Shown here: positions 1 to 15,129 of the stretch, piece after piece | How positions within the stretch are numbered: the first letter of the stretch is position 1 | Layout: every line of letters begins with the position of its first letter | Source of the DNA: a virus | Taxonomy: Duplodnaviria > Heunggongvirae > Uroviricota > Caudoviricetes | Length of the DNA: 15,129 nucleotides | Virus record (IMG/VR): IMGVR_UViG_2545824713_000012 | Direction: 5' to 3' (one strand) | Made by a program: the position numbers and the translations under genes | The notes under the pieces: generated by a model | What the model was told of the DNA's origin: nothing | The model's database searches: none | The model's input: only the letters and a program-made list of their open reading frames with translations

Positions 1-1284
1 TTACTTCTTCGCCTCTGCAACCACTTTACTACCCACGCCGCGGTTATTGTATTCCCACATGCGGTTGTAGTTAGTGTCATTCAGATTGCGCTGTATTTCG
101 TCGTTATCATCTACGCTGCCGGTATTACCCGCAAACGGACGATTAGAGATCACCGCATCGGCCCACGGTTTAGCCGTGTTAAAACCTTCGTTGATGGCGC
201 TATCACGGATCACCACCTGACCGTTGGTATTGGCATCAACATCCAGCGAGCGGCCCAGTTGCGCCACGCCATCACCGGAAGCATTGAAACGGCTGTTTAC
301 AGCGAGGAAACCGTAGTAAATGTTGGACAGCGTTGCCGGTGCAAACACATACGCTTCTTGCTGAGTACGTGAGTTCACCACGCGGAATTCGGTGTTATCG
401 AACACCACTGCGCCGCGACCAGAAACGATATCCACATCCCCTTCAATGTAGCTGTTGGTCACCAGCGTACGCGGCTGACGATTCGTTTCCAGACGGTTCT
501 GCACACCGCTGTTGGTGACAAAGAAGGTGTTCTGACGACCGAGAATGTTCACGTTGTTAATCTGTACCTGGTCACCATCAGTACGCAGTGCCACCGCCGG
601 ATGGTTACCCGCATCTACGCTATCGCCCAGCGTGTTTTCGATGGTCAGGTTTTGCAGTTGCAGGCCATTGTTTTGTGACCAGAAGACCGCTGAACAGAGA
701 ACACCGATACTGTTGCTGCGTTTGCTCTGGCAGCTATCGTACATATACCACGCTGGTTTACCTGGCATATATTTGCCGCGCGGGTTGACGTCGTGACGCC
801 AGTCGGCAGGGCTCATGCCCCCATCAAGGGAAAGCCCAATCTTCACATCAATCGGTTTTTCACCTGTACCGTACAGAGTAATTCCACCCGGAGCGGCAGG
901 AACATATACCGTTCCCTGATACTCACCTGGCATCACGGCAATATACTGGCGCTTGTTGGTACGCTTGATAATTGCCGCATCTACCGCCGCCTGAATCGTG
1001 GTATGCGTTACACCTTGAGTACCCGCCGGGCCGACAACAAAGTCAGGTTGCGCAGGCAGGGTAATCGGGGAAGGATTCCACGCTGCAGCACCTGGTGTCA
1101 GGGATGCAAAATAGTGTTGAGCATCGAAATTCTGCGCTTCTTTTGCCGACAGAATCGGGCGAGAAGAGGTACCAGGCGCGGTTTGATCAGAAGGACGTTG
1201 ATCGGGTGGTGTTGAGCTACAGGCGGTCAGCGTCACGCCAAAAGCCAATGCCAGCGCCAGACGGGAAACTGAAAATGTGTTCAC
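1..1284 (-). CDS. ybhC: YbhC, putative outer-membrane lipoprotein (pectinesterase-like fold / acyl-CoA thioesterase family); host gene flanking attB(lambda)
   Basis: 427-aa ORF starting MNTFSVSRLALALAFGVTLTAC (signal peptide plus lipobox LTAC); recognised from memory as E. coli YbhC; position 1-3 is the stop codon, so the CDS is complete. Confidence 0.9.
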   Translation of the reverse strand: MNTFSVSRLALALAFGVTLTACSSTPPDQRPSDQTAPGTSSRPILSAKEAQNFDAQHYFASLTPGAAAWNPSPITLPAQPDFVVGPAGTQGVTHTTIQAAVDAAIIKRTNKRQYIAVMPGEYQGTVYVPAAPGGITLYGTGEKPIDVKIGLSLDGGMSPADWRHDVNPRGKYMPGKPAWYMYDSCQSKRSNSIGVLCSAVFWSQNNGLQLQNLTIENTLGDSVDAGNHPAVALRTDGDQVQINNVNILGRQNTFFVTNSGVQNRLETNRQPRTLVTNSYIEGDVDIVSGRGAVVFDNTEFRVVNSRTQQEAYVFAPATLSNIYYGFLAVNSRFNASGDGVAQLGRSLDVDANTNGQVVIRDSAINEGFNTAKPWADAVISNRPFAGNTGSVDDNDEIQRNLNDTNYNRMWEYNNRGVGSKVVAEAKK

Positions 1285-1330
1285 AGGTTGCTCCGGGCTA
1301 TGAAATAGAAAAATGAATCCGTTGAAGCCT

Positions 1331-1345
1331 GCTTTTTTATACTAA
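1331..1345. other. attL core (15-bp lambda-type overlap/core GCTTTTTTATACTAA) = host/prophage junction
   Basis: Exact lambda att core; left flank (tgaagcct) is the bacterial B arm next to ybhC, right flank is the phage P' arm directly upstream of the int 3' end. Confidence 0.9.
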
Positions 1346-1418
1346 GTTGGCATTATAAAAAAGCATTGCTTATCAATTTGTTGCAACGAACAGGTCACTA
1401 TCAGTCAAAATAAAATCA
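1346..1418. promoter_or_regulatory. attL P' arm with Int arm-type sites and IHF H' site region
   Basis: Sequence GTTGGCATTATAAAAAAGCATTGCTTATCAATTTGTTGCAACGAACAGGTCACTATCAGTCAAAATAAAATCATTATTTG matches the lambda P' arm as remembered (arm-type motifs CAGGTCACTAT / CAGTCAAAAT). Confidence 0.75.
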
Positions 1419-2489
1419 TTATTTGATTTCAATTTTGTCCCACTCCCTGCCTCTGTCATCACGATACTGTGATGCCATGGTGTCCGACTTATGCCCGAGA
1501 AGATGTTGAGCAAACTTATCGCTTATCTGCTTCTCATAGAGTCTTGCAGACAAACTGCGCAACTCGTGAAAGGTAGGCGGATCCCCTTCGAAGGAAAGAC
1601 CTGATGCTTTTCGTGCGCGCATAAAATACCTTGATACTGTGCCGGATGAAAGCGGTTCGCGACGAGTAGATGCAATTATGGTTTCTCCGCCAAGAATCTC
1701 TTTGCATTTATCAAGTGTTTCCTTCATTGATATTCCGAGAGCATCAACATGCAATGCTGTTGGGATGGCAATTTTTACGCCTGTTTTGCTTTGCTCGACA
1801 TAAAGATATCCATCTACGATATCAGACCACTTCATTTCGCATAAATCACCAACTCGTTGCCCGGTAACAACAGCCAGTTCCATTGCAAGTCTGAGCCAAC
1901 ATGGTGATGATTCTGCTGCTTGATAAATTTTCAGGTATTCGTCAGCCGTAAGTCTTGATCTCCTTACCTCTGATTTTGCTGCGCGAGTGGCAGCGACAGG
2001 GTTTGTTGTTATATGGCCTTCAGCTATTGCCTCTCGGAATGCATCGCTCAGTGTTGATCTGATTAACTTGGCTGACGCCGCCTTGCCCTCGTCTATGTAT
2101 CCATTGAGCATTGCCGCAATTTCTTTTGTGGTGATGTCTTCAAGTGGAGCATCAGGCAGACCCCTCCTTATTGCTTTAATTTTGCTCATGTAATTTATGA
2201 GTGTCTTCTGCTTGATTCCTCTGCTGGCCAGGATTTTTTCGTAGCGATCAAGCCATGAATGTAACGTAACGGAATTATCACTGTTGATTCTCGCTGTCAG
2301 AGGCTTGTGTTTGTGTCCTGAAAATAACTCAATGTTGGCCTGTATGGCTTCAGTGATTGCGATTCGCCTGTCTCTGCCTAATCCAAACTCTTTACCCGTC
2401 CTTGGGTCCCTGTAGCAGTAATATCCATTGTTTCTTATATAAAGGTTAGGGGGTAAATCCCGGCGCTCATGACTTCGCCTTCTTCCCAT
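1419..2489 (-). CDS. int: Lambda-type tyrosine integrase Int
   Basis: 356-aa ORF MGRRRSHERRDLPPNLYIRNNGYYCYRDPRTGKEFGLG... matches lambda Int along its full length; 3' end abuts attL P' arm. Confidence 0.97.
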   Translation of the reverse strand: MGRRRSHERRDLPPNLYIRNNGYYCYRDPRTGKEFGLGRDRRIAITEAIQANIELFSGHKHKPLTARINSDNSVTLHSWLDRYEKILASRGIKQKTLINYMSKIKAIRRGLPDAPLEDITTKEIAAMLNGYIDEGKAASAKLIRSTLSDAFREAIAEGHITTNPVAATRAAKSEVRRSRLTADEYLKIYQAAESSPCWLRLAMELAVVTGQRVGDLCEMKWSDIVDGYLYVEQSKTGVKIAIPTALHVDALGISMKETLDKCKEILGGETIIASTRREPLSSGTVSRYFMRARKASGLSFEGDPPTFHELRSLSARLYEKQISDKFAQHLLGHKSDTMASQYRDDRGREWDKIEIK

Positions 2490-2685
2490 TTCTGATCCTC
2501 TTCAAAAGGCTACCTGTTACTGGTCGATTTAAGTCAACCTTTACCGCTGATTCGTGGAACAGATACTCTCTTCCATCCTTAACCGGAGGAGGGAATATCC
2601 TGCACTCGCGTACCCATCGACGAACTGTTTCAAGGCTTCTTGGGCGTCGCTGGCGTGCGTTCCACTCCTGAAGTGTCAAGTACAT
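2467..2685 (-). CDS. xis: Excisionase Xis
   Basis: 72-aa ORF MYLTLQEWNARQRRPRSLETVRRWVRECRIFPPPVKDGREYLF... = lambda Xis; 23-nt overlap with int start as in lambda. Confidence 0.95.
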   Translation of the reverse strand: MYLTLQEWNARQRRPRSLETVRRWVRECRIFPPPVKDGREYLFHESAVKVDLNRPVTGSLLKRIRNGKKAKS

Positions 2686-2929
2686 CGCAAAGTCTCCGCA
2701 ATTACACGCAAGAAAAAACCGCCATCAGGCGGCTTGGTGTTCTTTCAGTTCTTCAATTCGAATATTGGTTACGTCTGCATGTGCTATCTGCGCCCACAGC
2801 ATTCAGTGGTCATAGCAGTCGCTGATGTTCTCGGCTTCGATAACTCTGTTGAATGGTTCTCCATTCCATTCACCTGTGACTCGGAAGTGCATTTATCATC
2901 TCCATAAAACAAAACCCGCCGTAGCGAGT

Positions 2930-2962
2930 TCAGATAAAAGAAATCCTCGTCAGTGCGAGGAT
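2930..2962 (-). terminator. Putative intrinsic terminator for leftward transcription (7-bp stem ATCCTCG/CGAGGAT, 6-nt loop, T-rich tail on the minus strand)
   Basis: Minus strand reads CATCCTCGCACTGACGAGGAT followed by TTCTTTTATCTG; sits between the divergent AT-rich segment and xis. Confidence 0.45.
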
Positions 2963-3134
2963 GCTGTTCATTGCTGCTATACACTTTTTTGCTCTCAACG
3001 TAAGCGGTAGCCCATTCTGTTGGGTTGGTGCAGTTGCTTTTAGGAAATGCTATTTACCCCTTAAATGTCGGCTGAAAGAGCTAAAATCCATGCAAAAAAT
3101 TTACGCAATTTTGTGTATTATTGTGCAGTAAGTA

Positions 3135-3737
3135 ATGAGCTATTTTCTGCGCAAAAAATGGATGGTAAATTTGTCCGGGTCAGGAAAAATTTTATGGGCG
3201 CTAAACATGAAAAAAGATTCGTATCCTTATTTGATTTGCATGACAGTTTCAGGGCTGATCTTTATTTTCCTTTTCTTCTGGTGGCGGGCAGATATCTACA
3301 GGGTCACGTTTCTTAATCAGAGTATATCCCACTATTACATTCTGTTTAGCATGGGAATAGCTTTTCTGTTATCTCTGTTTTGGGTTAAGAAGGGGATAGT
3401 AAAACAAAGAGGCTGGAAGAGTCTGTCAGCATACCTTAAGGTTTATGCAGGGATGTGCATATTTGCAGGATTTTTTCTGATTATACCCCTTACGACACTA
3501 ACTTATTTTTTGCCTGGAGAGACATCGTCTTATGTTGCACCGTATCGGTATACTTCCGGTAGTTCAAAAAGTTGTTCTGGAGCTGAGGTGGATGACCCCG
3601 ATCTACATGAGAATATTCGCATTTGCTATCCGTATGGCAATTATGAGTACGATAATATTATCTATGTTGAAAAGAAAATTAATATATTAGGTGCGGTAGT
3701 GACATATGCACAGACCGCGCGTGATGATACTGAATGA
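3135..3737 (+). CDS. Hypothetical integral membrane protein (3 predicted TM helices plus ~75-aa Cys-containing C-terminal domain); opposite-strand moron replacing lambda ea8.5/ea22
   Basis: 200-aa ORF in AT-rich DNA; hydrophobic segments YPYLICMTVSGLIFIFLFFWW, YYILFSMGIAFLLSLFWV, YAGMCIFAGFFLIIPLTTLTYFL; basic loop KKGIVKQRGWK between TM2 and TM3. Start uncertain: in-frame ATGs at 3135, 3162 and 3207 (MKKDSY...), none with a strong SD. Confidence 0.55.
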   Translation: MSYFLRKKWMVNLSGSGKILWALNMKKDSYPYLICMTVSGLIFIFLFFWWRADIYRVTFLNQSISHYYILFSMGIAFLLSLFWVKKGIVKQRGWKSLSAYLKVYAGMCIFAGFFLIIPLTTLTYFLPGETSSYVAPYRYTSGSSKSCSGAEVDDPDLHENIRICYPYGNYEYDNIIYVEKKINILGAVVTYAQTARDDTE

Positions 3738-3781
3738 TATAGTATATAGCGGGCAAGTTTTAGTTAATTTATCGAGGTAAT

Positions 3782-3805
3782 ATAATTTACCTCGACTCGT
3801 TTGTT
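3782..3805 (+). terminator. Putative terminator hairpin downstream of the membrane-protein gene (9-bp stem TCGAGGTAA/TTACCTCGA, loop TATAAT)
   Basis: Perfect 9-bp inverted repeat 45 nt after the stop at 3737, followed by CTCGTTTGTTCT. Confidence 0.4.
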
Positions 3806-3933
3806 CTGGTATTAATATTTCGCTTTACGACCGATTTTTATCTGATGATATCATGCGGTTTTCATATACTGACTTACTGTCTTTTCTCCGTTAGCGATTT
3901 TCTCCTGCTCAGCGATGATTTTATCTTTGGCTT

Positions 3934-3951
3934 CTAGTTAATTTCGCTCAC
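3934..3951 (-). pseudogene. Remnant of lambda ea22 start (VSEIN then stop): right-hand junction of the substituted segment
   Basis: Minus strand reads GTG AGC GAA ATT AAC TAG; lambda Ea22 begins MSEIN... as I remember it; start overlaps the orf73 stop (GTGA). Confidence 0.4.
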
Positions 3952-4169
3952 TTCGAACCTCTCTGTTTACTGATAAGCTCCAGATCCTCCTGGCAACTTG
4001 CACAAGTCCGACAACCCTGAACGACCAGGCGTCTTCGTTCATCTATCGGATCGCCACACTCACAACAATGAGTGGCAGATATAGCCTGGTGGTTCAGGCG
4101 GCGCATTTTTATTGCTGTGTTGCGCTGTAATTCTTCAATTTCTGATGCTGAATCAATGATGTCTGCCAT
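3948..4169 (-). CDS. Lambda Orf73-like TraR/DksA-family C4 zinc-finger protein
   Basis: 73-aa ORF MADIIDSASEIEELQRNTAIKMRRLNHQAISATHCCECGDPIDERRRLVVQGCRTCASCQ with CxxC...CxxC motif typical of TraR/DksA; position matches lambda orf73. Confidence 0.85.
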   Translation of the reverse strand: MADIIDSASEIEELQRNTAIKMRRLNHQAISATHCCECGDPIDERRRLVVQGCRTCASCQEDLELISKQRGSK

Positions 4170-4267
4170 CTTCCATTAATCCCTGAATTGTTGGTTAATA
4201 CGCTTGAGGGTGAATGCGAATAATAAAAAAGGAGCCTGTAGCTCCCTGATGATTTTGCTTTTCATGT

Positions 4268-4579
4268 TCATCGTTCCTTAAAGACGCCGTTTAACATGCC
4301 GATTGCCAGGCTTAAATGAGTCGGTGTGAATCCCATCAGCGTTACCGTTTCGCGGTGCTTCTTCAGTACGCTACGGCAAATGTCATCGACGTTTTTATCC
4401 GGAAACTGCTGTCTGGCTTTTTTGATTTCAGAATTAGCCTGACGGGCAATGCTGCGAAGGGCGTTTTCCTGCTGAGGTGTCATTGAACAAGTCCCATGTC
4501 GGCAAGCATAAGCACACAGAATATGAAGCCCGCTGCCAGAAAAATGCATTCCGTGGTTGTCATACCTGGTCTCTCTCAT
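4268..4579 (-). CDS. Lambda orf61-region ORF, here open for 103 aa
   Basis: Start overlaps the orf63 stop by 20 nt as in lambda; N-terminal part MRETRYDNHGMHFSGSGLHILCAYACRHG... is lambda-like; the ORF runs past where I remember the lambda stop, possibly a homopolymer-length difference. Confidence 0.55.
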   Translation of the reverse strand: MRETRYDNHGMHFSGSGLHILCAYACRHGTCSMTPQQENALRSIARQANSEIKKARQQFPDKNVDDICRSVLKKHRETVTLMGFTPTHLSLAIGMLNGVFKER

Positions 4580-4751
4580 CTGCTTCTGCTTTCGCCACCA
4601 TCATTTCCAGCTTTTGTGAAAGGGATGCGGCTAACGTATGAAATTCTTCGTCTGTTTCTACTGGTATTGGCACAAACCTGACTCCAATTTGAGCGAGGCT
4701 ATGTGCCATCTCGATACTCGTTCTTAACTCAACGGGAGATGCTTTGTGCAT
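4560..4751 (-). CDS. Lambda Orf63 homolog
   Basis: 63-aa [66 protein letters not shown], same length and position as lambda orf63. Confidence 0.8.
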   Translation of the reverse strand: MHKASPVELRTSIEMAHSLAQIGVRFVPIPVETDEEFHTLAASLSQKLEMMVAKAEADERDQV

Positions 4752-4912
4752 ACAGCTCCCCGTTTATTATTTATCTCCTCAGCCAGCCGCTGTGCTTTCA
4801 GGGGATTTCGGATAACAGAAAGGCCGGGAAATACCCAGCCTCGCTTCGTAACGGAGTAGACGAAAGTGATCGTGCCTACGCGGATATTATCGTGAGGATG
4901 TTTCATCGCCAT
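4724..4912 (-). CDS. Lambda Orf60a homolog
   Basis: [58 protein letters not shown]...; the lambda-length product would start at the second Met (4906). Confidence 0.8.
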
Positions 4913-5583
4913 TGCTCCCCAAATACAAAACCAATTTCAGCCAGTGCCTCGTCCATTTTTTCGATGAACTCCGGCACCATCTCGTCAAAACTCGCCATGT
5001 AATTTTCATCCCGCTCAACCACGACATAATGCAGGCCTTCACGCTTCATTCGTGGGTCATAGTTGGCAAAGTACCAGGCATCTTTTCGCGTCACCCACAT
5101 GCTGTACTGCACCTGGGCCATGTAAGCTGACTTTATGGCCTCGAAACCACCGAGCCGGAATTTCATGAAATCCCGGGAGGTAAACGGGCATTTCAGTTCA
5201 AGGCCGTTGCCGTCACTGCATAAACCATCGGGAGAGCAGGCGGTGCGCATACTTTCGTCGCGATAGATGATCGGGGATTCAGTAACATTCACGCCGGAAG
5301 TAAACTCAAACAGGGCTCTGGCGTCGTTCTCGTACTGTTTTCCCCAGGCCAGCGCCTTAGCATTAACTTCCGGAGCCACACCGGTGCAAACCTCAGCCAG
5401 CAGGGTGTGGAAGTAGGACATTTTCATGTCAGGCCACTTCTTTCCTGAGCGGGGCTTTGCTATCACGTTGTGAACTTCTGAAGCGGTGATGACGCCGAGC
5501 CGTAATTTGTGCCATGCATCATCCCCCTGTTCGACAGCTCTCACGTCGATCCCGGTACGCTGCAGGATAATGTCCGGTGTCAT
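4903..5583 (-). CDS. exo: Lambda exonuclease (Red alpha), 5'-3' dsDNA exonuclease
   Basis: 226-aa [72 protein letters not shown]... matches lambda Exo; ATGA overlap with bet. Confidence 0.97.
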
Positions 5584-6365
5584 GCTGCCACCTTCTGCTC
5601 AGTGGCTTTCTGTTTCAGGAATCCAAGAGCTTTCACTGCTTCGGCCTGTGTCAGTTCTGACGATGCGCGAATGTCGCGGCGAAATATCTGGGAACAGAGC
5701 GGCAATAAGTCGTCATCCCATGTTTTATCCAGGGCGATCAGCAGAGTGTTAATCTCCTGCATGGTTTCATCGTTAACCGGAGTGATGTCGCGTTCCGGCT
5801 GACGTTCTGCAGTGTATGCAGTATTTTCGACAATGCGCTCGGCTTCATCCTTGTCATAGATACCAGCAAATCCGAAGGCCAGACGGGCACACTGAATCAT
5901 GGCTTTATGCCGTAACATCCGTTTGGGATGCGACTGCCACGGCCCCGTAATTTCTCTGCCTTCGCGAGTTTTGAATGGTTCGCGGCGGCATTCATCCATC
6001 CATTCGGTAACGCAGATCGGATGATTACGGTCCTTGCGGTAAATCCGGCATGTACAGGATTCATTGTCCTGCTCAAAGTCCATGCCATCAAACTGCTGGT
6101 TTTCATTGATGATGCGGGACCAGCCATCAACGCCCACCACCGGAACGATGCCGTTCTGCTTATCAGGGAAGGCGTAAATTTCTTTCGTCCACGGATTAAG
6201 GCCGTACTGGTTGGCGACGATCAACAATGCGATGAACTGCGCATCGCTGGCATCACCTTTAAATGCCGTCTGGCGAAGAGTGGTGATCAGTTCCTGTGGG
6301 TCGACAGAATCCATGCCGACACGTTCAGCCAGCTTCCCTGCCAGCGTTGCGAGTGCTGTACTCAT
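5580..6365 (-). CDS. bet: Lambda Bet (Red beta) single-strand annealing protein
   Basis: 261-aa [71 protein letters not shown]... matches lambda Bet. Confidence 0.97.
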
Positions 6366-6370
6366 CCGTT

Positions 6371-6667
6371 TTATACCTCTGAATCAATATCAACCTGGTG
6401 GCGGGCAATAGTTTCAACCATGTACCGTATGTGTTCTGCCATGCGTTCCTGAAACTCAACATCGTCATCAAACGCACGGGTAATGGCTTTTTTGCTGGCC
6501 CCGTGGCGTTGCAAATGATCGATGCATAGCGATTCAAACAGGTGCTGGGGCAGGCCTTTTTCCATGTCGTCTGCCAGTTCTGCCTCTTTCTCTTCACGGG
6601 CGATCTGCTGGTAGTGACGCGCCCAGCTCTGAGCCTCAAGACGATCCTGAATGTAATAAGCGTTCAT
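6371..6667 (-). CDS. gam: Gam (RecBCD inhibitor), short 98-aa form only
   Basis: [60 protein letters not shown]... matches lambda Gam; strong SD AGGAG 8 nt upstream; in-frame TAA 19 codons upstream with no start codon in between. Confidence 0.93.
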
Positions 6668-6743
6668 GGCTGAACTCCTGAAAATGGCTGTGAAAATATC
6701 GCCCGCGAAATGCCAGGCTGATTAGGAAAACAGGAAAGGGGGG

Positions 6744-7034
6744 TTAGTGATTCAGGCCGTTACCGCGTCCGTCGAGAAAAACTTCCACGAGCAAATCACG
6801 GGTATAAGTGCGCTCGATGCCGCGATGCAGATAAAGCCGTCCGCGTAAATTAGCTGATGCAGTCCAGGTACCATCTTTGTGTTTGACCAGCATTCCTGGC
6901 ATGACCGCACCTCGATTAACGGTCTGCGTTCCGTAATGTTGATGAACCATAAAAACTCCTGCCCGTAAGCTGGGCTGCTGAACATATAAAGACTTCTGCG
7001 CGTATTCAGGCGGTGGATGGCCGCCGGTTGTCAT
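6744..7034 (-). CDS. Hypothetical protein, first ORF of the leftward early operon (occupies the lambda N/cIII/kil position; not N-like)
   Basis: 96-aa ORF MTTGGHPPPEYAQKSLYVQQPSLRAGVFMVHQHYGTQTVNRGAVMPGMLVKHKDGTWTASANLRGRLYLHRGIERTYTRDLLVEVFLDGRGNGLNH; no family recognised; no arginine-rich N-terminal motif; its stop coincides with the point where lambda-like gam-upstream sequence begins. Confidence 0.5.
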   Translation of the reverse strand: MTTGGHPPPEYAQKSLYVQQPSLRAGVFMVHQHYGTQTVNRGAVMPGMLVKHKDGTWTASANLRGRLYLHRGIERTYTRDLLVEVFLDGRGNGLNH

Positions 7035-7227
7035 AACTAAGCCGCCTCGTTGAAGCGACTAAGGTATGAAATGTTGAGTTAATTTCAGCTGGTCACACCG
7101 ACGTTCACGCGTCCGTTTCACCCCTCGCACTCCCCGAAGCCTGCTGAAATTCAAACTGCGGATCTAAGCGGTCATCGCAACGGTGAATCAGGTAGTTGCC
7201 GTATCGTTGTGTTGTTGCGATGAACTT

Positions 7228-7256
7228 ATTTAAAACTATAGTTGTTTTATCGTCAA
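7228..7256 (-). promoter_or_regulatory. PL-like early leftward promoter (-35 TTGACG, 17-nt spacer, -10 TTAAAT) overlapping operator repeats
   Basis: Minus strand GTTGTTGACGATAAAACAACTATAGTTTTAAAT is nearly colinear with the PR sequence GTTGTTGACTAAAAACAACCATAGTTTTAATCT at 8280-8312. Confidence 0.5.
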
Positions 7257-7390
7257 CAACAAAAGTTGTTTTATTGGTTGTTTTAGATATAACTGGTTGT
7301 ATTTAGGATGGATTTATTTTGTGACTTGAATCGCATAGCGATAACTGAAGCGAGGTTATGGTGGTTTTTTTAACGGTGTGTGTGATGAGG

Positions 7391-7423
7391 GGAGGGCAAA
7401 AGAAAACCCGGCACGGTGACCGG
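7391..7423 (-). terminator. Putative intrinsic terminator downstream of the repressor gene
   Basis: Minus strand CCCGG-tcaccgtg-CCGGG followed by TTTTCTTTTG; about 120 nt past the repressor stop. Confidence 0.45.
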
Positions 7424-7545
7424 GATTCTTACGCCGTTAGGTAAAGATATTATTGCGGTGGCTTAATATTACTACCTAGAGCAAAGATAGGAATTAGTTC
7501 TTTACTGAATGAGCACAATGCCCAGTTGATAATTTTTAATTGGTA

Positions 7546-8235
7546 CTACCCATGCTTCCTATATGTCTGCGGCATGCTCCCAATAACCTTACCGAAGATG
7601 AACACCCGGTTCATCTCGTCTTTCTCGATCGGGTCCCACGGTGAGTAGCTTTTGTTATCAGAGATGACCAGCAGCTTATTCTTCATCATTTGCAGGCGCT
7701 TTACATGGGCTGTGTCGTCGTACAGAAACGCATAGATACCATCACCGTCGAAAGATTTAACTGTGATATCAACGAACAGCAGATCACCTGGTTCGATCGT
7801 TCCTGACATGCTGTCACCACGCACGTTAATGATGCGGATATTTTCCGCCTTCCTACCATCGAACATGTGACGAGCATCGTCAAACGAGTACTCAACCGAG
7901 CGTAGAACTTCTACAAACTCACGGTTGATGACTCCCGGCCCAGCACTGACTTCTATATCAAGAACGTCAATCTTGAAGTATTTGGAATGGCTGACAGTTG
8001 ATTGTATTGGTTGCACTGTACTGTCTGACATATTTCCAACGCCAGAAGATAACCATTCTGCGCGCACACCCAAAGCGTTCGCGATCTCCACGATTTTAGT
8101 TGTTTGATTAGCTTTCCCTGTTTCGATTTTCTGAATAGCAGCCTGGCTAACCCCGACCAAATCCCCAAGCGCCTTTTGTGTAAGGCCTCGCGCTAATCTG
8201 GCTTCTTTAAGTCTTTCTGAGAGTGTTGTTTTCAT
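7546..8235 (-). CDS. CI-like prophage repressor (N-terminal HTH_XRE, C-terminal S24 LexA-type autopeptidase)
   Basis: MKTTLSERLKEARLARGLTQKALGDLVGVSQAAIQKIETGK... HTH; Ala-Gly site in VSAGPG; catalytic Ser in RGDSMSG and Lys in HVKRL. I prefer the ATG at 8235 (229 aa) over the ORF-track start at 8301 because the extra 22 codons would overlap the PR -35/operator. Confidence 0.85.
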   Translation of the reverse strand: MKTTLSERLKEARLARGLTQKALGDLVGVSQAAIQKIETGKANQTTKIVEIANALGVRAEWLSSGVGNMSDSTVQPIQSTVSHSKYFKIDVLDIEVSAGPGVINREFVEVLRSVEYSFDDARHMFDGRKAENIRIINVRGDSMSGTIEPGDLLFVDITVKSFDGDGIYAFLYDDTAHVKRLQMMKNKLLVISDNKSYSPWDPIEKDEMNRVFIFGKVIGSMPQTYRKHG

Positions 8236-8277
8236 AGTCCAAATGTACAACCAAGGTTTTATTCCATCAAACGAAAA

Positions 8278-8300
8278 TGGTTGTTGACTAAAAACAACCA
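8278..8300. promoter_or_regulatory. Candidate OR operator: 23-bp palindrome TGGTTGTT-N7-AACAACCA overlapping the PR -35
   Basis: Perfect 8-bp inverted arms; related half-sites ACAACCA/TGGTTGT recur at 8247-8253, 8324-8339 and in the PL region (7275-7281, 7294-7300). Confidence 0.5.
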
Positions 8301-8312
8301 TAGTTTTAATCT
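8284..8312 (+). promoter_or_regulatory. PR-like early rightward promoter (-35 TTGACT, 17-nt spacer, -10 TAATCT)
   Basis: Consensus-like sigma70 elements about 28 nt upstream of the cro-like ATG, which has SD GGAGG at 8330-8334. Confidence 0.6.
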
Positions 8313-8339
8313 TGATTCAAATTAACCACGGAGGTTGTT

Positions 8340-8570
8340 ATGAACCCAGCTATCAAAACAGCGATCAATATCGTTGGTTCACAAAAGAAACTGGGCGCTG
8401 CTTGCGAAGTTTCACAGCAGGCCGTCTATAAGTGGCTTCACAACAAAGCAAAGGTATCCCCTGAACATGTCGGCAGCATTGTTACGGCTACTGGTGGAGT
8501 AGTGAAGGCATACCAGATTCGCCCGGATCTTCCGAAGTTGTTTCCACACACCGAAAAGAACGCAGCTTAA
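8340..8570 (+). CDS. Cro-like HTH regulator (YdaS family)
   Basis: 76-aa ORF MNPAIKTAINIVGSQKKLGAACEVSQQAVYKWLHNKAKVSPEHVGSIVTATGGVVKAYQIRPDLPKLF; HTH plus the C-terminal RPD motif I associate with Rac YdaS; divergent from the repressor across the PR/operator region. Confidence 0.8.
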   Translation: MNPAIKTAINIVGSQKKLGAACEVSQQAVYKWLHNKAKVSPEHVGSIVTATGGVVKAYQIRPDLPKLFPHTEKNAA

Positions 8571-8582
8571 ATTTCCATTTCA

Positions 8583-8595
8583 CGCTCTTTAACAA
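8583..8595 (+). promoter_or_regulatory. boxA-like element CGCTCTTTAACAA (rrn-consensus type) in the cro-ydaT intergenic region
   Basis: 12/13 match to rrn boxA TGCTCTTTAACAA as remembered; no convincing boxB hairpin seen after it. Confidence 0.35.
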
Positions 8596-8639
8596 TAAGC
8601 AATCAACTTAACAGTCAATTCAAACTAAAGGAGTCAATT

Positions 8640-9179
8640 ATGCAACCACTTACATACCAACAGACTAGCGGATTTAGCCCGACTGCGGTGATAAATCGTT
8701 CTCAAACAAAACAGGTGCCAGGCCACGAAAAAATCCGTGATGCCGTCCGCGCCTGGTCGGCTGTAGATAATCAGGATGTCGTTGCCACACTCATTGTGAA
8801 TGAGTATCGGGAGCAGGGCGGCGGCACCATCGATTTCCCTGATGATGTCAGCCGTGCACGCCAGAAGCTGTTCCGCTTCCTCGATAACAAATTCGATTCT
8901 GAAAAATACCGAAATAATGTGCGTGAACTGACCCCGGCAATTCTGGCGGTACTACCGCTGGAATATCGCGGTTACCTGGTTGAGCAGGATAGCTTCATGG
9001 CTAGGTTGGCTGAAATGGAAAAGGAACTCAGTGAGGCAAAACAGGCTGTCATTCTCAACGCACCACGCCACCAGAAACTGAAGGAAATTAGTGAAGGTAT
9101 TGTGTCGATGTTTCGTGTGGACCCAGATCTGGCTGGTCCATTGATGGCGATGGTTACTACCATGCTGGGGGCGATATGA
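8640..9179 (+). CDS. YdaT-family protein (Rac prophage YdaT-like, in the cII position)
   Basis: 179-aa ORF; segments LIVNEYREQGGGTIDFP and LTPAILAVLPLEYRGYL resemble Rac YdaT (EEYLRQGGGELPL, KLIPAILAILPRELRHR) from memory; strong SD AAGGAG upstream. Confidence 0.75.
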   Translation: MQPLTYQQTSGFSPTAVINRSQTKQVPGHEKIRDAVRAWSAVDNQDVVATLIVNEYREQGGGTIDFPDDVSRARQKLFRFLDNKFDSEKYRNNVRELTPAILAVLPLEYRGYLVEQDSFMARLAEMEKELSEAKQAVILNAPRHQKLKEISEGIVSMFRVDPDLAGPLMAMVTTMLGAI

Positions 9180-9265
9180 CAGGTTCAGAAATGGCGAAAG
9201 CCGGTCTGCTGGAACAGAACCGACTTTCAGGTGCAAATCGTAACACACTCATTGCGGGAGGAATT

Positions 9266-10195
9266 ATGGCAAACACTGCTGAGATATTCAATTTTCCAGT
9301 GCCGGATGCGGCACAAAAGGAGCCGCGCGTGGCAGATCTCGATGATGGTTATACGCGCATTGCAAATGAGTTGCTGGAAGCTGTGATGCTGGCCGGATTA
9401 ACACAGCACCAGCTTCTGGTCTTCCTGGCTGTCATGCGCAAAACATATGGCTTTAATAAAAAACTGGATTGGGTGAGCAACGAGCAACTTTCCGAGTTGA
9501 CCGGGATATTGCCGCACAAGTGTTCTGCTGCAAAAAGTGTTCTGGTAAAGCGTGGGATTTTTATTCAGAGTGGGCGGAATATCGGCATTAATAATGTGGT
9601 CAGTGAATGGTCAACATTACCCGAATCAGGTAAGAAAAATAAAGTTTACCTGAAAGAGGTAAATTTACCTGAATCAGGTAAGAAAAGTTTACCCAAATCA
9701 GGTAAAGGCGTTTACCCGAATCAGGTAAACACAAAAGACAAACTAACAAAAGACAATATAAAACCTTTTTCGTCCGAGAATTCTGGCGAATCCTCTGACC
9801 AGCCAGAAAACGACTTTCCTTTGGAGAAACTGGATGCTGCAATTCAGAGCGGCAGCAAGTGGGGGACAGCAGAAGACCTGACCGCCGCAGAGTGGATGTT
9901 TAACATGGTGAAGACCATCGCGCCCTCAGCCAGAAAACCGAATTTTGCAGGGTGGGCTAACGATATCCGCCTGATGCGTGAACGTGACGGACGTAACCAC
10001 CGCGACATGTGCGTGCTGTTCCGCTGGGCATGCCAGGACAACTTCTGGTCCGGTAACGTGCTGAGTCCGGCCAAACTCCGCGACAAGTGGACCCAACTCG
10101 AAATCAACCGTAACAAGCAACAGGCTGGCGTGACAACCGGAAAATCAAAACTCGACCTGACAAACACTGACTGGATTTACGGGGTGGATTTATGA
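9266..10195 (+). CDS. O: Lambda O-type replication initiator
   Basis: MANTAEIFNFPVPDAAQKEPRVADLDDGYTRIANELLEA... aligns with lambda O N-terminus (MTNTAKILNFGRG...VADLDDGYARLSNMLLEA); C-terminal third is nearly identical to lambda O; SD GGGAGG before the ATG at 9266; the ORF-track start at 9176 is an upstream in-frame extension. Confidence 0.93.
   Translation: MANTAEIFNFPVPDAAQKEPRVADLDDGYTRIANELLEAVMLAGLTQHQLLVFLAVMRKTYGFNKKLDWVSNEQLSELTGILPHKCSAAKSVLVKRGIFIQSGRNIGINNVVSEWSTLPESGKKNKVYLKEVNLPESGKKSLPKSGKGVYPNQVNTKDKLTKDNIKPFSSENSGESSDQPENDFPLEKLDAAIQSGSKWGTAEDLTAAEWMFNMVKTIAPSARKPNFAGWANDIRLMRERDGRNHRDMCVLFRWACQDNFWSGNVLSPAKLRDKWTQLEINRNKQQAGVTTGKSKLDLTNTDWIYGVDL
9617..9773. repeat. Replication origin inside O: five 17-19-bp palindromic iterons (TTTACC-N7-GGTAAA) followed by an A/T-rich tract
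   Basis: Iterons at 9617-9633, 9645-9663, 9664-9682, 9688-9706, 9711-9729 (e.g. TTTACCCGAATCAGGTAAA), then ACACAAAAGACAAACTAACAAAAGACAATATAAAACCTTTTT; same organisation as lambda ori but different iteron sequence. Confidence 0.75.
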
Positions 10196-10893
10196 AAAAC
10201 ATCGCCGCACAGATGGTTAACTTTGACCGTGAGCAGATGCGCCGGATCGCCAACAACATGCCGGAACAGTACGACGAAAAGCCGCAGGTACAGCAGGTAG
10301 CGCAGATCATCAACGGTGTGTTCAGCCAGTTACTGGCAACTTTCCCGGCGAGCCTGGCTAACCGTGACCAGAATGAACTGAACGAAATCCGCCGCCAGTG
10401 GGTTCTGGCTTTCTGGGAAAACGGGATCACCACAATGGAACAGGTTAACGCTGGAATGCGCGTAGCCCGTCGGCAGAATCGACCATTCCTGCCATCACCC
10501 GGGCAGTTTGTCGCCTGGTGCCGGGAAGAAGCATCCGTTACCGCCGGGCTGCCAAACGCCAGCGAGCTGGTTGATATGGTTTACGAGTATTGCCGGAAGC
10601 GCGGGCTGTATCCGGATGCAGAGTCTTATCCGTGGAAATCAAACGCGCACTACTGGCTGGTTACCAACCTGTATCAGAACATGCGGGCCAATGCGTTGAC
10701 TGACGCGGAATTACGGCGCAAGGCTGCCGATGAACTGTCCTGTATGACCGCACGAATTAACCGTGGTGAGGCTATACCTGAACCAGTAAAACAACTTCCT
10801 GTCATGGGCGGTAGACCTCTAAATCGTGCACAGGCTCTGGCGAAGATCGCAGAAATCAAAGCTAAGTTTGGGCTGAAAGGAGCAAGGGTATGA
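10192..10893 (+). CDS. P: Lambda P replication protein (DnaB helicase loader)
   Basis: 233-aa ORF MKNIAAQMVNFDREQMRRIANNMPEQYDEKPQVQQVAQIINGVFSQLLATFPASLANRDQNE... near-identical to lambda P; ATGA overlap with O. Confidence 0.95.
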   Translation: MKNIAAQMVNFDREQMRRIANNMPEQYDEKPQVQQVAQIINGVFSQLLATFPASLANRDQNELNEIRRQWVLAFWENGITTMEQVNAGMRVARRQNRPFLPSPGQFVAWCREEASVTAGLPNASELVDMVYEYCRKRGLYPDAESYPWKSNAHYWLVTNLYQNMRANALTDAELRRKAADELSCMTARINRGEAIPEPVKQLPVMGGRPLNRAQALAKIAEIKAKFGLKGARV

Positions 10894-11192
10894 CGGGCAA
10901 AGAGGCAATTATTCATTACCTGGGGACTCATAAGAAATTCTGTGCGCAGGACGTTGCCGCGGTAACAGGCGCAACGGTAACCAGCATAAATCAGGCTGCG
11001 GCTAAAATGGCGCGGGCAGGAATCCTGGTCGTTGATGGTAAGGTCTGGCGAACGGTGTATTATCGGTTCGCTACCAGAGAAGAATGGGAAGGAAAGGTGA
11101 GCACGAATTTGATTTTTAAGGAGTGTCGCCAGAGTGCCGCGATGAAACGGGTATTGAGGGTATATAAAAGAACATCAATGGGTACACAATGA
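10890..11192 (+). CDS. ren: Ren-like protein with divergent C-terminus
   Basis: MTGKEAIIHYLGTHKKFCAQDVAAVTGATVTSINQAAAKMARAGILVVDGKVWRTVYYRFATREEWEGK... matches lambda Ren up to ...AAMKRVL, then ends RVYKRTSMGTQ instead of the lambda tail. Confidence 0.85.
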   Translation: MTGKEAIIHYLGTHKKFCAQDVAAVTGATVTSINQAAAKMARAGILVVDGKVWRTVYYRFATREEWEGKVSTNLIFKECRQSAAMKRVLRVYKRTSMGTQ

Positions 11193-11259
11193 TGAAACAG
11201 GTGAGTTGAGTTCAAACTGTAGTACAATTCTCTCCAGTTTGAACAGGAAAGAATATGCT

Positions 11260-11592
11260 ATGAATCCTTATATTTATCTTGGTGGTGCAATACTTGCAGA
11301 GGTCATTGGTACAACCTTAATGAAGTTTTCAGAAGGTTTTACACGGTTATGGCCATCTGTTGGTACAATTATTTGTTATTGTGCATCATTCTGGTTATTA
11401 GCTCAGACGCTGGCTTATATTCCTACAGGGATTGCTTATGCTATCTGGTCAGGAGTCGGTATTGTCCTGATTAGCTTACTATCATGGGGATTTTTCGGCC
11501 AACGGTTGGACCTGCCAGCCATTATAGGCATGATGTTGATTTGTGCCGGTGTGTTGGTTATTAATTTATTGTCACGAAGCACACCACATTAA
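11260..11592 (+). CDS. emrE: EmrE small multidrug resistance (SMR) efflux transporter
   Basis: 110-aa product MNPYIYLGGAILAEVIGTTLMKFSEGFTRLWPSVGTIICYCASFWLLAQTLAYIPTGIAYAIWSGVGIVLISLLSWGFFGQRLDLPAIIGMMLICAGVL... matches E. coli EmrE; the ORF-track start at 11206 is an upstream extension; SD AGGA before 11260. Confidence 0.9.
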   Translation: MNPYIYLGGAILAEVIGTTLMKFSEGFTRLWPSVGTIICYCASFWLLAQTLAYIPTGIAYAIWSGVGIVLISLLSWGFFGQRLDLPAIIGMMLICAGVLVINLLSRSTPH

Positions 11593-11622
11593 AAATAATT
11601 TGTTTTTAAACGACTAAAATAT

Positions 11623-11660
11623 GGAGGCTCGTATATTTATATGGGCCTCGTTTTATGCTT
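11623..11660 (+). terminator. Possible imperfect terminator hairpin after emrE
   Basis: GAGGC...GCCTC stem with a long AT loop followed by GTTTTATGCTTTTTG; weak. Confidence 0.3.
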
Positions 11661-11847
11661 TTTGTTAATGTCTTTAGTTTTTATTCATTCTTTTGTGCTT
11701 TCAAGATTATGGTGTAAGAAAATTGCAATACGATTATTGTTGTATATTCAAGATAATGTGACCTTAATTGTCTTTTTAAATAAAAATTAAACAAAAATCA
11801 TATCTCACCACTAAGGTTTATAAAAGCATACTTTAGCAGGTGTCACC

Positions 11848-13374
11848 ATGAAAAAAGCCATAGCATATATGCGATTTTCATCACCAGGTCAGATGTCTGG
11901 TGATTCATTAAACCGCCAGAGAAGGCTTATTACTGAATGGCTAAAGGTAAATAGTGATTATTACCTTGATACCGTAACGTATGAAGATTTGGGGTTAAGC
12001 GCATTCAATGGAAAGCATGCACAATCAGGAGCTTTTTCGGAATTTTTAGATGCTATAGAACATGGTTATATATTGCCAGGGACTACATTGTTAGTTGAAA
12101 GTCTGGACAGACTTTCAAGAGAAAAAGTCGGTGAAGCGATTGAGCGTCTGAAATTGATTTTGAATCACGGTATTGATGTTATAACTCTTTGCGATAATAC
12201 AGTCTATAATATTGACTCATTGAATGAGCCATATTCATTAATAAAAGCCATACTTATAGCACAAAGGGCAAATGAAGAAAGCGAGATAAAGTCAAGTCGG
12301 GTTAAATTATCATGGAAGAAAAAACGGCAGGATGCACTGGAGTCAGGCACGATTATGACGGCGTCTTGTCCGAGATGGCTCTCATTGGATGACAAAAGAA
12401 CGGCTTTTGTTCCAGACCCCGACAGGGTGAAAACTATTGAGCTAATTTTTAAACTCAGGATGGAAAGGCGCTCATTGAATGCAATAGCCAAGTATTTAAA
12501 TGATCATGCTGTAAAGAATTTCTCAGGAAAAGAAAGTGCATGGGGACCTTCTGTAATTGAAAAATTATTAGCGAATAAAGCTCTGATAGGTATATGCGTA
12601 CCTTCATATCGTGCAAGAGGTAAAGGAATAAGTGAAATCGCTGGCTATTATCCCAGAGTCATATCAGATGATTTGTTTTACGCTGTGCAGGAAATTCGGT
12701 TGGCACCTTTTGGTATTAGCAATAGTAGCAAAAATCCTATGTTGATAAATCTACTTCGAACAGTTATGAAGTGCGAGGCTTGTGGTAATACCATGATTGT
12801 TCATGCGGTATCTGGAAGTTTGCATGGCTATTATGTTTGTCCGATGAGAAGACTGCATCGATGTGACAGGCCATCAATAAAGAGAGATTTGGTTGATTAT
12901 AATATCATTAATGAGTTGCTTTTTAATTGTAGTAAAATCCAACCAGTTGAAAACAAGAAAGATGCTAATGAAACTTTAGAGTTGAAAATTATTGAGCTCC
13001 AGATGAAAATTAATAATTTAATTGCTGCATTATCTGTTGCGCCTGAAGTTACCGCTATAGCAGAAAAAATCAGAGTATTAGATAAGGAATTACGAAGGGC
13101 TTCTGTATCATTAAAAACTTTGAAGAGTAAAGCGGTGAGTTCACTTGGTGATTTTCATGCTATTGACTTAACCAGTAAAAATGGGCGAGAGCTATGTCGT
13201 ACACTTGCCTATAAAACATTCGAAAAAATCATAATCAATACAGATAATAAAACCTGTGATATCTATTTTATGAATGGCATTGTTTTTAAACACTATCCTT
13301 TAATGAAAACAATATCTGCCCAGCAGGCGATAAGTACTCTCAAATATATGGTTGATGGTGAGGTTTATTTTTGA
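11848..13374 (+). CDS. ybcK: Large serine recombinase (YbcK family; N-terminal resolvase/invertase catalytic domain, recombinase and zinc-ribbon domains)
   Basis: 508-aa ORF MKKAIAYMRFSSPGQMSGDSLNRQRRLITEWLK... with catalytic Ser in the YMRFSS motif; matches DLP12 YbcK as remembered; SD AGGTG upstream; AT-rich. Confidence 0.85.
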   Translation: MKKAIAYMRFSSPGQMSGDSLNRQRRLITEWLKVNSDYYLDTVTYEDLGLSAFNGKHAQSGAFSEFLDAIEHGYILPGTTLLVESLDRLSREKVGEAIERLKLILNHGIDVITLCDNTVYNIDSLNEPYSLIKAILIAQRANEESEIKSSRVKLSWKKKRQDALESGTIMTASCPRWLSLDDKRTAFVPDPDRVKTIELIFKLRMERRSLNAIAKYLNDHAVKNFSGKESAWGPSVIEKLLANKALIGICVPSYRARGKGISEIAGYYPRVISDDLFYAVQEIRLAPFGISNSSKNPMLINLLRTVMKCEACGNTMIVHAVSGSLHGYYVCPMRRLHRCDRPSIKRDLVDYNIINELLFNCSKIQPVENKKDANETLELKIIELQMKINNLIAALSVAPEVTAIAEKIRVLDKELRRASVSLKTLKSKAVSSLGDFHAIDLTSKNGRELCRTLAYKTFEKIIINTDNKTCDIYFMNGIVFKHYPLMKTISAQQAISTLKYMVDGEVYF

Positions 13375-13398
13375 GTAATAATCACTTTTTCAACCGTG

Positions 13399-13476
13399 CT
13401 ATAGTAAGAAAGTTAGGTAAGTACAATAAAATTATCTATCCTGAACGAAGCGTCCTGAGCTATGGTTTTACTATAG
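13399..13476. repeat. Inverted repeat pair CTATAGTAA(G/A)AA ... TTTTACTATAG flanking about 60 bp, between ybcK and the next ORF
   Basis: 9-bp perfect (12-bp imperfect) inverted repeats at 13399-13407 and 13468-13476; the right copy lies just upstream of the SD (AGGGA) of the 107-aa ORF. Confidence 0.4.
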
Positions 13477-13485
13477 GGACTGCCA

Positions 13486-13809
13486 ATGGATGCTGGCGTT
13501 CTCGTTCTAGCAGTTCAACAATCCCCAATCACAAAACAATTCACTGATAACGAACTTTGCACACTCGCCTGGTTATGGCGAGCAGGGAATGTGATGTTAA
13601 TTACCTACCAGAACGTTACTCCTCTTCTTCAGGTTGCGGAGCATCGTGAAGCTGGTCGCTTCACTTCTATCGAGCAAGAATATCCCCAGATACTCAACAG
13701 AGCGCGAGCAATCCTCGTCCGAGAAACGGCACATGTAAAACTTCAGCCGTGGCAGGATGATAAGTGGAGTCGAGTATTGCCGCATTTACCTCAGAATCTG
13801 TTTCAATAA
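13486..13809 (+). CDS. Hypothetical 107-aa protein (no family recognised)
   Basis: ORF MDAGVLVLAVQQSPITKQFTDNELCTLAWLWRAGNVMLITYQNVTPLLQVAEHREAGRFTSIEQEYPQILNRARAILVRETAHVKLQPWQDDKWSRVLPHLPQNLFQ with SD AGGGA 6 nt upstream. Confidence 0.5.
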   Translation: MDAGVLVLAVQQSPITKQFTDNELCTLAWLWRAGNVMLITYQNVTPLLQVAEHREAGRFTSIEQEYPQILNRARAILVRETAHVKLQPWQDDKWSRVLPHLPQNLFQ

Positions 13810-13983
13810 AGGCGCTAGTTAGTAAGGCTTCCGTCATTCTGCGATGACGGAAGTGCGGGCTGCGTACGGGAGAGCAATTGCATGAATAATATAAATATTC
13901 CGCTCACTCCATATAGCGATTTCTGATACAAACTTATCTATTGTGGTAAAATTATAGAAACAAACTTATAGCGTACTAACCAT

Positions 13984-14679
13984 ATGGACAATATTAATAA
14001 ACACGGGCTCTCAAGAAGAATACCTGAGACAATAAAACGTCAGATAAGGCAAAGGTGCGGCTTTGGCTGTGTAATTTGTGGATTTGGATTTTATGATTAT
14101 GAGCATTTTAAACCTGACTTCGTTGATGCCAAAGTACATGATCCGAATGGAATGACACTTCTTTGCTCCCAATGCAATCAAAAAAGAGCTCGTGGTAGAC
14201 TTTCAGCACAGACAGTGGAAATAGCTGACAGAAATCCCAAGTGCTTACAGGCTGGTTTTGCAAATGAAATGTTTGATTTTCATAATGAGCCTATAACAGT
14301 AAAATTTGCAGGAGTGACGTTTCATAACTGTCAAAATTTGATTGTAGTCAACGAACAACCCATTCTTTCTGTGAAACCTTCACCCATACCACATGGACCG
14401 ATGCTTTTATCAGGAATTTTCTGTAATTCTATTGGTAAGGAGACTTTACTGATAGATGAAAATGAATGGAAAGCTAAATCAGACAATTGGGATGTGGAGT
14501 GTACCGGCCCGCGTATAACAATACGACGTGGGCCAGGAGAGTTTGCCCTCGTTCTAAAAATGGAACCTCCAACAGGATTGATTGTTGAGCGTCTTGATAT
14601 GTTGTATGAAGGGGTCAGGATGAAAGGAGATAAAGATCTGCTGGAAGTTTTGAACCGCCCCGGGAATCCTGGAGACTAA
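13984..14679 (+). CDS. HNH-motif nuclease-domain protein with uncharacterised C-terminal domain; 3' end disrupted by IS insertion (last 9 codons are IS-derived)
   Basis: N-terminal CGFGCVIC...YDYEHFKP...[15 protein letters not shown] fits the HNH (beta-beta-alpha-Me, two CxxC) pattern; ORF is in frame into the IS terminal repeat starting at 14651, so the native C-terminus is missing; no SD seen. Confidence 0.6.
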
Positions 14680-14704
14680 ACTTCCTGAGAAAGAGGTAAA
14701 CAGG

Positions 14705-15031
14705 ATGACTAAAAATACTCGTTTTTCCCCCGAAGTCCGTCAACGGGCAGTCCGTATGGTTCTGGAAAGTCAGAGCGAATATGACTCACAATGGGCGACA
14801 ATTTGTTCCATTGCTCCAAAGATTGGCTGTACGCCGGAGACTCTGCGTGTCTGGGTTCGCCAGCATGAGCGGGATACCGGGGGCGGTGATGGAGGGCTCA
14901 CCACCGCTGAACGTCAGCGTCTGAAAGAGCTGGAACGTGAAAATCGTGAACTGCGCCGCAGTAACGATATCCTTCGCCAGGCTTCCGCTTATTTTGCGAA
15001 GGCGGAGTTCGACCGCCTCTGGAAAAAATGA
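14705..15031 (+). CDS. IS3-family transposase OrfA (HTH DNA-binding subunit)
   Basis: 108-aa [111 protein letters not shown]. Confidence 0.9.
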
Positions 15032-15129
15032 TGCCACTGCTGGATAAGCTGCGTGAGCAGTACGGGGTCGGACCGCTATGCAGCGAACTGCATATTGCCC
15101 CGTCAACGTATTACCACTGTCAGCAACAG
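15027..15129 (+). CDS. IS3-family transposase OrfB (DDE catalytic subunit), 5' partial within window
   Basis: -1 frame relative to orfA; [34 protein letters not shown]...; overlaps the orfA stop across an A-rich slippery stretch (GGAAAAAATGATG). Confidence 0.8.

Follow-up and report, generated by a model that had tools for sequence, protein, structure and literature searches.

The stretch of DNA analysed here (the window: 15,129 nucleotides of the virus IMGVR_UViG_2545824713_000012) is set in a lambda-like prophage at att-lambda, adjoining ybhC. Comparing the window with lambda 27000–36000 by blastn gave two collinear blocks, one in which lambda 27724–29355 corresponds to window 1331–2962 (98.7%) and one in which lambda 30380–33193 corresponds to window 3936–6750 (97.8%). 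Between them lie 973 bp of non-lambda sequence (2963–3935) in place of ea8.5 and of ea22 minus its first five codons. A preliminary description of the window had placed the loss of lambda homology at about 2960 and its resumption at 3937, which the alignment (2962 and 3936) bears out, and had described an AT-rich substitution in the ea8.5/ea22 slot with a five-codon ea22 remnant, which also holds. The GC content of the cassette is 38.1%, compared with 45.2% and 50.2% in the flanks; its base composition differs from that of the surrounding genome and is foreign. The features of the locus are as follows (window coordinates, strand, and the evidence in brackets).

2943–2962, minus strand: tL4 terminator hairpin of the pL operon, lambda-homologous (terminator scan)
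2961–3131, plus strand: 56-aa ORF, called as a gene in 434 and mEp332, probably spurious (annotations)
2963–3935, no strand: substitution cassette (blastn against lambda and GC count)
3070–3827, plus strand: putative core moron unit, comprising upstream control region, gene and hairpin (blastn against the P2-like cassette L016)
3111–3127, plus strand: direct repeat TTGTGTA-TTA-TTGTGCA (alignment; 434 annotation)
3135–3206, plus strand: in-frame 24-codon upstream extension of the gene, probably not translated (RefSeq, 200 aa; 434 record, 188 aa from ATG 3171)
3143–3171, plus strand: candidate sigma-70 promoter (PWM scan; five-locus alignment)
3207–3737, stop included, plus strand: gene for a predicted 176-aa inner-membrane protein (ORF list, homologue starts, AlphaFold2, dN/dS)
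3219–3509, plus strand: predicted transmembrane (TM) region, residues 5–101 (AlphaFold2 models, hydropathy)
3510–3734, plus strand: predicted periplasmic OB-like domain, residues 102–176 (AlphaFold2 models)
3573–3575, plus strand: invariant Cys123 (41 family members)
3624–3626, plus strand: invariant Cys140 (41 family members)
3772–3795, plus strand: hairpin with a 9-bp stem, then CUCGUUUGUU (terminator scan, folding)
3934–3951, minus strand: five-codon ea22 remnant, GTG-SEIN-stop (translations of window and lambda)
3948–4169, minus strand: lambda orf73, a TraR/DksA-type zinc-finger protein (Pfam PF01258; PHROG 54)

Both borders of the cassette are sharp. On the left, its edge coincides exactly with the tL4 hairpin, where lambda homology ends (2962), and the 434 int-xis record M60848 annotates t-L4 at the corresponding position. 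On the right, the ea22 remnant reads VSEIN* on the minus strand from 3951 to 3934 (lambda Ea22 is VSEINSQALREAAEQ) and overlaps the stop codon of orf73, the first gene of the resumed pL operon, whose lambda product has been described (PMC9239242). Apparent remnants of ea8.5-like and Ea22-like proteins at the cassette edges were discarded as too short for significance. The 56-aa ORF at the left edge was likewise rejected as a second cassette gene: it is not conserved, has no PHROG, Pfam or PADLOC match and is not called by PGAP, and homology with the P2-like cassette begins only at 3070, so that it is probably no gene at all.

The only substantial ORF of the cassette (3135–3737, 200 aa) lies on the plus strand, opposite to the pL operon. 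That this ORF exists and represents a single gene was correctly described at the outset; its start has to be moved. Homologues down to 27% identity are 166–189 aa long and every one of them begins at the equivalent of Met25 of the 200-aa ORF, while in-frame stop codons occur just upstream of that position in seven out of seven other loci examined. From both observations we place the true start at ATG 3207, giving a protein of 176 aa. The predicted promoter lies inside the extension and its predicted transcript start is near 3178, which again excludes the upstream ATGs. On this comparison the extension is probably not translated, and the gene models of RefSeq and of the 434 record are to be read as over-extended. 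When 1.84 billion cluster representatives were searched with an HMM profile, 61 matched; the full-length ones have the same architecture of about 170 aa and the others are fragments, bar one repeat protein of 3,074 aa. Against three P2-borne copies, the window copy has a dN/dS of 0.10–0.16 over the gene, with 0.05–0.10 in the C-terminal domain and 0.12–0.22 in the TM part. The gene is real and under purifying selection, most strongly in the part that encodes the predicted periplasmic domain.

Hydropathy and AlphaFold2 agree on the layout of the protein. The full-length model (pLDDT 86.9) has three helices, formed by residues 5–29, 38–61 and 69–101, followed by a five-stranded beta domain (residues 105–171), and the C-terminal domain modelled alone reaches a pLDDT of 91.4. 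Five K/R and zero D/E fall in the loop that joins helices 2 and 3, and the C-terminal domain is net acidic (6 K/R versus 12 D/E); by the positive-inside rule, these charge counts predict an N-in/C-out topology with the beta domain in the periplasm. The three TM helices and the Cys-containing periplasmic C-terminal domain anticipated in the preliminary description are thereby supported at the level of prediction, by the kind of structure and topology prediction it had proposed as a check. Cys123 and Cys140 are kept in all 41 family members and are located at the base of the beta2–beta3 hairpin, a position consistent with a periplasmic disulfide. The 75-aa periplasmic domain is probably a compact OB-like beta-barrel with a disulfide clamp, and the coincidence of the constraint peak with two invariant cysteines in this domain points to an interaction in the periplasm.

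The gene is accompanied by control signals that appear to be its own. Nucleotide homology with a cassette from an E. coli P2-like prophage (L016; 76%, blastn) is confined to 3070–3827, and we take the extent of this homology as the limits of the mobile unit. Within it, the candidate promoter consists of a −35 element TTTTCT, a 17-nt spacer and an extended −10 element TGgTAAATT. It is the best candidate upstream of the gene and ranks in the top 0.1% of window positions in the PWM scan, and five phage-borne loci share its key bases without change; a stricter consensus scan did not include it among its calls. Further upstream, the repeat TTGTGYA-N3-TTGTGCA is common to the same number of phage-borne loci and is a possible regulator site. 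A hairpin downstream of the gene had been reported at 3782–3805. It is real (ΔG −12.9 kcal/mol, z −3.26, equalled by none of 200 shuffles) and lies 10 nt away from that position, at 3772–3795. Its U-tract is weak, and L016 has a weaker hairpin at the equivalent position; we consider it a likely intrinsic terminator of the unit on the strength of its predicted fold.

The proposed BLASTN survey of carriers has been run and shows that the cassette is widespread. A near-identical version of about 974 bp occupies the same position in phages 434, mEp332 and 2B8 (98.6–99.7% nucleotide identity), the only three of 50,697 phage records with a family member, and the cassette is present in 916 of 5,426 complete E. 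coli genomes (about one in six), each time in the chromosome. Lambda has ea8.5 and ea22 in the slot and PhiR68_2, 1H12 and phi24B have other content, with flanks that are 97–99% identical, so that among close relatives the cassette is either present or absent at a sharp boundary. The slot is the variable xis–orf73 part of the lambdoid exo-xis region; this cassette is its only opposite-strand occupant, the others lying on the pL strand. The architecture is that of a moron, one opposite-strand gene in a prophage accessory slot, as had been proposed. The novelty implied for the cassette does not stand: the sequence is known from phage 434, and the family has already been catalogued in P2-like prophages. 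What is new here would lie in function and not in existence, the sequence and the family being public as phage 434, PHROG 1416 and System #4.

Homologues from E. coli, Salmonella and Klebsiella with 56–78% identity are found in P2-like prophages between gpQ (portal) and gpA (replication); with the System #4 protein described below, the range in this interval is 51–78%. This interval is the old/tin defence hotspot defined by Rousset et al. 2022 (PMC9122126), where the family appears in Table S5B as System #4, with no Pfam, the remark ‘3 TM’ and 470 occurrences, which puts it fourth by frequency among the items recorded there. The System #4 representative and the window protein have 51% identity across 168 residues (E 2e-56). 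Both have the CSGA and ICYP motifs, three TM helices and the form of a single-gene prophage accessory unit; they differ in location (gpA–gpQ of P2-like prophages versus lambdoid exo-xis), and System #4 has only been catalogued, its sequence and motifs being absent from the tested-systems table of that study. The commonest item of the hotspot, the StbA/Plasmid_stab_B pair, is non-defence cargo (PMC9122126). The third type of prophage slot, in a lambdoid prophage, is bounded by Q and the holin gene and holds a distant member with 27% identity. A 112-aa allele truncated at its N-terminus is common in the P2-like prophages of E. coli. All copies examined in E. coli and Salmonella sit in prophage accessory slots, and no adjacent toxin or partner gene is conserved across contexts. 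Some Salmonella P2-like prophages have genes of 81 and 119 aa ahead of the homologue; these were rejected as partners, as they are absent in two P2-like cassettes (L006 and L016). One Klebsiella P2-like copy adjoins a 790-aa protein with a weak AAA_16 Pfam match.

The family is small, restricted to Enterobacterales, and extends beyond phages. Seven Enterobacter species carry orthologues at a syntenic chromosomal locus that are 68–97% identical to one another, a level similar to that of neighbouring non-essential genes. Chromosomal islets hold further members in Klebsiella, Cedecea, Pseudescherichia and Citrobacter (there between rstA and rstB), and 25 Pantoea plasmid records hold a member, those listed being mostly of about 0.5 Mb (megaplasmid). 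The Serratia member lies directly 3′ of ptsG, and a chromosomal member in Klebsiella adjoins a gene for a Bgl-type PTS permease. As evidence for a target, this PTS adjacency, seen in two of about nine chromosomal contexts, was set aside and is retained as a lead only.

Profile searches with Pfam, NCBIfam, PADLOC and PDB sequence profiles returned nothing meaningful for the 176-aa protein or for the 41 family members (zero matches at E ≤ 1 in PADLOC-DB 2.0), and a BFVD search returned nothing. The sole family match is PHROG 1416 (‘unknown function’; E 7e-51, residues 113–200 of the 200-aa ORF), which spans the entire 90-position profile; like the 112-aa allele, this profile comprises TM3 and the periplasmic domain. 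That no family had been recognised in the preliminary description is therefore in keeping with the databases, and the check for homology to a known protein that it had suggested gave none to a named family (Pfam, NCBIfam, PADLOC and PDB profiles). Literature searches by accession, phage name and topic yielded no functional study of the protein. In the record of phage 434 (OL657226) the same cassette carries the gene as CPT_434_36, ‘putative membrane protein’, with its start set at ATG 3171, and the genome announcement (PMC9119081) does not discuss it.

In topology and size the protein resembles SieA of P22, an inner-membrane protein of 162–164 aa with three TM helices that blocks DNA injection (PMC10883804). 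The two proteins share a similar size (176 aa here) and three predicted TM helices. Each is encoded by one prophage gene that runs against its neighbours, under a promoter of its own in the case of sieA and a predicted one here, and both are restricted to Enterobacterales (PMC10883804; P22 map). They differ in that the conserved motif of SieA is predicted to be cytoplasmic whereas the conserved part here is a predicted periplasmic beta-barrel, and in that sieA is confined to the interval from gene 16 to gene 9 in P22-like prophages whereas this gene lies between xis/tL4 and orf73. Homology was rejected (hhalign probability 0.2%; the motif FxRYPxEAxxFNK is absent from the 176-aa sequence), as was homology to lambda SieB (0.1%), whose gene is also opposite to the pL operon, and to HK97 gp15 (0.9%). 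The latter, reported to exclude HK97 (Cumby et al. 2012, cited in PMC10883804), is likewise an inner-membrane protein encoded by a lambdoid moron, with its own terminator where the terminator here is a predicted one, although it is only 62 aa long and its gene belongs to the tail gene cluster. Also comparable are the small membrane-anchored OB-like domains with no assigned function of DUF1093/YxeA (3npp), BcR97A (2k5q) and DUF2500/YhhM (3q6c). A class I holin was discarded because the predicted N-in/C-out topology with a 75-aa beta domain stands against N-out/C-in with a short charged cytoplasmic C-terminus, and the gene lies outside the lysis cassette; in one distant member a holin gene follows. 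GiPD474, a defence protein of Gifsy, was dismissed as a relative; it is an unrelated ATPase.

The reading we favour, tentatively and at somewhat below an even chance, is that of an envelope protein made by the prophage that excludes superinfecting phages at the step of DNA entry. Superinfection exclusion or defence was also the candidate role in the preliminary description; the homologues in the P2 hotspot and the Q–holin slot add some support to it, and the stable non-phage members take some away. The segment would be a moron, with predicted promoter, gene and predicted terminator, inserted against the direction of pL. Because pL is repressed in the lysogen and the gene has a promoter-like element of its own, it would be expressed from the repressed prophage. 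The three TM helices would hold the OB-like barrel on the periplasmic face of the inner membrane, where it may engage a conserved host component of the inner membrane or periplasm needed for phage genome entry, or the injection conduit, so that incoming phage DNA would be kept from the cytoplasm. A conserved periplasmic domain anchored in this membrane would be in a good position to hinder genome entry, the mechanism shown for SieA (PMC10883804) and reported for HK97 gp15. Purifying selection on the periplasmic domain and the stable host orthologues suggest that any target would be a conserved host component and not a phage protein that evolves quickly. In classical heteroimmunity tests lambda forms plaques on 434 lysogens, and lambda itself is therefore probably not a target. 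We regard it as rather more doubtful that the protein founds a new anti-phage family of single genes that act at the envelope and are carried by lambdoid and P2-like prophages. The conserved, disulfide-clamped periplasmic OB-like domain of such a family would close an entry route through the host inner membrane, possibly a PTS permease, and neither in sequence nor in fold would the family be related to SieA, SieB, gp15, Imm and Ltp.

Four readings were weighed, and we rank exclusion at entry ahead of a non-defence role in the envelope, its main rival, followed by abortive infection and by a role in phage development. A prophage-expressed moron fits the autonomous opposite-strand layout with its candidate promoter and 3′ hairpin, the foreign composition and the capture into three prophage cargo slots, and the exclusion reading draws further on the mobility of the segment as a unit, with P2-like homology limited to 3070–3827, on homologues in the gpA–gpQ defence hotspot and a distant member in the Q–holin slot, on the solitary opposite-strand position in the xis–orf73 slot, on a topology and size like those of SieA, an experimentally shown excluder (PMC10883804), and on the fact that the predicted periplasmic domain with its two invariant cysteines is the most constrained part. 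Against it stand the lack of similarity to SieA, SieB and HK97 gp15 and of any PADLOC match, the protein's absence from the papers found and from the tested-systems table of PMC9122126, the non-defence cargo that the P2 hotspot also holds, and the common 112-aa allele. Many members, moreover, are stable non-phage genes (Enterobacter, Citrobacter, Klebsiella, Cedecea, Pseudescherichia, Serratia and Pantoea), and the strong purifying selection is unlike the arms-race signature frequent in proteins that bind phage parts. In the main rival reading the protein would be an envelope fitness or lysogenic-conversion factor without a part in defence, captured by phages from Enterobacterales chromosomes and serving, for example, in envelope stress tolerance, in immunity to a bacteriocin or contact-dependent toxin, or in transporter modulation. 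The vertically inherited syntenic orthologues of the seven Enterobacter species, the islets in Citrobacter, Klebsiella, Cedecea and Pseudescherichia, the Pantoea plasmid records, the PTS neighbours in Serratia and Klebsiella, the selection and the PADLOC result all speak for this explanation, which we consider possible although on the unlikely side: the E. coli and Salmonella copies examined are all in prophage accessory slots, including the best-documented defence hotspot, no toxin or partner gene accompanies the family, and the chromosomal homologues are compatible with an exclusion role too.

Abortive infection would require a membrane effector that responds to phage by damaging or depolarising the inner membrane and kills the cell ahead of phage release. 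Such action has been proposed for the TM effectors of many defence systems as well as for RexB and SieB, two membrane proteins that are made in the lysogen and act by abortive infection. The orientation against the pL operon, as in lambda sieB, and the usual reading of TM proteins in the P2/P4 hotspots as suicide effectors (PMC9122126) favour such a mechanism, yet it seems improbable for a gene that in most contexts stands alone, lacking a partner to act as sensor, whose best-conserved part is a folded periplasmic domain and not the TM helices, which has no SieB similarity and which has stable chromosomal orthologues, hardly the company of a hair-trigger toxin. A place for the gene in the phage's own development has a concrete starting point in the 434 GenBank record, which labels TTGTN6TTGT (window 3111–3124) as a CII site. 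A CII-activated promoter could drive the gene, or an antisense transcript, while lysogeny is being established, and might in this way tune exo-xis/pL expression or keep sibling virions from re-infecting; exo-xis genes are reported to affect lysogenisation and induction (PMC3824215, PMC4195576), and the equivalent region of P22 contains PaI, an antisense promoter activated by C1 (P22 map). We judge the CII assignment weak and this reading as improbable as abortive infection. The motif TTGYN6TTGY is not enriched (4 found versus 3.9 expected), the site has TTGT where the genuine pI site at 2698–2711 has TTGC, and the repeat is kept in P2-like cassettes, which are without CII. From the repeat to the best −10 element there are 41 nt; the corresponding distance from CII site to −10 at lambda pRE is roughly 13 nt. 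The family members outside phages also argue against a developmental role.

If the protein is an excluder, part of the phage resistance seen in a large share of E. coli and Salmonella isolates would be traced to an unstudied gene of the classic phage 434, with relevance to phage therapy and typing. An item that ranks among the commonest unexplained ones in the P2 hotspot would also gain a function, as a structurally new type of entry-blocker. If it is not, it would be a widespread envelope protein of lysogenic conversion, as unstudied in its Enterobacter and Pantoea host orthologues as in phage 434. The candidate is tractable in either case, being a unit of about 760 bp with its own predicted control signals for which isogenic 434 and mEp332 phages exist.

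For the plus-strand gene of the cassette that encodes the three-helix membrane protein, public annotations disagree on the start codon, with the RefSeq entry WP_001348592 beginning at ATG 3135 (200 aa) and the version in the phage 434 record at ATG 3171 (188 aa). Homologues, and the in-frame stop codons upstream of the gene in the other loci, point to ATG 3207 as the start, which would give a protein of 176 aa and would make both the RefSeq and the 434 gene calls too long at the 5′ end. A shorter allele of 112 aa, present in P2-like prophages of E. coli (proteins P0159 and P0161) and found on more than 1,000 contigs, comprises only the third transmembrane helix and the periplasmic domain. Possibly this allele is a truncated or degenerate version of the gene that has become widespread; it may also explain why PHROG 1416, the matching family, spans the C-terminal 90 residues only.

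Upstream of the predicted promoter lies a direct repeat, TTGTGTA-TTA-TTGTGCA (window 3111-3127), which is kept in both the lambdoid and the P2-like cassettes. It is labelled a CII site in the 434 record; against that reading, the motif shows no enrichment, and CII is absent from P2-like phages. The repeat may bind a regulator, possibly one encoded by the host.

Both edges of the cassette carry, on the minus strand, short resemblances to lambda-type genes at the protein level. At 2967-3008, 14 aa resemble residues 43-56 of lambda Ea8.5, and at 3848-3931 a coiled-coil-like fragment, LEAKDKIIAEQEKI, resembles Ea22-like proteins; each match is too short for significance. Taken together, these sequence resemblances hint that the moron displaced diverged alleles of ea8.5 and ea22. 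The neighbouring gene (window 3948-4169) is lambda orf73, which encodes a TraR/DksA-type zinc-finger protein; the five-codon ea22 remnant overlaps at its start with the orf73 stop codon. The orf73 product has been reported to reprogramme host transcription directly (PMC9239242).

The resemblance of the prophage to lambda and 434 ends to the right of gam and kil (window 6750-15129). This part carries genes for an S24-type repressor and a Cro-like regulator together with a YdaT-domain gene, and no N gene is annotated in the gap of about 600 bp at 6950-7546. It continues with O/P/ren, an emrE-like SMR transporter gene (about 11260-11592), a ybcK-type recombinase, and nin-region genes that resemble DLP12.

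Outside lambdoid phages, the family member in the hotspot of a P2-like prophage of Klebsiella michiganensis (L042 2281-5623) adjoins genes for a 790-aa protein, with a weak Pfam AAA_16 match, and a 279-aa protein, a pair that may represent a STAND/Avs-like defence system in the shared locus.

PTS permeases are a route of DNA entry for some siphophages. PTS genes adjoin the homologue in two of about nine independent chromosomal contexts: it lies directly downstream of ptsG in Serratia (L045 4333-6510) and beside a Bgl-type PTS permease in Klebsiella (L009 5882-8543). This adjacency offers a weak lead to PTS permeases.

The Serratia source, NZ_CP042515.1, is a linear 67-kb "plasmid" (pE28_003) with the housekeeping genes pabC, mltG, tmk, holB, ptsG and lpoB, and looks like a chromosomal contig filed under a plasmid label. 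The gene also occurs at 100% protein identity (tblastn) on a 3.5-kb contig of a "Candidatus Nanosynbacter" Saccharibacteria MAG (JARKOR010000073.1), where it is almost certainly E. coli prophage DNA contaminating the bin.

Follow-up and report, generated by a model that had tools for sequence, protein, structure and literature searches.

A conserved structured RNA in the early left leader of N-less lambdoid prophages is a candidate antitermination signal

Background

The N gene and nutL site of lambda lie directly after the early left promoter, pL, and a putative nutL occupies the same operon place in phi80. Within such sites, boxA acts with Nus factors. The put RNAs of HK022 and HK639 lie in cis in the nascent pL leader of N-less lambdoid phages and are, to our knowledge, the only RNA family known in phages to make bacterial RNA polymerase termination-resistant alone. 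They do so through the beta' zinc-binding domain of the enzyme (Hwang et al. 2022, PMC9378689). A 2025 survey guessed that one N-less lambdoid phage "may have put" (PMC12315714). Two further described systems concern the kil gene of the same operon. KilR of the Rac prophage is described as an inhibitor of FtsZ and cell division (PMC12482147), and KilS is a small RNA derived from the 5' UTR upstream of kilR in Rac, annotated at 98 nt in the K-12 prophage (Bar et al. 2021, PMC8175672).

The window analyzed here is the whole 15,129-nt stretch of IMG/VR virus record IMGVR_UViG_2545824713_000012, and contains the left half of a lambdoid prophage beside ybhC. Its leader has neither an N-like gene nor the boxA and boxB of lambda nutL. 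In the place directly after pL where lambda carries nutL and phi80 its putative nutL, the window has a conserved RNA element of 95 nt which, like put, lies in cis in the nascent pL leader of an N-less lambdoid phage and, like KilS, is a non-coding RNA between the early left promoter and kil of an N-less prophage. No prior description of the element was found in the searchable literature, although an earlier one may exist.

Methods

RNAalifold was run on 17 distinct variants of the element, which fall into two clades and are of identical length. Covariation scores were compared with those of 500 shuffles and of slid controls. Two covariance models were used: R1, of the element, and R2, of put, which was built from HK022 putL, HK022 putR and HK639 putL. 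For the third part of the leader, a pattern scan of IMG/VR returned 120 contigs, 115 of which had a usable core of the H3 type described below.

Results and discussion

Operon setting and the pL promoter

The minus-strand genes of the window are int, xis, a TraR-like gene, exo, bet and gam. Beyond the interval holding kil and the leader lie a cI-type repressor (S24 peptidase plus HTH), a YdaS-type cro, a YdaT-type 'cII', O, P, ren, emrE and ybcK. The control signals of the leftward operon are as follows.

7228..7256, minus strand: pL promoter, with -35 TTGACG at 7251-7256, a 17-nt spacer and -10 TTAAAT at 7228-7233
7234-7250 and 7258-7274: pL operator repeats overlapping the pL promoter, direct repeat family D1
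7221, minus strand: predicted transcription start, an A lying 7 nt past the -10, placed by promoter geometry
7407..7424, minus strand: intrinsic terminator of the cI (maintenance) transcript, CCCGGUCACCGUGCCGGG then UUUUCUUUUG, just upstream of pL
4229..4247, minus strand: the pL operon's first clear intrinsic terminator, AGGGAGCUACAGGCUCCUUUUUUAUUAUU, lying before the TraR-like gene, xis and int
2943-2962, 2912-2931 and 2716-2735, minus strand: further intrinsic terminators of the pL operon, from the terminator scan

The promoter lies where the initial annotation had placed a PL-like promoter, at about 7228-7256, and the pL operator at 7230-7248 is 95% identical to the pR operator at 8291-8309 (inverted match I3). 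The predicted start coincides with a mosaic joint, in that homology between phages of differing immunity begins exactly at this base. Matches in E. coli begin at query positions 120-122 (7221-7219), and a second promoter type, TATTAT-CACCAT-(A/G)TCGCAAC, which belongs to another immunity type, sets +1 on the same base, 7221. The four intrinsic terminators before xis and int have hairpins of -9.5 to -16.1 kcal/mol and a U tract in each. Between pL and exo the terminator scan found no credible intrinsic terminator; its matches there (6701-6718, 6785-6801 and 6229-6247) have short or weak stems or are missing the U tract.

The gene before gam is kil

As initially annotated, the sole long ORF between pL and gam (6744-7034, minus strand) has no arginine-rich N-terminus. 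The 96-aa product had been described as unknown and is in fact the known protein Kil: it matches phrog_294, 'Kil protein for bacterial septation inhibition', with E = 1.2e-38, and BLASTP aligns it with Rac KilR (36% identity, E = 9e-13) and with phi80 Kil (41% identity, E = 5e-16). Both alignments start at, or within a few residues of, Met29. The RefSeq form, with the product name 'phage encoded cell division inhibitor protein', has 68 aa and starts at the ATG at 6950 with AGGAG in front, which is also where kil homology starts in prophages of other genera.

6744..6950, minus strand: kil, predicted FtsZ/cell-division inhibitor of the KilR family, 68 aa, 207 nt, ATG at 6950
6956..6996, minus strand: kil translation initiation region, with conserved GAAGTCTT at 6989-6996, a GCCC/GGGC hairpin at 6961-6975 and the SD AGGAG at 6956-6960

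Judged from these alignments, the 96-aa ORF is Kil read from an upstream in-frame ATG (7034) and is 28 codons too long. It belongs to the family of KilR and phi80 Kil and, like these, is encoded upstream of gam, but differs in appearing 28 codons longer owing to the in-frame AUG at 7034 of the window family. Since kil begins at the ATG at 6950, the untranslated leader is about 271 nt long (7221 to 6951) rather than the ~190 nt first given. The 28 extra codons are a short upstream ORF without its stop, so there is truly no N between pL and gam. The hairpin next to the SD of kil is retained, with other sequences, in phi80, HK225 and HK639. An overlapping ORF of 77 aa (6752-6985), annotated in phage PhiR34_1, had no family match.

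Absence of N and nut sites

The claim that the leftward early operon has no N gene holds, since by the phrog match kil is the only gene to precede gam. So does the claim that nutL is absent. A scan of the leader for boxA (8-mers with up to two mismatches) gave nothing credible, its single match at 6994 being dismissed, and no boxB-like hairpin (5-bp stem, 5-nt loop) was present in the leader at 6951-7226. The pL leader likewise has no rrn-type boxA (GCUCUUUAACAA); the window's single perfect boxA (8584-8595) belongs to the pR operon. Rfam had no match in the leader, either in an E-value search of 6300-9300 or in a gathering-threshold search of the whole window. PhiR34_1, which was isolated on MG1655 and is 99% identical in this region, has Q and no annotated N, and RefSeq phage 4A7 (genus Bievrevirus) has the same early-region layout with no annotated N in the early region examined.

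A hairpin at the 5' end of the leader

The first two parts of the leader contain the following structures.

7172..7223, minus strand: H1 stem-loop, with arms TCATCGCAAC at 7214-7223 and GTTGCGATGA at 7172-7181 and a 32-nt C-rich loop
7079..7173, minus strand: 95-nt conserved RNA element, candidate cis-acting antitermination signal, +49 to +143 of the predicted pL transcript
7126-7170 and 7087-7125, minus strand: stem-loops I and II of the element, directly adjacent with no spacer (RNAalifold columns 4-48 and 49-87)
7081..7151, minus strand: 9-bp inverted repeat, AATTTCAGC at 7143-7151 and GCTGAAATT at 7081-7089 (minus-strand reading)

H1 corresponds to a perfect 10-bp repeat that had been reported one nucleotide away from its true position at 7172-7181 and 7214-7223. 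An operator or an RNA structure had been suggested for it; the repeat is not an operator, and forms a 5'-terminal hairpin of the transcript that is retained across immunity types. With +1 at A7221 by promoter geometry, its stem in RNA (AUCGCAAC/GUUGCGAU) begins at the first transcribed base. When the 192-nt leader was mononucleotide-shuffled, a perfect inverted repeat of at least 10 bp arose in 0.5% of the shuffles, and one of at least 9 bp in 2.4%. The fold of H1 had z = -3.1, and none of 200 dinucleotide shuffles was as stable. Variants at arm positions 2 and 3 stay paired through G-U. The O157 variant carries an unrelated loop, yet its 5' arm AUUGCAUCG keeps 8 of 9 positions paired. Prophages of Silvania, Enterobacter and Kluyvera have an analogous 5' hairpin in which a compensating A-U pair is inserted in both arms. 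We infer that H1 is a 5'-terminal stabilising hairpin.

Structure of the 95-nt element

The structural check against put-type RNAs that had been proposed for the leader returned a conserved fold of two hairpins, while the put model itself matched nothing there. In the alignment of 17 variants, the two-hairpin model has 99.5% of cells paired and a covariation of 0.146, against a shuffle mean of 0.083 (reached by 0 of 500) and at most 0.044 in slid controls. All between-clade differences at paired columns are compensatory and amount to three pairs with double changes (alignment columns 17/36, 18/35 and 62/73), each of which represents one evolutionary event because just two clades are known. The unpaired, purine-rich GGGGAGUGCGAGGGGUG is the same in both clade consensuses, with few variants in single sequences. 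Covariance model R1 scores 119.7 bits at the window locus. The fold of the leader region H2 was not significantly more stable than its shuffles (z = -1.4), which counts against a reading of the element as an antitermination signal.

The 9-bp inverted repeat reported earlier is present (7081-7089 and 7143-7151), but as a supporting helix it is weaker than the two adjacent hairpins. A model closed by this helix has 90.9% of cells paired and a covariation of 0.090, against a shuffle mean of 0.074 (0 of 500) and at most 0.057 in slid controls. Its one compensatory pair is common to the two-hairpin model, none falls within the 9-bp helix, and the inner hairpin is disrupted in the second clade. The helix may be an alternative closing conformer of the element.

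The element contains a mini-ORF, GTG-KRTRERRCDQLK (7121 to a stop at 7059-7061), which could be taken as what is left of the arginine-rich motif of N in a decayed N/nutL region. Its peptide resembles MDAQTRRRERRAEKQ of lambda N, and one variant has ATG in place of GTG. In the second clade, however, the frame reads GTG TAA; another variant has lost the start, indels of 7 nt shift the frame, tblastn meets the N-terminus of the mini-ORF only within the family itself, and no boxB-like hairpin accompanies it. This descent from N is hardly credible. We consider the reading of the mini-ORF (MKRTRERRCDQLK) as an N remnant effectively refuted by these sequence comparisons, given its lack of conservation in the second clade, the frame-breaking indels and the fact that no N protein starts in this way, and regard its arginine-rich character as a coincidence.

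The element also shows no detectable kinship with put, which weighs against an antitermination role. Model R2 recovers HK022 putL at 85 bits, HK022 putR at 43 bits and HK639 putL at 102 bits, and finds nothing at E up to 10 in the window, in PhiR34_1 or in the element-bearing contigs L210 and L262 described below. Local alignments of the element with put gave p > 0.08, and the put sequence and structure (CGAACGGC..GUCGG..GGCGGG..AGGAUGA..CAAU) do not occur in the element. Membership of put was rejected on both the covariance model and the alignments, the shared AACGG...GUCGG, GGCAAU and GGGAG.GCG being within chance. Both RNAs consist of two adjacent imperfect stem-loops with internal loops, a similarity of architecture only and not of homology. 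In contrast to put, with which it has no detectable similarity of sequence or structure, the element is longer (84 nt of paired domain vs about 70) and its activity on RNA polymerase is a prediction.

Module exchange in pL leaders

The element first appeared limited to an E. coli family. A sensitive search of the fetched loci then returned a copy of 81% identity in the IMG/VR contig L210, where it lies in an otherwise HK639-type pL leader, between the same flanks as the annotated putL-like antiterminator RNA of HK639. This leader scaffold is common to phi80, HK225, HK639 and more than 150 viral contigs. After the scaffold sequence CCATCGAAACGAAACATCGACAGCTGAGCGAAGTTAGCCAGCGGCG comes the put-type RNA of HK639, a boxA module or the 95-nt element. 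The fetched loci bearing the scaffold comprise 74 with put, about 90 of boxA type (in several subtypes) and 11 with the element, and no fourth class of module was seen among them. Pattern scans of IMG/VR for the scaffold found put in 38 contigs and the element in 13. The boxA module is that of the phi80 and HK225 scaffolds, and a putative nutL is annotated there in the phi80 record.

Five promoter (immunity) types occur with either put or the element, some differing by 1-3 nt in the promoter (promoter-matched pairs L261/L222, L259/L224, L260/L223, L263/L225 and L262/L220). The slot taken by the element is that of HK639 putL, and in near-isogenic operons the two replace one another. Homology between L262, which has the element, and L227, which has put, ends at GCGAAGTGGAG and returns right after the module at 94%, with blocks of 83-94% identity over the next 8 kb; on this alignment, the pair is a clean cassette swap. 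L262 bears phi80's own promoter, and its slot is the one that the boxA module fills in phi80. A second scaffold shows exchange as well, since L152 has the 5' start of the window followed by a boxA module. Slots in mosaic genomes can also hold unrelated cargo, which counts against an antitermination role.

The element might work as a nut-like recruitment site, bound by a phage protein encoded elsewhere (a functional analogue of N) or by a specific host factor that then modifies the polymerase. Its occupation of the slot where the boxA module is annotated as putative nutL in phi80, and its conserved single-stranded purine-rich sequence, agree with such a site. Against such a site, neither scaffold shows a conserved ORF travelling with the element. 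It has no conserved N-like gene beside it, the ORFs between it and the downstream intrinsic terminator (TerB, HNH, Zn-ribbon) varying by phage; the first ORF after the element in L262 also occurs in the put-type L227, nothing lies between element and kil in the window, and neither PhiR34_1 nor the examined early region of 4A7 has an annotated N. We regard a recruitment site as improbable. The phi80 'N' was also tried as a marker of the boxA module; its homologues lie downstream of 5 of 81 boxA-type and 3 of 63 put-type loci and so do not separate the two classes.

A second, putR-like copy of the element was absent from the window, the whole PhiR34_1 genome and 911 kb of related loci; one match of 26 bits to the element model, inside a tail-fibre gene, was taken as spurious. 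The annotated nut site of phi80 is on the left only, and in HK639, for which the fetched stretch covers the left operon only, putL is annotated there. By analogy, a single copy in the left operon fits the phi80 nut and HK639 putL.

The element might also be the source of a regulatory small RNA of 5'-UTR origin, comparable to the KilS that K-12 Rac carries in the kilR 5' UTR. The leader of the window and the Rac region do not align, however, the match being no better than noise. KilS ends at an intrinsic terminator, whereas the window leader has none and no U tract follows the element; Rfam gave no match, and the position of the element is fixed relative to the promoter while its downstream context varies. 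A KilS-like role is very unlikely. Two other groups of small RNAs were set aside by location, the anti-sRNAs of O157 prophages (Tree et al. 2014) being downstream of pR' and svsR (PMC12803456) at the 3' end of cI, neither in the pL leader.

Distribution

Of 5,426 complete E. coli genomes, 2,238 (~40%) carry the module of leader and kil; for the 5' part of the leader taken alone, the count is 2,210. Isolated N-less phages (PhiR34_1 and 4A7) also carry the element. In other genera, prophages have pL, a short leader and kil and lack both N and the 95-nt element.

The H3 cassette and the missing terminator

The third part of the leader is a separate cassette.

7031..7069, minus strand: H3 hairpin, 16 bp, interrupted, UCAUACC...GUUAUGA, sequestering the AUG at 7034 and the preceding GAGG
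7009..7034, minus strand: 26-nt box, ATGACAACCGGCGGCCATCCACCGCC, nearly invariant, the start of a short upstream ORF (MTTGGHPPP...)

Among 33 distinct variants, H3 is 97.2% paired with double changes at 7 pairs, and its covariation of 0.425 exceeds that of all 500 shuffles (0.150) and of the slid controls (at most 0.072). The hairpin comes in at least five sequence classes. The 26-nt box is conserved across the 115 contigs, including third codon positions. Past nucleotide 26, neither sequence nor frame is constrained, and peptide lengths run from 16 to more than 70 aa. In the window family, the upstream ORF has lost its stop and reads in frame into kil, which produces the '96-aa ORF'. One relative (L086), though recombinant past the box, retains kil. 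The genes upstream of the cassette are very diverse; on its downstream side, 71 of the 115 contigs have kil within 900 nt.

A distant BLAST search showed 7071-7009 to be homologous to phi80, HK225, HK639 and other phages, in which the cassette directly follows an intrinsic terminator and lies upstream of kil; in phi80, this terminator is tL1A, after the annotated N. As the cassette is shared by phi80 with its annotated N, HK639 with put, and HK225, it does not replace N. Element-type phages have the terminator and the H3 cassette 0.6-1 kb downstream of the element. In the window family, the terminator before the cassette is missing, so that kil, gam, bet and exo need no antitermination. Its loss could mean that antitermination is unavailable in this family.

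The leader might be an ordinary structured 5' UTR, in which H1 and the element stabilise the mRNA and shield the untranslated stretch against, for instance, RNase E or the loading of Rho, on an unmodified polymerase, in a family that dispenses with antitermination and has no tL1. The missing terminator, the lack of any credible one from pL to exo, and the start of H1 at +1, where known stabilising 5' hairpins begin, are all consistent with this, and the prophages of other genera manage with pL, a short leader and kil without N or the element. What a plain 5' UTR leaves unexplained is the precise replacement of put or boxA modules by the element in near-isogenic, N-less operons with a terminator 0.6-1 kb downstream, and the conservation of unpaired GGGGAGUGCGAGGGGUG between clades. 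We rate it as rather unlikely, but as a serious rival.

Proposed function of the element

The two characterised occupants of the slot act in cis in the nascent RNA. The third is a conserved, structured RNA that is precisely swapped, not bound to one downstream gene and found in N-less phages, and is most simply another antitermination signal. From position and comparative sequence we give this role about an even chance. The earlier suggestion of an RNA-based strategy thus gains comparative support from the position in the slot, although the 9-bp structure to which it pointed was the wrong one.

Under the proposed mechanism, loss of the repressor would allow transcription from about A7221. The first 8-10 nt would pair with 7172-7181 to give H1, leaving no free 5' end and probably protecting the long transcript. 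The stretch from 7173 to 7079 would then fold co-transcriptionally into the two adjacent imperfect hairpins supported by covariation, and the element RNA would act in cis on its own RNA polymerase, as put RNA does. Elongation would become resistant to Rho on the untranslated leader of ~190-270 nt and to the terminators at 4229-4247 and 2716-2962, ahead of the TraR-like gene, xis and int. H3, the 26-nt box and the SD-proximal hairpin would form a separate, widespread cassette that keeps the AUG at 7034 closed, so that Kil would be made from the AUG at 6950.

A more specific proposal, which we put forward tentatively and at well under even chances, is that the element represents a further class of antiterminator RNA, factor-independent and without structural kinship to put, that binds E. 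coli RNA polymerase, and that the pL leader of phi80/HK639-like and Bievrevirus-like phages is a plug-in slot for three antitermination modules (boxA-type, put and the element) swapped by recombination. If so, the element would be the commonest of the three modules in E. coli, with about 2,200 carriers among 5,426 complete genomes.

Conclusions

The element is a concrete and very common candidate for how N-less lambdoid phages pass early terminators. Natural swaps of put, element and boxA in otherwise identical operons, together with defined compensatory pairs, make it easily testable. Should it prove active, phages would have a second RNA-only means of controlling the elongation complex, and the element would provide a handle on the expression of kil and the recombination genes in prophages of about 40% of E. 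coli.

Cargo and accessory genes of the prophage

The gap between cI and the early-left promoter (pL) is a cargo slot. In lambda it holds rexAB. The slot is empty in the window (7425-7545). PhiR47_2 carries GevA/GevT there, an O157:H7 prophage has a gene of the SIR2 family, and YPE12 and the isolated phage 4A7 have an ASCH-domain gene together with a hypothetical one.

The cI-pL slot in comparison loci
L002, 3763-5191
L006, 2049-3650
L007, 2380-3796

Other features of the window
3135-3737 (+), 200-aa ORF
3772-3795 (+), terminator-like site
4229-4247 (-), terminator-like site
14705, start of the first ORF of an IS3-family insertion sequence
14986-15102 (+), ALIL pseudoknot (Rfam RF01497, 120 bits)

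The 200-aa ORF lies within the pL operon but points the other way; its neighbours are the TraR-like gene and xis, and it matches phrog_1416 (unknown function) in its C-terminal part; with its terminator-like sites, it looks like an insulated moron. The ALIL pseudoknot is the frameshift element of the IS3-family insertion sequence. In strain 600468, which has a 100% identical leader match, the DLP12-like genes ybcN, ninE and rusA continue in this region.

A boxA in the early-right operon

A perfect rrn-type boxA, GCTCTTTAACAA, is located at 8584-8595 (+), 13 nt past the cro stop codon, and was the sole match at 0-2 mismatches in a 12-mer search across the window. No boxB hairpin follows it. The same boxA is present in PhiR34_1 and PhiR47_2, and is absent from relatives with a cro-cII spacer of only 30 nt. 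It may serve to recruit host Nus factors to the early-right (pR) operon without N.

The phi80 N gene and leader class

The annotated gene N of phi80 occupies 2186-2482 of locus L098. Among the classified loci, only 5 of 81 leaders of the boxA type have a homologue of its product downstream, as do 3 of 63 of the put type, and no obvious arginine-rich N-terminus was seen in the phi80 protein. The pairing of phi80 N with the boxA module looks uncertain.

The leader region upstream of kil

In some relatives of the same family (L029, L036, L046 and L067), a 7-nt tandem duplication (CAACTCA) lies between the 95-nt two-hairpin element of the leader and the H3 hairpin, at a site corresponding to window 7066-7078. 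The element-H3 spacing is evidently not critical, and reading frames crossing the spacer are broken by the duplication.

The 3' end of KilS, an sRNA of the E. coli K-12 Rac prophage (L005 4406-4503), apparently coincides with an intrinsic terminator in the kilR leader, a hairpin with the sequence GGCGGCAUCAG...CUGAUGUCCGCC and CUUUUU after it. Rac, another prophage without N, would thereby have a terminator between the early-left promoter region and kil.

An apparently unannotated cassette is widespread in early-left operons of lambdoid phages.

Positions of the cassette
Window, 7009-7069
L098 (phi80), ~2500-2670
L099, ~2500-2600
L100, ~2500-2640
Also in L101-L220

It runs from an intrinsic terminator through a 39-nt hairpin and a 26-nt box to a variable tail, after which come GAAGTCTTG..GTTCCG, a small hairpin and a Shine-Dalgarno sequence. 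Strong covariation was found in the 39-nt hairpin, within which an AUG is hidden, and the nearly invariant 26-nt box encodes MTTGGHPPP, a polyproline motif. Upstream genes are very diverse, and the downstream gene is usually kil. A role for the cassette in leader-peptide or translational control is possible.

Follow-up and report, generated by a model that had tools for sequence, protein, structure and literature searches.

A predicted lambdoid immunity region with 434-like 14-bp operators in a caudoviral prophage sequence

Genes of the immunity region

The window, i.e., the whole 15,129-nucleotide stretch of DNA analysed here (IMG/VR record IMGVR_UViG_2545824713_000012, Caudoviricetes), carries a repressor gene, cI, on the minus strand (7546-8235) and a cro gene on the plus strand (8340-8570). 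These genes diverge from a 104-bp intergenic region, the arrangement by which lambdoid immunity regions are recognised. The initial annotation had described an immunity region of the lambdoid kind whose repressor is a CI-like S24 protein, and this is borne out by the domains found in the cI product, HTH_3 (Pfam, 5e-13) and Peptidase_S24 (1.5e-18). The true start of cI is the ATG at 8235, which gives a protein of 229 aa, and not that of the mechanically delimited 251-aa open reading frame.

When the translation was compared with the PDB using phmmer, residues 5-68 matched the 434 repressor (1per/1r69, E = 4e-9), the N-terminal domain also matched 434 Cro (3e-7), and a further match was UmuD' (1e-4); no lambda cI chain was retrieved at E <= 1e-3. 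On the strength of these sequence-level matches to solved 434 structures, the fold of the repressor can be considered settled. Its N-terminal helix-turn-helix is of the 434 type, with the recognition helix SQAAIQK at residues 30-36. This helix, GVSQAAIQKIETG, is unchanged among the repressors sharing these operators, even at 44% overall identity or when the C-terminal domain is a different one. In the C-terminal S24 domain, a cleavage site at Ala98-Gly99, Ser142 in GDSM and Lys179 in VKRL are predicted from the translation. After DNA damage, RecA-stimulated self-cleavage at Ala98-Gly99, depending on Ser142/Lys179, would leave the repressor inactive.

The cro product (76 aa) belongs to the YdaS/Cro family (Pfam YdaS_toxin, 4e-17; P22_Cro, 8e-5) and contains the HTH helix SQQAVYK. 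YdaS has been shown experimentally to be the Cro analogue in CP-933P (PMC8630535). On the same strand, the gene at 8640-9179 encodes a cII analogue of the YdaT family (Pfam YdaT_toxin, 8.5e-30), and in CP-933P YdaT activates a PRE-like promoter (PMC8630535).

A 14-bp dyad as the predicted operator

TGGTTGT and ACAACCA had been put forward as operator half-sites, a proposal in line with the recurring 14-bp dyads that a motif search detects in both control regions. The repeated unit is ACAAC-N4-GTTGT, which, with one mismatch at most, is matched five times in 15 kb against 0.48 matches expected; all five fall inside the two control regions, and none of 200 shuffles reaches that number. Across ~120 related loci, the 14-mers keep their outer bases and vary in their centres. 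A 14-bp operator with outer ACAA...TTGT and a variable centre, read by a domain homologous to the N-terminal domain of the 434 repressor, characterises the 434 type, and both features are found here. Repressor dimers would bind these dyads, the half-site being A-C/A-A-A-C-C/T-A.

In OR, three related sites are predicted, which overlap PR and the predicted PRM, and further related sites lie at PL. OR3 (8247-8260, ACAACCAAGGTTTT) is located in the spacer of the predicted PRM; OR2 (8271-8284, ACGAAAATGGTTGT) lies directly against the PRM -35 hexamer and, at its other end, shares the first base of the PR -35 hexamer; and OR1 (8294-8307, ACAACCATAGTTTT) lies in the PR spacer, touching the -10 hexamer. 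OR2 differs from the consensus at two positions, which counts against the operator model; it is detected when two mismatches are allowed, and its 24/23-bp spacing is the expected one. Comparison of 41 distinct OR sequences kept in register, obtained from an IMG/VR scan, indicates that positions 1-6 and 9-14 of OR3 are conserved in 98-100% and its central pair in 54-88%, and that the spacers between sites vary, unlike the outer bases of the operators, conservation being uninformative at 8277-8288 and 8294-8298 because the search pattern used to retrieve these relatives already specifies those positions.

The predicted PR (8284-8312, plus strand) consists of a -35 hexamer TTGACT (8284-8289), a 17-bp spacer and a -10 hexamer TAATCT (8307-8312), with transcription expected to start at ~8319. 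The bases T-A-x-T-C-T of its -10 are kept in relatives, and promoter and operators are laid out as they are in lambda. The predicted PRM (8242-8270, minus strand) has TTGATG (8270-8265) and TACATT (8247-8242), also separated by 17 bp; in relatives, the TTG of the -35 and the TAnATT of the -10 are invariant. For both promoters, the hexamers are conserved whereas the flanks vary. The start predicted for PRM coincides with the A of the cI ATG (8235) or lies close to it, so the cI mRNA would be leaderless. A consensus sigma-70 scan of 6900-8700 called neither PL, PR nor PRM and gave one chance-level match at 7215-7242; the promoters were therefore assigned by inspection of hexamers, conservation and analogy. 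The weakness of the -10 hexamers is a point against the model.

At the left side, the predicted PL (7228-7256, minus strand) comprises a -35 TTGACG (7256-7251), a 17-bp spacer and a -10 TTAAAT (7233-7228), with its start expected at ~7221. In an alternative register the -10 would be TAAATA, after an 18-bp spacer, and according to the register the hexamer lacks either A2 or T6. The assignment is supported by alignment with PR and by the annotated PL of HK022, which is homologous in its -10/start region. An almost identical core had been reported for PL and PR, and the two do align (PR 8280-8309 and PL 7259-7230) with 28 of 31 columns identical, two mismatches and one 1-nt indel. When no more than one mismatch is allowed, the longest inverted match between the two regions measures 19 nt (7230-7248 and 8291-8309); after both were shuffled 200 times, such matches averaged 9.8 nt and never exceeded 14 nt.

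Two full sites are predicted at OL. OL1 (7232-7245, AAAACTATAGTTGT) is placed in the PL spacer and overlaps the -10 hexamer, and OL2 (7256-7269, ACAACAAAAGTTGT) is a perfect dyad abutting the -35 hexamer, so that both would bracket the PL -35 as the OR sites do with that of PR. Their outer bases are conserved in relatives and their centres variable, and the start-to-start distance between them is fixed at 24 bp in 91 of 92 loci, despite threefold variation in the OL-OR distance. That OL has only two full sites counts against the model. The GTTGTT/AACAAC repeats previously noticed at 7241-7300 are present, with GTTGT at 7241, 7265, 7277 and 7296, and ACAAC at 7256.

Taking these positions together, the repressor of a lysogen would shut off PR and PL from OR1/OR2 and OL1/OL2. 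When bound at OR2 it probably stimulates PRM, and hence the synthesis of the leaderless cI mRNA, and occupation of OR3 probably limits PRM when the level of repressor is high. After induction, Cro, whose recognition helix is similar, would occupy the same sites.

Alternative readings of the repeats

The initial annotation had also singled out a 23-bp palindrome, TGGTTGTT-N7-AACAACCA, overlapping the -35 of PR. The palindrome is indeed exact at 8278-8300, and it extends to 9+7+9 at 8277-8301. It is made up of the right half of OR2, the PR -35 region (with the hexamer TTGACT, 8284-8289) and the left half of OR1. As a recurring pattern it was rejected, since no second copy with up to three mismatches exists in either control region. 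It could be argued that the operator is this palindrome, TGGTTGT-N9-ACAACCA, centred on the PR -35 and bound by one dimer, the other GTTGT repeats being weaker copies. Its perfection, its 9-nt arms (0.6 such palindromes are expected by chance per window) and its overlap with the -35 hexamer give this proposal some appeal. Yet it is a single copy, and the equivalent halves at PL are separated by N10 instead of N9, whereas the spacing inside the 14-mers is invariant in every relative. Moreover, its half-sites face outwards (TTGT...ACAA), the reverse of the 434-type ACAA...TTGT read by homologous domains, and with centres ~16 bp apart they lie on opposite sides of the helix. Both OR3 and OL2 form full 14-mer dyads and have no palindrome partner at N9, and the relatives in HK639 and Stx1a phages show three discrete 14-mers. 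Recognition of the palindrome as a unit is thus considered very unlikely. The operator type appears to be 434-like, and the sites recognised by the repressor are most likely those of 14 bp, not the 23-bp palindrome.

Still less probable is that the ACAAC/GTTGT repeats are not repressor operators, but sites for Cro only, for the YdaT-type cII or for a host protein, or the trace of a PL/PR duplication. This view draws on the direct-repeat half-sites upstream of PL (7275, 7294), which are unfit for binding of a symmetric dimer; direct and inverted repeats have both been noted in the operator region of CP-933P (PMC8630535), which also speaks for it. Nevertheless, motif and recognition helix change together from one immunity group to another (SQAAIQK with ACAAC, SQPAIQK with ATAAC), outer bases that are kept around a variable centre form the pattern of dimer-binding sites and not that of a neutral duplication, and the positions of the sites fit the logic of OR and OL in lambda.

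Some elements remain outside this operator model and count against it. One of them is a possible fourth operator-like 14-mer (8325-8338, ACCACGGAGGTTGT), with one mismatch, which covers approximately +7 to +20 of PR, overlaps the Shine-Dalgarno sequence of cro and is kept in relatives as ACYACGGAGGTTGT; its conservation may reflect translation signals only. The others are two orphan TGGTTGT half-sites upstream of PL (7275-7281 and 7294-7300). The distal one lies at +31 from the start of OL2 in all OL sequence types, and its partner half is not conserved; with that partner it could form a weak OL3 at 7287-7300 (ATATAACTGGTTGT). The 8325 14-mer and the distal half-site share a distance of exactly 31 bp to the start of the operator next to them.

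It is conceivable, though unlikely, that the switch goes beyond the lambda/434 paradigm, with the 14-mer on the cro ribosome-binding site and the conserved orphan half-site upstream of PL taking part in a looped or extended assembly, or in translational or roadblock control of cro. Separately, the PL leader, devoid of N and put, could contain a new kind of antitermination signal, or indicate that so widespread a prophage needs none.

Relationship with known immunities

Taking into account all these data, the region is proposed to be the immunity module, i.e., the lysis/lysogeny switch, of a lambda-like prophage integrated beside the host gene ybhC and using 434-type 14-bp operators, a reading to which a probability of about 0.78 is assigned.

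The closest parallels in DNA recognition are with 434. In addition to the homology of the cI N-terminal domain to 434 repressor and 434 Cro, both systems have 14-bp dyads with outer ACAA and a variable centre (the 434 sites, read from the annotated genome, are ACAA-N6-TTGT), the Gln at the helix start is kept, and the operators begin with an invariant A at base 1. The window OL2, ACAACAAAAGTTGT, fits even the 434 consensus. In contrast, the helix residues Q28-Q29-S30...Q33 of 434 correspond to Q31-A32-A33...K36 in the window, base 5 of the operator is a conserved C, base 2 tolerates A, and in each OR site one of the two halves (TTTT or ACGA) departs from the 434 consensus. PR is situated one operator further to the right, in a layout that is lambda-like and not 434-like, and the cI mRNA would have no leader, in contrast to 434, whose record carries an annotated ribosome-binding site for this gene. 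With a helix Q-A-A...K, and one half of every OR site in violation of the 434 consensus, the region is not imm434, an immunity defined by Gln28, Gln29, Ser30 and Gln33 together with ACAA-N6-TTGT in both halves.

Shared with lambda are the divergent cI/cro genes, a tripartite OR with start-to-start spacings of 24 and 23 bp, a PR -35 that straddles the end of OR2, OR1 in the spacer, OR3 over PRM, a leaderless cI mRNA (predicted in the window), the self-cleaving S24 domain and a PL that resembles PR. The differences lie in operators of 14 bp instead of 17 bp and unrelated in sequence, a DNA-binding domain without detectable similarity to that of lambda cI, only two full OL sites, the lack of rexAB and of an N gene, and Cro and cII proteins from the YdaS and YdaT families. 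Neither the N-terminal domain of lambda cI nor the 17-bp TATCACCGC-type operators of imm-lambda are present.

The repressors of HK639 and Stx1a phages are ~48-58% identical to that of the window in their DNA-binding domains, and these phages also have three 14-bp dyads at corresponding places in OR and a PR placed alike relative to OR2/OR1. Their sites are ATAAC-N4-GTTAT and their helix SQPAIQK, as opposed to ACAAC and SQAAIQK in the window; because half-site and helix differ, they are probably heteroimmune sister groups. In HK022, cI is 41% identical, the PL -35 lies between two OL sites spaced by 24 bp, N is lacking, and its putL type is carried by some phages with the immunity of the window. 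However, HK022 operators are TGAAC-N5-GTTCA 15-mers, and the window has neither a put-like sequence nor a nun gene. CP-933P and Rac have Cro and cII analogues from the same Pfam families as those of the window, but their repressors, PaaR2 or RacR, lack the S24 domain, whereas a classical CI of the cleavable type is predicted here.

This comparison provides a natural specificity series (ACAAC/SQAAIQK, ATAAC/SQPAIQK and 434 ACAA(G/T)/QQSIEQ), which could serve for studying the diversification of HTH repressors and for predicting homo- and heteroimmunity of prophages from sequence. A precise map of the predicted operators and a half-site consensus are likewise available for direct use. The established picture of lambdoid switches is unchanged by these results.

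The region downstream of cI

The 510 bp downstream of cI had been described as devoid of open reading frames and containing a terminator-like hairpin, which agrees with our analysis: no ORF of at least 40 aa lies wholly inside 7035-7545 (the longest has 36 aa) and one terminator is found. This predicted intrinsic terminator (7397-7424, minus strand; stem 7424-7407, T-run 7406-7397) folds with -21.1 kcal/mol (z = -3.64), and the cI transcript would end there. An ORF of 28 aa at 7358-7444, preceded by a Shine-Dalgarno-like GAGG, was rejected as a gene because relatives do not keep its start codon.

The ~120 bp that separate the end of cI from the terminator (7425-7545, minus strand) constitute an empty cargo slot, with no ORF and no rexAB-type cargo. 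Lambda has rexAB in this position, and BTP1 has bstA. Across 92 related loci the distance from OL to OR ranges from 1044 to 3091 bp, with 23 of the 92 as empty as the window. Comparison with the window sets the boundaries of the inserts at ~7350-7420 and ~7540-7550, and the terminator is kept beyond the far side of the cargo genes. Among these are genes for BstA, PDC-S42, PDC-M63B, PDC-M11A, a PD-T4-6 kinase, HEC-04 and DUF7946. Thus, the rex genes are absent, as initially stated, but this is not a distinguishing trait, since relatives fill the slot with BstA and other defence genes; the lack of rex is the empty state of a known cargo hotspot. The defence genes in the slot of relatives would be co-transcribed with cI, and exact boundaries are now available for the slot in which this co-transcription is predicted.

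The PL leader

The PL leader (7035-7227, minus strand) is ~190 nt long, untranslated and without an N gene, given that no ORF of at least 40 aa is found between PL and 7034. The first ORF past it (6744-7034) has neither a Pfam match nor an arginine-rich N terminus. Some accepted lambdoid phages, such as HK022, also lack N. BLAST searches with putL and putR of HK022 revealed no significant similarity in the window, nor did Rfam yield a put-like RNA. Pairwise alignment of the leader with HK022 putL was patchy only, and a put-like antiterminator was dropped as unsupported by sequence comparison. The folding energy of the leader is unremarkable (z = -1.35). Some relatives with the operators of the window carry a putL with 95% identity to that of HK022.

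Distribution and integrity of the module

The DNA-binding domain together with OR is carried by 1521 of 5426 complete Escherichia coli genomes (28%), in 1529 places. This amounts to approximately one copy per genome, as expected under homoimmunity. Six deposited sequenced phages carry it as well. An immunity specificity distinct from that of lambda had been claimed; it is not that of lambda, the 14-mers being unrelated, but neither is it unique to the window, and this type of immunity is probably one of the most frequent of the lambdoid kind in E. coli. Literature searches by phage name and accession retrieved no experimental description of it, and no publication on PhiR34_1, IdasGreatGrand or their accessions.

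The possibility that the region is the decayed remnant of a cryptic prophage, and no longer a working switch, has to be considered, as DLP12-like cargo and, at the right end, an IS3-family element are also present in the window, and DLP12 of K-12 is a deleted relative. Of the readings weighed here it is the least probable. The early genes are all intact (int, xis, exo, bet, gam, cI, cro, the cII analogue, O and P), and the phages PhiR34_1 and Turner, which are plaque-forming, deposited and propagated on MG1655, have the region at 99.9% identity to the window. In the Rfam search of the whole window (E <= 1), there was no match within 7000-8700, and the sole match was an IS3-type ALIL pseudoknot at 14986-15102.

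Predicted operators of the immunity switch

The initial annotation took a 23-bp palindrome overlapping the PR -35 as the operator of this immunity region, with TGGTTGT-type half-sites. The palindrome is exact at 8278-8300, its arms reach 9 nt at 8277-8301 and it covers the hexamer TTGACT, and the half-site does recur in both control regions; however, the recognised unit is most likely a 14-bp dyad, and the palindrome corresponds to the right half of OR2 joined to the left half of OR1. The 23-mer does not recur in either control region, and the equivalent halves at OL are spaced one base wider than at OR.

The 434 operators, read off the annotated 434 genome, are 14-bp dyads of the form ACAA-N6-TTGT. 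A search of the whole window for ACAAC-N4-GTTGT, allowing at most one mismatch, gave five matches against 0.48 expected (7232, 7256, 8247, 8294 and 8325), all inside the two control regions, a number reached in none of 200 shuffles. The gap in the OR series is filled by a sixth site with two mismatches, ACGAAAATGGTTGT at 8271. The predicted operators are thus OL1 (7232-7245) and OL2 (7256-7269), 24 bp apart from start to start, and OR3 (8247-8260), OR2 (8271-8284) and OR1 (8294-8307), with start-to-start distances of 24 and 23 bp. Taken together, their ten half-sites yield the consensus A(10) C/A(7/3) A(9) A(10) C(9) C/T A. By homology with characterised phages, the repressor would bind these 14-mers in an ordered manner.

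The proposed common core of PL and PR is borne out: when PR 8280-8309 is aligned with the reverse complement of 7230-7259, 28 of the 31 columns are identical and there is a single 1-nt indel, and the inverted match of 19 nt with one mismatch exceeds those of all 200 shuffles (maximum 14). GTTGT and ACAAC pentamers are likewise clustered within 7241-7300.

Predicted promoters and layout

The predicted PR (plus strand) has its -35 TTGACT at 8284-8289 and, after a 17-bp spacer, its -10 TAATCT at 8307-8312. OR2 ends at the first base of the -35 and OR1 occupies the spacer, exactly as in lambda, whereas operators are placed differently on PR in 434. PRM, a predicted weak divergent promoter (minus strand; -35 TTGATG 8270-8265, 17-bp spacer, -10 TACATT 8247-8242), has OR2 abutting its -35 and OR3 within its spacer; among relatives its TTG and TAnATT are invariant and their flanks variable. 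The predicted PRM start point coincides with the A of the cI ATG, which would produce a leaderless message as in lambda, and activation of PRM by the repressor is expected from the same homologies. In the predicted PL (minus strand; -35 TTGACG 7256-7251, 17-bp spacer, -10 TTAAAT 7233-7228), OL1 lies within the spacer and OL2 abuts the -35, a two-site design also annotated for OL of HK022. The switch joins 434-type recognition to a lambda-type layout.

Repressor, Cro and cII analogue

The cI gene (7546-8235, minus strand) encodes a repressor of 229 aa starting at the ATG at 8235, in which HTH_3 and Peptidase_S24 domains were found, in agreement with its reading as a CI-like S24 protein. Its translation carries Ala98-Gly99, GDS142M and VK179RL, the motifs of LexA-type self-cleaving repressors, and RecA-dependent cleavage would be predicted by homology. 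Among solved structures, the N-terminal domain matches those of 434 repressor (E = 4e-9) and 434 Cro but none of lambda cI, consistent with the proposed specificity distinct from lambda. Cro (8340-8570, plus strand) belongs to the YdaS family, and its helix SQQAVYK has the S-Q...K pattern in common with the cI helix; the cII analogue (8640-9179, plus strand) is of the YdaT family. These Cro and cII roles of YdaS and YdaT have been shown experimentally in CP-933P (PMC8630535).

Conservation among relatives

An IMG/VR pattern scan retrieved 120 loci, and OR was compared on 41 distinct in-register sequences; since the pattern fixed 8277-8288 and 8294-8298, conservation at those positions is uninformative. 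OR3, which lies between variable spacers, shows 98-100% conservation at positions 1-6 and 9-14 and 54-88% at its central pair. In OR1, whose first five bases were fixed by the pattern, variation is confined to positions 6, 8 and 9; in OL1 and OL2 it is confined to positions 6-9. The OL pair with 24-bp spacing is present in 91 of 92 loci, and the OL-to-OR distance ranges from 1044 to 3091 bp.

The recognition helix GVSQAAIQKIETG is unchanged in repressors having the window's operators, including one with only 44% overall identity and a different C-terminal domain. One step further away are the immunity groups of HK639 and of Stx1a-converting phages such as Stx1a_EH2115, whose DNA-binding domains are 48-58% identical to that of the window. 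Their helix is SQPAIQK, and their cI-cro intergenic regions contain three ATAAC-N4-GTTAT 14-mers, positioned as in the window. Judged by sequence, these sister groups appear to be a specificity variant of the system that arose naturally and differs by one residue and one base. The best argument for the 14-mer model is this co-variation of helix and half-site while the 14-bp frame stays constant.

In a GC-rich host, locus L049 (IMG/VR UViG 2795386133_000002) encodes a distant repressor with helix SQQAIHK beside dyads of the ACAAC type (ACAACCGCAGATGT) that surround a TTGAC -35, so this operator type reaches well past enterobacteria. Klebsiella-type (type-B) relatives, e.g., L008, L015 and L023, carry beside OL a conserved 67-aa ORF (MSNEDEFFAEMHPQIAQ...), rightward and convergent with cI, which is missing from the window.

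Additional operator-like sites

The match at 8325-8338, ACCACGGAGGTTGT, overlaps the cro Shine-Dalgarno at about +7 to +20 of the predicted PR start, 31 bp from the OR1 start, and is kept in relatives as ACYACGGAGGTTGT. This 14-mer may represent either a fourth operator or only a conserved ribosome-binding site, as its conservation may be due to translation signals. Upstream of PL there are two orphan TGGTTGT half-sites in direct orientation (7275-7281 and 7294-7300). In each of the three OL sequence types, the distal one keeps a distance of +31 to the OL2 start, the same offset as that of 8325 from the OR1 start, and its would-be partner half is not conserved among these types. Beyond it, at about 7313-7321, there is a conserved ATTTATTTT block.

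Cargo site downstream of cI

A terminator-like hairpin at 7407-7424 followed by TTTTCTTTT (minus strand) was recovered (fold -21.1 kcal/mol, z = -3.6) and is the cI terminator. The absence of rex genes also holds, in that 7035-7545 contains no ORF of at least 40 aa, but it represents the empty state of a hypervariable cargo slot (7425-7545). In relatives with the same cI allele, homology to the window ends just past the cI stop codon (about 7540-7550) and restarts at the terminator or shortly past it (about 7350-7420), placing the cargo within the cI transcription unit, as occurs with lambda rexAB and with bstA of BTP1 (PMC8585504). The slot is empty in 23 of 92 loci, and the remainder carry one to three genes, encoding BstA (E = 7e-122), PDC-S42, PDC-M63B, PDC-M11A, a PD-T4-6-type protein kinase, HEC-04 ATPase, DUF7946/7947, a lipoprotein, PP2C phosphatase with a partner gene, DUF3800, HipA-like proteins or, in one Klebsiella phage, RexA (loci with cargo include L013, L015, L022, L034, L039, L050, L081, L087, L098 and L105).

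PL leader and left operon

The PL leader of about 190 nt (7035-7227, minus strand) contains no N-like gene, put similarity or Rfam match, and its folding is unremarkable (z = -1.35). This leader type is found in 59 of 88 loci; in L048, L075 and L006, all with the window's operators, an HK022-type putL directly follows PL at 95% identity. The first ORF of the left operon (6744-7034, minus strand), unannotated, encodes 96 aa (77 aa if translation begins at an internal ATG), with no Pfam match. Its 5' end and the 60 bp upstream match phi80 just downstream of phi80 N (X13065, 85% identity), and a longer version in PhiR26_1 is annotated as 'Kil'.

Prevalence

Of 5426 complete E. coli genomes, 1521 carry the segment comprising the DNA-binding domain and OR (8000-8345), with 1529 occurrences in total and hence essentially a single copy each, in line with the prediction of homoimmune exclusion; the complete 7035-8340 arrangement occurs in 1054 genomes. 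The DNA-binding domain is at least 99% identical in six deposited phages. The deposited phages PhiR34_1 and Turner are 99.9% identical to the window over 1.7 kb around the switch, and their records label the genes plainly as cI, Cro and cII. Taking into account this wide prevalence, that no classical lambdoid exceeds 61% identity in this domain, and that literature searches found no published account of these phages or their immunity specificity, the switch is a very common, uncharacterised member of a familiar lambdoid class.

Prophage setting

The window covers the left part of a lambda-like prophage. At 4-1284 (minus strand), a ybhC-like pectinesterase gene of the host directly adjoins genes for a lambda-type integrase with an Arm-DNA-binding domain (1419-2489) and an excisionase (2467-2685), so that the prophage lies at the lambda attachment site or close to it. 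Between ybhC and int (1333-1362) there is a palindrome with 9-nt arms. The integrase and excisionase genes are followed by exo, bet and gam (4903-6667) and, beyond the switch, by O (9176-10195), P (10192-10893) and ren. Past ren come genes for an EmrE-like SMR transporter and a YbcK-like large serine recombinase (11206-13374), a cargo as in DLP12, and this common cargo suggests that DLP12, a defective K-12 prophage, is a relative of this phage type that has suffered deletions. An IS3-family insertion sequence starts at 14705-15129, breaking up the right arm, with an HTH_Tnp_1 transposase ORF (14705-15031) and an ALIL frameshift pseudoknot (14986-15102; Rfam, 120 bits).

Follow-up and report, generated by a model that had tools for sequence, protein, structure and literature searches.

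The rightward operon of the prophage carried in the 15,129-nt stretch of DNA analysed here (the window) begins with two genes whose Pfam families bear the names of bacterial toxins, YdaS and YdaT, and replication genes of lambda type lie downstream. This raises the question of what the two genes are, whether they belong to a Rac-type module that has replaced lambda cro and cII, as the original prediction had it, and how they are connected to the replication genes. In our reading the region is the early-right (immunity and replication) part of an ordinary lambdoid prophage, equipped with Cro and CII of the phi80 type and with an M3/oop-like RNA, and we put the probability of this reading at about 0.88. 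The features on which it is based are collected in Table 1.

Table 1. Positions of features in the 15,129-nt window, with the evidence used for each
Feature	Position	Strand	Evidence
ybhC (next in order come int/xis, exo, bet and gam of lambda type)	1–1284
OL/pL region	7207–7306		Operator-like repeats AAAAC-N7-GTTTT and GGTTGTT/AACAACC, paralogous to the OR copies
Hairpin and T-run resembling an intrinsic terminator	7407–7424	−	Downstream of repressor gene, at end of pRM transcript; terminator scan
CI-type repressor (HTH_3 and Peptidase_S24), 229 aa	7546–8235	−	Pfam, PHROGs, RefSeq CDS
OR with divergent promoters	8236–8339		Sequence reading, repeat and promoter scans
Cro analogue, 76-aa YdaS-family HTH protein	8340–8570	+	Pfam, PHROGs, PDB matches
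Orphan boxA consensus CGCTCTTTAACAA	8583–8595	+	Single exact match in window, in 69-nt cro–cII spacer
CII analogue, 179-aa YdaT-family protein, phi80 cII orthologue	8640–9179	+	Pfam, PHROGs, structure model
Predicted M3/oop-like antisense sRNA, about 60–70 nt	9184–9255	−	Covariation, G.U asymmetry, fold, phi80 position
pO-like promoter, TTGAAT-17-CATAAT with upstream TG	9263–9291	−	Promoter scan, alignment to lambda
Replication initiator O, 309 aa (probable start)	9266–10195	+	BLASTP, profile matches, frames of related loci
Origin iterons in O, period about 19–23 nt, roughly five copies	9617–9729		Tandem repeat finder
Lambda-type P helicase loader	10192–10893	+	PF06992, blastn to lambda

The prophage in the window is lambdoid and occupies att-lambda, the attachment site of lambda. 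When it was compared with lambda by blastn, DNA homology was found at 1331–2962, 3936–6750 and 9729–11165, with 98.7 % identity in the int–xis segment and 93.6 % over 9729–11165. The intervening segment at 6751–9728 is non-lambda and comprises a kil-like ORF, OL/pL, the CI-type repressor gene, OR, the YdaS and YdaT genes, an 86-nt spacer and the 5' half of O with its iterons. Since lambda homology resumes only at 9729, the description of the region as a mosaic is correct as far as the junction with lambda-type O and P is concerned, but the right-hand joint lies inside O, after the iterons, and not at the border between cII and O.

At the left of the operon the gene map agrees with the claim that the YdaS and YdaT genes are the first two of a rightward operon facing a CI-type repressor, the 76-aa gene heading the operon and diverging from the repressor gene across the operator region. 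The repressor scores 66.7 bits on PF00717 and 49 bits on PF01381; its ORF is mechanically open to 8301, and both the phrog_4 match and the RefSeq annotation begin at M23 (8235). Within OR a 25-bp palindrome, ATGGTTGTTGACTAAAAACAACCAT (8277–8301), overlaps the TTGACT −35 element of the rightward promoter, and an operator-like repeat, AAAACAACCATAGTTTT, is present at 8291–8307. A repeat search identified inverted and direct repeats common to 7230–7306 and 8247–8311, and a leftward promoter-like stretch, GTTGTTGACGATAAAACAACTATAGTTTTAA, is found on the minus strand of OL/pL at about 7262–7230. We envisage that a SOS-cleavable CI-type repressor, together with divergent pRM and pR at OR, would control the rightward operon, and that CI would bind the repeated operators at both OR and OL.

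The product of the first gene, which is preceded by a GGAGG Shine–Dalgarno sequence 5 nt before its ATG, matches YdaS_toxin (PF15943) with 62.2 bits (E 4e-17; Pfam cut-off 30 bits), in agreement with its description as a YdaS-family Cro-like HTH protein. It also matches phrog_35, ‘transcriptional repressor’, and in the PDB it matches best the Cro proteins 3bd1 and 5w8y, of the all-alpha, P22-Cro-like class. The YdaS of CP-933P binds OR and represses pRM/pR (PMC8630535), and the protein encoded here may similarly bind OR and shut down pRM. The spacer between this gene and the next contains the boxA listed in Table 1, after which no boxB hairpin was found, and the fold of the spacer is no better than that of shuffled sequences. 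In some relatives this spacer contains a boxA like that of lambda, and the boxB sequence of lambda, GCCCTGAAAAAGGGC, comes after it. The direct repeat AATTGACT (8613 and 8632) was considered and dropped, being neither enriched in the window nor present in relatives.

The second gene encodes a 179-aa protein that matches YdaT_toxin (PF06254) with 103.5 bits (E 8.5e-30; Pfam cut-off 21 bits), as had been claimed, and phrog_163, ‘CII-like transcriptional activator’, with an E value of 4e-67. Both proteins thus lie well above the cut-offs when searched against the YdaS and YdaT Pfam families and, the similarity being significant, their family assignment in the original prediction stands. An AAGGAG Shine–Dalgarno sequence lies 6 nt upstream of 8640, and this start is supported by full-length homologues of 179–180 aa, which share 50–74 % identity and occur throughout the Enterobacteriaceae. 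In an AlphaFold model of the protein (mean pLDDT 76.8) residues 1–26 are disordered, residues 28–112 form a globular HTH domain and residues 119–178 form long helices, including one at 119–138. The only significant PDB matches of the model in Foldseek were the YdaT crystal structures 3c4r and 8bt1 (probability 1.0, target TM score 0.66–0.70, rmsd 3.1–3.8 over 117–121 columns), to which the protein is about 26 % identical, and a sequence search of the PDB yielded the same two entries. The predicted structure agrees with 8bt1 and 3c4r in having a POU-like HTH domain of five helices and, after it, a long helix in the place of their oligomerization helix; the entry 8bt1 bears the description ‘YdaT transcription regulator (CII functional analog)’. 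Members of the subfamily hardly vary in the recognition helix, RQKLFRFLDN, which is similar to the one in CP-933P YdaT, and the motif QK[IL]FR[WF]LD is common to this YdaT and the 179-aa protein.

The suggestion that YdaT proteins are analogues of CII has been borne out in the literature (PMC5917428, PMC8630535, PMC9986795, PMC11879457). [quoted passage not shown] Rac YdaT activates the reverse promoter PracR4 via a YdaT-box that lies over the ATG of its gene (PMC11879457), and CP-933P YdaT activates PRE933P (PMC8630535, PMC9986795). The other function that has been attached to these genes, that of a toxin–antitoxin or toxin–repressor pair serving host killing or addiction instead of phage regulation, takes its support from the Pfam names ‘Bacterial toxin YdaS/YdaT’ and from the toxicity of Rac YdaS and YdaT on over-expression (PMC5700377, PMC5700373). 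However, this toxicity has been interpreted in a letter by Jobling as an over-expression artefact that is common to lambda CII (PMC5917428), CP-933P YdaT lacks toxicity and acts as an activator of a PRE-like promoter (PMC8630535), YdaT is a DNA-binding HTH tetramer (PMC9986795), and for relatives both the lack of growth arrest at physiological expression from pR and binding to operator or promoter have already been shown. In the present prophage the two genes take the places of cro and cII in a complete immunity region, the phi80 orthologue of the 179-aa protein is an annotated cII gene and no toxin fold is found among the Foldseek matches of the model. A role as a toxin pair is therefore scarcely credible, and we treat the two genes as a Cro and a CII.

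As to the origin of this pair, the closest comparison is with phi80. In tblastn searches of phage genomes the phi80 cII product was 66 % identical to the 179-aa protein over the full length (179/180 aa), and the annotated CII proteins of mEp237, HK225 and HK639 were 52–67 % identical. By contrast, K-12 Rac YdaT shows 35 % identity over 96 aa, and K-12 Rac YdaS 30 % identity over 63 aa to the 76-aa protein; on the YdaT Pfam model phi80 cII scores 98.7 bits and Rac YdaT 44.7 bits. The racR–ydaS–ydaT genes of Rac and the paaR2–ydaS–ydaT genes of CP-933P (O157:H7) are of the same families, occupy the same cro and cII slots and have a divergent repressor gene, but that repressor is RacR or PaaR2, not a CI of the S24 type, and Rac has ydaU/ydaV where O and P are found here. 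Compared with the YdaT proteins of Rac and CP-933P the 179-aa protein is also longer, with an extra N-terminal tail of 27 aa and additional C-terminal helices. By identity, repressor and replication genes alike, the region does not belong to the Rac immunity module racR–ydaS–ydaT–ydaU–ydaV. The label ‘Rac-type’ cannot be retained, as identity to Rac is confined to 30–35 % over partial lengths and the repressor is a CI of the HTH and S24 type instead of a RacR; the full-length identity to phi80 cII makes phi80-type cII the precise label, with Rac as a distant cousin. As judged from its sequence, the YdaT-family gene at 8640–9179 is a CII gene of the phi80 type.

The gene order of phi80 (X13065, JX871397) is cI, OR, gene 30 (Cro-like), cII, M3 RNA, gene 15 and gene 14, in which M3 RNA is annotated on the opposite strand as a ‘homolog of lambda oop RNA’, gene 15 as ‘similar to lambda O’ and gene 14 as ‘similar to lambda P’. 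The O-like protein of phi80 is 42 % identical to the O protein here, has the same start and is followed by a P-type loader. Since phi80 has a YdaT-family CII before genes of O and P type, the arrangement is a classical one and not a new mosaic. There are nevertheless differences from phi80. The repressors are only 24 % identical and the Cro similarity is marginal (E 0.003), from which it follows that the immunity specificity differs; O in its C-terminal half and P throughout are of lambda sequence; and X13065 annotates an N gene, whereas no N-like ORF is found between pL and the kil-like ORF in the window. With lambda (cro–cII–oop–O–P) the region shares the functional slots and nearly identical sequences in the C-terminal half of O, P and ren, but its Cro and CII come from different sequence families and it has no N gene, no nutR boxB and no TTGC-N6-TTGC near cII.

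Where a CII of this type would act was considered next to the known boxes. The YdaT-box (TTGATT-N6-AATCAA) was not found with fewer than three mismatches in 8480–8700 and is no commoner in the window than chance predicts (16 matches when up to three mismatches are allowed, 12.6 expected), an absence that bears on target specificity and not on membership of the YdaT family. The promoter scan found no consensus leftward promoter between cro and cII (8480–8700), as is to be expected because an establishment promoter would depend on an activator. The lack of a recognizable box for this CII and of such a promoter counts against our reading. The lambda CII box, TTGC-N6-TTGC, is absent near cII and occurs in the window only at the lambda-type pI, where it is intact (TTGCGTGTAATTGC, 2698–2711). 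Synonymous-site conservation is 0.80–0.83 over about the first 20 codons of cII, against 0.50–0.79 across most of the rest, and is matched only by the last five codons (0.86). This rise at the 5' end hints at a candidate CII site; the family consensus of the conserved stretch reads ATGCAaTCACTTaCgTaTCAACA, and the first 60 nt or so contain two A(A/T)TCA(A/C)-like half-sites, 12 bp apart and in direct orientation. Covariation between the half-sites and the recognition helix was also looked for, with CA-containing half-sites in codons 2–8, and gave no correlation, the helix RQKLFRFLDN being essentially invariant. The phage combines a phi80-type CII with a lambda int–xis segment, an intact CII box at pI and no N gene. 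Our tentative suggestion, which we consider doubtful, is that the phi80-type CII uses a site still to be mapped, a candidate being the conserved first 60 nt or so of its own gene, or else that the supply of Int in lysogenization is independent of CII in this very common phage group. In the former case this or another site would also have to serve pI. If this were true, mapping of the site would reveal which DNA code is read by the commonest CII family outside lambda.

Between cII and the start of homology to O lies the 86-nt spacer, which is more conserved than the coding DNA on either side. In a consensus fold of 56 distinct sequences a 13-bp hairpin shows compensatory changes in ten of its 13 pairs, with 97 % of cells paired; none of 500 shuffles reached the observed values, and in slid controls pairing dropped to 40–51 %. 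Read leftward, the hairpin contains 64 G.U pairs and 22 mismatches, whereas read rightward it contains eight and 78, respectively, and a T-rich tail follows the stem on the leftward strand only (a mean of 4.8 versus 2.2 T in 10 nt). The G.U asymmetry and the tail together assign the hairpin to the leftward strand. The predicted RNA would consist of a 5' stem-loop, the 13-bp terminator hairpin (9196–9228) and a U-rich tail (9186–9195), its ends (about 9255 to about 9184–9190) being placed from lambda oop and phi80 M3; the fold z-score is −2.7 for the predicted RNA of about 70 nt, −4.1 for phi80 M3 and −4.3 for lambda oop. Variants of the 5' stem-loop align in different registers. Upstream of the predicted RNA, the −10 element of the pO-like promoter, CATAAT, is complementary to the sequence around the O start codon, an arrangement identical to that of lambda pO (TTGAGT-17-CATAAT), and in all 56 related loci this element is CATAAT, CATACT or CATTAT, with the upstream TG in 51 of them. 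The phi80 spacer is 85 nt long and its M3 gene aligns to the same place, although the hairpin sequence here belongs to a different variant class. Taken together, the covariation, the strand asymmetry, the pO-like promoter and the alignment to M3 mark the spacer as a putative antisense RNA gene of M3/oop type, and we conclude from these comparisons that it is probably non-coding. Like lambda oop, the predicted RNA has two stem-loops. Lambda oop overlaps the cII coding region, but an overlap with the 3' coding end of cII is absent here, where the RNA ends about 8–16 nt past the cII stop codon (9177–9179); the annotated M3 of phi80 likewise ends 16 nt past the stop, without overlap. Rfam gave no match in the region at E≤1.

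The same hairpin might instead act on the rightward mRNA, as a tR1-like terminator, a nut- or put-like site or a processing site. A hairpin can form on either strand, and the lack of an N gene together with an orphan boxA upstream makes an unusual control of rightward transcription conceivable. This is highly improbable, however, in view of the 78 mismatches and eight G.U pairs of the rightward reading against 22 and 64 of the leftward one, the leftward orientation of both the T-rich tail and the conserved extended −10, the annotation of the phi80 counterpart, M3, as a leftward RNA, and a rightward-strand fold of 9170–9270 that is no better than shuffles. Put- or nut-like RNA was sought in the cII–O spacer (rightward), the cro–cII spacer and the pL leader and rejected, the folds being no better than shuffles; a small coding ORF (MAKAGLL...) in the cII–O spacer was discarded, since relatives have frame shifts and stops in it; and the terminator scan showed no intrinsic terminator inside the 3' end of cII. 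We therefore retain the leftward, antisense RNA.

The presence of this spacer with its predicted antisense RNA also speaks against the idea that the YdaT gene feeds directly into O, as does the lack of conservation of the reading frame upstream of O. The original prediction was right that genes of lambda O and P type follow (Phage_rep_O PF04492, 116 bits; Phage_lambda_P PF06992, 207.9 bits) and that an ATGA is present at 9176–9179, but the ATG at 9176 is not supported as the start of O, since homology begins at 9266. An O of 339 aa starting at 9176, translationally coupled to the YdaT-like gene via the ATGA, would agree with the open frame, with a G-rich stretch preceding 9176 and with the annotation of O in both RefSeq and the GenBank phage record. 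In BLASTP, on the other hand, the alignment with lambda O begins with M31 (9266) opposite lambda M1, with 65 % identity, the alignment with phi80 gp15 and the PHROGs profile matches begin at the same residue, and a GGGAGG Shine–Dalgarno sequence is located 4 nt before the ATG at 9266. In 55 of 57 related loci the cII stop and the conserved ATG are 82–89 nt apart, in lengths that are not multiples of three, and the frame upstream of the conserved ATG is closed in 25 of the 57; the same spacer precedes unrelated downstream genes in related loci, and the compensatory changes within the spacer track RNA pairing and not codon structure. We thus think a start at 9176 unlikely, and regard the 339-aa form as probably an ORF extension and the overlap as most likely an accident of the open frame.

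With O starting at 9266, its DNA is non-lambda in the N-terminal half and lambda in the C-terminal half. The position of the lambda joint at 9729, directly after the iterons, suggests that the N-terminal domain and the iterons travel together; this domain and its iterons would have a specificity of their own, while the C-terminal domain and P would be those of lambda. In related loci the cII unit is joined to O and P, to O and DnaB, to a loader of DnaC/IstB type or to small ORFs, and this variety downstream of cII is ordinary lambdoid modular exchange.

Our working hypothesis is that pR, once derepressed or after infection, expresses Cro of the YdaS type and CII of the phi80 type, and that CII, by analogy, would oligomerize and act as an HTH activator of a leftward promoter for establishment, close to the 5' end of its own gene. 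Its activity would drive synthesis of the repressor after infection, as for lambda CII and the YdaT proteins of Rac and CP-933P, and the small RNA may pair with the intercistronic mRNA between cII and O and so damp the expression of cII, of O or of both.

The arrangement is widespread. The 1.8-kb stretch 7500–9300 matches 2226 of 5426 complete Escherichia coli genomes, with a match covering at least 80 % of the query in 1504 of them, many of which are 100 % identical. Isolated phages, among them PhiR34_1, IdasGreatGrand, 4A7 and D2, also match and have the genes labelled cI, Cro, cII and O; PhiR34_1 is 99.9 % identical, and E. coli K-12 MG1655 is given in its record as the host. The YdaS/YdaT switch is real, looks functional and was already known, and its layout is already present in the phi80 record X13065. 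Nothing in it is new in kind; the useful outcome consists of corrections, namely phi80 type in place of Rac type, the start of O and the predicted small RNA that had gone unannotated, and they bring no new biology. The finding matters mainly for annotation: the ‘toxin YdaT domain-containing protein’ and ‘transcriptional regulator’ of about 40 % of complete E. coli genomes are CII and Cro of a genetic switch of phi80 type, and the ‘replication protein’ that is widely annotated with 339 aa probably has a spurious extension of 30 residues, which masks an oop/M3-like antisense RNA gene.

A gene for an antisense small RNA resembling M3 of phi80 and oop of lambda is predicted on the minus strand between the cII-type gene and the replication initiator gene O, where no such annotation exists; both RefSeq and GenBank instead draw the O ORF across the region. 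The predicted gene has an extended -10 promoter, which overlaps the O start codon, and a terminator hairpin with strong covariation. Further into O, the tandem iterons end at 9729, the exact point at which DNA homology to lambda resumes, and this joint is a classical recombination joint separating the origin-binding half of O from the P-binding half. Coordinates of these and the other features are collected in the table.

Features located in the window
Feature	Coordinates	Strand	Remarks
lambda pI CII-binding box	2698-2711	minus	TTGCGTGTAATTGC; upstream of xis, intact
kil-like ORF	6744-6950	minus	first leftward ORF
Leader, pL to kil-like ORF	7040-7225	minus	about 275 nt, GC-rich
CI-type repressor, mechanical ORF	7546-8301	minus	22-codon N-terminal extension reaching into OR
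boxA	8583-8595		exact consensus, CGCTCTTTAACAA; cro-cII spacer
Antisense small-RNA gene (M3/oop-like), predicted	9184-9291	minus	promoter and covarying terminator hairpin
Tandem iterons within O	9617-9729		units about 19-23 nt, TTTACCxGAAxCAGGTAAA-like
IS3-family insertion sequence	14705-15129		right window edge
orfA of IS3-family element	14705-15031
ALIL frameshift pseudoknot of IS3-family element	14986-15102		Rfam RF01497, 120 bits

For the CI-type repressor, profile matches and the RefSeq annotation agree on a start at 8235; the long form is the one given in the GenBank record of the isolated phage PhiR34_1. The first 20 or so codons of the cII-type gene (8640-8700) encode a tail that is predicted to be disordered, and across the 57 related loci their synonymous sites are more conserved than those of most other gene parts. 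By analogy with lambda and Rac, this conservation may reflect an overlapping cis-element, for example pRE or a CII box.

No boxB hairpin accompanies the boxA in the cro-cII spacer, whereas at the equivalent position one relative (L151) carries a lambda-like boxA with the boxB sequence of lambda, GCCCTGAAAAAGGGC, after it. On the leftward side, the stretch from pL/OL (about 7207-7306) to the kil-like ORF contains no N-like antiterminator gene (6951-7306). The pL leader contains a 12-nt inverted repeat (7081-7092 and 7140-7151); its fold energy does not improve on that of shuffled sequences, which gives no support to a put-like RNA here.

Cargo genes occupy the nin region 3' of ren (11260-13374): one is emrE, which encodes an efflux pump of the SMR type, and the other codes for a serine recombinase resembling ybcK. 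At the opposite side of the window, the pI box upstream of xis is the sole occurrence of TTGC-N6-TTGC; the prophage has kept the lambda CII-binding box of pI, although its CII is itself of the phi80 type and not of the lambda type.

Follow-up and report, generated by a model that had tools for sequence, protein, structure and literature searches.

In Escherichia coli K-12 the efflux gene emrE lies in the cryptic prophage DLP12, which is annotated in the order renD-emrE-ylcJ-ybcK. EmrE has also been reported from two lambda-like phage genomes (Mathieu et al. 2020; PMC6969025), and Perceval of E. coli LF82 was described as an active prophage with EmrE among the morons induced in DMEM medium (Misson et al. 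2023; PMC9928086). Together with Perceval, the phages Lambda_4C10, 4A7, 1W, 3W, Turner and PhiR47_2 are active lambda-like phages carrying emrE. Phages lambda, 434 and SfI carry no cargo between ren and the nin genes, and their ren and ninB are separated by 73 nt, whereas Perceval, PhiR5_1, PhiR12_1 and DLP12 do have cargo at this place.

We analyzed a 15,129-nt stretch of DNA from the IMG/VR virus record IMGVR_UViG_2545824713_000012, called the window below, in which ren is followed by emrE and ybcK. An earlier note on this DNA had regarded emrE as prophage cargo, a description that is supported and already published (PMC6969025, PMC9928086). The reading we favor, with a probability of about 0.85, is that a slot for variable cargo lies between ren and nin with its left edge at the end of ren, that the join found there is old and was made a single time, that it spread by recombination and that DLP12 is a decayed representative. 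In this lineage the slot would be filled by AT-rich foreign DNA composed of an emrE unit and a terminator-ylcJ-ybcK unit.

The ren-emrE-ybcK junction is real, ordinary and already documented. Its discovery value is low, since the K-12 annotation contains it, roughly one in four complete E. coli genomes has it, and it has been described in active lambda-like phages. The comparison corrects the picture of DLP12, which is a decayed offshoot of a phage lineage that still exists and has emrE downstream of working O and P genes. The standard laboratory emrE therefore belongs to transmissible phage cargo.

Prophage layout and relation to K-12 DLP12

The window covers the left half of a lambdoid prophage, which is integrated at the lambda attachment site. 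The positions of its features are listed in Table 1.

Table 1. Features of the window, numbered from its first nucleotide
Feature	Position	Strand	Remark
ybhC	1-1284	minus	
Lambda att core GCTTTTTTATACTAA (attL)	1331-1345		beside ybhC
Lambda-type tyrosine int	1419-2489		followed by xis, exo, bet, gam, kil
ORF, 200 aa	3135-3737		
S24-family repressor gene	7546-8301		
cro	8340-8570		
YdaT-domain protein gene	8640-9179		in cII position
O, 339 aa	9176-10195		intact ORF
Lambda-like segment	9729-11165	+	O C-terminal part, P, ren codons 1-92; 93.6% vs lambda
P	10192-10893		intact ORF
ren, 100 aa	10890-11192	+	start overlaps P stop at 10890-10893
Recurrent mosaic breakpoint GGTATAT / AAAAGAA	11159-11172	.	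between 11165 and 11166
Junction-specific 94 nt	11166-11259	+	variant ren tail (11166-11192) and emrE leader
emrE, 110 aa	11260-11592	+	small multidrug resistance (SMR) efflux transporter; Pfam PF00893
Second boundary	11600-11601	.	right edge of emrE unit / left edge of ylcJ-ybcK
Intrinsic terminator 3' of emrE	11624-11659	+	hairpin 11624-11649; terminator scan, fold
ylcJ, 49 aa	11641-11790	+	small hydrophobic ORF; Pfam PF23688 YlcJ, E=2e-30; annotated in K-12
ybcK promoter motif GTGACC-17-TAAAAA	11758-11786	+	exact pattern match
ybcK, 508 aa	11848-13374	+	intact large serine recombinase; three Pfam domains
Last stretch collinear with K-12 DLP12	13375-13413	+	end of K-12 alignment
3' remnant of Rha/antirepressor-type gene	13486-13809	+	P22AR_C domain; Pfam PF10548
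HNH-like ORF	13984-14679		interrupted by IS1203/IS629 from about 14654

Similarity to lambda begins at 9729, with none to the left of this position, and only P and the C-terminal, P-interacting part of O are lambda-like. The N-terminus of O and the five iterons TTACC(C/T)GAATCAGGTAA at 9617-9733 are of a different type from those of lambda, and O is 339 aa long in the window compared with 299 aa in lambda. The term lambda-type replication genes, as applied to this region before, therefore fits P and the C-terminal part of O (93.6%) and does not fit the O N-terminus and the iterons. Toward the right-hand side of the window, positions 13499-13860 matched PhiR5_1 with 86% identity, over the 3' end of its rha gene and the adjoining downstream DNA. 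PADLOC returned no defence match for Ren, EmrE, YlcJ, YbcK, the rha remnant, the HNH-like ORF or the ORF at 3135-3737, and with this empty result an anti-phage defence role for any of these was dropped.

When the window was aligned with DLP12, positions 10582-10980 (plus strand), comprising the last 310 nt of P and the start of ren, matched peaD and the first renD fragment (K-12 L001 2877-3275) with 94.0% identity. Positions 10979-13413 matched the second renD fragment, emrE, ylcJ and ybcK of DLP12 with 95.9% identity, and the two matching K-12 pieces were split only by IS3C. The end of exo in the window (4877-5182) matched exoD, which abuts peaD in K-12. The peaD/renD region of DLP12 was collinear with P/ren of the window, and non-collinearity was excluded by the alignment. 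Because this collinearity continues to the left of the break and into P, DLP12 can be described as the same P-ren-emrE-ylcJ-ybcK layout after a deletion from exo to P and an IS3 hit. By these alignments, DLP12 is a decayed copy of the architecture that is intact in the window, and not a separate block joined on; it would be a descendant that lost exo to P and received IS3 in ren.

The earlier note had given ren-emrE-ybcK as the order in DLP12, which agrees with both the K-12 annotation and the 95.9% alignment, and the region 11100-13400 showed a clear relationship to DLP12. The same note had proposed a mosaic junction linking lambda-type genes with a DLP12-like block. A mosaic junction is indeed present at 11165/11166 relative to lambda, 434, SfI and PhiR5_1; relative to DLP12, which is collinear across this point, there is none. 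DLP12 itself has lambda-type P and ren, so that an ancestral arrangement shared by both had been taken for a new join.

DLP12 shares with the window the gene order, a DNA identity of 94-96% from the 3' part of P to 39 nt past ybcK, the variant ren tail, the 67-nt spacer between ren and emrE and the ybcK promoter motif. It differs from the window by the deletion from exo to P, IS3C inside ren, the argU site with intD, and ybcL-ybcM after ybcK. In contrast, the window is intact, lies at the lambda att site beside ybhC, carries a lambda-type int and has the rha remnant and the HNH-like ORF after ybcK. An integration of the DLP12 type (argU, intD) was thus not found for the window prophage, which occupies ybhC/lambda att. 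The same prophage is present in strain 600468 with 99.99% identity and without IS1203/IS629, and there the ybcK region is followed by ylcH, ybcN, ninE, ybcO, rusA, ylcG, quuD, a porin gene, essD, rrrD and nohD. Through the 600468 prophage the late gene set of DLP12, ybcN to nohD, was recovered, and the 600468 annotation from ren to nohD corresponds to the DLP12 gene set except for two genes after ybcK.

The module boundary within ren

Lambda 39119-40555 aligned with window 9729-11165 at 93.6% identity over 1438 aligned columns, and no similarity to lambda was found beyond. The alignment stopped inside ren after codon 92 (..V-Y). The encoded protein was 88% identical to lambda Ren and matched PHROG 142, "Ren-like exclusion protein", with E=1e-41. 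Lambda Ren protects its phage against exclusion by Rex. After residue 92, the window protein ends with KRTSMGTQ before the stop, whereas lambda Ren ends with GVKR. The previous observation that Ren is lambda-like until about its last 10 residues was accurate, the divergent tail being 8 residues long. Ren keeps 92 of its residues, and only its tail is altered.

Without gaps, the identity to lambda was 91-92% over the 60-100 nt that precede 11165 and 30% beyond this point; the corresponding values for phage PhiR5_1 were 90-93% and 28-32%. The break at 11165 is truly sharp and is not a gradual decay of similarity. The right-hand end of similarity was also located at 11165 in comparisons with 434, SfI, Stx1a phages and PhiR5_1. 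In a three-way alignment the window, DLP12 and lambda agreed up to GGTATAT, after which lambda departed and DLP12 remained the same as the window. The G+C content was 0.36 for positions 11166-13413 compared with 0.50-0.54 for ren and P.

Three different continuations follow GGTATAT. In lambda, 434 and SfI it is followed by ninA/orf26, a terminator and ninB, in PhiR5_1 by small ORFs and then a rha gene, and in the window, DLP12, Perceval and strain c1-17 by emrE. This point recurs as a module boundary and can be followed by at least three alternative sequences. Where lambda-type phages diverge, their sequence opens with GGAG and an ATGA overlap, and a ribosome-binding site for the small ORF that comes next is annotated there in 434. 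Considering the GGAG/ATGA start and the 434 ribosome-binding site, the boundary would coincide with the translation signals of the downstream gene, lying over the last ren codons.

The join to ren would have been made once and long ago, just after codon 92, which would be the same switch point as that used in other lambdoid lineages. No flanking repeats or microhomology were found at the original join, and the mechanism behind it is not recoverable from sequence; illegitimate recombination would be the most likely one. Because of the resemblance between ATGAAACAGGTGAGTTGA and ATGAAACGGGTATTGAGG, we also asked whether 11188-11211 could be what is left of the 3' end of another ren allele. In viral contigs, a scan with a degenerate pattern found no ren with this ending, and the idea was rejected.

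The emrE unit and its expression signals

Between the ren stop, whose last nucleotide is 11192, and the emrE ATG, which begins at 11260, there are exactly 67 nt, the same value as had been given before. The emrE product matched PF00893 (E=2.1e-35, residues 3-94 of 110) and PHROG 1395 (E=4e-58), and it differed from K-12 EmrE by 1 of 110 residues (99% identity). Glu14 is the essential membrane-embedded residue of EmrE, and it is present in the window protein (MNPYIYLGGAILAEV).

A second emrE lineage, with a DNA identity of about 92%, was found in about 2270 genomes and matched only window 11183-11600. In these genomes emrE is followed directly by ybcL-ybcM, without ylcJ-ybcK. In strain MNCRE44, for example, the second emrE is located between fliE and yedF and is followed by ybcL-ybcM, and further on there are fragments like the ylcH region and the quuD 3' end. 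These ylcH-like and quuD-like fragments suggest that the fliE-yedF locus of MNCRE44 is the remnant of another lambdoid prophage. Comparison of the window emrE with the fliE-island copy gave a dN of 0.004 and a dS of 0.42 (dN/dS about 0.01). Both E. coli emrE lineages are under strong purifying selection, and the second lineage is old. Capture of a host emrE by imprecise excision was rejected, as the gene is internal and AT-rich and occurs in two genomic contexts that both derive from prophages.

The emrE leader was also conserved. The 59 nt before the ATG differed at 2 positions between the two lineages, for which dS was 0.42, and this conservation far above that of synonymous sites points to a functional leader. 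It contains a Shine-Dalgarno sequence, AGGAAAG, a candidate promoter GTGAGT-16-TACAAT at 11201-11228 with a weak -35 element, and an imperfect 13-nt inverted repeat (11210-11222/11232-11244). A consensus scan of the ren-emrE spacer gave no sigma-70 site at 9 of 12 matches. The inverted repeat was rejected as a stable RNA element because its fold was no better than that of shuffled sequences (z=-0.8). A riboswitch or other known RNA in the spacer was likewise discarded; the Rfam scan of the whole window gave an IS3-family ALIL pseudoknot and one chance match.

The terminator downstream of emrE consists of an 11-pair stem and a T-rich tail, with a folding energy of -19.9 kcal/mol (z=-3.9); 0 of 200 shuffles folded as well. 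Its location corresponds approximately to that of the ren-ninB terminator in lambda and 434, which in lambda is tR2. Since emrE lies upstream of the first strong terminator past ren, it should be transcribed together with cro-O-P-ren from pR upon induction. It is probably also expressed alone in the lysogen through the conserved leader, as reported for the Perceval prophage (PMC9928086). In LB, however, emrE of Perceval was not among the genes 5-fold above background (PMC9928086), and for this reason such autonomous expression would be conditional at best.

Lambda shares with the window P and ren codons 1-92, at 93.6% identity, a terminator afterwards, and the slot between ren and the nin recombination genes. 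It differs in that the slot holds the short ORF ninA/orf26 and a terminator within the 73 nt between ren and ninB, whereas the window has about 2.3 kb of AT-rich cargo in the slot, with the terminator after emrE. Similar to phage morons (Juhala et al. 2000; reviewed in PMC3594210), the block is additional DNA separating genes that neighbour each other in related phages, it deviates in base composition, has its own terminator and encodes a membrane protein predicted to benefit the host. Unlike morons, it is made of two units and includes a recombinase rather than being a single gene, and its own promoter is a candidate only.

Distribution of the block and the ybcK recombinase

The block is composite, with two separable units, emrE with its leader and terminator-ylcJ-ybcK. 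Between emrE and ybcL, K-12 DLP12 has 2083 extra bp (L001 5156-7238), which contain the terminator, ylcJ, ybcK and a further 300 bp or so past ybcK, and whose left edge corresponds to window 11600/11601. In the fliE-yedF remnant, emrE and ybcL are 168 nt apart, with 4 unmatched nt between the two aligned blocks. This raises the question of whether only ylcJ-ybcK, from about 11601 onward, is a second element or phage remnant that landed downstream of emrE beside ybcL-ybcM. Such a landing would account for the filled and empty pair formed by the 2083 bp of DLP12 and the 168-nt emrE-ybcL gap of the fliE-yedF locus, and it would agree with the occurrence of the YbcK family elsewhere as terminal prophage integrases. 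However, the emrE lineages are old (dS 0.42), so that a deletion in the fliE-island lineage fits equally, and insertion and deletion explain the pair equally well. The emrE-ybcL junction sequences showed no convincing att-like symmetry or crossover dinucleotide, and the window is without the right-hand end that the segment has in K-12. We regard this later landing of ylcJ-ybcK as possible, though doubtful.

Among 5426 complete E. coli genomes, ren-emrE-ybcK was present in 1399 (genomes covering at least 80% of 11100-13400), and O-P-ren-emrE-ybcK was covered in 975 (at least 80% of O through ybcK). The intact state, with O and P present, is the common one. O and P are indeed intact ORFs in the window, as noted earlier, but their presence in front of this block is no exception, as 975 of the 5426 genomes have the same arrangement. 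In the phage collection, twelve records covered at least 80% of 8600-13400, including Lambda_4C10, 4A7, 1W, 3W, Perceval, Turner and several PhiR phages. The junction-specific 94 nt were found in only 11 phage records of that collection, all of them carrying emrE. The gene in the cII slot, O, P, ren, emrE and ybcK of the emrE phages were collinear with the window at 96-97% identity over the 4.8-kb query, and the 94-nt junction was identical in most of them. They differed from the window in their immunity regions, where the repressor was about 89% identical in part and then unrelated, and in the cargo to the right of ybcK, which in Perceval includes an alpha/beta hydrolase.

An IS1203/IS629 copy lies 3.5 kb downstream of the junction, from about 14654, and might be taken to indicate an assembly chimera or an IS-linked, strain-specific rearrangement. 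Against this, numerous independent complete genomes and 11 phage records share the junction in identical or nearly identical form, and prophages that are otherwise the same lack the IS. The probability that the junction is an artefact is practically negligible. A plasmid or integron context was also rejected; the sole full-length matches labelled as plasmids were records of 1.3 and 4.9 Mb, which are chromosome-sized, and true plasmids gave only distant qac genes with 68-73% identity.

In 80 viral-contig loci with ybcK, emrE and this ren variant were always at the left, apart from insertions or loss of similarity; in one exception a 1.3 kb insertion was located exactly at the ren junction. This constant left neighbour argues for a single ancestral join. 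In contrast to the left edge, the right edge is not fixed, with similarity in the 80 loci ending at 13383, 13413, 13657, 13789, 13860 or 14653. The block occurs with different integrases and att sites, such as lambda att here and argU in K-12, and with different immunity regions. According to the established model of lambdoid mosaicism, these varied att sites and immunity regions suggest that homologous recombination in conserved flanks carried it from one lambdoid phage to another; these flanks would be P/ren at the left and the nin genes at the right.

The recombinase gene downstream of emrE had been recognized in the earlier note as a large serine recombinase, and the 508-aa YbcK indeed contains the three domains Resolvase (PF00239), Recombinase (PF07508) and Zn_ribbon_recom (PF13408), all above cut-offs. 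In an alignment with relatives down to 30% identity, Y7, R9, S11, Q15, D87, R88 and R91 were invariant, as were the D87-R88-L89-S90-R91 motif and the four Zn-ribbon cysteines. The dN/dS of ybcK relative to K-12 was 0.066. The gene is kept intact by selection. A sequence search found no solved structure for YbcK. Its relatives are mainly in Enterobacterales, and three contexts were examined. An Atlantibacter relative (59% identical) is at a prophage end about 540 nt from ssrA, a Yersinia relative (56%) is at the boundary between two prophages, and a Pantoea relative (42%) is in a mobile-element region with a relaxase. From these positions the YbcK family looks like one of prophage or mobile-element integrases.

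YbcK resembles the large serine integrases of the phiC31/Bxb1 type in domain architecture and catalytic motif. Its Atlantibacter and Yersinia relatives lie at prophage termini, whereas ybcK of the window is internal, about 10.5 kb from attL, in a prophage that has a tyrosine Int and Xis; it is internal in the 600468 prophage too. Being internal, with the lambda-type Int/Xis beside the lambda att core, YbcK is not the integrase of this prophage.

An alternative origin of the whole block is that emrE-ylcJ-ybcK is a nested element, inserted by YbcK with the 3' end of ren as attB, and that it may still be mobile. The intact recombinase with complete catalytic residues under purifying selection, its 56-59% identical relatives at the ends of prophages (in one case about 540 nt from ssrA), the sharp left edge and the foreign G+C would all fit such an element. 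However, emrE is separable from ybcK, and about 2270 genomes break at 11600 and not at 11165. The ren breakpoint is also used by PhiR5_1-type cargo and by lambda, without such a recombinase there, the right edge varies from 13383 to 13860, and the block was found in no other target at any locus. No att-like repeats flank the block; the short repeats detected were at chance level, among them a direct repeat of 12 nt (11600/13280) and an inverted one of 16 nt (11949/13375), neither of which was present at both edges. We consider the nested element very unlikely compared with a cargo slot filled by an old join and spread by recombination.

Within this slot, the term cargo is a label for ybcK and not a mechanism, and what keeps a serine recombinase intact within these phages is a point of some interest. 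YbcK might still be active and be kept in the middle of the genome as a second integration system or to swap ren-nin cargo, in which case the ylcJ-ybcK segment from 11601 onward would be the footprint of an element that it once moved. The intact gene, the purifying selection even in cryptic DLP12, the relatives at prophage ends and the filled and empty pair support this possibility, which we nevertheless judge to be unlikely. The literature yielded a single ybcK phenotype, a connection with sabinene tolerance (PMC7181518). Upstream of K-12 ybcK, GTGACC-17-TAAAAA has been listed as a promoter sequence by genomic SELEX in a row that is also marked HNS (PMC3946193), and the window has exactly this sequence upstream of its ybcK.

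DNA on the right side of ybcK

Relatives of the large serine recombinase YbcK, with 56-59% identity, were found at prophage ends in Atlantibacter (L092, 7001-9432) and Yersinia (L094, 7001-8530), and for one of the two the distance to ssrA, which encodes tmRNA, was about 540 nt. These locations suggest that the YbcK family members are genuine prophage integrases.

To the right of ybcK, window 13499-13860 aligned at 86% identity with PhiR5_1, a phage with a different continuation after ren; the matching part of that phage is the rha 3' end plus the DNA just beyond it. The 107-aa ORF is thus a 3' remnant of a Rha/antirepressor gene, which shows that the 5' part of this gene was replaced by the cargo. 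The HNH-like ORF was intact, at 260 aa, in strain 600468, the host of a near-identical prophage without the IS. The IS copy carries its ALIL frameshift pseudoknot at 14986-15102.

Features of the window and of related loci (window coordinates unless a locus is named)
Feature	Position	Description
200-aa predicted membrane protein	3135-3737	plus strand; between xis and early-left genes
Gene in cII position	8640-9179	179-aa protein, YdaT_toxin domain
O gene	9176-10195	mosaic; lambda similarity from 9729 rightward only
Five iterons	9617-9733	TTACC(C/T)GAATCAGGTAA; non-lambda type
Imperfect 13-nt inverted repeat	11210-11244	12/13 pairs; perfect 10-nt core GTTCAAACTG/CAGTTTGAAC
107-aa ORF	13486-13809	P22AR C-terminal domain
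HNH-like ORF	13984-14679	Cys-rich motifs; cut by IS1203/IS629 insertion
IS1203/IS629 copy	about 14654-15129	interrupts HNH-like ORF
1331-bp insertion	L033 1980-3310	exactly at ren junction; one viral contig
Second emrE lineage	L006 (strain MNCRE44) 8001-10252	emrE-ybcL-ybcM between fliE and yedF

The emrE leader and the second emrE lineage

The inverted repeat in the emrE leader covers the candidate -10 element, and its right end lies just 5' of the Shine-Dalgarno sequence. It is kept in DLP12, and one arm has a mismatch in the fliE-island lineage. The repeat could act as an operator; as RNA, its fold was no better than those of shuffles.

The second emrE lineage was present in about 2270 E. 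coli genomes and is old, with dS of 0.42 and dN of 0.004 between its emrE and that of the window. Its locus is another decayed lambdoid prophage: it also holds fragments that resemble the 3' end of quuD and the ylcH region, and ylcJ-ybcK is missing.

A probable cargo gene, the L033 insertion, the O gene and the cII position

The gene for the 200-aa predicted membrane protein, for which PADLOC gave no match, is probably another cargo gene. The insertion in L033 was bordered by a 5-bp duplication matching window 11159-11163; by its size and this duplication, it would fit IS2.

When O was compared with lambda, similarity began only at 9729, inside the gene and directly behind the iterons. Since only the part following these non-lambda iterons is lambda-like, the origin specificity differs from that of lambda, and the P-interacting end of O is of the lambda kind. 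The product encoded in the cII position is no lambda-type CII, even though the YdaT_toxin-domain gene is labelled 'cII' in several phage records.

Follow-up and report, generated by a model that had tools for sequence, protein, structure and literature searches.

The prophage-encoded protein BstA has been validated experimentally as an abortive-infection (Abi) protein (bioRxiv 10.1101/2020.07.13.199331). DS-7 ('SVIR', WP_225403053.1) is a single-gene defence protein of Escherichia coli from the DefensePredictor screen (PMC13092281). HNH nuclease domains are found in Cap5, the HNH-SAVED effector of CBASS (PDB 7rwk, 8fmf), in the type IV enzymes EcoKMcrA, TagI, ScoMcrA and VcaM4I, and in the PtuB protein of Septu. 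The HNH gene considered here lies in 15 129 nucleotides of viral DNA (Caudoviricetes; IMG/VR record IMGVR_UViG_2545824713_000012), the whole of which is referred to as the window. An initial annotation had put forward this gene and a preceding 107-aa ORF as a candidate for an undescribed two-gene defence or toxin system. The HNH gene is instead a solitary one, and its family is uncharacterised yet widespread.

Prophage setting and interruption of the HNH gene

Two co-directional ORFs had been reported 3′ of the serine recombinase gene ybcK, and both are present: one of 107 aa and one of 231 aa, the latter at 13984–14679 on the plus strand (table 1). The statement that ybcK is followed by ybcL–ybcM is accurate for K-12-type prophages. 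The prophage adjoins ybhC, the lambda attachment region, and not the argU (DLP12) site. Positions 1–14650 of the window are 99.993% identical to an intact locus of strain 600468, and the match ends there. Directly downstream of the HNH gene in the intact locus are ybcN, ninE, ybcO and rusA, co-directional in the early-right operon, with nohD/terminase approximately 6.7 kb downstream. The HNH cassette is an accessory region of a lambdoid prophage; an antirepressor remnant lies to its left, and to its right the nin region starts with ylcH-like/ybcN.

The disruption noted at the 3′ end of the HNH gene is caused by an IS3-family element, with the junction at 14650/14651. RefSeq labels matching sequence 'IS3 family transposase', and the Rfam ALIL frameshift pseudoknot (RF01497) is detected at 14986–15102 with 120 bits. 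The 231-aa ORF is composed of 222 native codons followed by nine IS-encoded codons, the IS part and stop codon occupying 14651–14679. The intact allele encodes 260 aa (WP_001348590.1), of which the last 38 residues, with three strands predicted by the AF2 model, are lost to the IS. In strain 600468 the intact allele and its native upstream DNA occupy approximately 4675385–4676380 of NZ_CP025849.1, corresponding to 15424–16420 of locus L001. With part of the folded beta domain replaced in this way, the copy in the window is predicted to be inactive or crippled. The HNH::IS junction is absent from all complete E. coli genomes in the collection searched. Positions 13861–14650 of the window constitute the 5′ 85% of a one-gene cassette, or moron, which measures approximately 0.9 kb when intact.

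Table 1. Features of the window from ybcK to its 3′ end.
Feature	Position	Strand	Remarks
Serine recombinase ybcK, 508 aa	11848–13374		Lies upstream of both ORFs
107-aa ORF	13486–13809	+	5′-truncated Bro-N/P22AR_C ('ant') antirepressor remnant; Pfam P22_AR_C
Hairpin, perfect 10-bp stem	13828–13853	+	3′ end of ant remnant; no U-tract after
HNH gene upstream region, cassette-specific	13861–13983	+	Promoter-like site and direct repeat
HNH nuclease domain, aa 1–92	13984–14259	+	Zn-finger and catalytic core C25–N65 at 14056–14178
All-beta C-terminal domain, truncated, aa 93–222 of 260	14260–14650	+	
IS3-family insertion sequence, left end	14651–15129	+	orfA 14705–15031; −1 frameshift pseudoknot

The antirepressor remnant and the cargo slot

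The 107-aa ORF had been described as lacking a recognisable family. Pfam nevertheless assigns it to P22_AR_C (PF10548) at E = 1.3e-15, with 57.6 bits against a cutoff of 22.4, and RefSeq annotates it likewise. The ORF is 77–82% identical to residues ~132–234 of full-length Bro-N/P22AR_C antirepressors of E. coli prophages, which are 202–234 aa long. In a full-length relative Bro-N occupies residues 52–132, and the ORF in the window begins at the equivalent of residue ~132. Nucleotide homology to antirepressor genes starts at 13487, and the DNA upstream of this point is unrelated. The ORF shares the C-terminal P22AR_C domain of P22 Ant-type antirepressors, but it differs from them in that the Bro-N/ANT N-terminal DNA-binding domain is absent; the gene is not full-length, and only the last ~103 residues are kept, behind a fortuitous ATG. 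Arc/Mnt-type regulators, present at an intact antirepressor locus (L096), are missing here. Either the remnant or its intact parent sits beside other cargo in ~790 further E. coli genomes, and in strain 401651 the remnant contains an internal stop. The 107-aa ORF is debris of an ant gene, unrelated to the HNH gene, and makes up the left, conserved flank of a variable cargo slot.

The 174-bp spacer between the ORFs (13810–13983) contains the hairpin and direct repeat originally described. The hairpin consists of a perfect 10-bp stem (13828–13837/13844–13853) and a 6-nt loop, and has an energy of −20.7 kcal/mol (z = −2.4 versus shuffles). It is considered real because it is also conserved at loci with other cargo and because a stem of this length without mismatches is rarely expected by chance in 174 bp (~1e-3 times, an estimate). 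The stem has no U-tract 3′ of it, and it is not scored as a terminator in a consensus scan. Homology to two loci with different cargo (L093 and L095) extends to position 13860, hairpin included, which places the hairpin in the antirepressor flank rather than in the HNH cassette. The direct repeat, GA(T/A)ACAAACTTAT at 13925–13937 and 13957–13969, has an exact core of 10 nt. Its occurrence in 174 AT-rich bases is mildly unlikely, with a chance estimated at a few per cent, and it is not conserved at homologous loci in an alignment of upstream regions. A candidate promoter-like site is found at 13923–13952 (CTGATA-18-TAAAAT with TG). The alignment reveals no conservation of the HNH gene upstream region among homologues of other genera, and an Rfam scan returns no family match in the spacer.

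These observations bear directly on the two-gene proposal, in which the 107-aa and HNH proteins act together in defence or as a toxin, or, in a variant, a toxin–antitoxin pair is completed by a small or RNA antitoxin encoded in the spacer. Such a system would explain why the co-directional ORFs are adjacent in 79 E. coli genomes and why a hairpin and a direct repeat lie between them. The proposal can nevertheless hardly be right: the truncated ant is common to other cargos and decaying in some strains, the hairpin lies within the shared flank, the spacer is without an Rfam match, and neither the upstream region nor the flanks are conserved among homologues. The 107-aa ORF is also absent beside HNH homologues elsewhere: four further enterobacterial prophage lineages have the HNH gene but not the ORF, and the same holds for a Pseudomonas prophage in which the HNH homologue is counter-oriented. 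The pair hypothesis is refuted by the lack of conserved co-occurrence of the two genes in 80 loci, an outcome that the initial annotation had itself named as contrary to it. A type II toxin–antitoxin module was considered separately and rejected, as no flanking ORF or DNA is conserved and the cassette has little DNA besides the HNH gene.

The slot into which the HNH gene is inserted is sharply bounded. Its right junction falls 10 nt past the HNH stop codon (position 16398 of locus L001); across seven compared loci, which carry seven other cargo types, the junction is identical in six and 3 nt earlier in the seventh. Left junctions in the compared loci range from 13657 to 13860 of the window. 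Besides the HNH gene, the cassette contains only ~120–180 bp upstream and 10 bp downstream of it. The GC content of the cassette is 40%, versus 49–50% in the flanking phage genes. Conserved flanks, interchangeable inserts and deviant GC content identify this as a lambdoid moron slot. The same HNH cassette occurs, identical, in prophages at two attachment sites, ybhC and argU.

The right flank of the slot is present in 2,942 of 5,426 E. coli genomes, and the HNH cargo in 79 of them, or 79 of ~3,500 slot instances. Of 16 annotated slot loci, one is empty, and the others carry 10 or more types of cargo. One alternative cargo is BstA (PADLOC, E = 3.6e-121), carried with the same right junction by a sister DLP12-like prophage of E. 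coli SCU-171; another is a HEPN protein accompanied by a partner. PD-Lambda-1 (PADLOC, E = 1.9e-198) occupies the next slot upstream. An unbiased sample of slots yielded ybcL–ybcM, an alpha/beta hydrolase, lipoproteins, 169-aa unknowns and an empty site, and none of these cargos is in PADLOC. Since this is a general moron slot whose unbiased-sample cargos fall outside PADLOC, guilt by location is only moderate. Lying upstream of ylcH/ybcN in over half of complete E. coli genomes, the slot can be mined systematically; other cargos, such as proteins of 169, 168, 118 and 210 aa, are equally uncharacterised.

The HNH protein and its family

The HNH motif recognized in the translation is borne out as C29xxC32 … E40-H41 … C61xxC64-N65. 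Among 35 homologues these positions vary little or not at all, and in some distant members CxxCH replaces CxxCN. This zinc-finger-framed catalytic motif and profile/fold matches to HNH domains assign the protein to the HNH superfamily. Its sole Pfam match is a weak HNH one. NCBIfam gives no match, and PADLOC 2.0 (PADLOC-DB 2.0.0) no significant model match, the PtuB HNH match being weak (E = 0.031). Fusion of the HNH domain to an uncharacterised C-terminal domain, as first described, is likewise upheld, and this C-terminal part proves to be all-beta and acidic. Its AF2 model has a pLDDT of 88.9, with strands up to residue 246, and finds no significant match in the PDB or BFVD. The isoelectric point of the beta domain is 5.3 here, and the family median is 4.85 with a charge of about −8; the HNH domain, in contrast, is basic. 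Pairwise identity averages 72% over the HNH domain, 50% over the beta domain and 35% over the tail. In both domains pN is 0.16–0.27, versus a pS of ~0.8 at which synonymous sites are saturated. The family is under purifying selection, strong across the full length of the protein.

The family is large, with 2,672 matching representative clusters at 50% identity, 810 of them at E < 1e-30. It spans many phyla, including Cyanobacteria, Planctomycetota, Chloroflexota and one archaeal MAG. Most members reside in non-phage chromosomal contexts, and a homologue is encoded in only one of 50,697 deposited phage genomes. Profile searches with the C-terminal domain alone return only HNH-fused proteins or fragments, with no effector swapping evident. 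Distant or long members carry variable C-terminal additions, namely TPR, CxxCxxCC or SEC-C motifs, or none; these additions are not diagnostic. The literature found contains no mention of WP_001348590, nothing relevant on ybcK, HNH and prophage in combination, and no phenotype, nuclease assay or expression report for any family member. The protein is also not found in the available portion of the DefensePredictor supplements (PMC13092281).

In 80 diverse HNH-homologue loci from many phyla, blastp clustering of the ORFs (≥60 aa) in the surrounding ±6 kb brought out no conserved neighbour. The flanking DNA (±400 bp, tblastx) is not conserved either, and nothing in it is recurrent. Some downstream sequence is held in common by a small marine-gammaproteobacterial subgroup. 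The intergenic gaps on the two sides of the homologues have medians of 115 and 107 bp, and the orientation of the neighbours is mixed. Defence-type genes are few among the 139 immediate neighbours in the 80 loci: two Mrr-type, two Schlafen AlbA_2 and one HEPN, with single instances of a type IIG/DrmMI-like protein, a type I specificity subunit and an SNF2 protein (ZorD/DpdE-like). In the Rac-like prophage of E. coli and in lambdoid prophages of Enterobacter and Klebsiella, the HNH gene lies between replication and nin genes. PADLOC detects nothing strong in the neighbouring cargo of the Enterobacter and E. coli Rac-like prophages.

Position in this early region raises the question of whether the nuclease benefits the phage itself, by acting in recombination, the processing of replication intermediates or the degradation of host DNA. 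The gene runs in the same direction as the early-right operon, it stands directly 5′ of the DNA-transaction genes ybcN, ninE, ybcO and rusA, and the same region is occupied in four lambdoid lineages. The HNH matches in BFVD also include a protein annotated as NinG. Lambdoid growth is not dependent on the gene, however, as it occupies so few slot instances. The rarity of homologues in deposited phage genomes, the non-phage chromosomal contexts of most family members in many phyla, the gene's own promoter-like site and its foreign GC content all count against this function, which is rather improbable.

A free-standing homing endonuclease would cut slot alleles that lack the HNH gene and copy itself by recombinational repair. 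HNH is a common fold of such enzymes, and a compact single-gene cassette with a precise right junction, sporadic among near-identical prophages and identical at the ybhC and argU attachment sites, has the appearance expected of one. The junction, however, is a property of the slot and not of the HNH gene, because many unrelated cargos share it. Beyond the weak HNH match, no Pfam DNA-binding module is matched, and the family occurs as single copies in the chromosomes of distant phyla, with no conserved host gene and next to no representation in phage genomes. Selection for a full-length protein further argues against homing, which is very unlikely. A packaging protein of the HK97 gp74 type is rejected, the HNH gene being in the early region and encoding 260 aa with an extra domain. 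Homing and packaging identities had been specified beforehand as outcomes contrary to a defence or toxin role, and both come out negative.

Proposed function and comparison with known systems

The best explanation, given an even chance of being correct, is that the HNH gene is a prophage moron, inactivated in the window, whose product is a stand-alone immune nuclease gated by a sensor. The protein may be expressed in the lysogen from its own promoter-like site. The acidic beta domain would serve as both sensor and autoinhibitor, keeping the basic HNH domain off DNA. A phage-derived trigger might then bind or displace the beta domain and so release the HNH domain. DNA cleavage by the latter would stop the superinfecting phage, either through abortive infection or because the phage DNA itself is destroyed. 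What suggests gating by the beta domain is the pattern of charge and conservation. The defence or toxin role originally envisaged stays plausible, with bstA found in the same slot and PD-Lambda-1 adjacent, although its two-gene form fails; the IS-broken HNH gene of this accessory region is a plausible candidate defence gene when regarded as a single gene.

A restriction endonuclease offers another route to defence. The C-terminal domain of a type IV-like, or otherwise DNA-targeting, solitary enzyme would read a feature of foreign DNA, for example a modified base, and the HNH domain would cut; neither a trigger protein nor cell death would be involved. The HNH gene is solitary, without a methyltransferase or immunity partner, and the few restriction-modification neighbours (Mrr, a type I specificity subunit, type IIG) are in keeping with such an enzyme. 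Nonetheless, SRA, EVE/PUA-like and McrA-N domains are represented in the PDB and none was matched outside the HNH domain, and acidity of the kind seen in the C-terminal domain (median pI 4.85, charge ~−8) is unusual in a DNA-reading module. The restriction reading is possible but unlikely.

The sensor-gated immune nuclease can also be taken further. Tentatively, the family may comprise widespread single-protein immune nucleases that have gone unrecognised, in which the beta domain would represent a novel sensor fold and which would pass through prophage slots as one-gene cassettes. If the intact allele protects against phages, it would be a single-gene defence system of only 260 aa whose regulatory domain is structurally new. 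It would also offer a tractable model of how a bare HNH nuclease can do no harm with neither an antitoxin nor a methyltransferase to restrain it. The size of the family would then give it weight in predicting phage host range and in phage therapy in Enterobacteriaceae, Pseudomonas and Burkholderia. The window copy itself is IS-inactivated, and its '107-aa partner' is gene debris.

Known HNH systems resemble the protein to differing degrees. Cap5 differs from it in having SAVED; the HNH protein has none, and its C-terminal part is all-beta and acidic. Neither a CD-NTase nor any conserved neighbour is found near HNH homologues, and PADLOC gives no Cap5 match. The match to Septu PtuB is below a meaningful threshold. 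No PtuA ATPase or retron is conserved beside HNH homologues in the 80 loci, the E. coli locus contains no PtuA, and the retron-associated HNH family TIGR02646 of NCBIfam does not match. McrA (EcoKMcrA) and TagI have the reversed order, with the reader N-terminal and the HNH domain C-terminal. More generally, the modified-base readers of EcoKMcrA, TagI, ScoMcrA and VcaM4I do not match the acidic beta domain, and no modified-DNA reader (SRA, EVE/PUA-like, McrA-N or sulphur-binding domain) is recognisable in the HNH protein.

DS-7 is similar in architecture and a precedent for an N-terminal HNH domain with a C-terminal sensor, as it combines a Cap5-like HNH domain at the N terminus with a non-enzymatic domain at the C terminus (PMC13092281). 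Its own C-terminal domain is DUF2634, baseplate-protein-like and unlike the beta domain of the HNH protein, and DS-7 is longer, at 368 aa versus 260 aa for the intact HNH protein. Homology between the two was rejected (hhalign probability 0.3%). BstA is unrelated in sequence and fold, being a KilA-N-like DNA-binding protein rather than a nuclease, and it comes with a described self-immunity element, aba. In genetic organization the likeness is close: both are single-gene prophage morons, and both occupy exactly the same slot.

Disruption of a prophage HNH gene

The window holds a lambdoid prophage integrated adjoining ybhC, with int/xis, exo-bet-gam, a cI-like repressor, O-P-ren, emrE and ybcK. 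Positions 1–14650 match Escherichia coli strain 600468 at 99.993% identity with one mismatch; insertion sequence follows. The initial annotation described two genes near the right end as a candidate defence or toxin system. Its observations largely stand: both ORFs are present, as are the 174-bp spacer between them, a direct repeat, a perfect hairpin (10-bp stem, 6-nt loop, −20.7 kcal/mol, z = −2.4) and an HNH signature (C29xxC32...E40H41...C61xxC64N65). The interpretation as a two-gene system is wrong. The HNH-domain gene is solitary, selected and horizontally mobile, with intact catalytic residues. It is a one-gene cassette of a prophage cargo slot, disrupted in the window.

The disrupting IS3-family element is presumably IS629/IS1203-like. 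Since it starts at 14651, the 231-aa ORF joins 222 native codons to nine IS codons. The intact allele encodes 260 aa (WP_001348590.1, annotated 'hypothetical protein'). Removed residues 223–260 include three predicted strands (high pLDDT), invariant G243 and near-invariant W229, and the window copy is most likely non-functional. The junction between HNH gene and IS occurs in none of the 5,426 complete E. coli genomes searched. An A-N-D-P-x-Y/F motif (residues ~250–258) ends most long-form family members after a poorly conserved stretch; it is deleted in the window copy and lacking in short forms (~247 aa, e.g. Pseudomonas).

The 107-aa ORF, thought to lack a recognizable family, matches Pfam P22_AR_C (E = 1.3e-15) and antirepressor PHROGs. 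It aligns with the last ~103 residues of 202–234-aa Bro-N prophage antirepressors at 77–82% identity. Nucleotide homology to the antirepressor gene ant starts one base past the A of the ORF's ATG, and the DNA upstream is unrelated. The full ant gene is found in comparison locus L096 downstream of two Arc-family genes, an arrangement like the P22 immI module, and in strain 401651 the remnant contains an internal stop. The remnant or its intact parent occurs in ~870 E. coli genomes, with the HNH gene next in only 79. The ORF is decaying flank DNA, not an unknown partner of the HNH gene. The hairpin lies in DNA common to loci with other cargo, where homology reaches 13860, and thus belongs to the ant 3' end rather than to the HNH cassette.

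Prophages integrated at ybhC and at argU carry identical HNH cassettes. An argU-integrated prophage (L002) has a near-identical emrE-ybcK-ant'-HNH-nin module, which implies module exchange between prophages. The 200-aa ORF is moron-like, on the strand opposite to int/xis and the early-left operon, and has no PADLOC match.

Features of the window and of comparison loci (L numbers)
Feature	Sequence	Position	Remarks
ybhC	window	1–1284	minus strand; prophage abuts
Prophage site	window	1–2685	lambda attachment region, not argU site of DLP12
Integrase	window	1419–2489	
200-aa ORF	window	3135–3737	plus strand; WP_001348592.1, hypothetical
ren-ant slot	window; L095; L096	11206–13374; 888–2390; 1479–3130	
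107-aa ORF	window	13486–13809	ant remnant
Start of ant homology	window	13487	
Hairpin	window	13828–13853	
Direct repeat	window	13925–13937; 13957–13969	
231-aa ORF	window	13984–14679	chimera
IS3-family element, left end	window	14651–15129	
IS orfA	window	14705–15031	
ALIL frameshift pseudoknot (−1)	window	14986–15102	Rfam, 120 bits
Hypothetical slot cargo (169-aa, 168-aa, 118-aa, 58+210-aa)	L091; L093; L094; L095; L096; L104	4629–5558; 4669–5175; 4392–4748; 4047–4556; 3987–4792; 2486–2995	
Slot right border	L001; L092; L095	16422–16559; 3159–3296; 2699–2796	hairpin and 5' part of ylcH-like ORF
Cargo downstream of HNH gene	L087/L088 (Enterobacter)	9806–14213	

Variable cargo slots

Junctions were compared between the intact HNH locus (L001, strain 600468) and seven loci with other genes. 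The right junction falls at L001 16398, 10 nt past the HNH stop, in six of the seven; in the remaining one it lies 3 nt before that base. Left-hand homology ends at window 13657–13860. The right flank (hairpin, 33-aa ylcH-like ORF and ybcN) has 3,523 occurrences, spread over 2,942 of the 5,426 complete E. coli genomes. Between these borders the HNH cassette is a single gene of ~0.9 kb, with 40% GC versus 49–50% in neighbouring phage genes.

Sixteen annotated slot instances were surveyed. Cargo includes a 309-aa BstA homologue (PADLOC E = 3.6e-121), a HEPN protein with a 133-aa partner (O157:H7), an alpha/beta hydrolase on the opposite strand, a YajG-like lipoprotein with a glycine-zipper protein, and ybcL-ybcM, the K-12 state, in agreement with the initial annotation; one strain has essentially none. 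Most cargos other than BstA have no PADLOC or Pfam match. Among them are the tabulated hypotheticals, uncharacterized like the HNH protein; the 169-aa type is common. BstA is an experimentally validated abortive-infection gene (bioRxiv 10.1101/2020.07.13.199331), and the site is a general moron slot with at least this one validated defence cargo.

A second variable slot lies one step upstream, from ren to ant. It holds emrE-ylcJ-ybcK in the window (ybcK only 36.5% GC), PD-Lambda-1 in an O157:H16 strain (E = 1.9e-198), and a GNAT gene with two Arc-family genes in strain 99RCEF. In O157-type prophages the right-border segment is duplicated upstream of the antirepressor gene (87–91% identity), so that the ant-plus-cargo module is directly flanked by it. 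As an anchor for recombination, this segment might promote the shuffling of cassettes. The window has no second copy.

Family, fold and selection

A word-indexed search placed the HNH family in 305 90%-clusters; a full profile search gave 2,672 50%-clusters at E < 1e-3, including 810 at E < 1e-30. Loci come from Gamma-, Beta- and Alphaproteobacteria, Cyanobacteria, Planctomycetota, Chloroflexota, Acidobacteriota, Bacillota and one Methanothrix MAG. No ORF recurs beside the gene across 80 diverse loci, and the DNA on its flanks is not conserved. Flanking gaps have medians of 115 and 107 bp, and neighbours are in mixed orientation. The gene is an autonomous unit. Comparison of homologues gives saturated synonymous sites (pS about 0.8) and a pN of 0.16–0.27 in both domains, which indicates strong purifying selection.

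In enterobacteria the gene repeatedly lies between replication genes and the nin/Q region. Homologues in an E. coli Rac-like prophage (62% identical), Enterobacter prophages (75%) and Klebsiella phage ST846-OXA48phi9.2 (62%) have no ant remnant beside them. A Pseudomonas prophage carries one counter-oriented inside the early-left operon; in Comamonas it is chromosomal, adjoining a divergent XRE regulator. The Enterobacter gene is followed by a 459-aa RES-domain protein and 476-aa and 697-aa proteins, the latter two without Pfam families and all three without a PADLOC match; these may be a further accessory or defence cluster. A lineage-specific neighbour is hinted at only by translated similarity just downstream of the homologue in three marine gammaproteobacteria, Salicola (L037), Rheinheimera (L043) and Aliidiomarina (L044).

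The AlphaFold2 model (35-sequence alignment) is confident (pLDDT 88.9, pTM 0.81), with helices and the HNH core in residues 1–92 and about 17 beta strands in residues 94–246. Mean pairwise identity falls from 72% in the HNH domain (1–92; median pI about 9) to 50% in the beta domain (93–222) and 35% in the tail (223–260); the C-terminal part as a whole (93–260) has a median pI of 4.85 and a median charge of about −8. Foldseek found no significant match in PDB or BFVD, nor did a sequence profile match PDB chains. The C-terminal fold has no solved relative and the family is uncharacterized. A beta-domain-only profile found this domain fused only to the HNH domain, with a SEC-C motif ending some matches. 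In about a quarter of distant representatives a third, variable segment extends the C-terminus; two have TPR or CxxCxxCC there, and most of the segments are unassigned.

A candidate immune nuclease

We infer that the protein is an immune nuclease benefiting the lysogen; as an undescribed defence nuclease it is a reasonable but unproven candidate. This reading draws on the slot shared with BstA and proximity to PD-Lambda-1, on repeated occurrence as a prophage moron across several lineages, on being nearly absent from lytic phages (of 50,697 deposited phage genomes, only one codes for a homologue) and on a pattern of conserved effector and variable sensor. PADLOC 2.0, however, gives no match beyond a marginal PtuB, and the slot also holds plainly non-defence cargo. 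A phage-internal role is possible, as the genes around it serve phage DNA transactions. Restriction or defence genes are immediate neighbours at few of the 80 loci: two Mrr-type, two Schlafen AlbA_2, one HEPN, and single type IIG/DrmMI-like, type I specificity and SNF2 (ZorD/DpdE-like) proteins. The neighbours are heterogeneous, others being phage or housekeeping genes. Homing-endonuclease, packaging-HNH and toxin–antitoxin readings were each rejected on specific tests.

As an immune nuclease, the protein would be activated by a trigger. Such gating is favoured over direct reading of modified DNA because the C-terminal domain is acidic and resembles no known modified-base reader; this preference is the weakest link of the interpretation. 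The defence reading also draws on precedents for an N-terminal HNH domain with a C-terminal sensor, Cap5 and the single-gene DS-7. DS-7 (PMC13092281) is a precedent for the domain arrangement, yet no homologue. Prophage morons that combine a nuclease and a regulatory domain in one protein are a well-known kind of thing, of which this would be a variant.

Follow-up and report, generated by a model that had tools for sequence, protein, structure and literature searches.

The prophage DNA in the window (the whole stretch of 15,129 nucleotides analysed here) runs at its 3′ end into an IS629-type element of the IS3 family, which interrupts the 3′ part of an HNH-like gene and supplies the new end of its reading frame. 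The arrangement probably arose by a simple and recent transposition of a 1310-bp element. Both the IS and this type of event are known, the gene is of unknown function, and the insertion is rare but already catalogued. The features of the disrupted region, in window coordinates, are the following.

13984 to 14679, plus strand: chimeric 231-aa open reading frame (WP_024203577.1), consisting of 222 native codons, a hybrid Leu codon, eight IS codons (NRPGNPGD) and a TAA stop
13984 to 14650, plus strand: native part of the HNH-like gene (phrog_6544), covering the zinc-finger HNH domain at the N terminus and the greater part of the all-beta domain at the C terminus
14648 to 14650, no strand: TTT, the triplet that would be expected as a duplication at the right IS end after a simple insertion, judging from the 3-bp duplications of sister copies and from PMC3271280
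14651 to 15129, plus strand: left 479 bp of the 1310-bp IS629-type IS3-family element, cut by the end of the contig and window, with 479 of 479 positions identical to L006 1501–1979
14651 to 14675, plus strand: left terminal inverted repeat (TGAACCGCCCCGGG...), with perfect pairing of its first 14 nt, and pairing of 23 of its first 25, to the right end of the reference copy
14651 to 14679, plus strand: IS-encoded tail of the chimeric reading frame (two nt of the Leu codon, eight codons and the stop)
14705 to 15031, plus strand: IS orfA, 108 aa, HTH_Tnp_1, with an AGAGG Shine-Dalgarno sequence at 14692–14696
14986 to 15102, plus strand: ALIL pseudoknot that stimulates frameshifting, a match to the full length of Rfam model RF01497 at 120.2 bits (gathering score 50; E = 2.5e-31)
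15023 to 15028, plus strand: A6 run just 5′ of the orfA stop, the programmed −1 frameshift site for the OrfA-OrfB fusion, from the sequence and from the 'programmed frameshift' annotated on identical copies
15028 to 15129, plus strand: 5′ part of IS orfB (−1 frame), 34 codons long up to the end of the contig; the part for the DDE/rve domain is outside the window

The left junction

Base-level alignment with two IS-free alleles places the end of native identity at 14650, and the first base of the IS is therefore 14651. In this alignment the native allele reads ...GAAGTTT/CGATTAATGGAGG... where the window reads ...GAAGTTT/TGAACCGCC..., so that GAAGTTT is followed by CGATTAATGG... in the IS-free alleles and by TGAACCGCCCCGGG... 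in the window, which from 14651 onwards runs TGAACCGCCCCGGGAATCCTGGAGACTAA.... With a 761-bp query ending at 14660, the match ended at 14650–14653 in all 82 of the complete E. coli genomes that carry the gene, some matches seeming to reach 14653 through a chance identity of 'GA' past one mismatch. The codon at 14650–14652, TTG (Leu), is a hybrid in which the T is native (from TCG, Ser) and the TG comes from the IS. GC content changes from about 0.37–0.41 in the HNH-like gene to 0.54–0.56 in the last 430 bp of the window.

An earlier note, made from the DNA letters without database searches, had proposed that an IS3-family element starts at 14651, that it cuts off the 3′ end of the gene and that the last nine codons and the stop are read from the IS. 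The base-level alignment and the unbroken identity with known copies of the element bear out the first of these proposals, the longer IS-free allele bears out the second, and the count of nine is right if the hybrid Leu codon is included.

The IS629-type element

Of 5426 complete E. coli genomes, 3780 contain the segment 14651–15129, the median copy number being three per genome, and its matches are annotated in RefSeq as 'IS3 family' or 'IS3-like element IS629 family transposase'. A reference copy in strain 600468 is 1310 bp long and splits tssC, a 3-bp AAC duplication fixing both of its ends; its terminal repeats read TGAACCGCCCCGGG and ...CCCGGGGCGGTTCA, with TG...CA ends and 14 of 14 terminal matches, and the window's 479 bp agree with this copy at every position. 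The right repeat of the copy in the prophage falls outside the window. By chance, 0.03 occurrences of the terminal 14-mer would be expected in the window, which contains one. Every IS3-family feature that can be judged from the window is present, namely the inverted repeat, orfA, a frameshift site accompanied by the pseudoknot, and the beginning of orfB, while the rve/DDE domain, the element length and the 3-bp duplication are seen only in the sister copies that share the 479 bp. The orfA product matches Pfam HTH_Tnp_1 (E = 7.4e-13) and also NCBIfam transpos_IS3, and OrfB of the reference copy matches rve (8.3e-28) and transpos_IS3 (314.6 bits, cut-off 160). The nine full-length copies examined, which share the window's 479 bp, are each 1310 bp long and identical to one another. 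IS3-family elements transpose by copy-out/paste-in. Set beside the IS629, IS1203 and IS3411 isoforms of E. coli and Shigella, the element shows no difference at all, and it is the insertion site alone that is peculiar to this clone, the insertion being found in none of the 82 gene-carrying complete genomes.

The disrupted gene and its chimeric product

The intact allele comprises 783 nt and encodes a 260-aa 'hypothetical protein' (WP_001348590.1). The insertion follows codon 222 and displaces 38 native codons (SINGGPLHRWQSCSMSNCHTGLAIQGGIRAANDPLYCA). Whereas the intact allele is found on at least 1000 contigs, the chimeric allele is found on three to four, and the exact chimeric reading frame appears in four contigs that include NCBI assemblies and independent Logan assemblies of three sequencing runs. 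This scarcity, together with the single SNP that separates 14.65 kb of the window from an IS-free relative, indicates that the insertion is recent and clonal. In IS-free alleles, a 59-aa open reading frame (P0017; L001 6758–6937) lies just past the breakpoint and overlaps the gene's 3′ end in the +1 frame; it is annotated as a 'hypothetical protein' on 28 contigs, probably spuriously.

The intact allele reaches 14.5 bits against Pfam HNH PF01844 (E = 0.041), below the gathering score of 21.4, and the truncated allele has no PF01844 match at E ≤ 0.01. The best family of the intact protein is phrog_6544, 'unknown function' (1.8e-141), accompanied by weak matches to four PHROG HNH families, and a comparison with NCBIfam models returned no match. 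The phrog_6544-type family is large, with 2040 representative clusters (50% identity) found at E ≤ 1e-3 in an exhaustive search. The N-terminal domain is an HNH-type nuclease fold, since C29, C32, Y39, H41, H52, L60 and C61 are invariant in a 45-member alignment, 17 of 45 homologues match PF01844 at E ≤ 0.01 (best 4.9e-6) and the best PDB sequence match of the family profile is the HNH domain of IscB. The residues of the zinc-finger HNH motif are C29-x2-C32, H41, H52 and C61-x2-C64-N65, and the protein has the zinc-binding CxxC pairs and the catalytic His of the beta-beta-alpha-Me fold. The label 'HNH' given to the gene in the earlier note accordingly holds at the level of family and fold but not by the Pfam cut-off for this particular protein.

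The all-beta C-terminal domain (approximately residues 96–251, about 155 residues) has no convincing match in the PDB. In a structure model (pLDDT 95) of the homologue P0169, which is 58% identical to the intact allele, the breakpoint falls inside the strand 224–229, with the confident strands 235–238, 240–243 and 247–251 and a terminal helix beyond it; in the alignment of 45, homologues likewise reach 25–40 residues past the breakpoint and share a weakly conserved G-[ILF]-x-[LIF] end. Because these modelled strands and this homologous sequence lie past the breakpoint, the truncated protein, which keeps the HNH domain and loses the last three to four C-terminal beta-strands, is probably destabilised or inactive. 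Among the phrog_6544 homologues P0169–P0318, lengths range from 150 to 672 aa and the C-terminal extensions are variable.

Compared with the HNH nucleases EcoKMcrA, CBASS Cap5 and the HNH domain of IscB, the protein described here differs in lying below the Pfam HNH cut-off, in having an all-beta C-terminal domain without a convincing structural match in belonging to a family of 'unknown function' and in matching no NCBIfam model. Membership of the gene in a known defence system is not accepted, PADLOC having returned a marginal PtuB match only (E = 0.031).

Prophage context and the IS-free relative

The window begins in ybhC and contains the lambda att core GCTTTTTTATACTAA at 1331–1345. Then come int, xis, exo, bet, gam, kil, an S24 repressor, YdaS/YdaT-type regulators, O and P, followed by ren, emrE, ybcK, a C-terminal fragment of a P22 antirepressor and the HNH-like gene, which occupies the cargo region from ren to nin in a lambda-like prophage at att-lambda (ybhC/ybhB). 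Strain 600468 (NZ_CP025849.1) lacks the IS and differs from positions 1–14650 of the window by a single SNP, at 12396. This A versus C difference inside ybcK is the sole one over 14,650 bp, so the source clone and 600468, a stool isolate from Bangladesh, are very close relatives. On the 3′ side of the gene, 600468 carries ybcN, ninE, ybcO, rusA, ylcG, quuD, a porin gene and lysis genes, and further on terminase, portal, head and tail genes, stfR and a second att core adjoining ybhB. Its prophage is complete, spanning 45.7 kb between the two lambda att cores, and the attL, int, xis, recombination genes, repressor, O and P present in the window are identical to those of this complete sister.

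The gene order ren-emrE-ybcK-...-ybcN-ninE-ybcO-rusA-ylcG-quuD-porin-essD-rrrD, that of the cargo slot of DLP12 and the lambda nin region, is shared with the IS-free relatives, going by their RefSeq gene names. In K-12, DLP12 is defective and occupies a different site, whereas the prophage of the 600468 relative is a complete one at att-lambda with the HNH-like gene in the cargo slot. The SMR efflux gene emrE and the serine recombinase gene ybcK (11260–13374) are cargo between ren and nin, again in the DLP12 arrangement.

Other parts of the window merit brief description. About 600 bp (6951–7545) separate the kil-like gene from the S24 repressor gene and contain no open reading frame longer than 36 aa and no gene annotated in the sister, and the interval has no Rfam match at the gathering threshold; its counterpart in lambda holds N, nutL and pL. 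At 13486–13809 a 107-aa open reading frame consists of the P22 antirepressor C-terminal domain (PF10548) alone and is probably an orphan fragment. On its 3′ side, at 13828–13853, lies a perfect 10-bp hairpin (cttccgtcat-tctgcg-atgacggaag) with no T-run.

The contig end

The final base of the window is the final base of the draft contig APZR01000068.1 (111,644 bp; GCA_000357105.1); the last 11,146 nt of the two are the same, and the window as a whole corresponds to the contig's last 15,129 bases. The contig stops 479 nt into a multicopy IS, and in an independent Logan assembly of another run the sequence with this junction likewise ends inside the IS, after exactly 30 nt (k-1), which is the mark of a repeat-induced assembly break: a multicopy repeat is something that assemblers are unable to pass. 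That nin, Q, lysis and late genes do not appear in the window is therefore uninformative. The earlier note had considered the prophage probably truncated at this point and had read the missing genes as fitting disruption or deletion by the IS. With a contig end in the IS and a complete sister prophage one SNP away, this view is not upheld: the absence merely reflects where the contig stops, and nothing in the window argues for a cryptic prophage.

Searches for the right junction and target duplications of sister copies

A 37-mer spanning the left junction had no matches among species-representative genomes, and the left junction was likewise without a match in JGI metagenomes. A right-junction pattern allowing a duplication of 2–5 bp gave no matches in either the species-representative genomes or the JGI metagenomes. 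Six predicted right-junction products were modelled on the Logan overhang of k-1 = 30 with a 3- or 4-bp duplication, and exact look-up of these in the protein collection found only the 59-aa +1-frame product P0017, which is not diagnostic of the right junction because it is also annotated in IS-free complete genomes. A concatenate of two predicted right-junction open reading frames had one match, P0016, which was rejected as an unrelated frameshifted allele from another sample. Rare-allele tracing with ten late proteins of the sister prophage placed each of them on 164–871 contigs, none being a cluster representative. The tail-fibre allele of the sister, WP_024203579.1, is two accession numbers away from the chimeric WP_024203577.1, a hint of simple insertion that is weak because the tail-fibre allele occurs on 164 contigs.

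Twelve copies of the exact IS variant were examined in complete genomes, nine of them full length. A perfect 3-bp duplication flanks six of these nine, including three of the four chromosomal ones, and the other three have no target duplication. These duplication-free copies (L010 and L016 in strain 504239; L017 on a plasmid of strain 600468) provide examples of IS-associated rearrangement, L016 joining unrelated genes, namely a ParB pseudogene and a DUF4113 fragment. In L005, L012 and L014, copies of the same variant from the unrelated strains M217, 504838 and 4/2-1, colinearity is lost at the same place, around nt 780; L005 continues with a group II intron reverse-transcriptase gene (ltrA), suggestive of an intron targeting this IS.

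In O157:H7 genomes, duplications of 3–4 bp were present at 21 of 47 IS629 sites and absent from 26, and deletions mediated by IS629 have been documented there (PMC3271280). Given the 3 of 9 copies examined here and the 26 of 47 O157:H7 sites without a duplication, adjacent deletion or rearrangement is not rare for this element. The IS629-disrupted O157:H7 prophage genes described by Rump et al. 2011 (PMC3271280) resemble the present case in that the same IS enters prophage genes, giving rise to strain-specific polymorphisms and to breaks in draft contigs. They differ from it in their host, which is here a relative of the Bangladeshi stool isolate 600468 and not O157, and in their target, which is here a lambda-att prophage with a DLP12-type nin region.

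Origin of the disrupted allele

That the reading frame ends here naturally, its likeness to an IS end being incidental, is a notion with next to no probability and is refuted by the longer IS-free alleles and the 479 of 479 identity with the IS. The native frame goes on for 38 codons, to 260 aa, and the gene thus has no natural end at this place; homologues, too, continue for 25–40 residues. An IS-free allele ending at the same position had been named in the earlier note as one observation that would overturn its reading, and the IS-free alleles proved to be longer. A mis-join of prophage reads to an IS located elsewhere, in a genome whose gene is really intact, deserves slightly more consideration, given that the contig ends in a repeat and that draft assemblies can mis-join at repeats, but it is highly improbable: the exact chimeric reading frame recurs in four contigs, independent Logan assemblies of three runs among them, and the IS inverted repeat begins precisely at the join, as it does in real insertions.

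A more substantial alternative, unlikely but by no means negligible, is that the IS marks the end-point of a deletion or rearrangement, intramolecular transposition or recombination between IS copies having removed the remnant of the gene and, partly or completely, the nin, Q, lysis and late genes and left a truncated, cryptic prophage. The duplication-free copies, above all the one joining unrelated genes, are consistent with this, as are the O157:H7 sites, just 21 of 47 of which have duplications, and the deletions documented there (PMC3271280); so is the outcome of the right-junction searches, which found no such junction in species-representative genomes, JGI metagenomes or the protein collection. 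The window itself, however, says nothing about a deletion, as its sequence stops at a contig end in the IS, and the near-identical sister prophage is complete. Most copies of this IS variant are, moreover, simple insertions, one SNP in 14.65 kb points to a very recent event that leaves little time for secondary rearrangement, and the adjacency of the two accession numbers hints that the tail-fibre gene is present. A simple insertion is the most likely origin because 3-bp duplications flank six of the nine full-length copies of the variant.

Under simple insertion, an IS629-type element would have transposed recently into the HNH-like gene of the att-lambda prophage; its orientation is that of the phage early-right operon. 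The gene has lost its last 38 codons from the frame, the IS providing nine codons (one of them hybrid) and a stop. The rest of the IS, the TTT duplication and the 38-codon remnant would be expected on another contig of the same assembly, as would an otherwise intact nin-Q-lysis-head-tail region. Lying upstream of Q, the 1.3-kb insert may have a polar effect on the expression of late genes. A terminator scan of the IS found terminator-like sites not in excess over shuffles, and any polarity would therefore need Rho acting on a poorly translated orfB. Including the IS, the prophage would measure about 47.0 kb, a size inside lambda-type packaging limits.

Significance

The biological weight of the insertion is low, as IS629-type insertions in E. 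coli prophage genes are routine and the chimera already stands in RefSeq as a hypothetical protein. As a lesson of method, a window that ends in a multicopy IS at the end of a draft contig is not evidence that downstream genes are missing. Of minor value is the pairing of the insertion with the near-identical, IS-free 600468, which makes the disrupted allele a natural mutant of an uncharacterised HNH-like prophage gene. It is conceivable, though doubtful, that this family, with its HNH domain and novel beta domain in a prophage cargo slot, represents a phage-borne defence or exclusion nuclease, of which the IS allele would be a natural knock-out, or else a variant whose activity is changed along with its C terminus. 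If this were true, the IS allele and the intact sister prophage one SNP away would constitute a ready-made isogenic pair for the function of the family.
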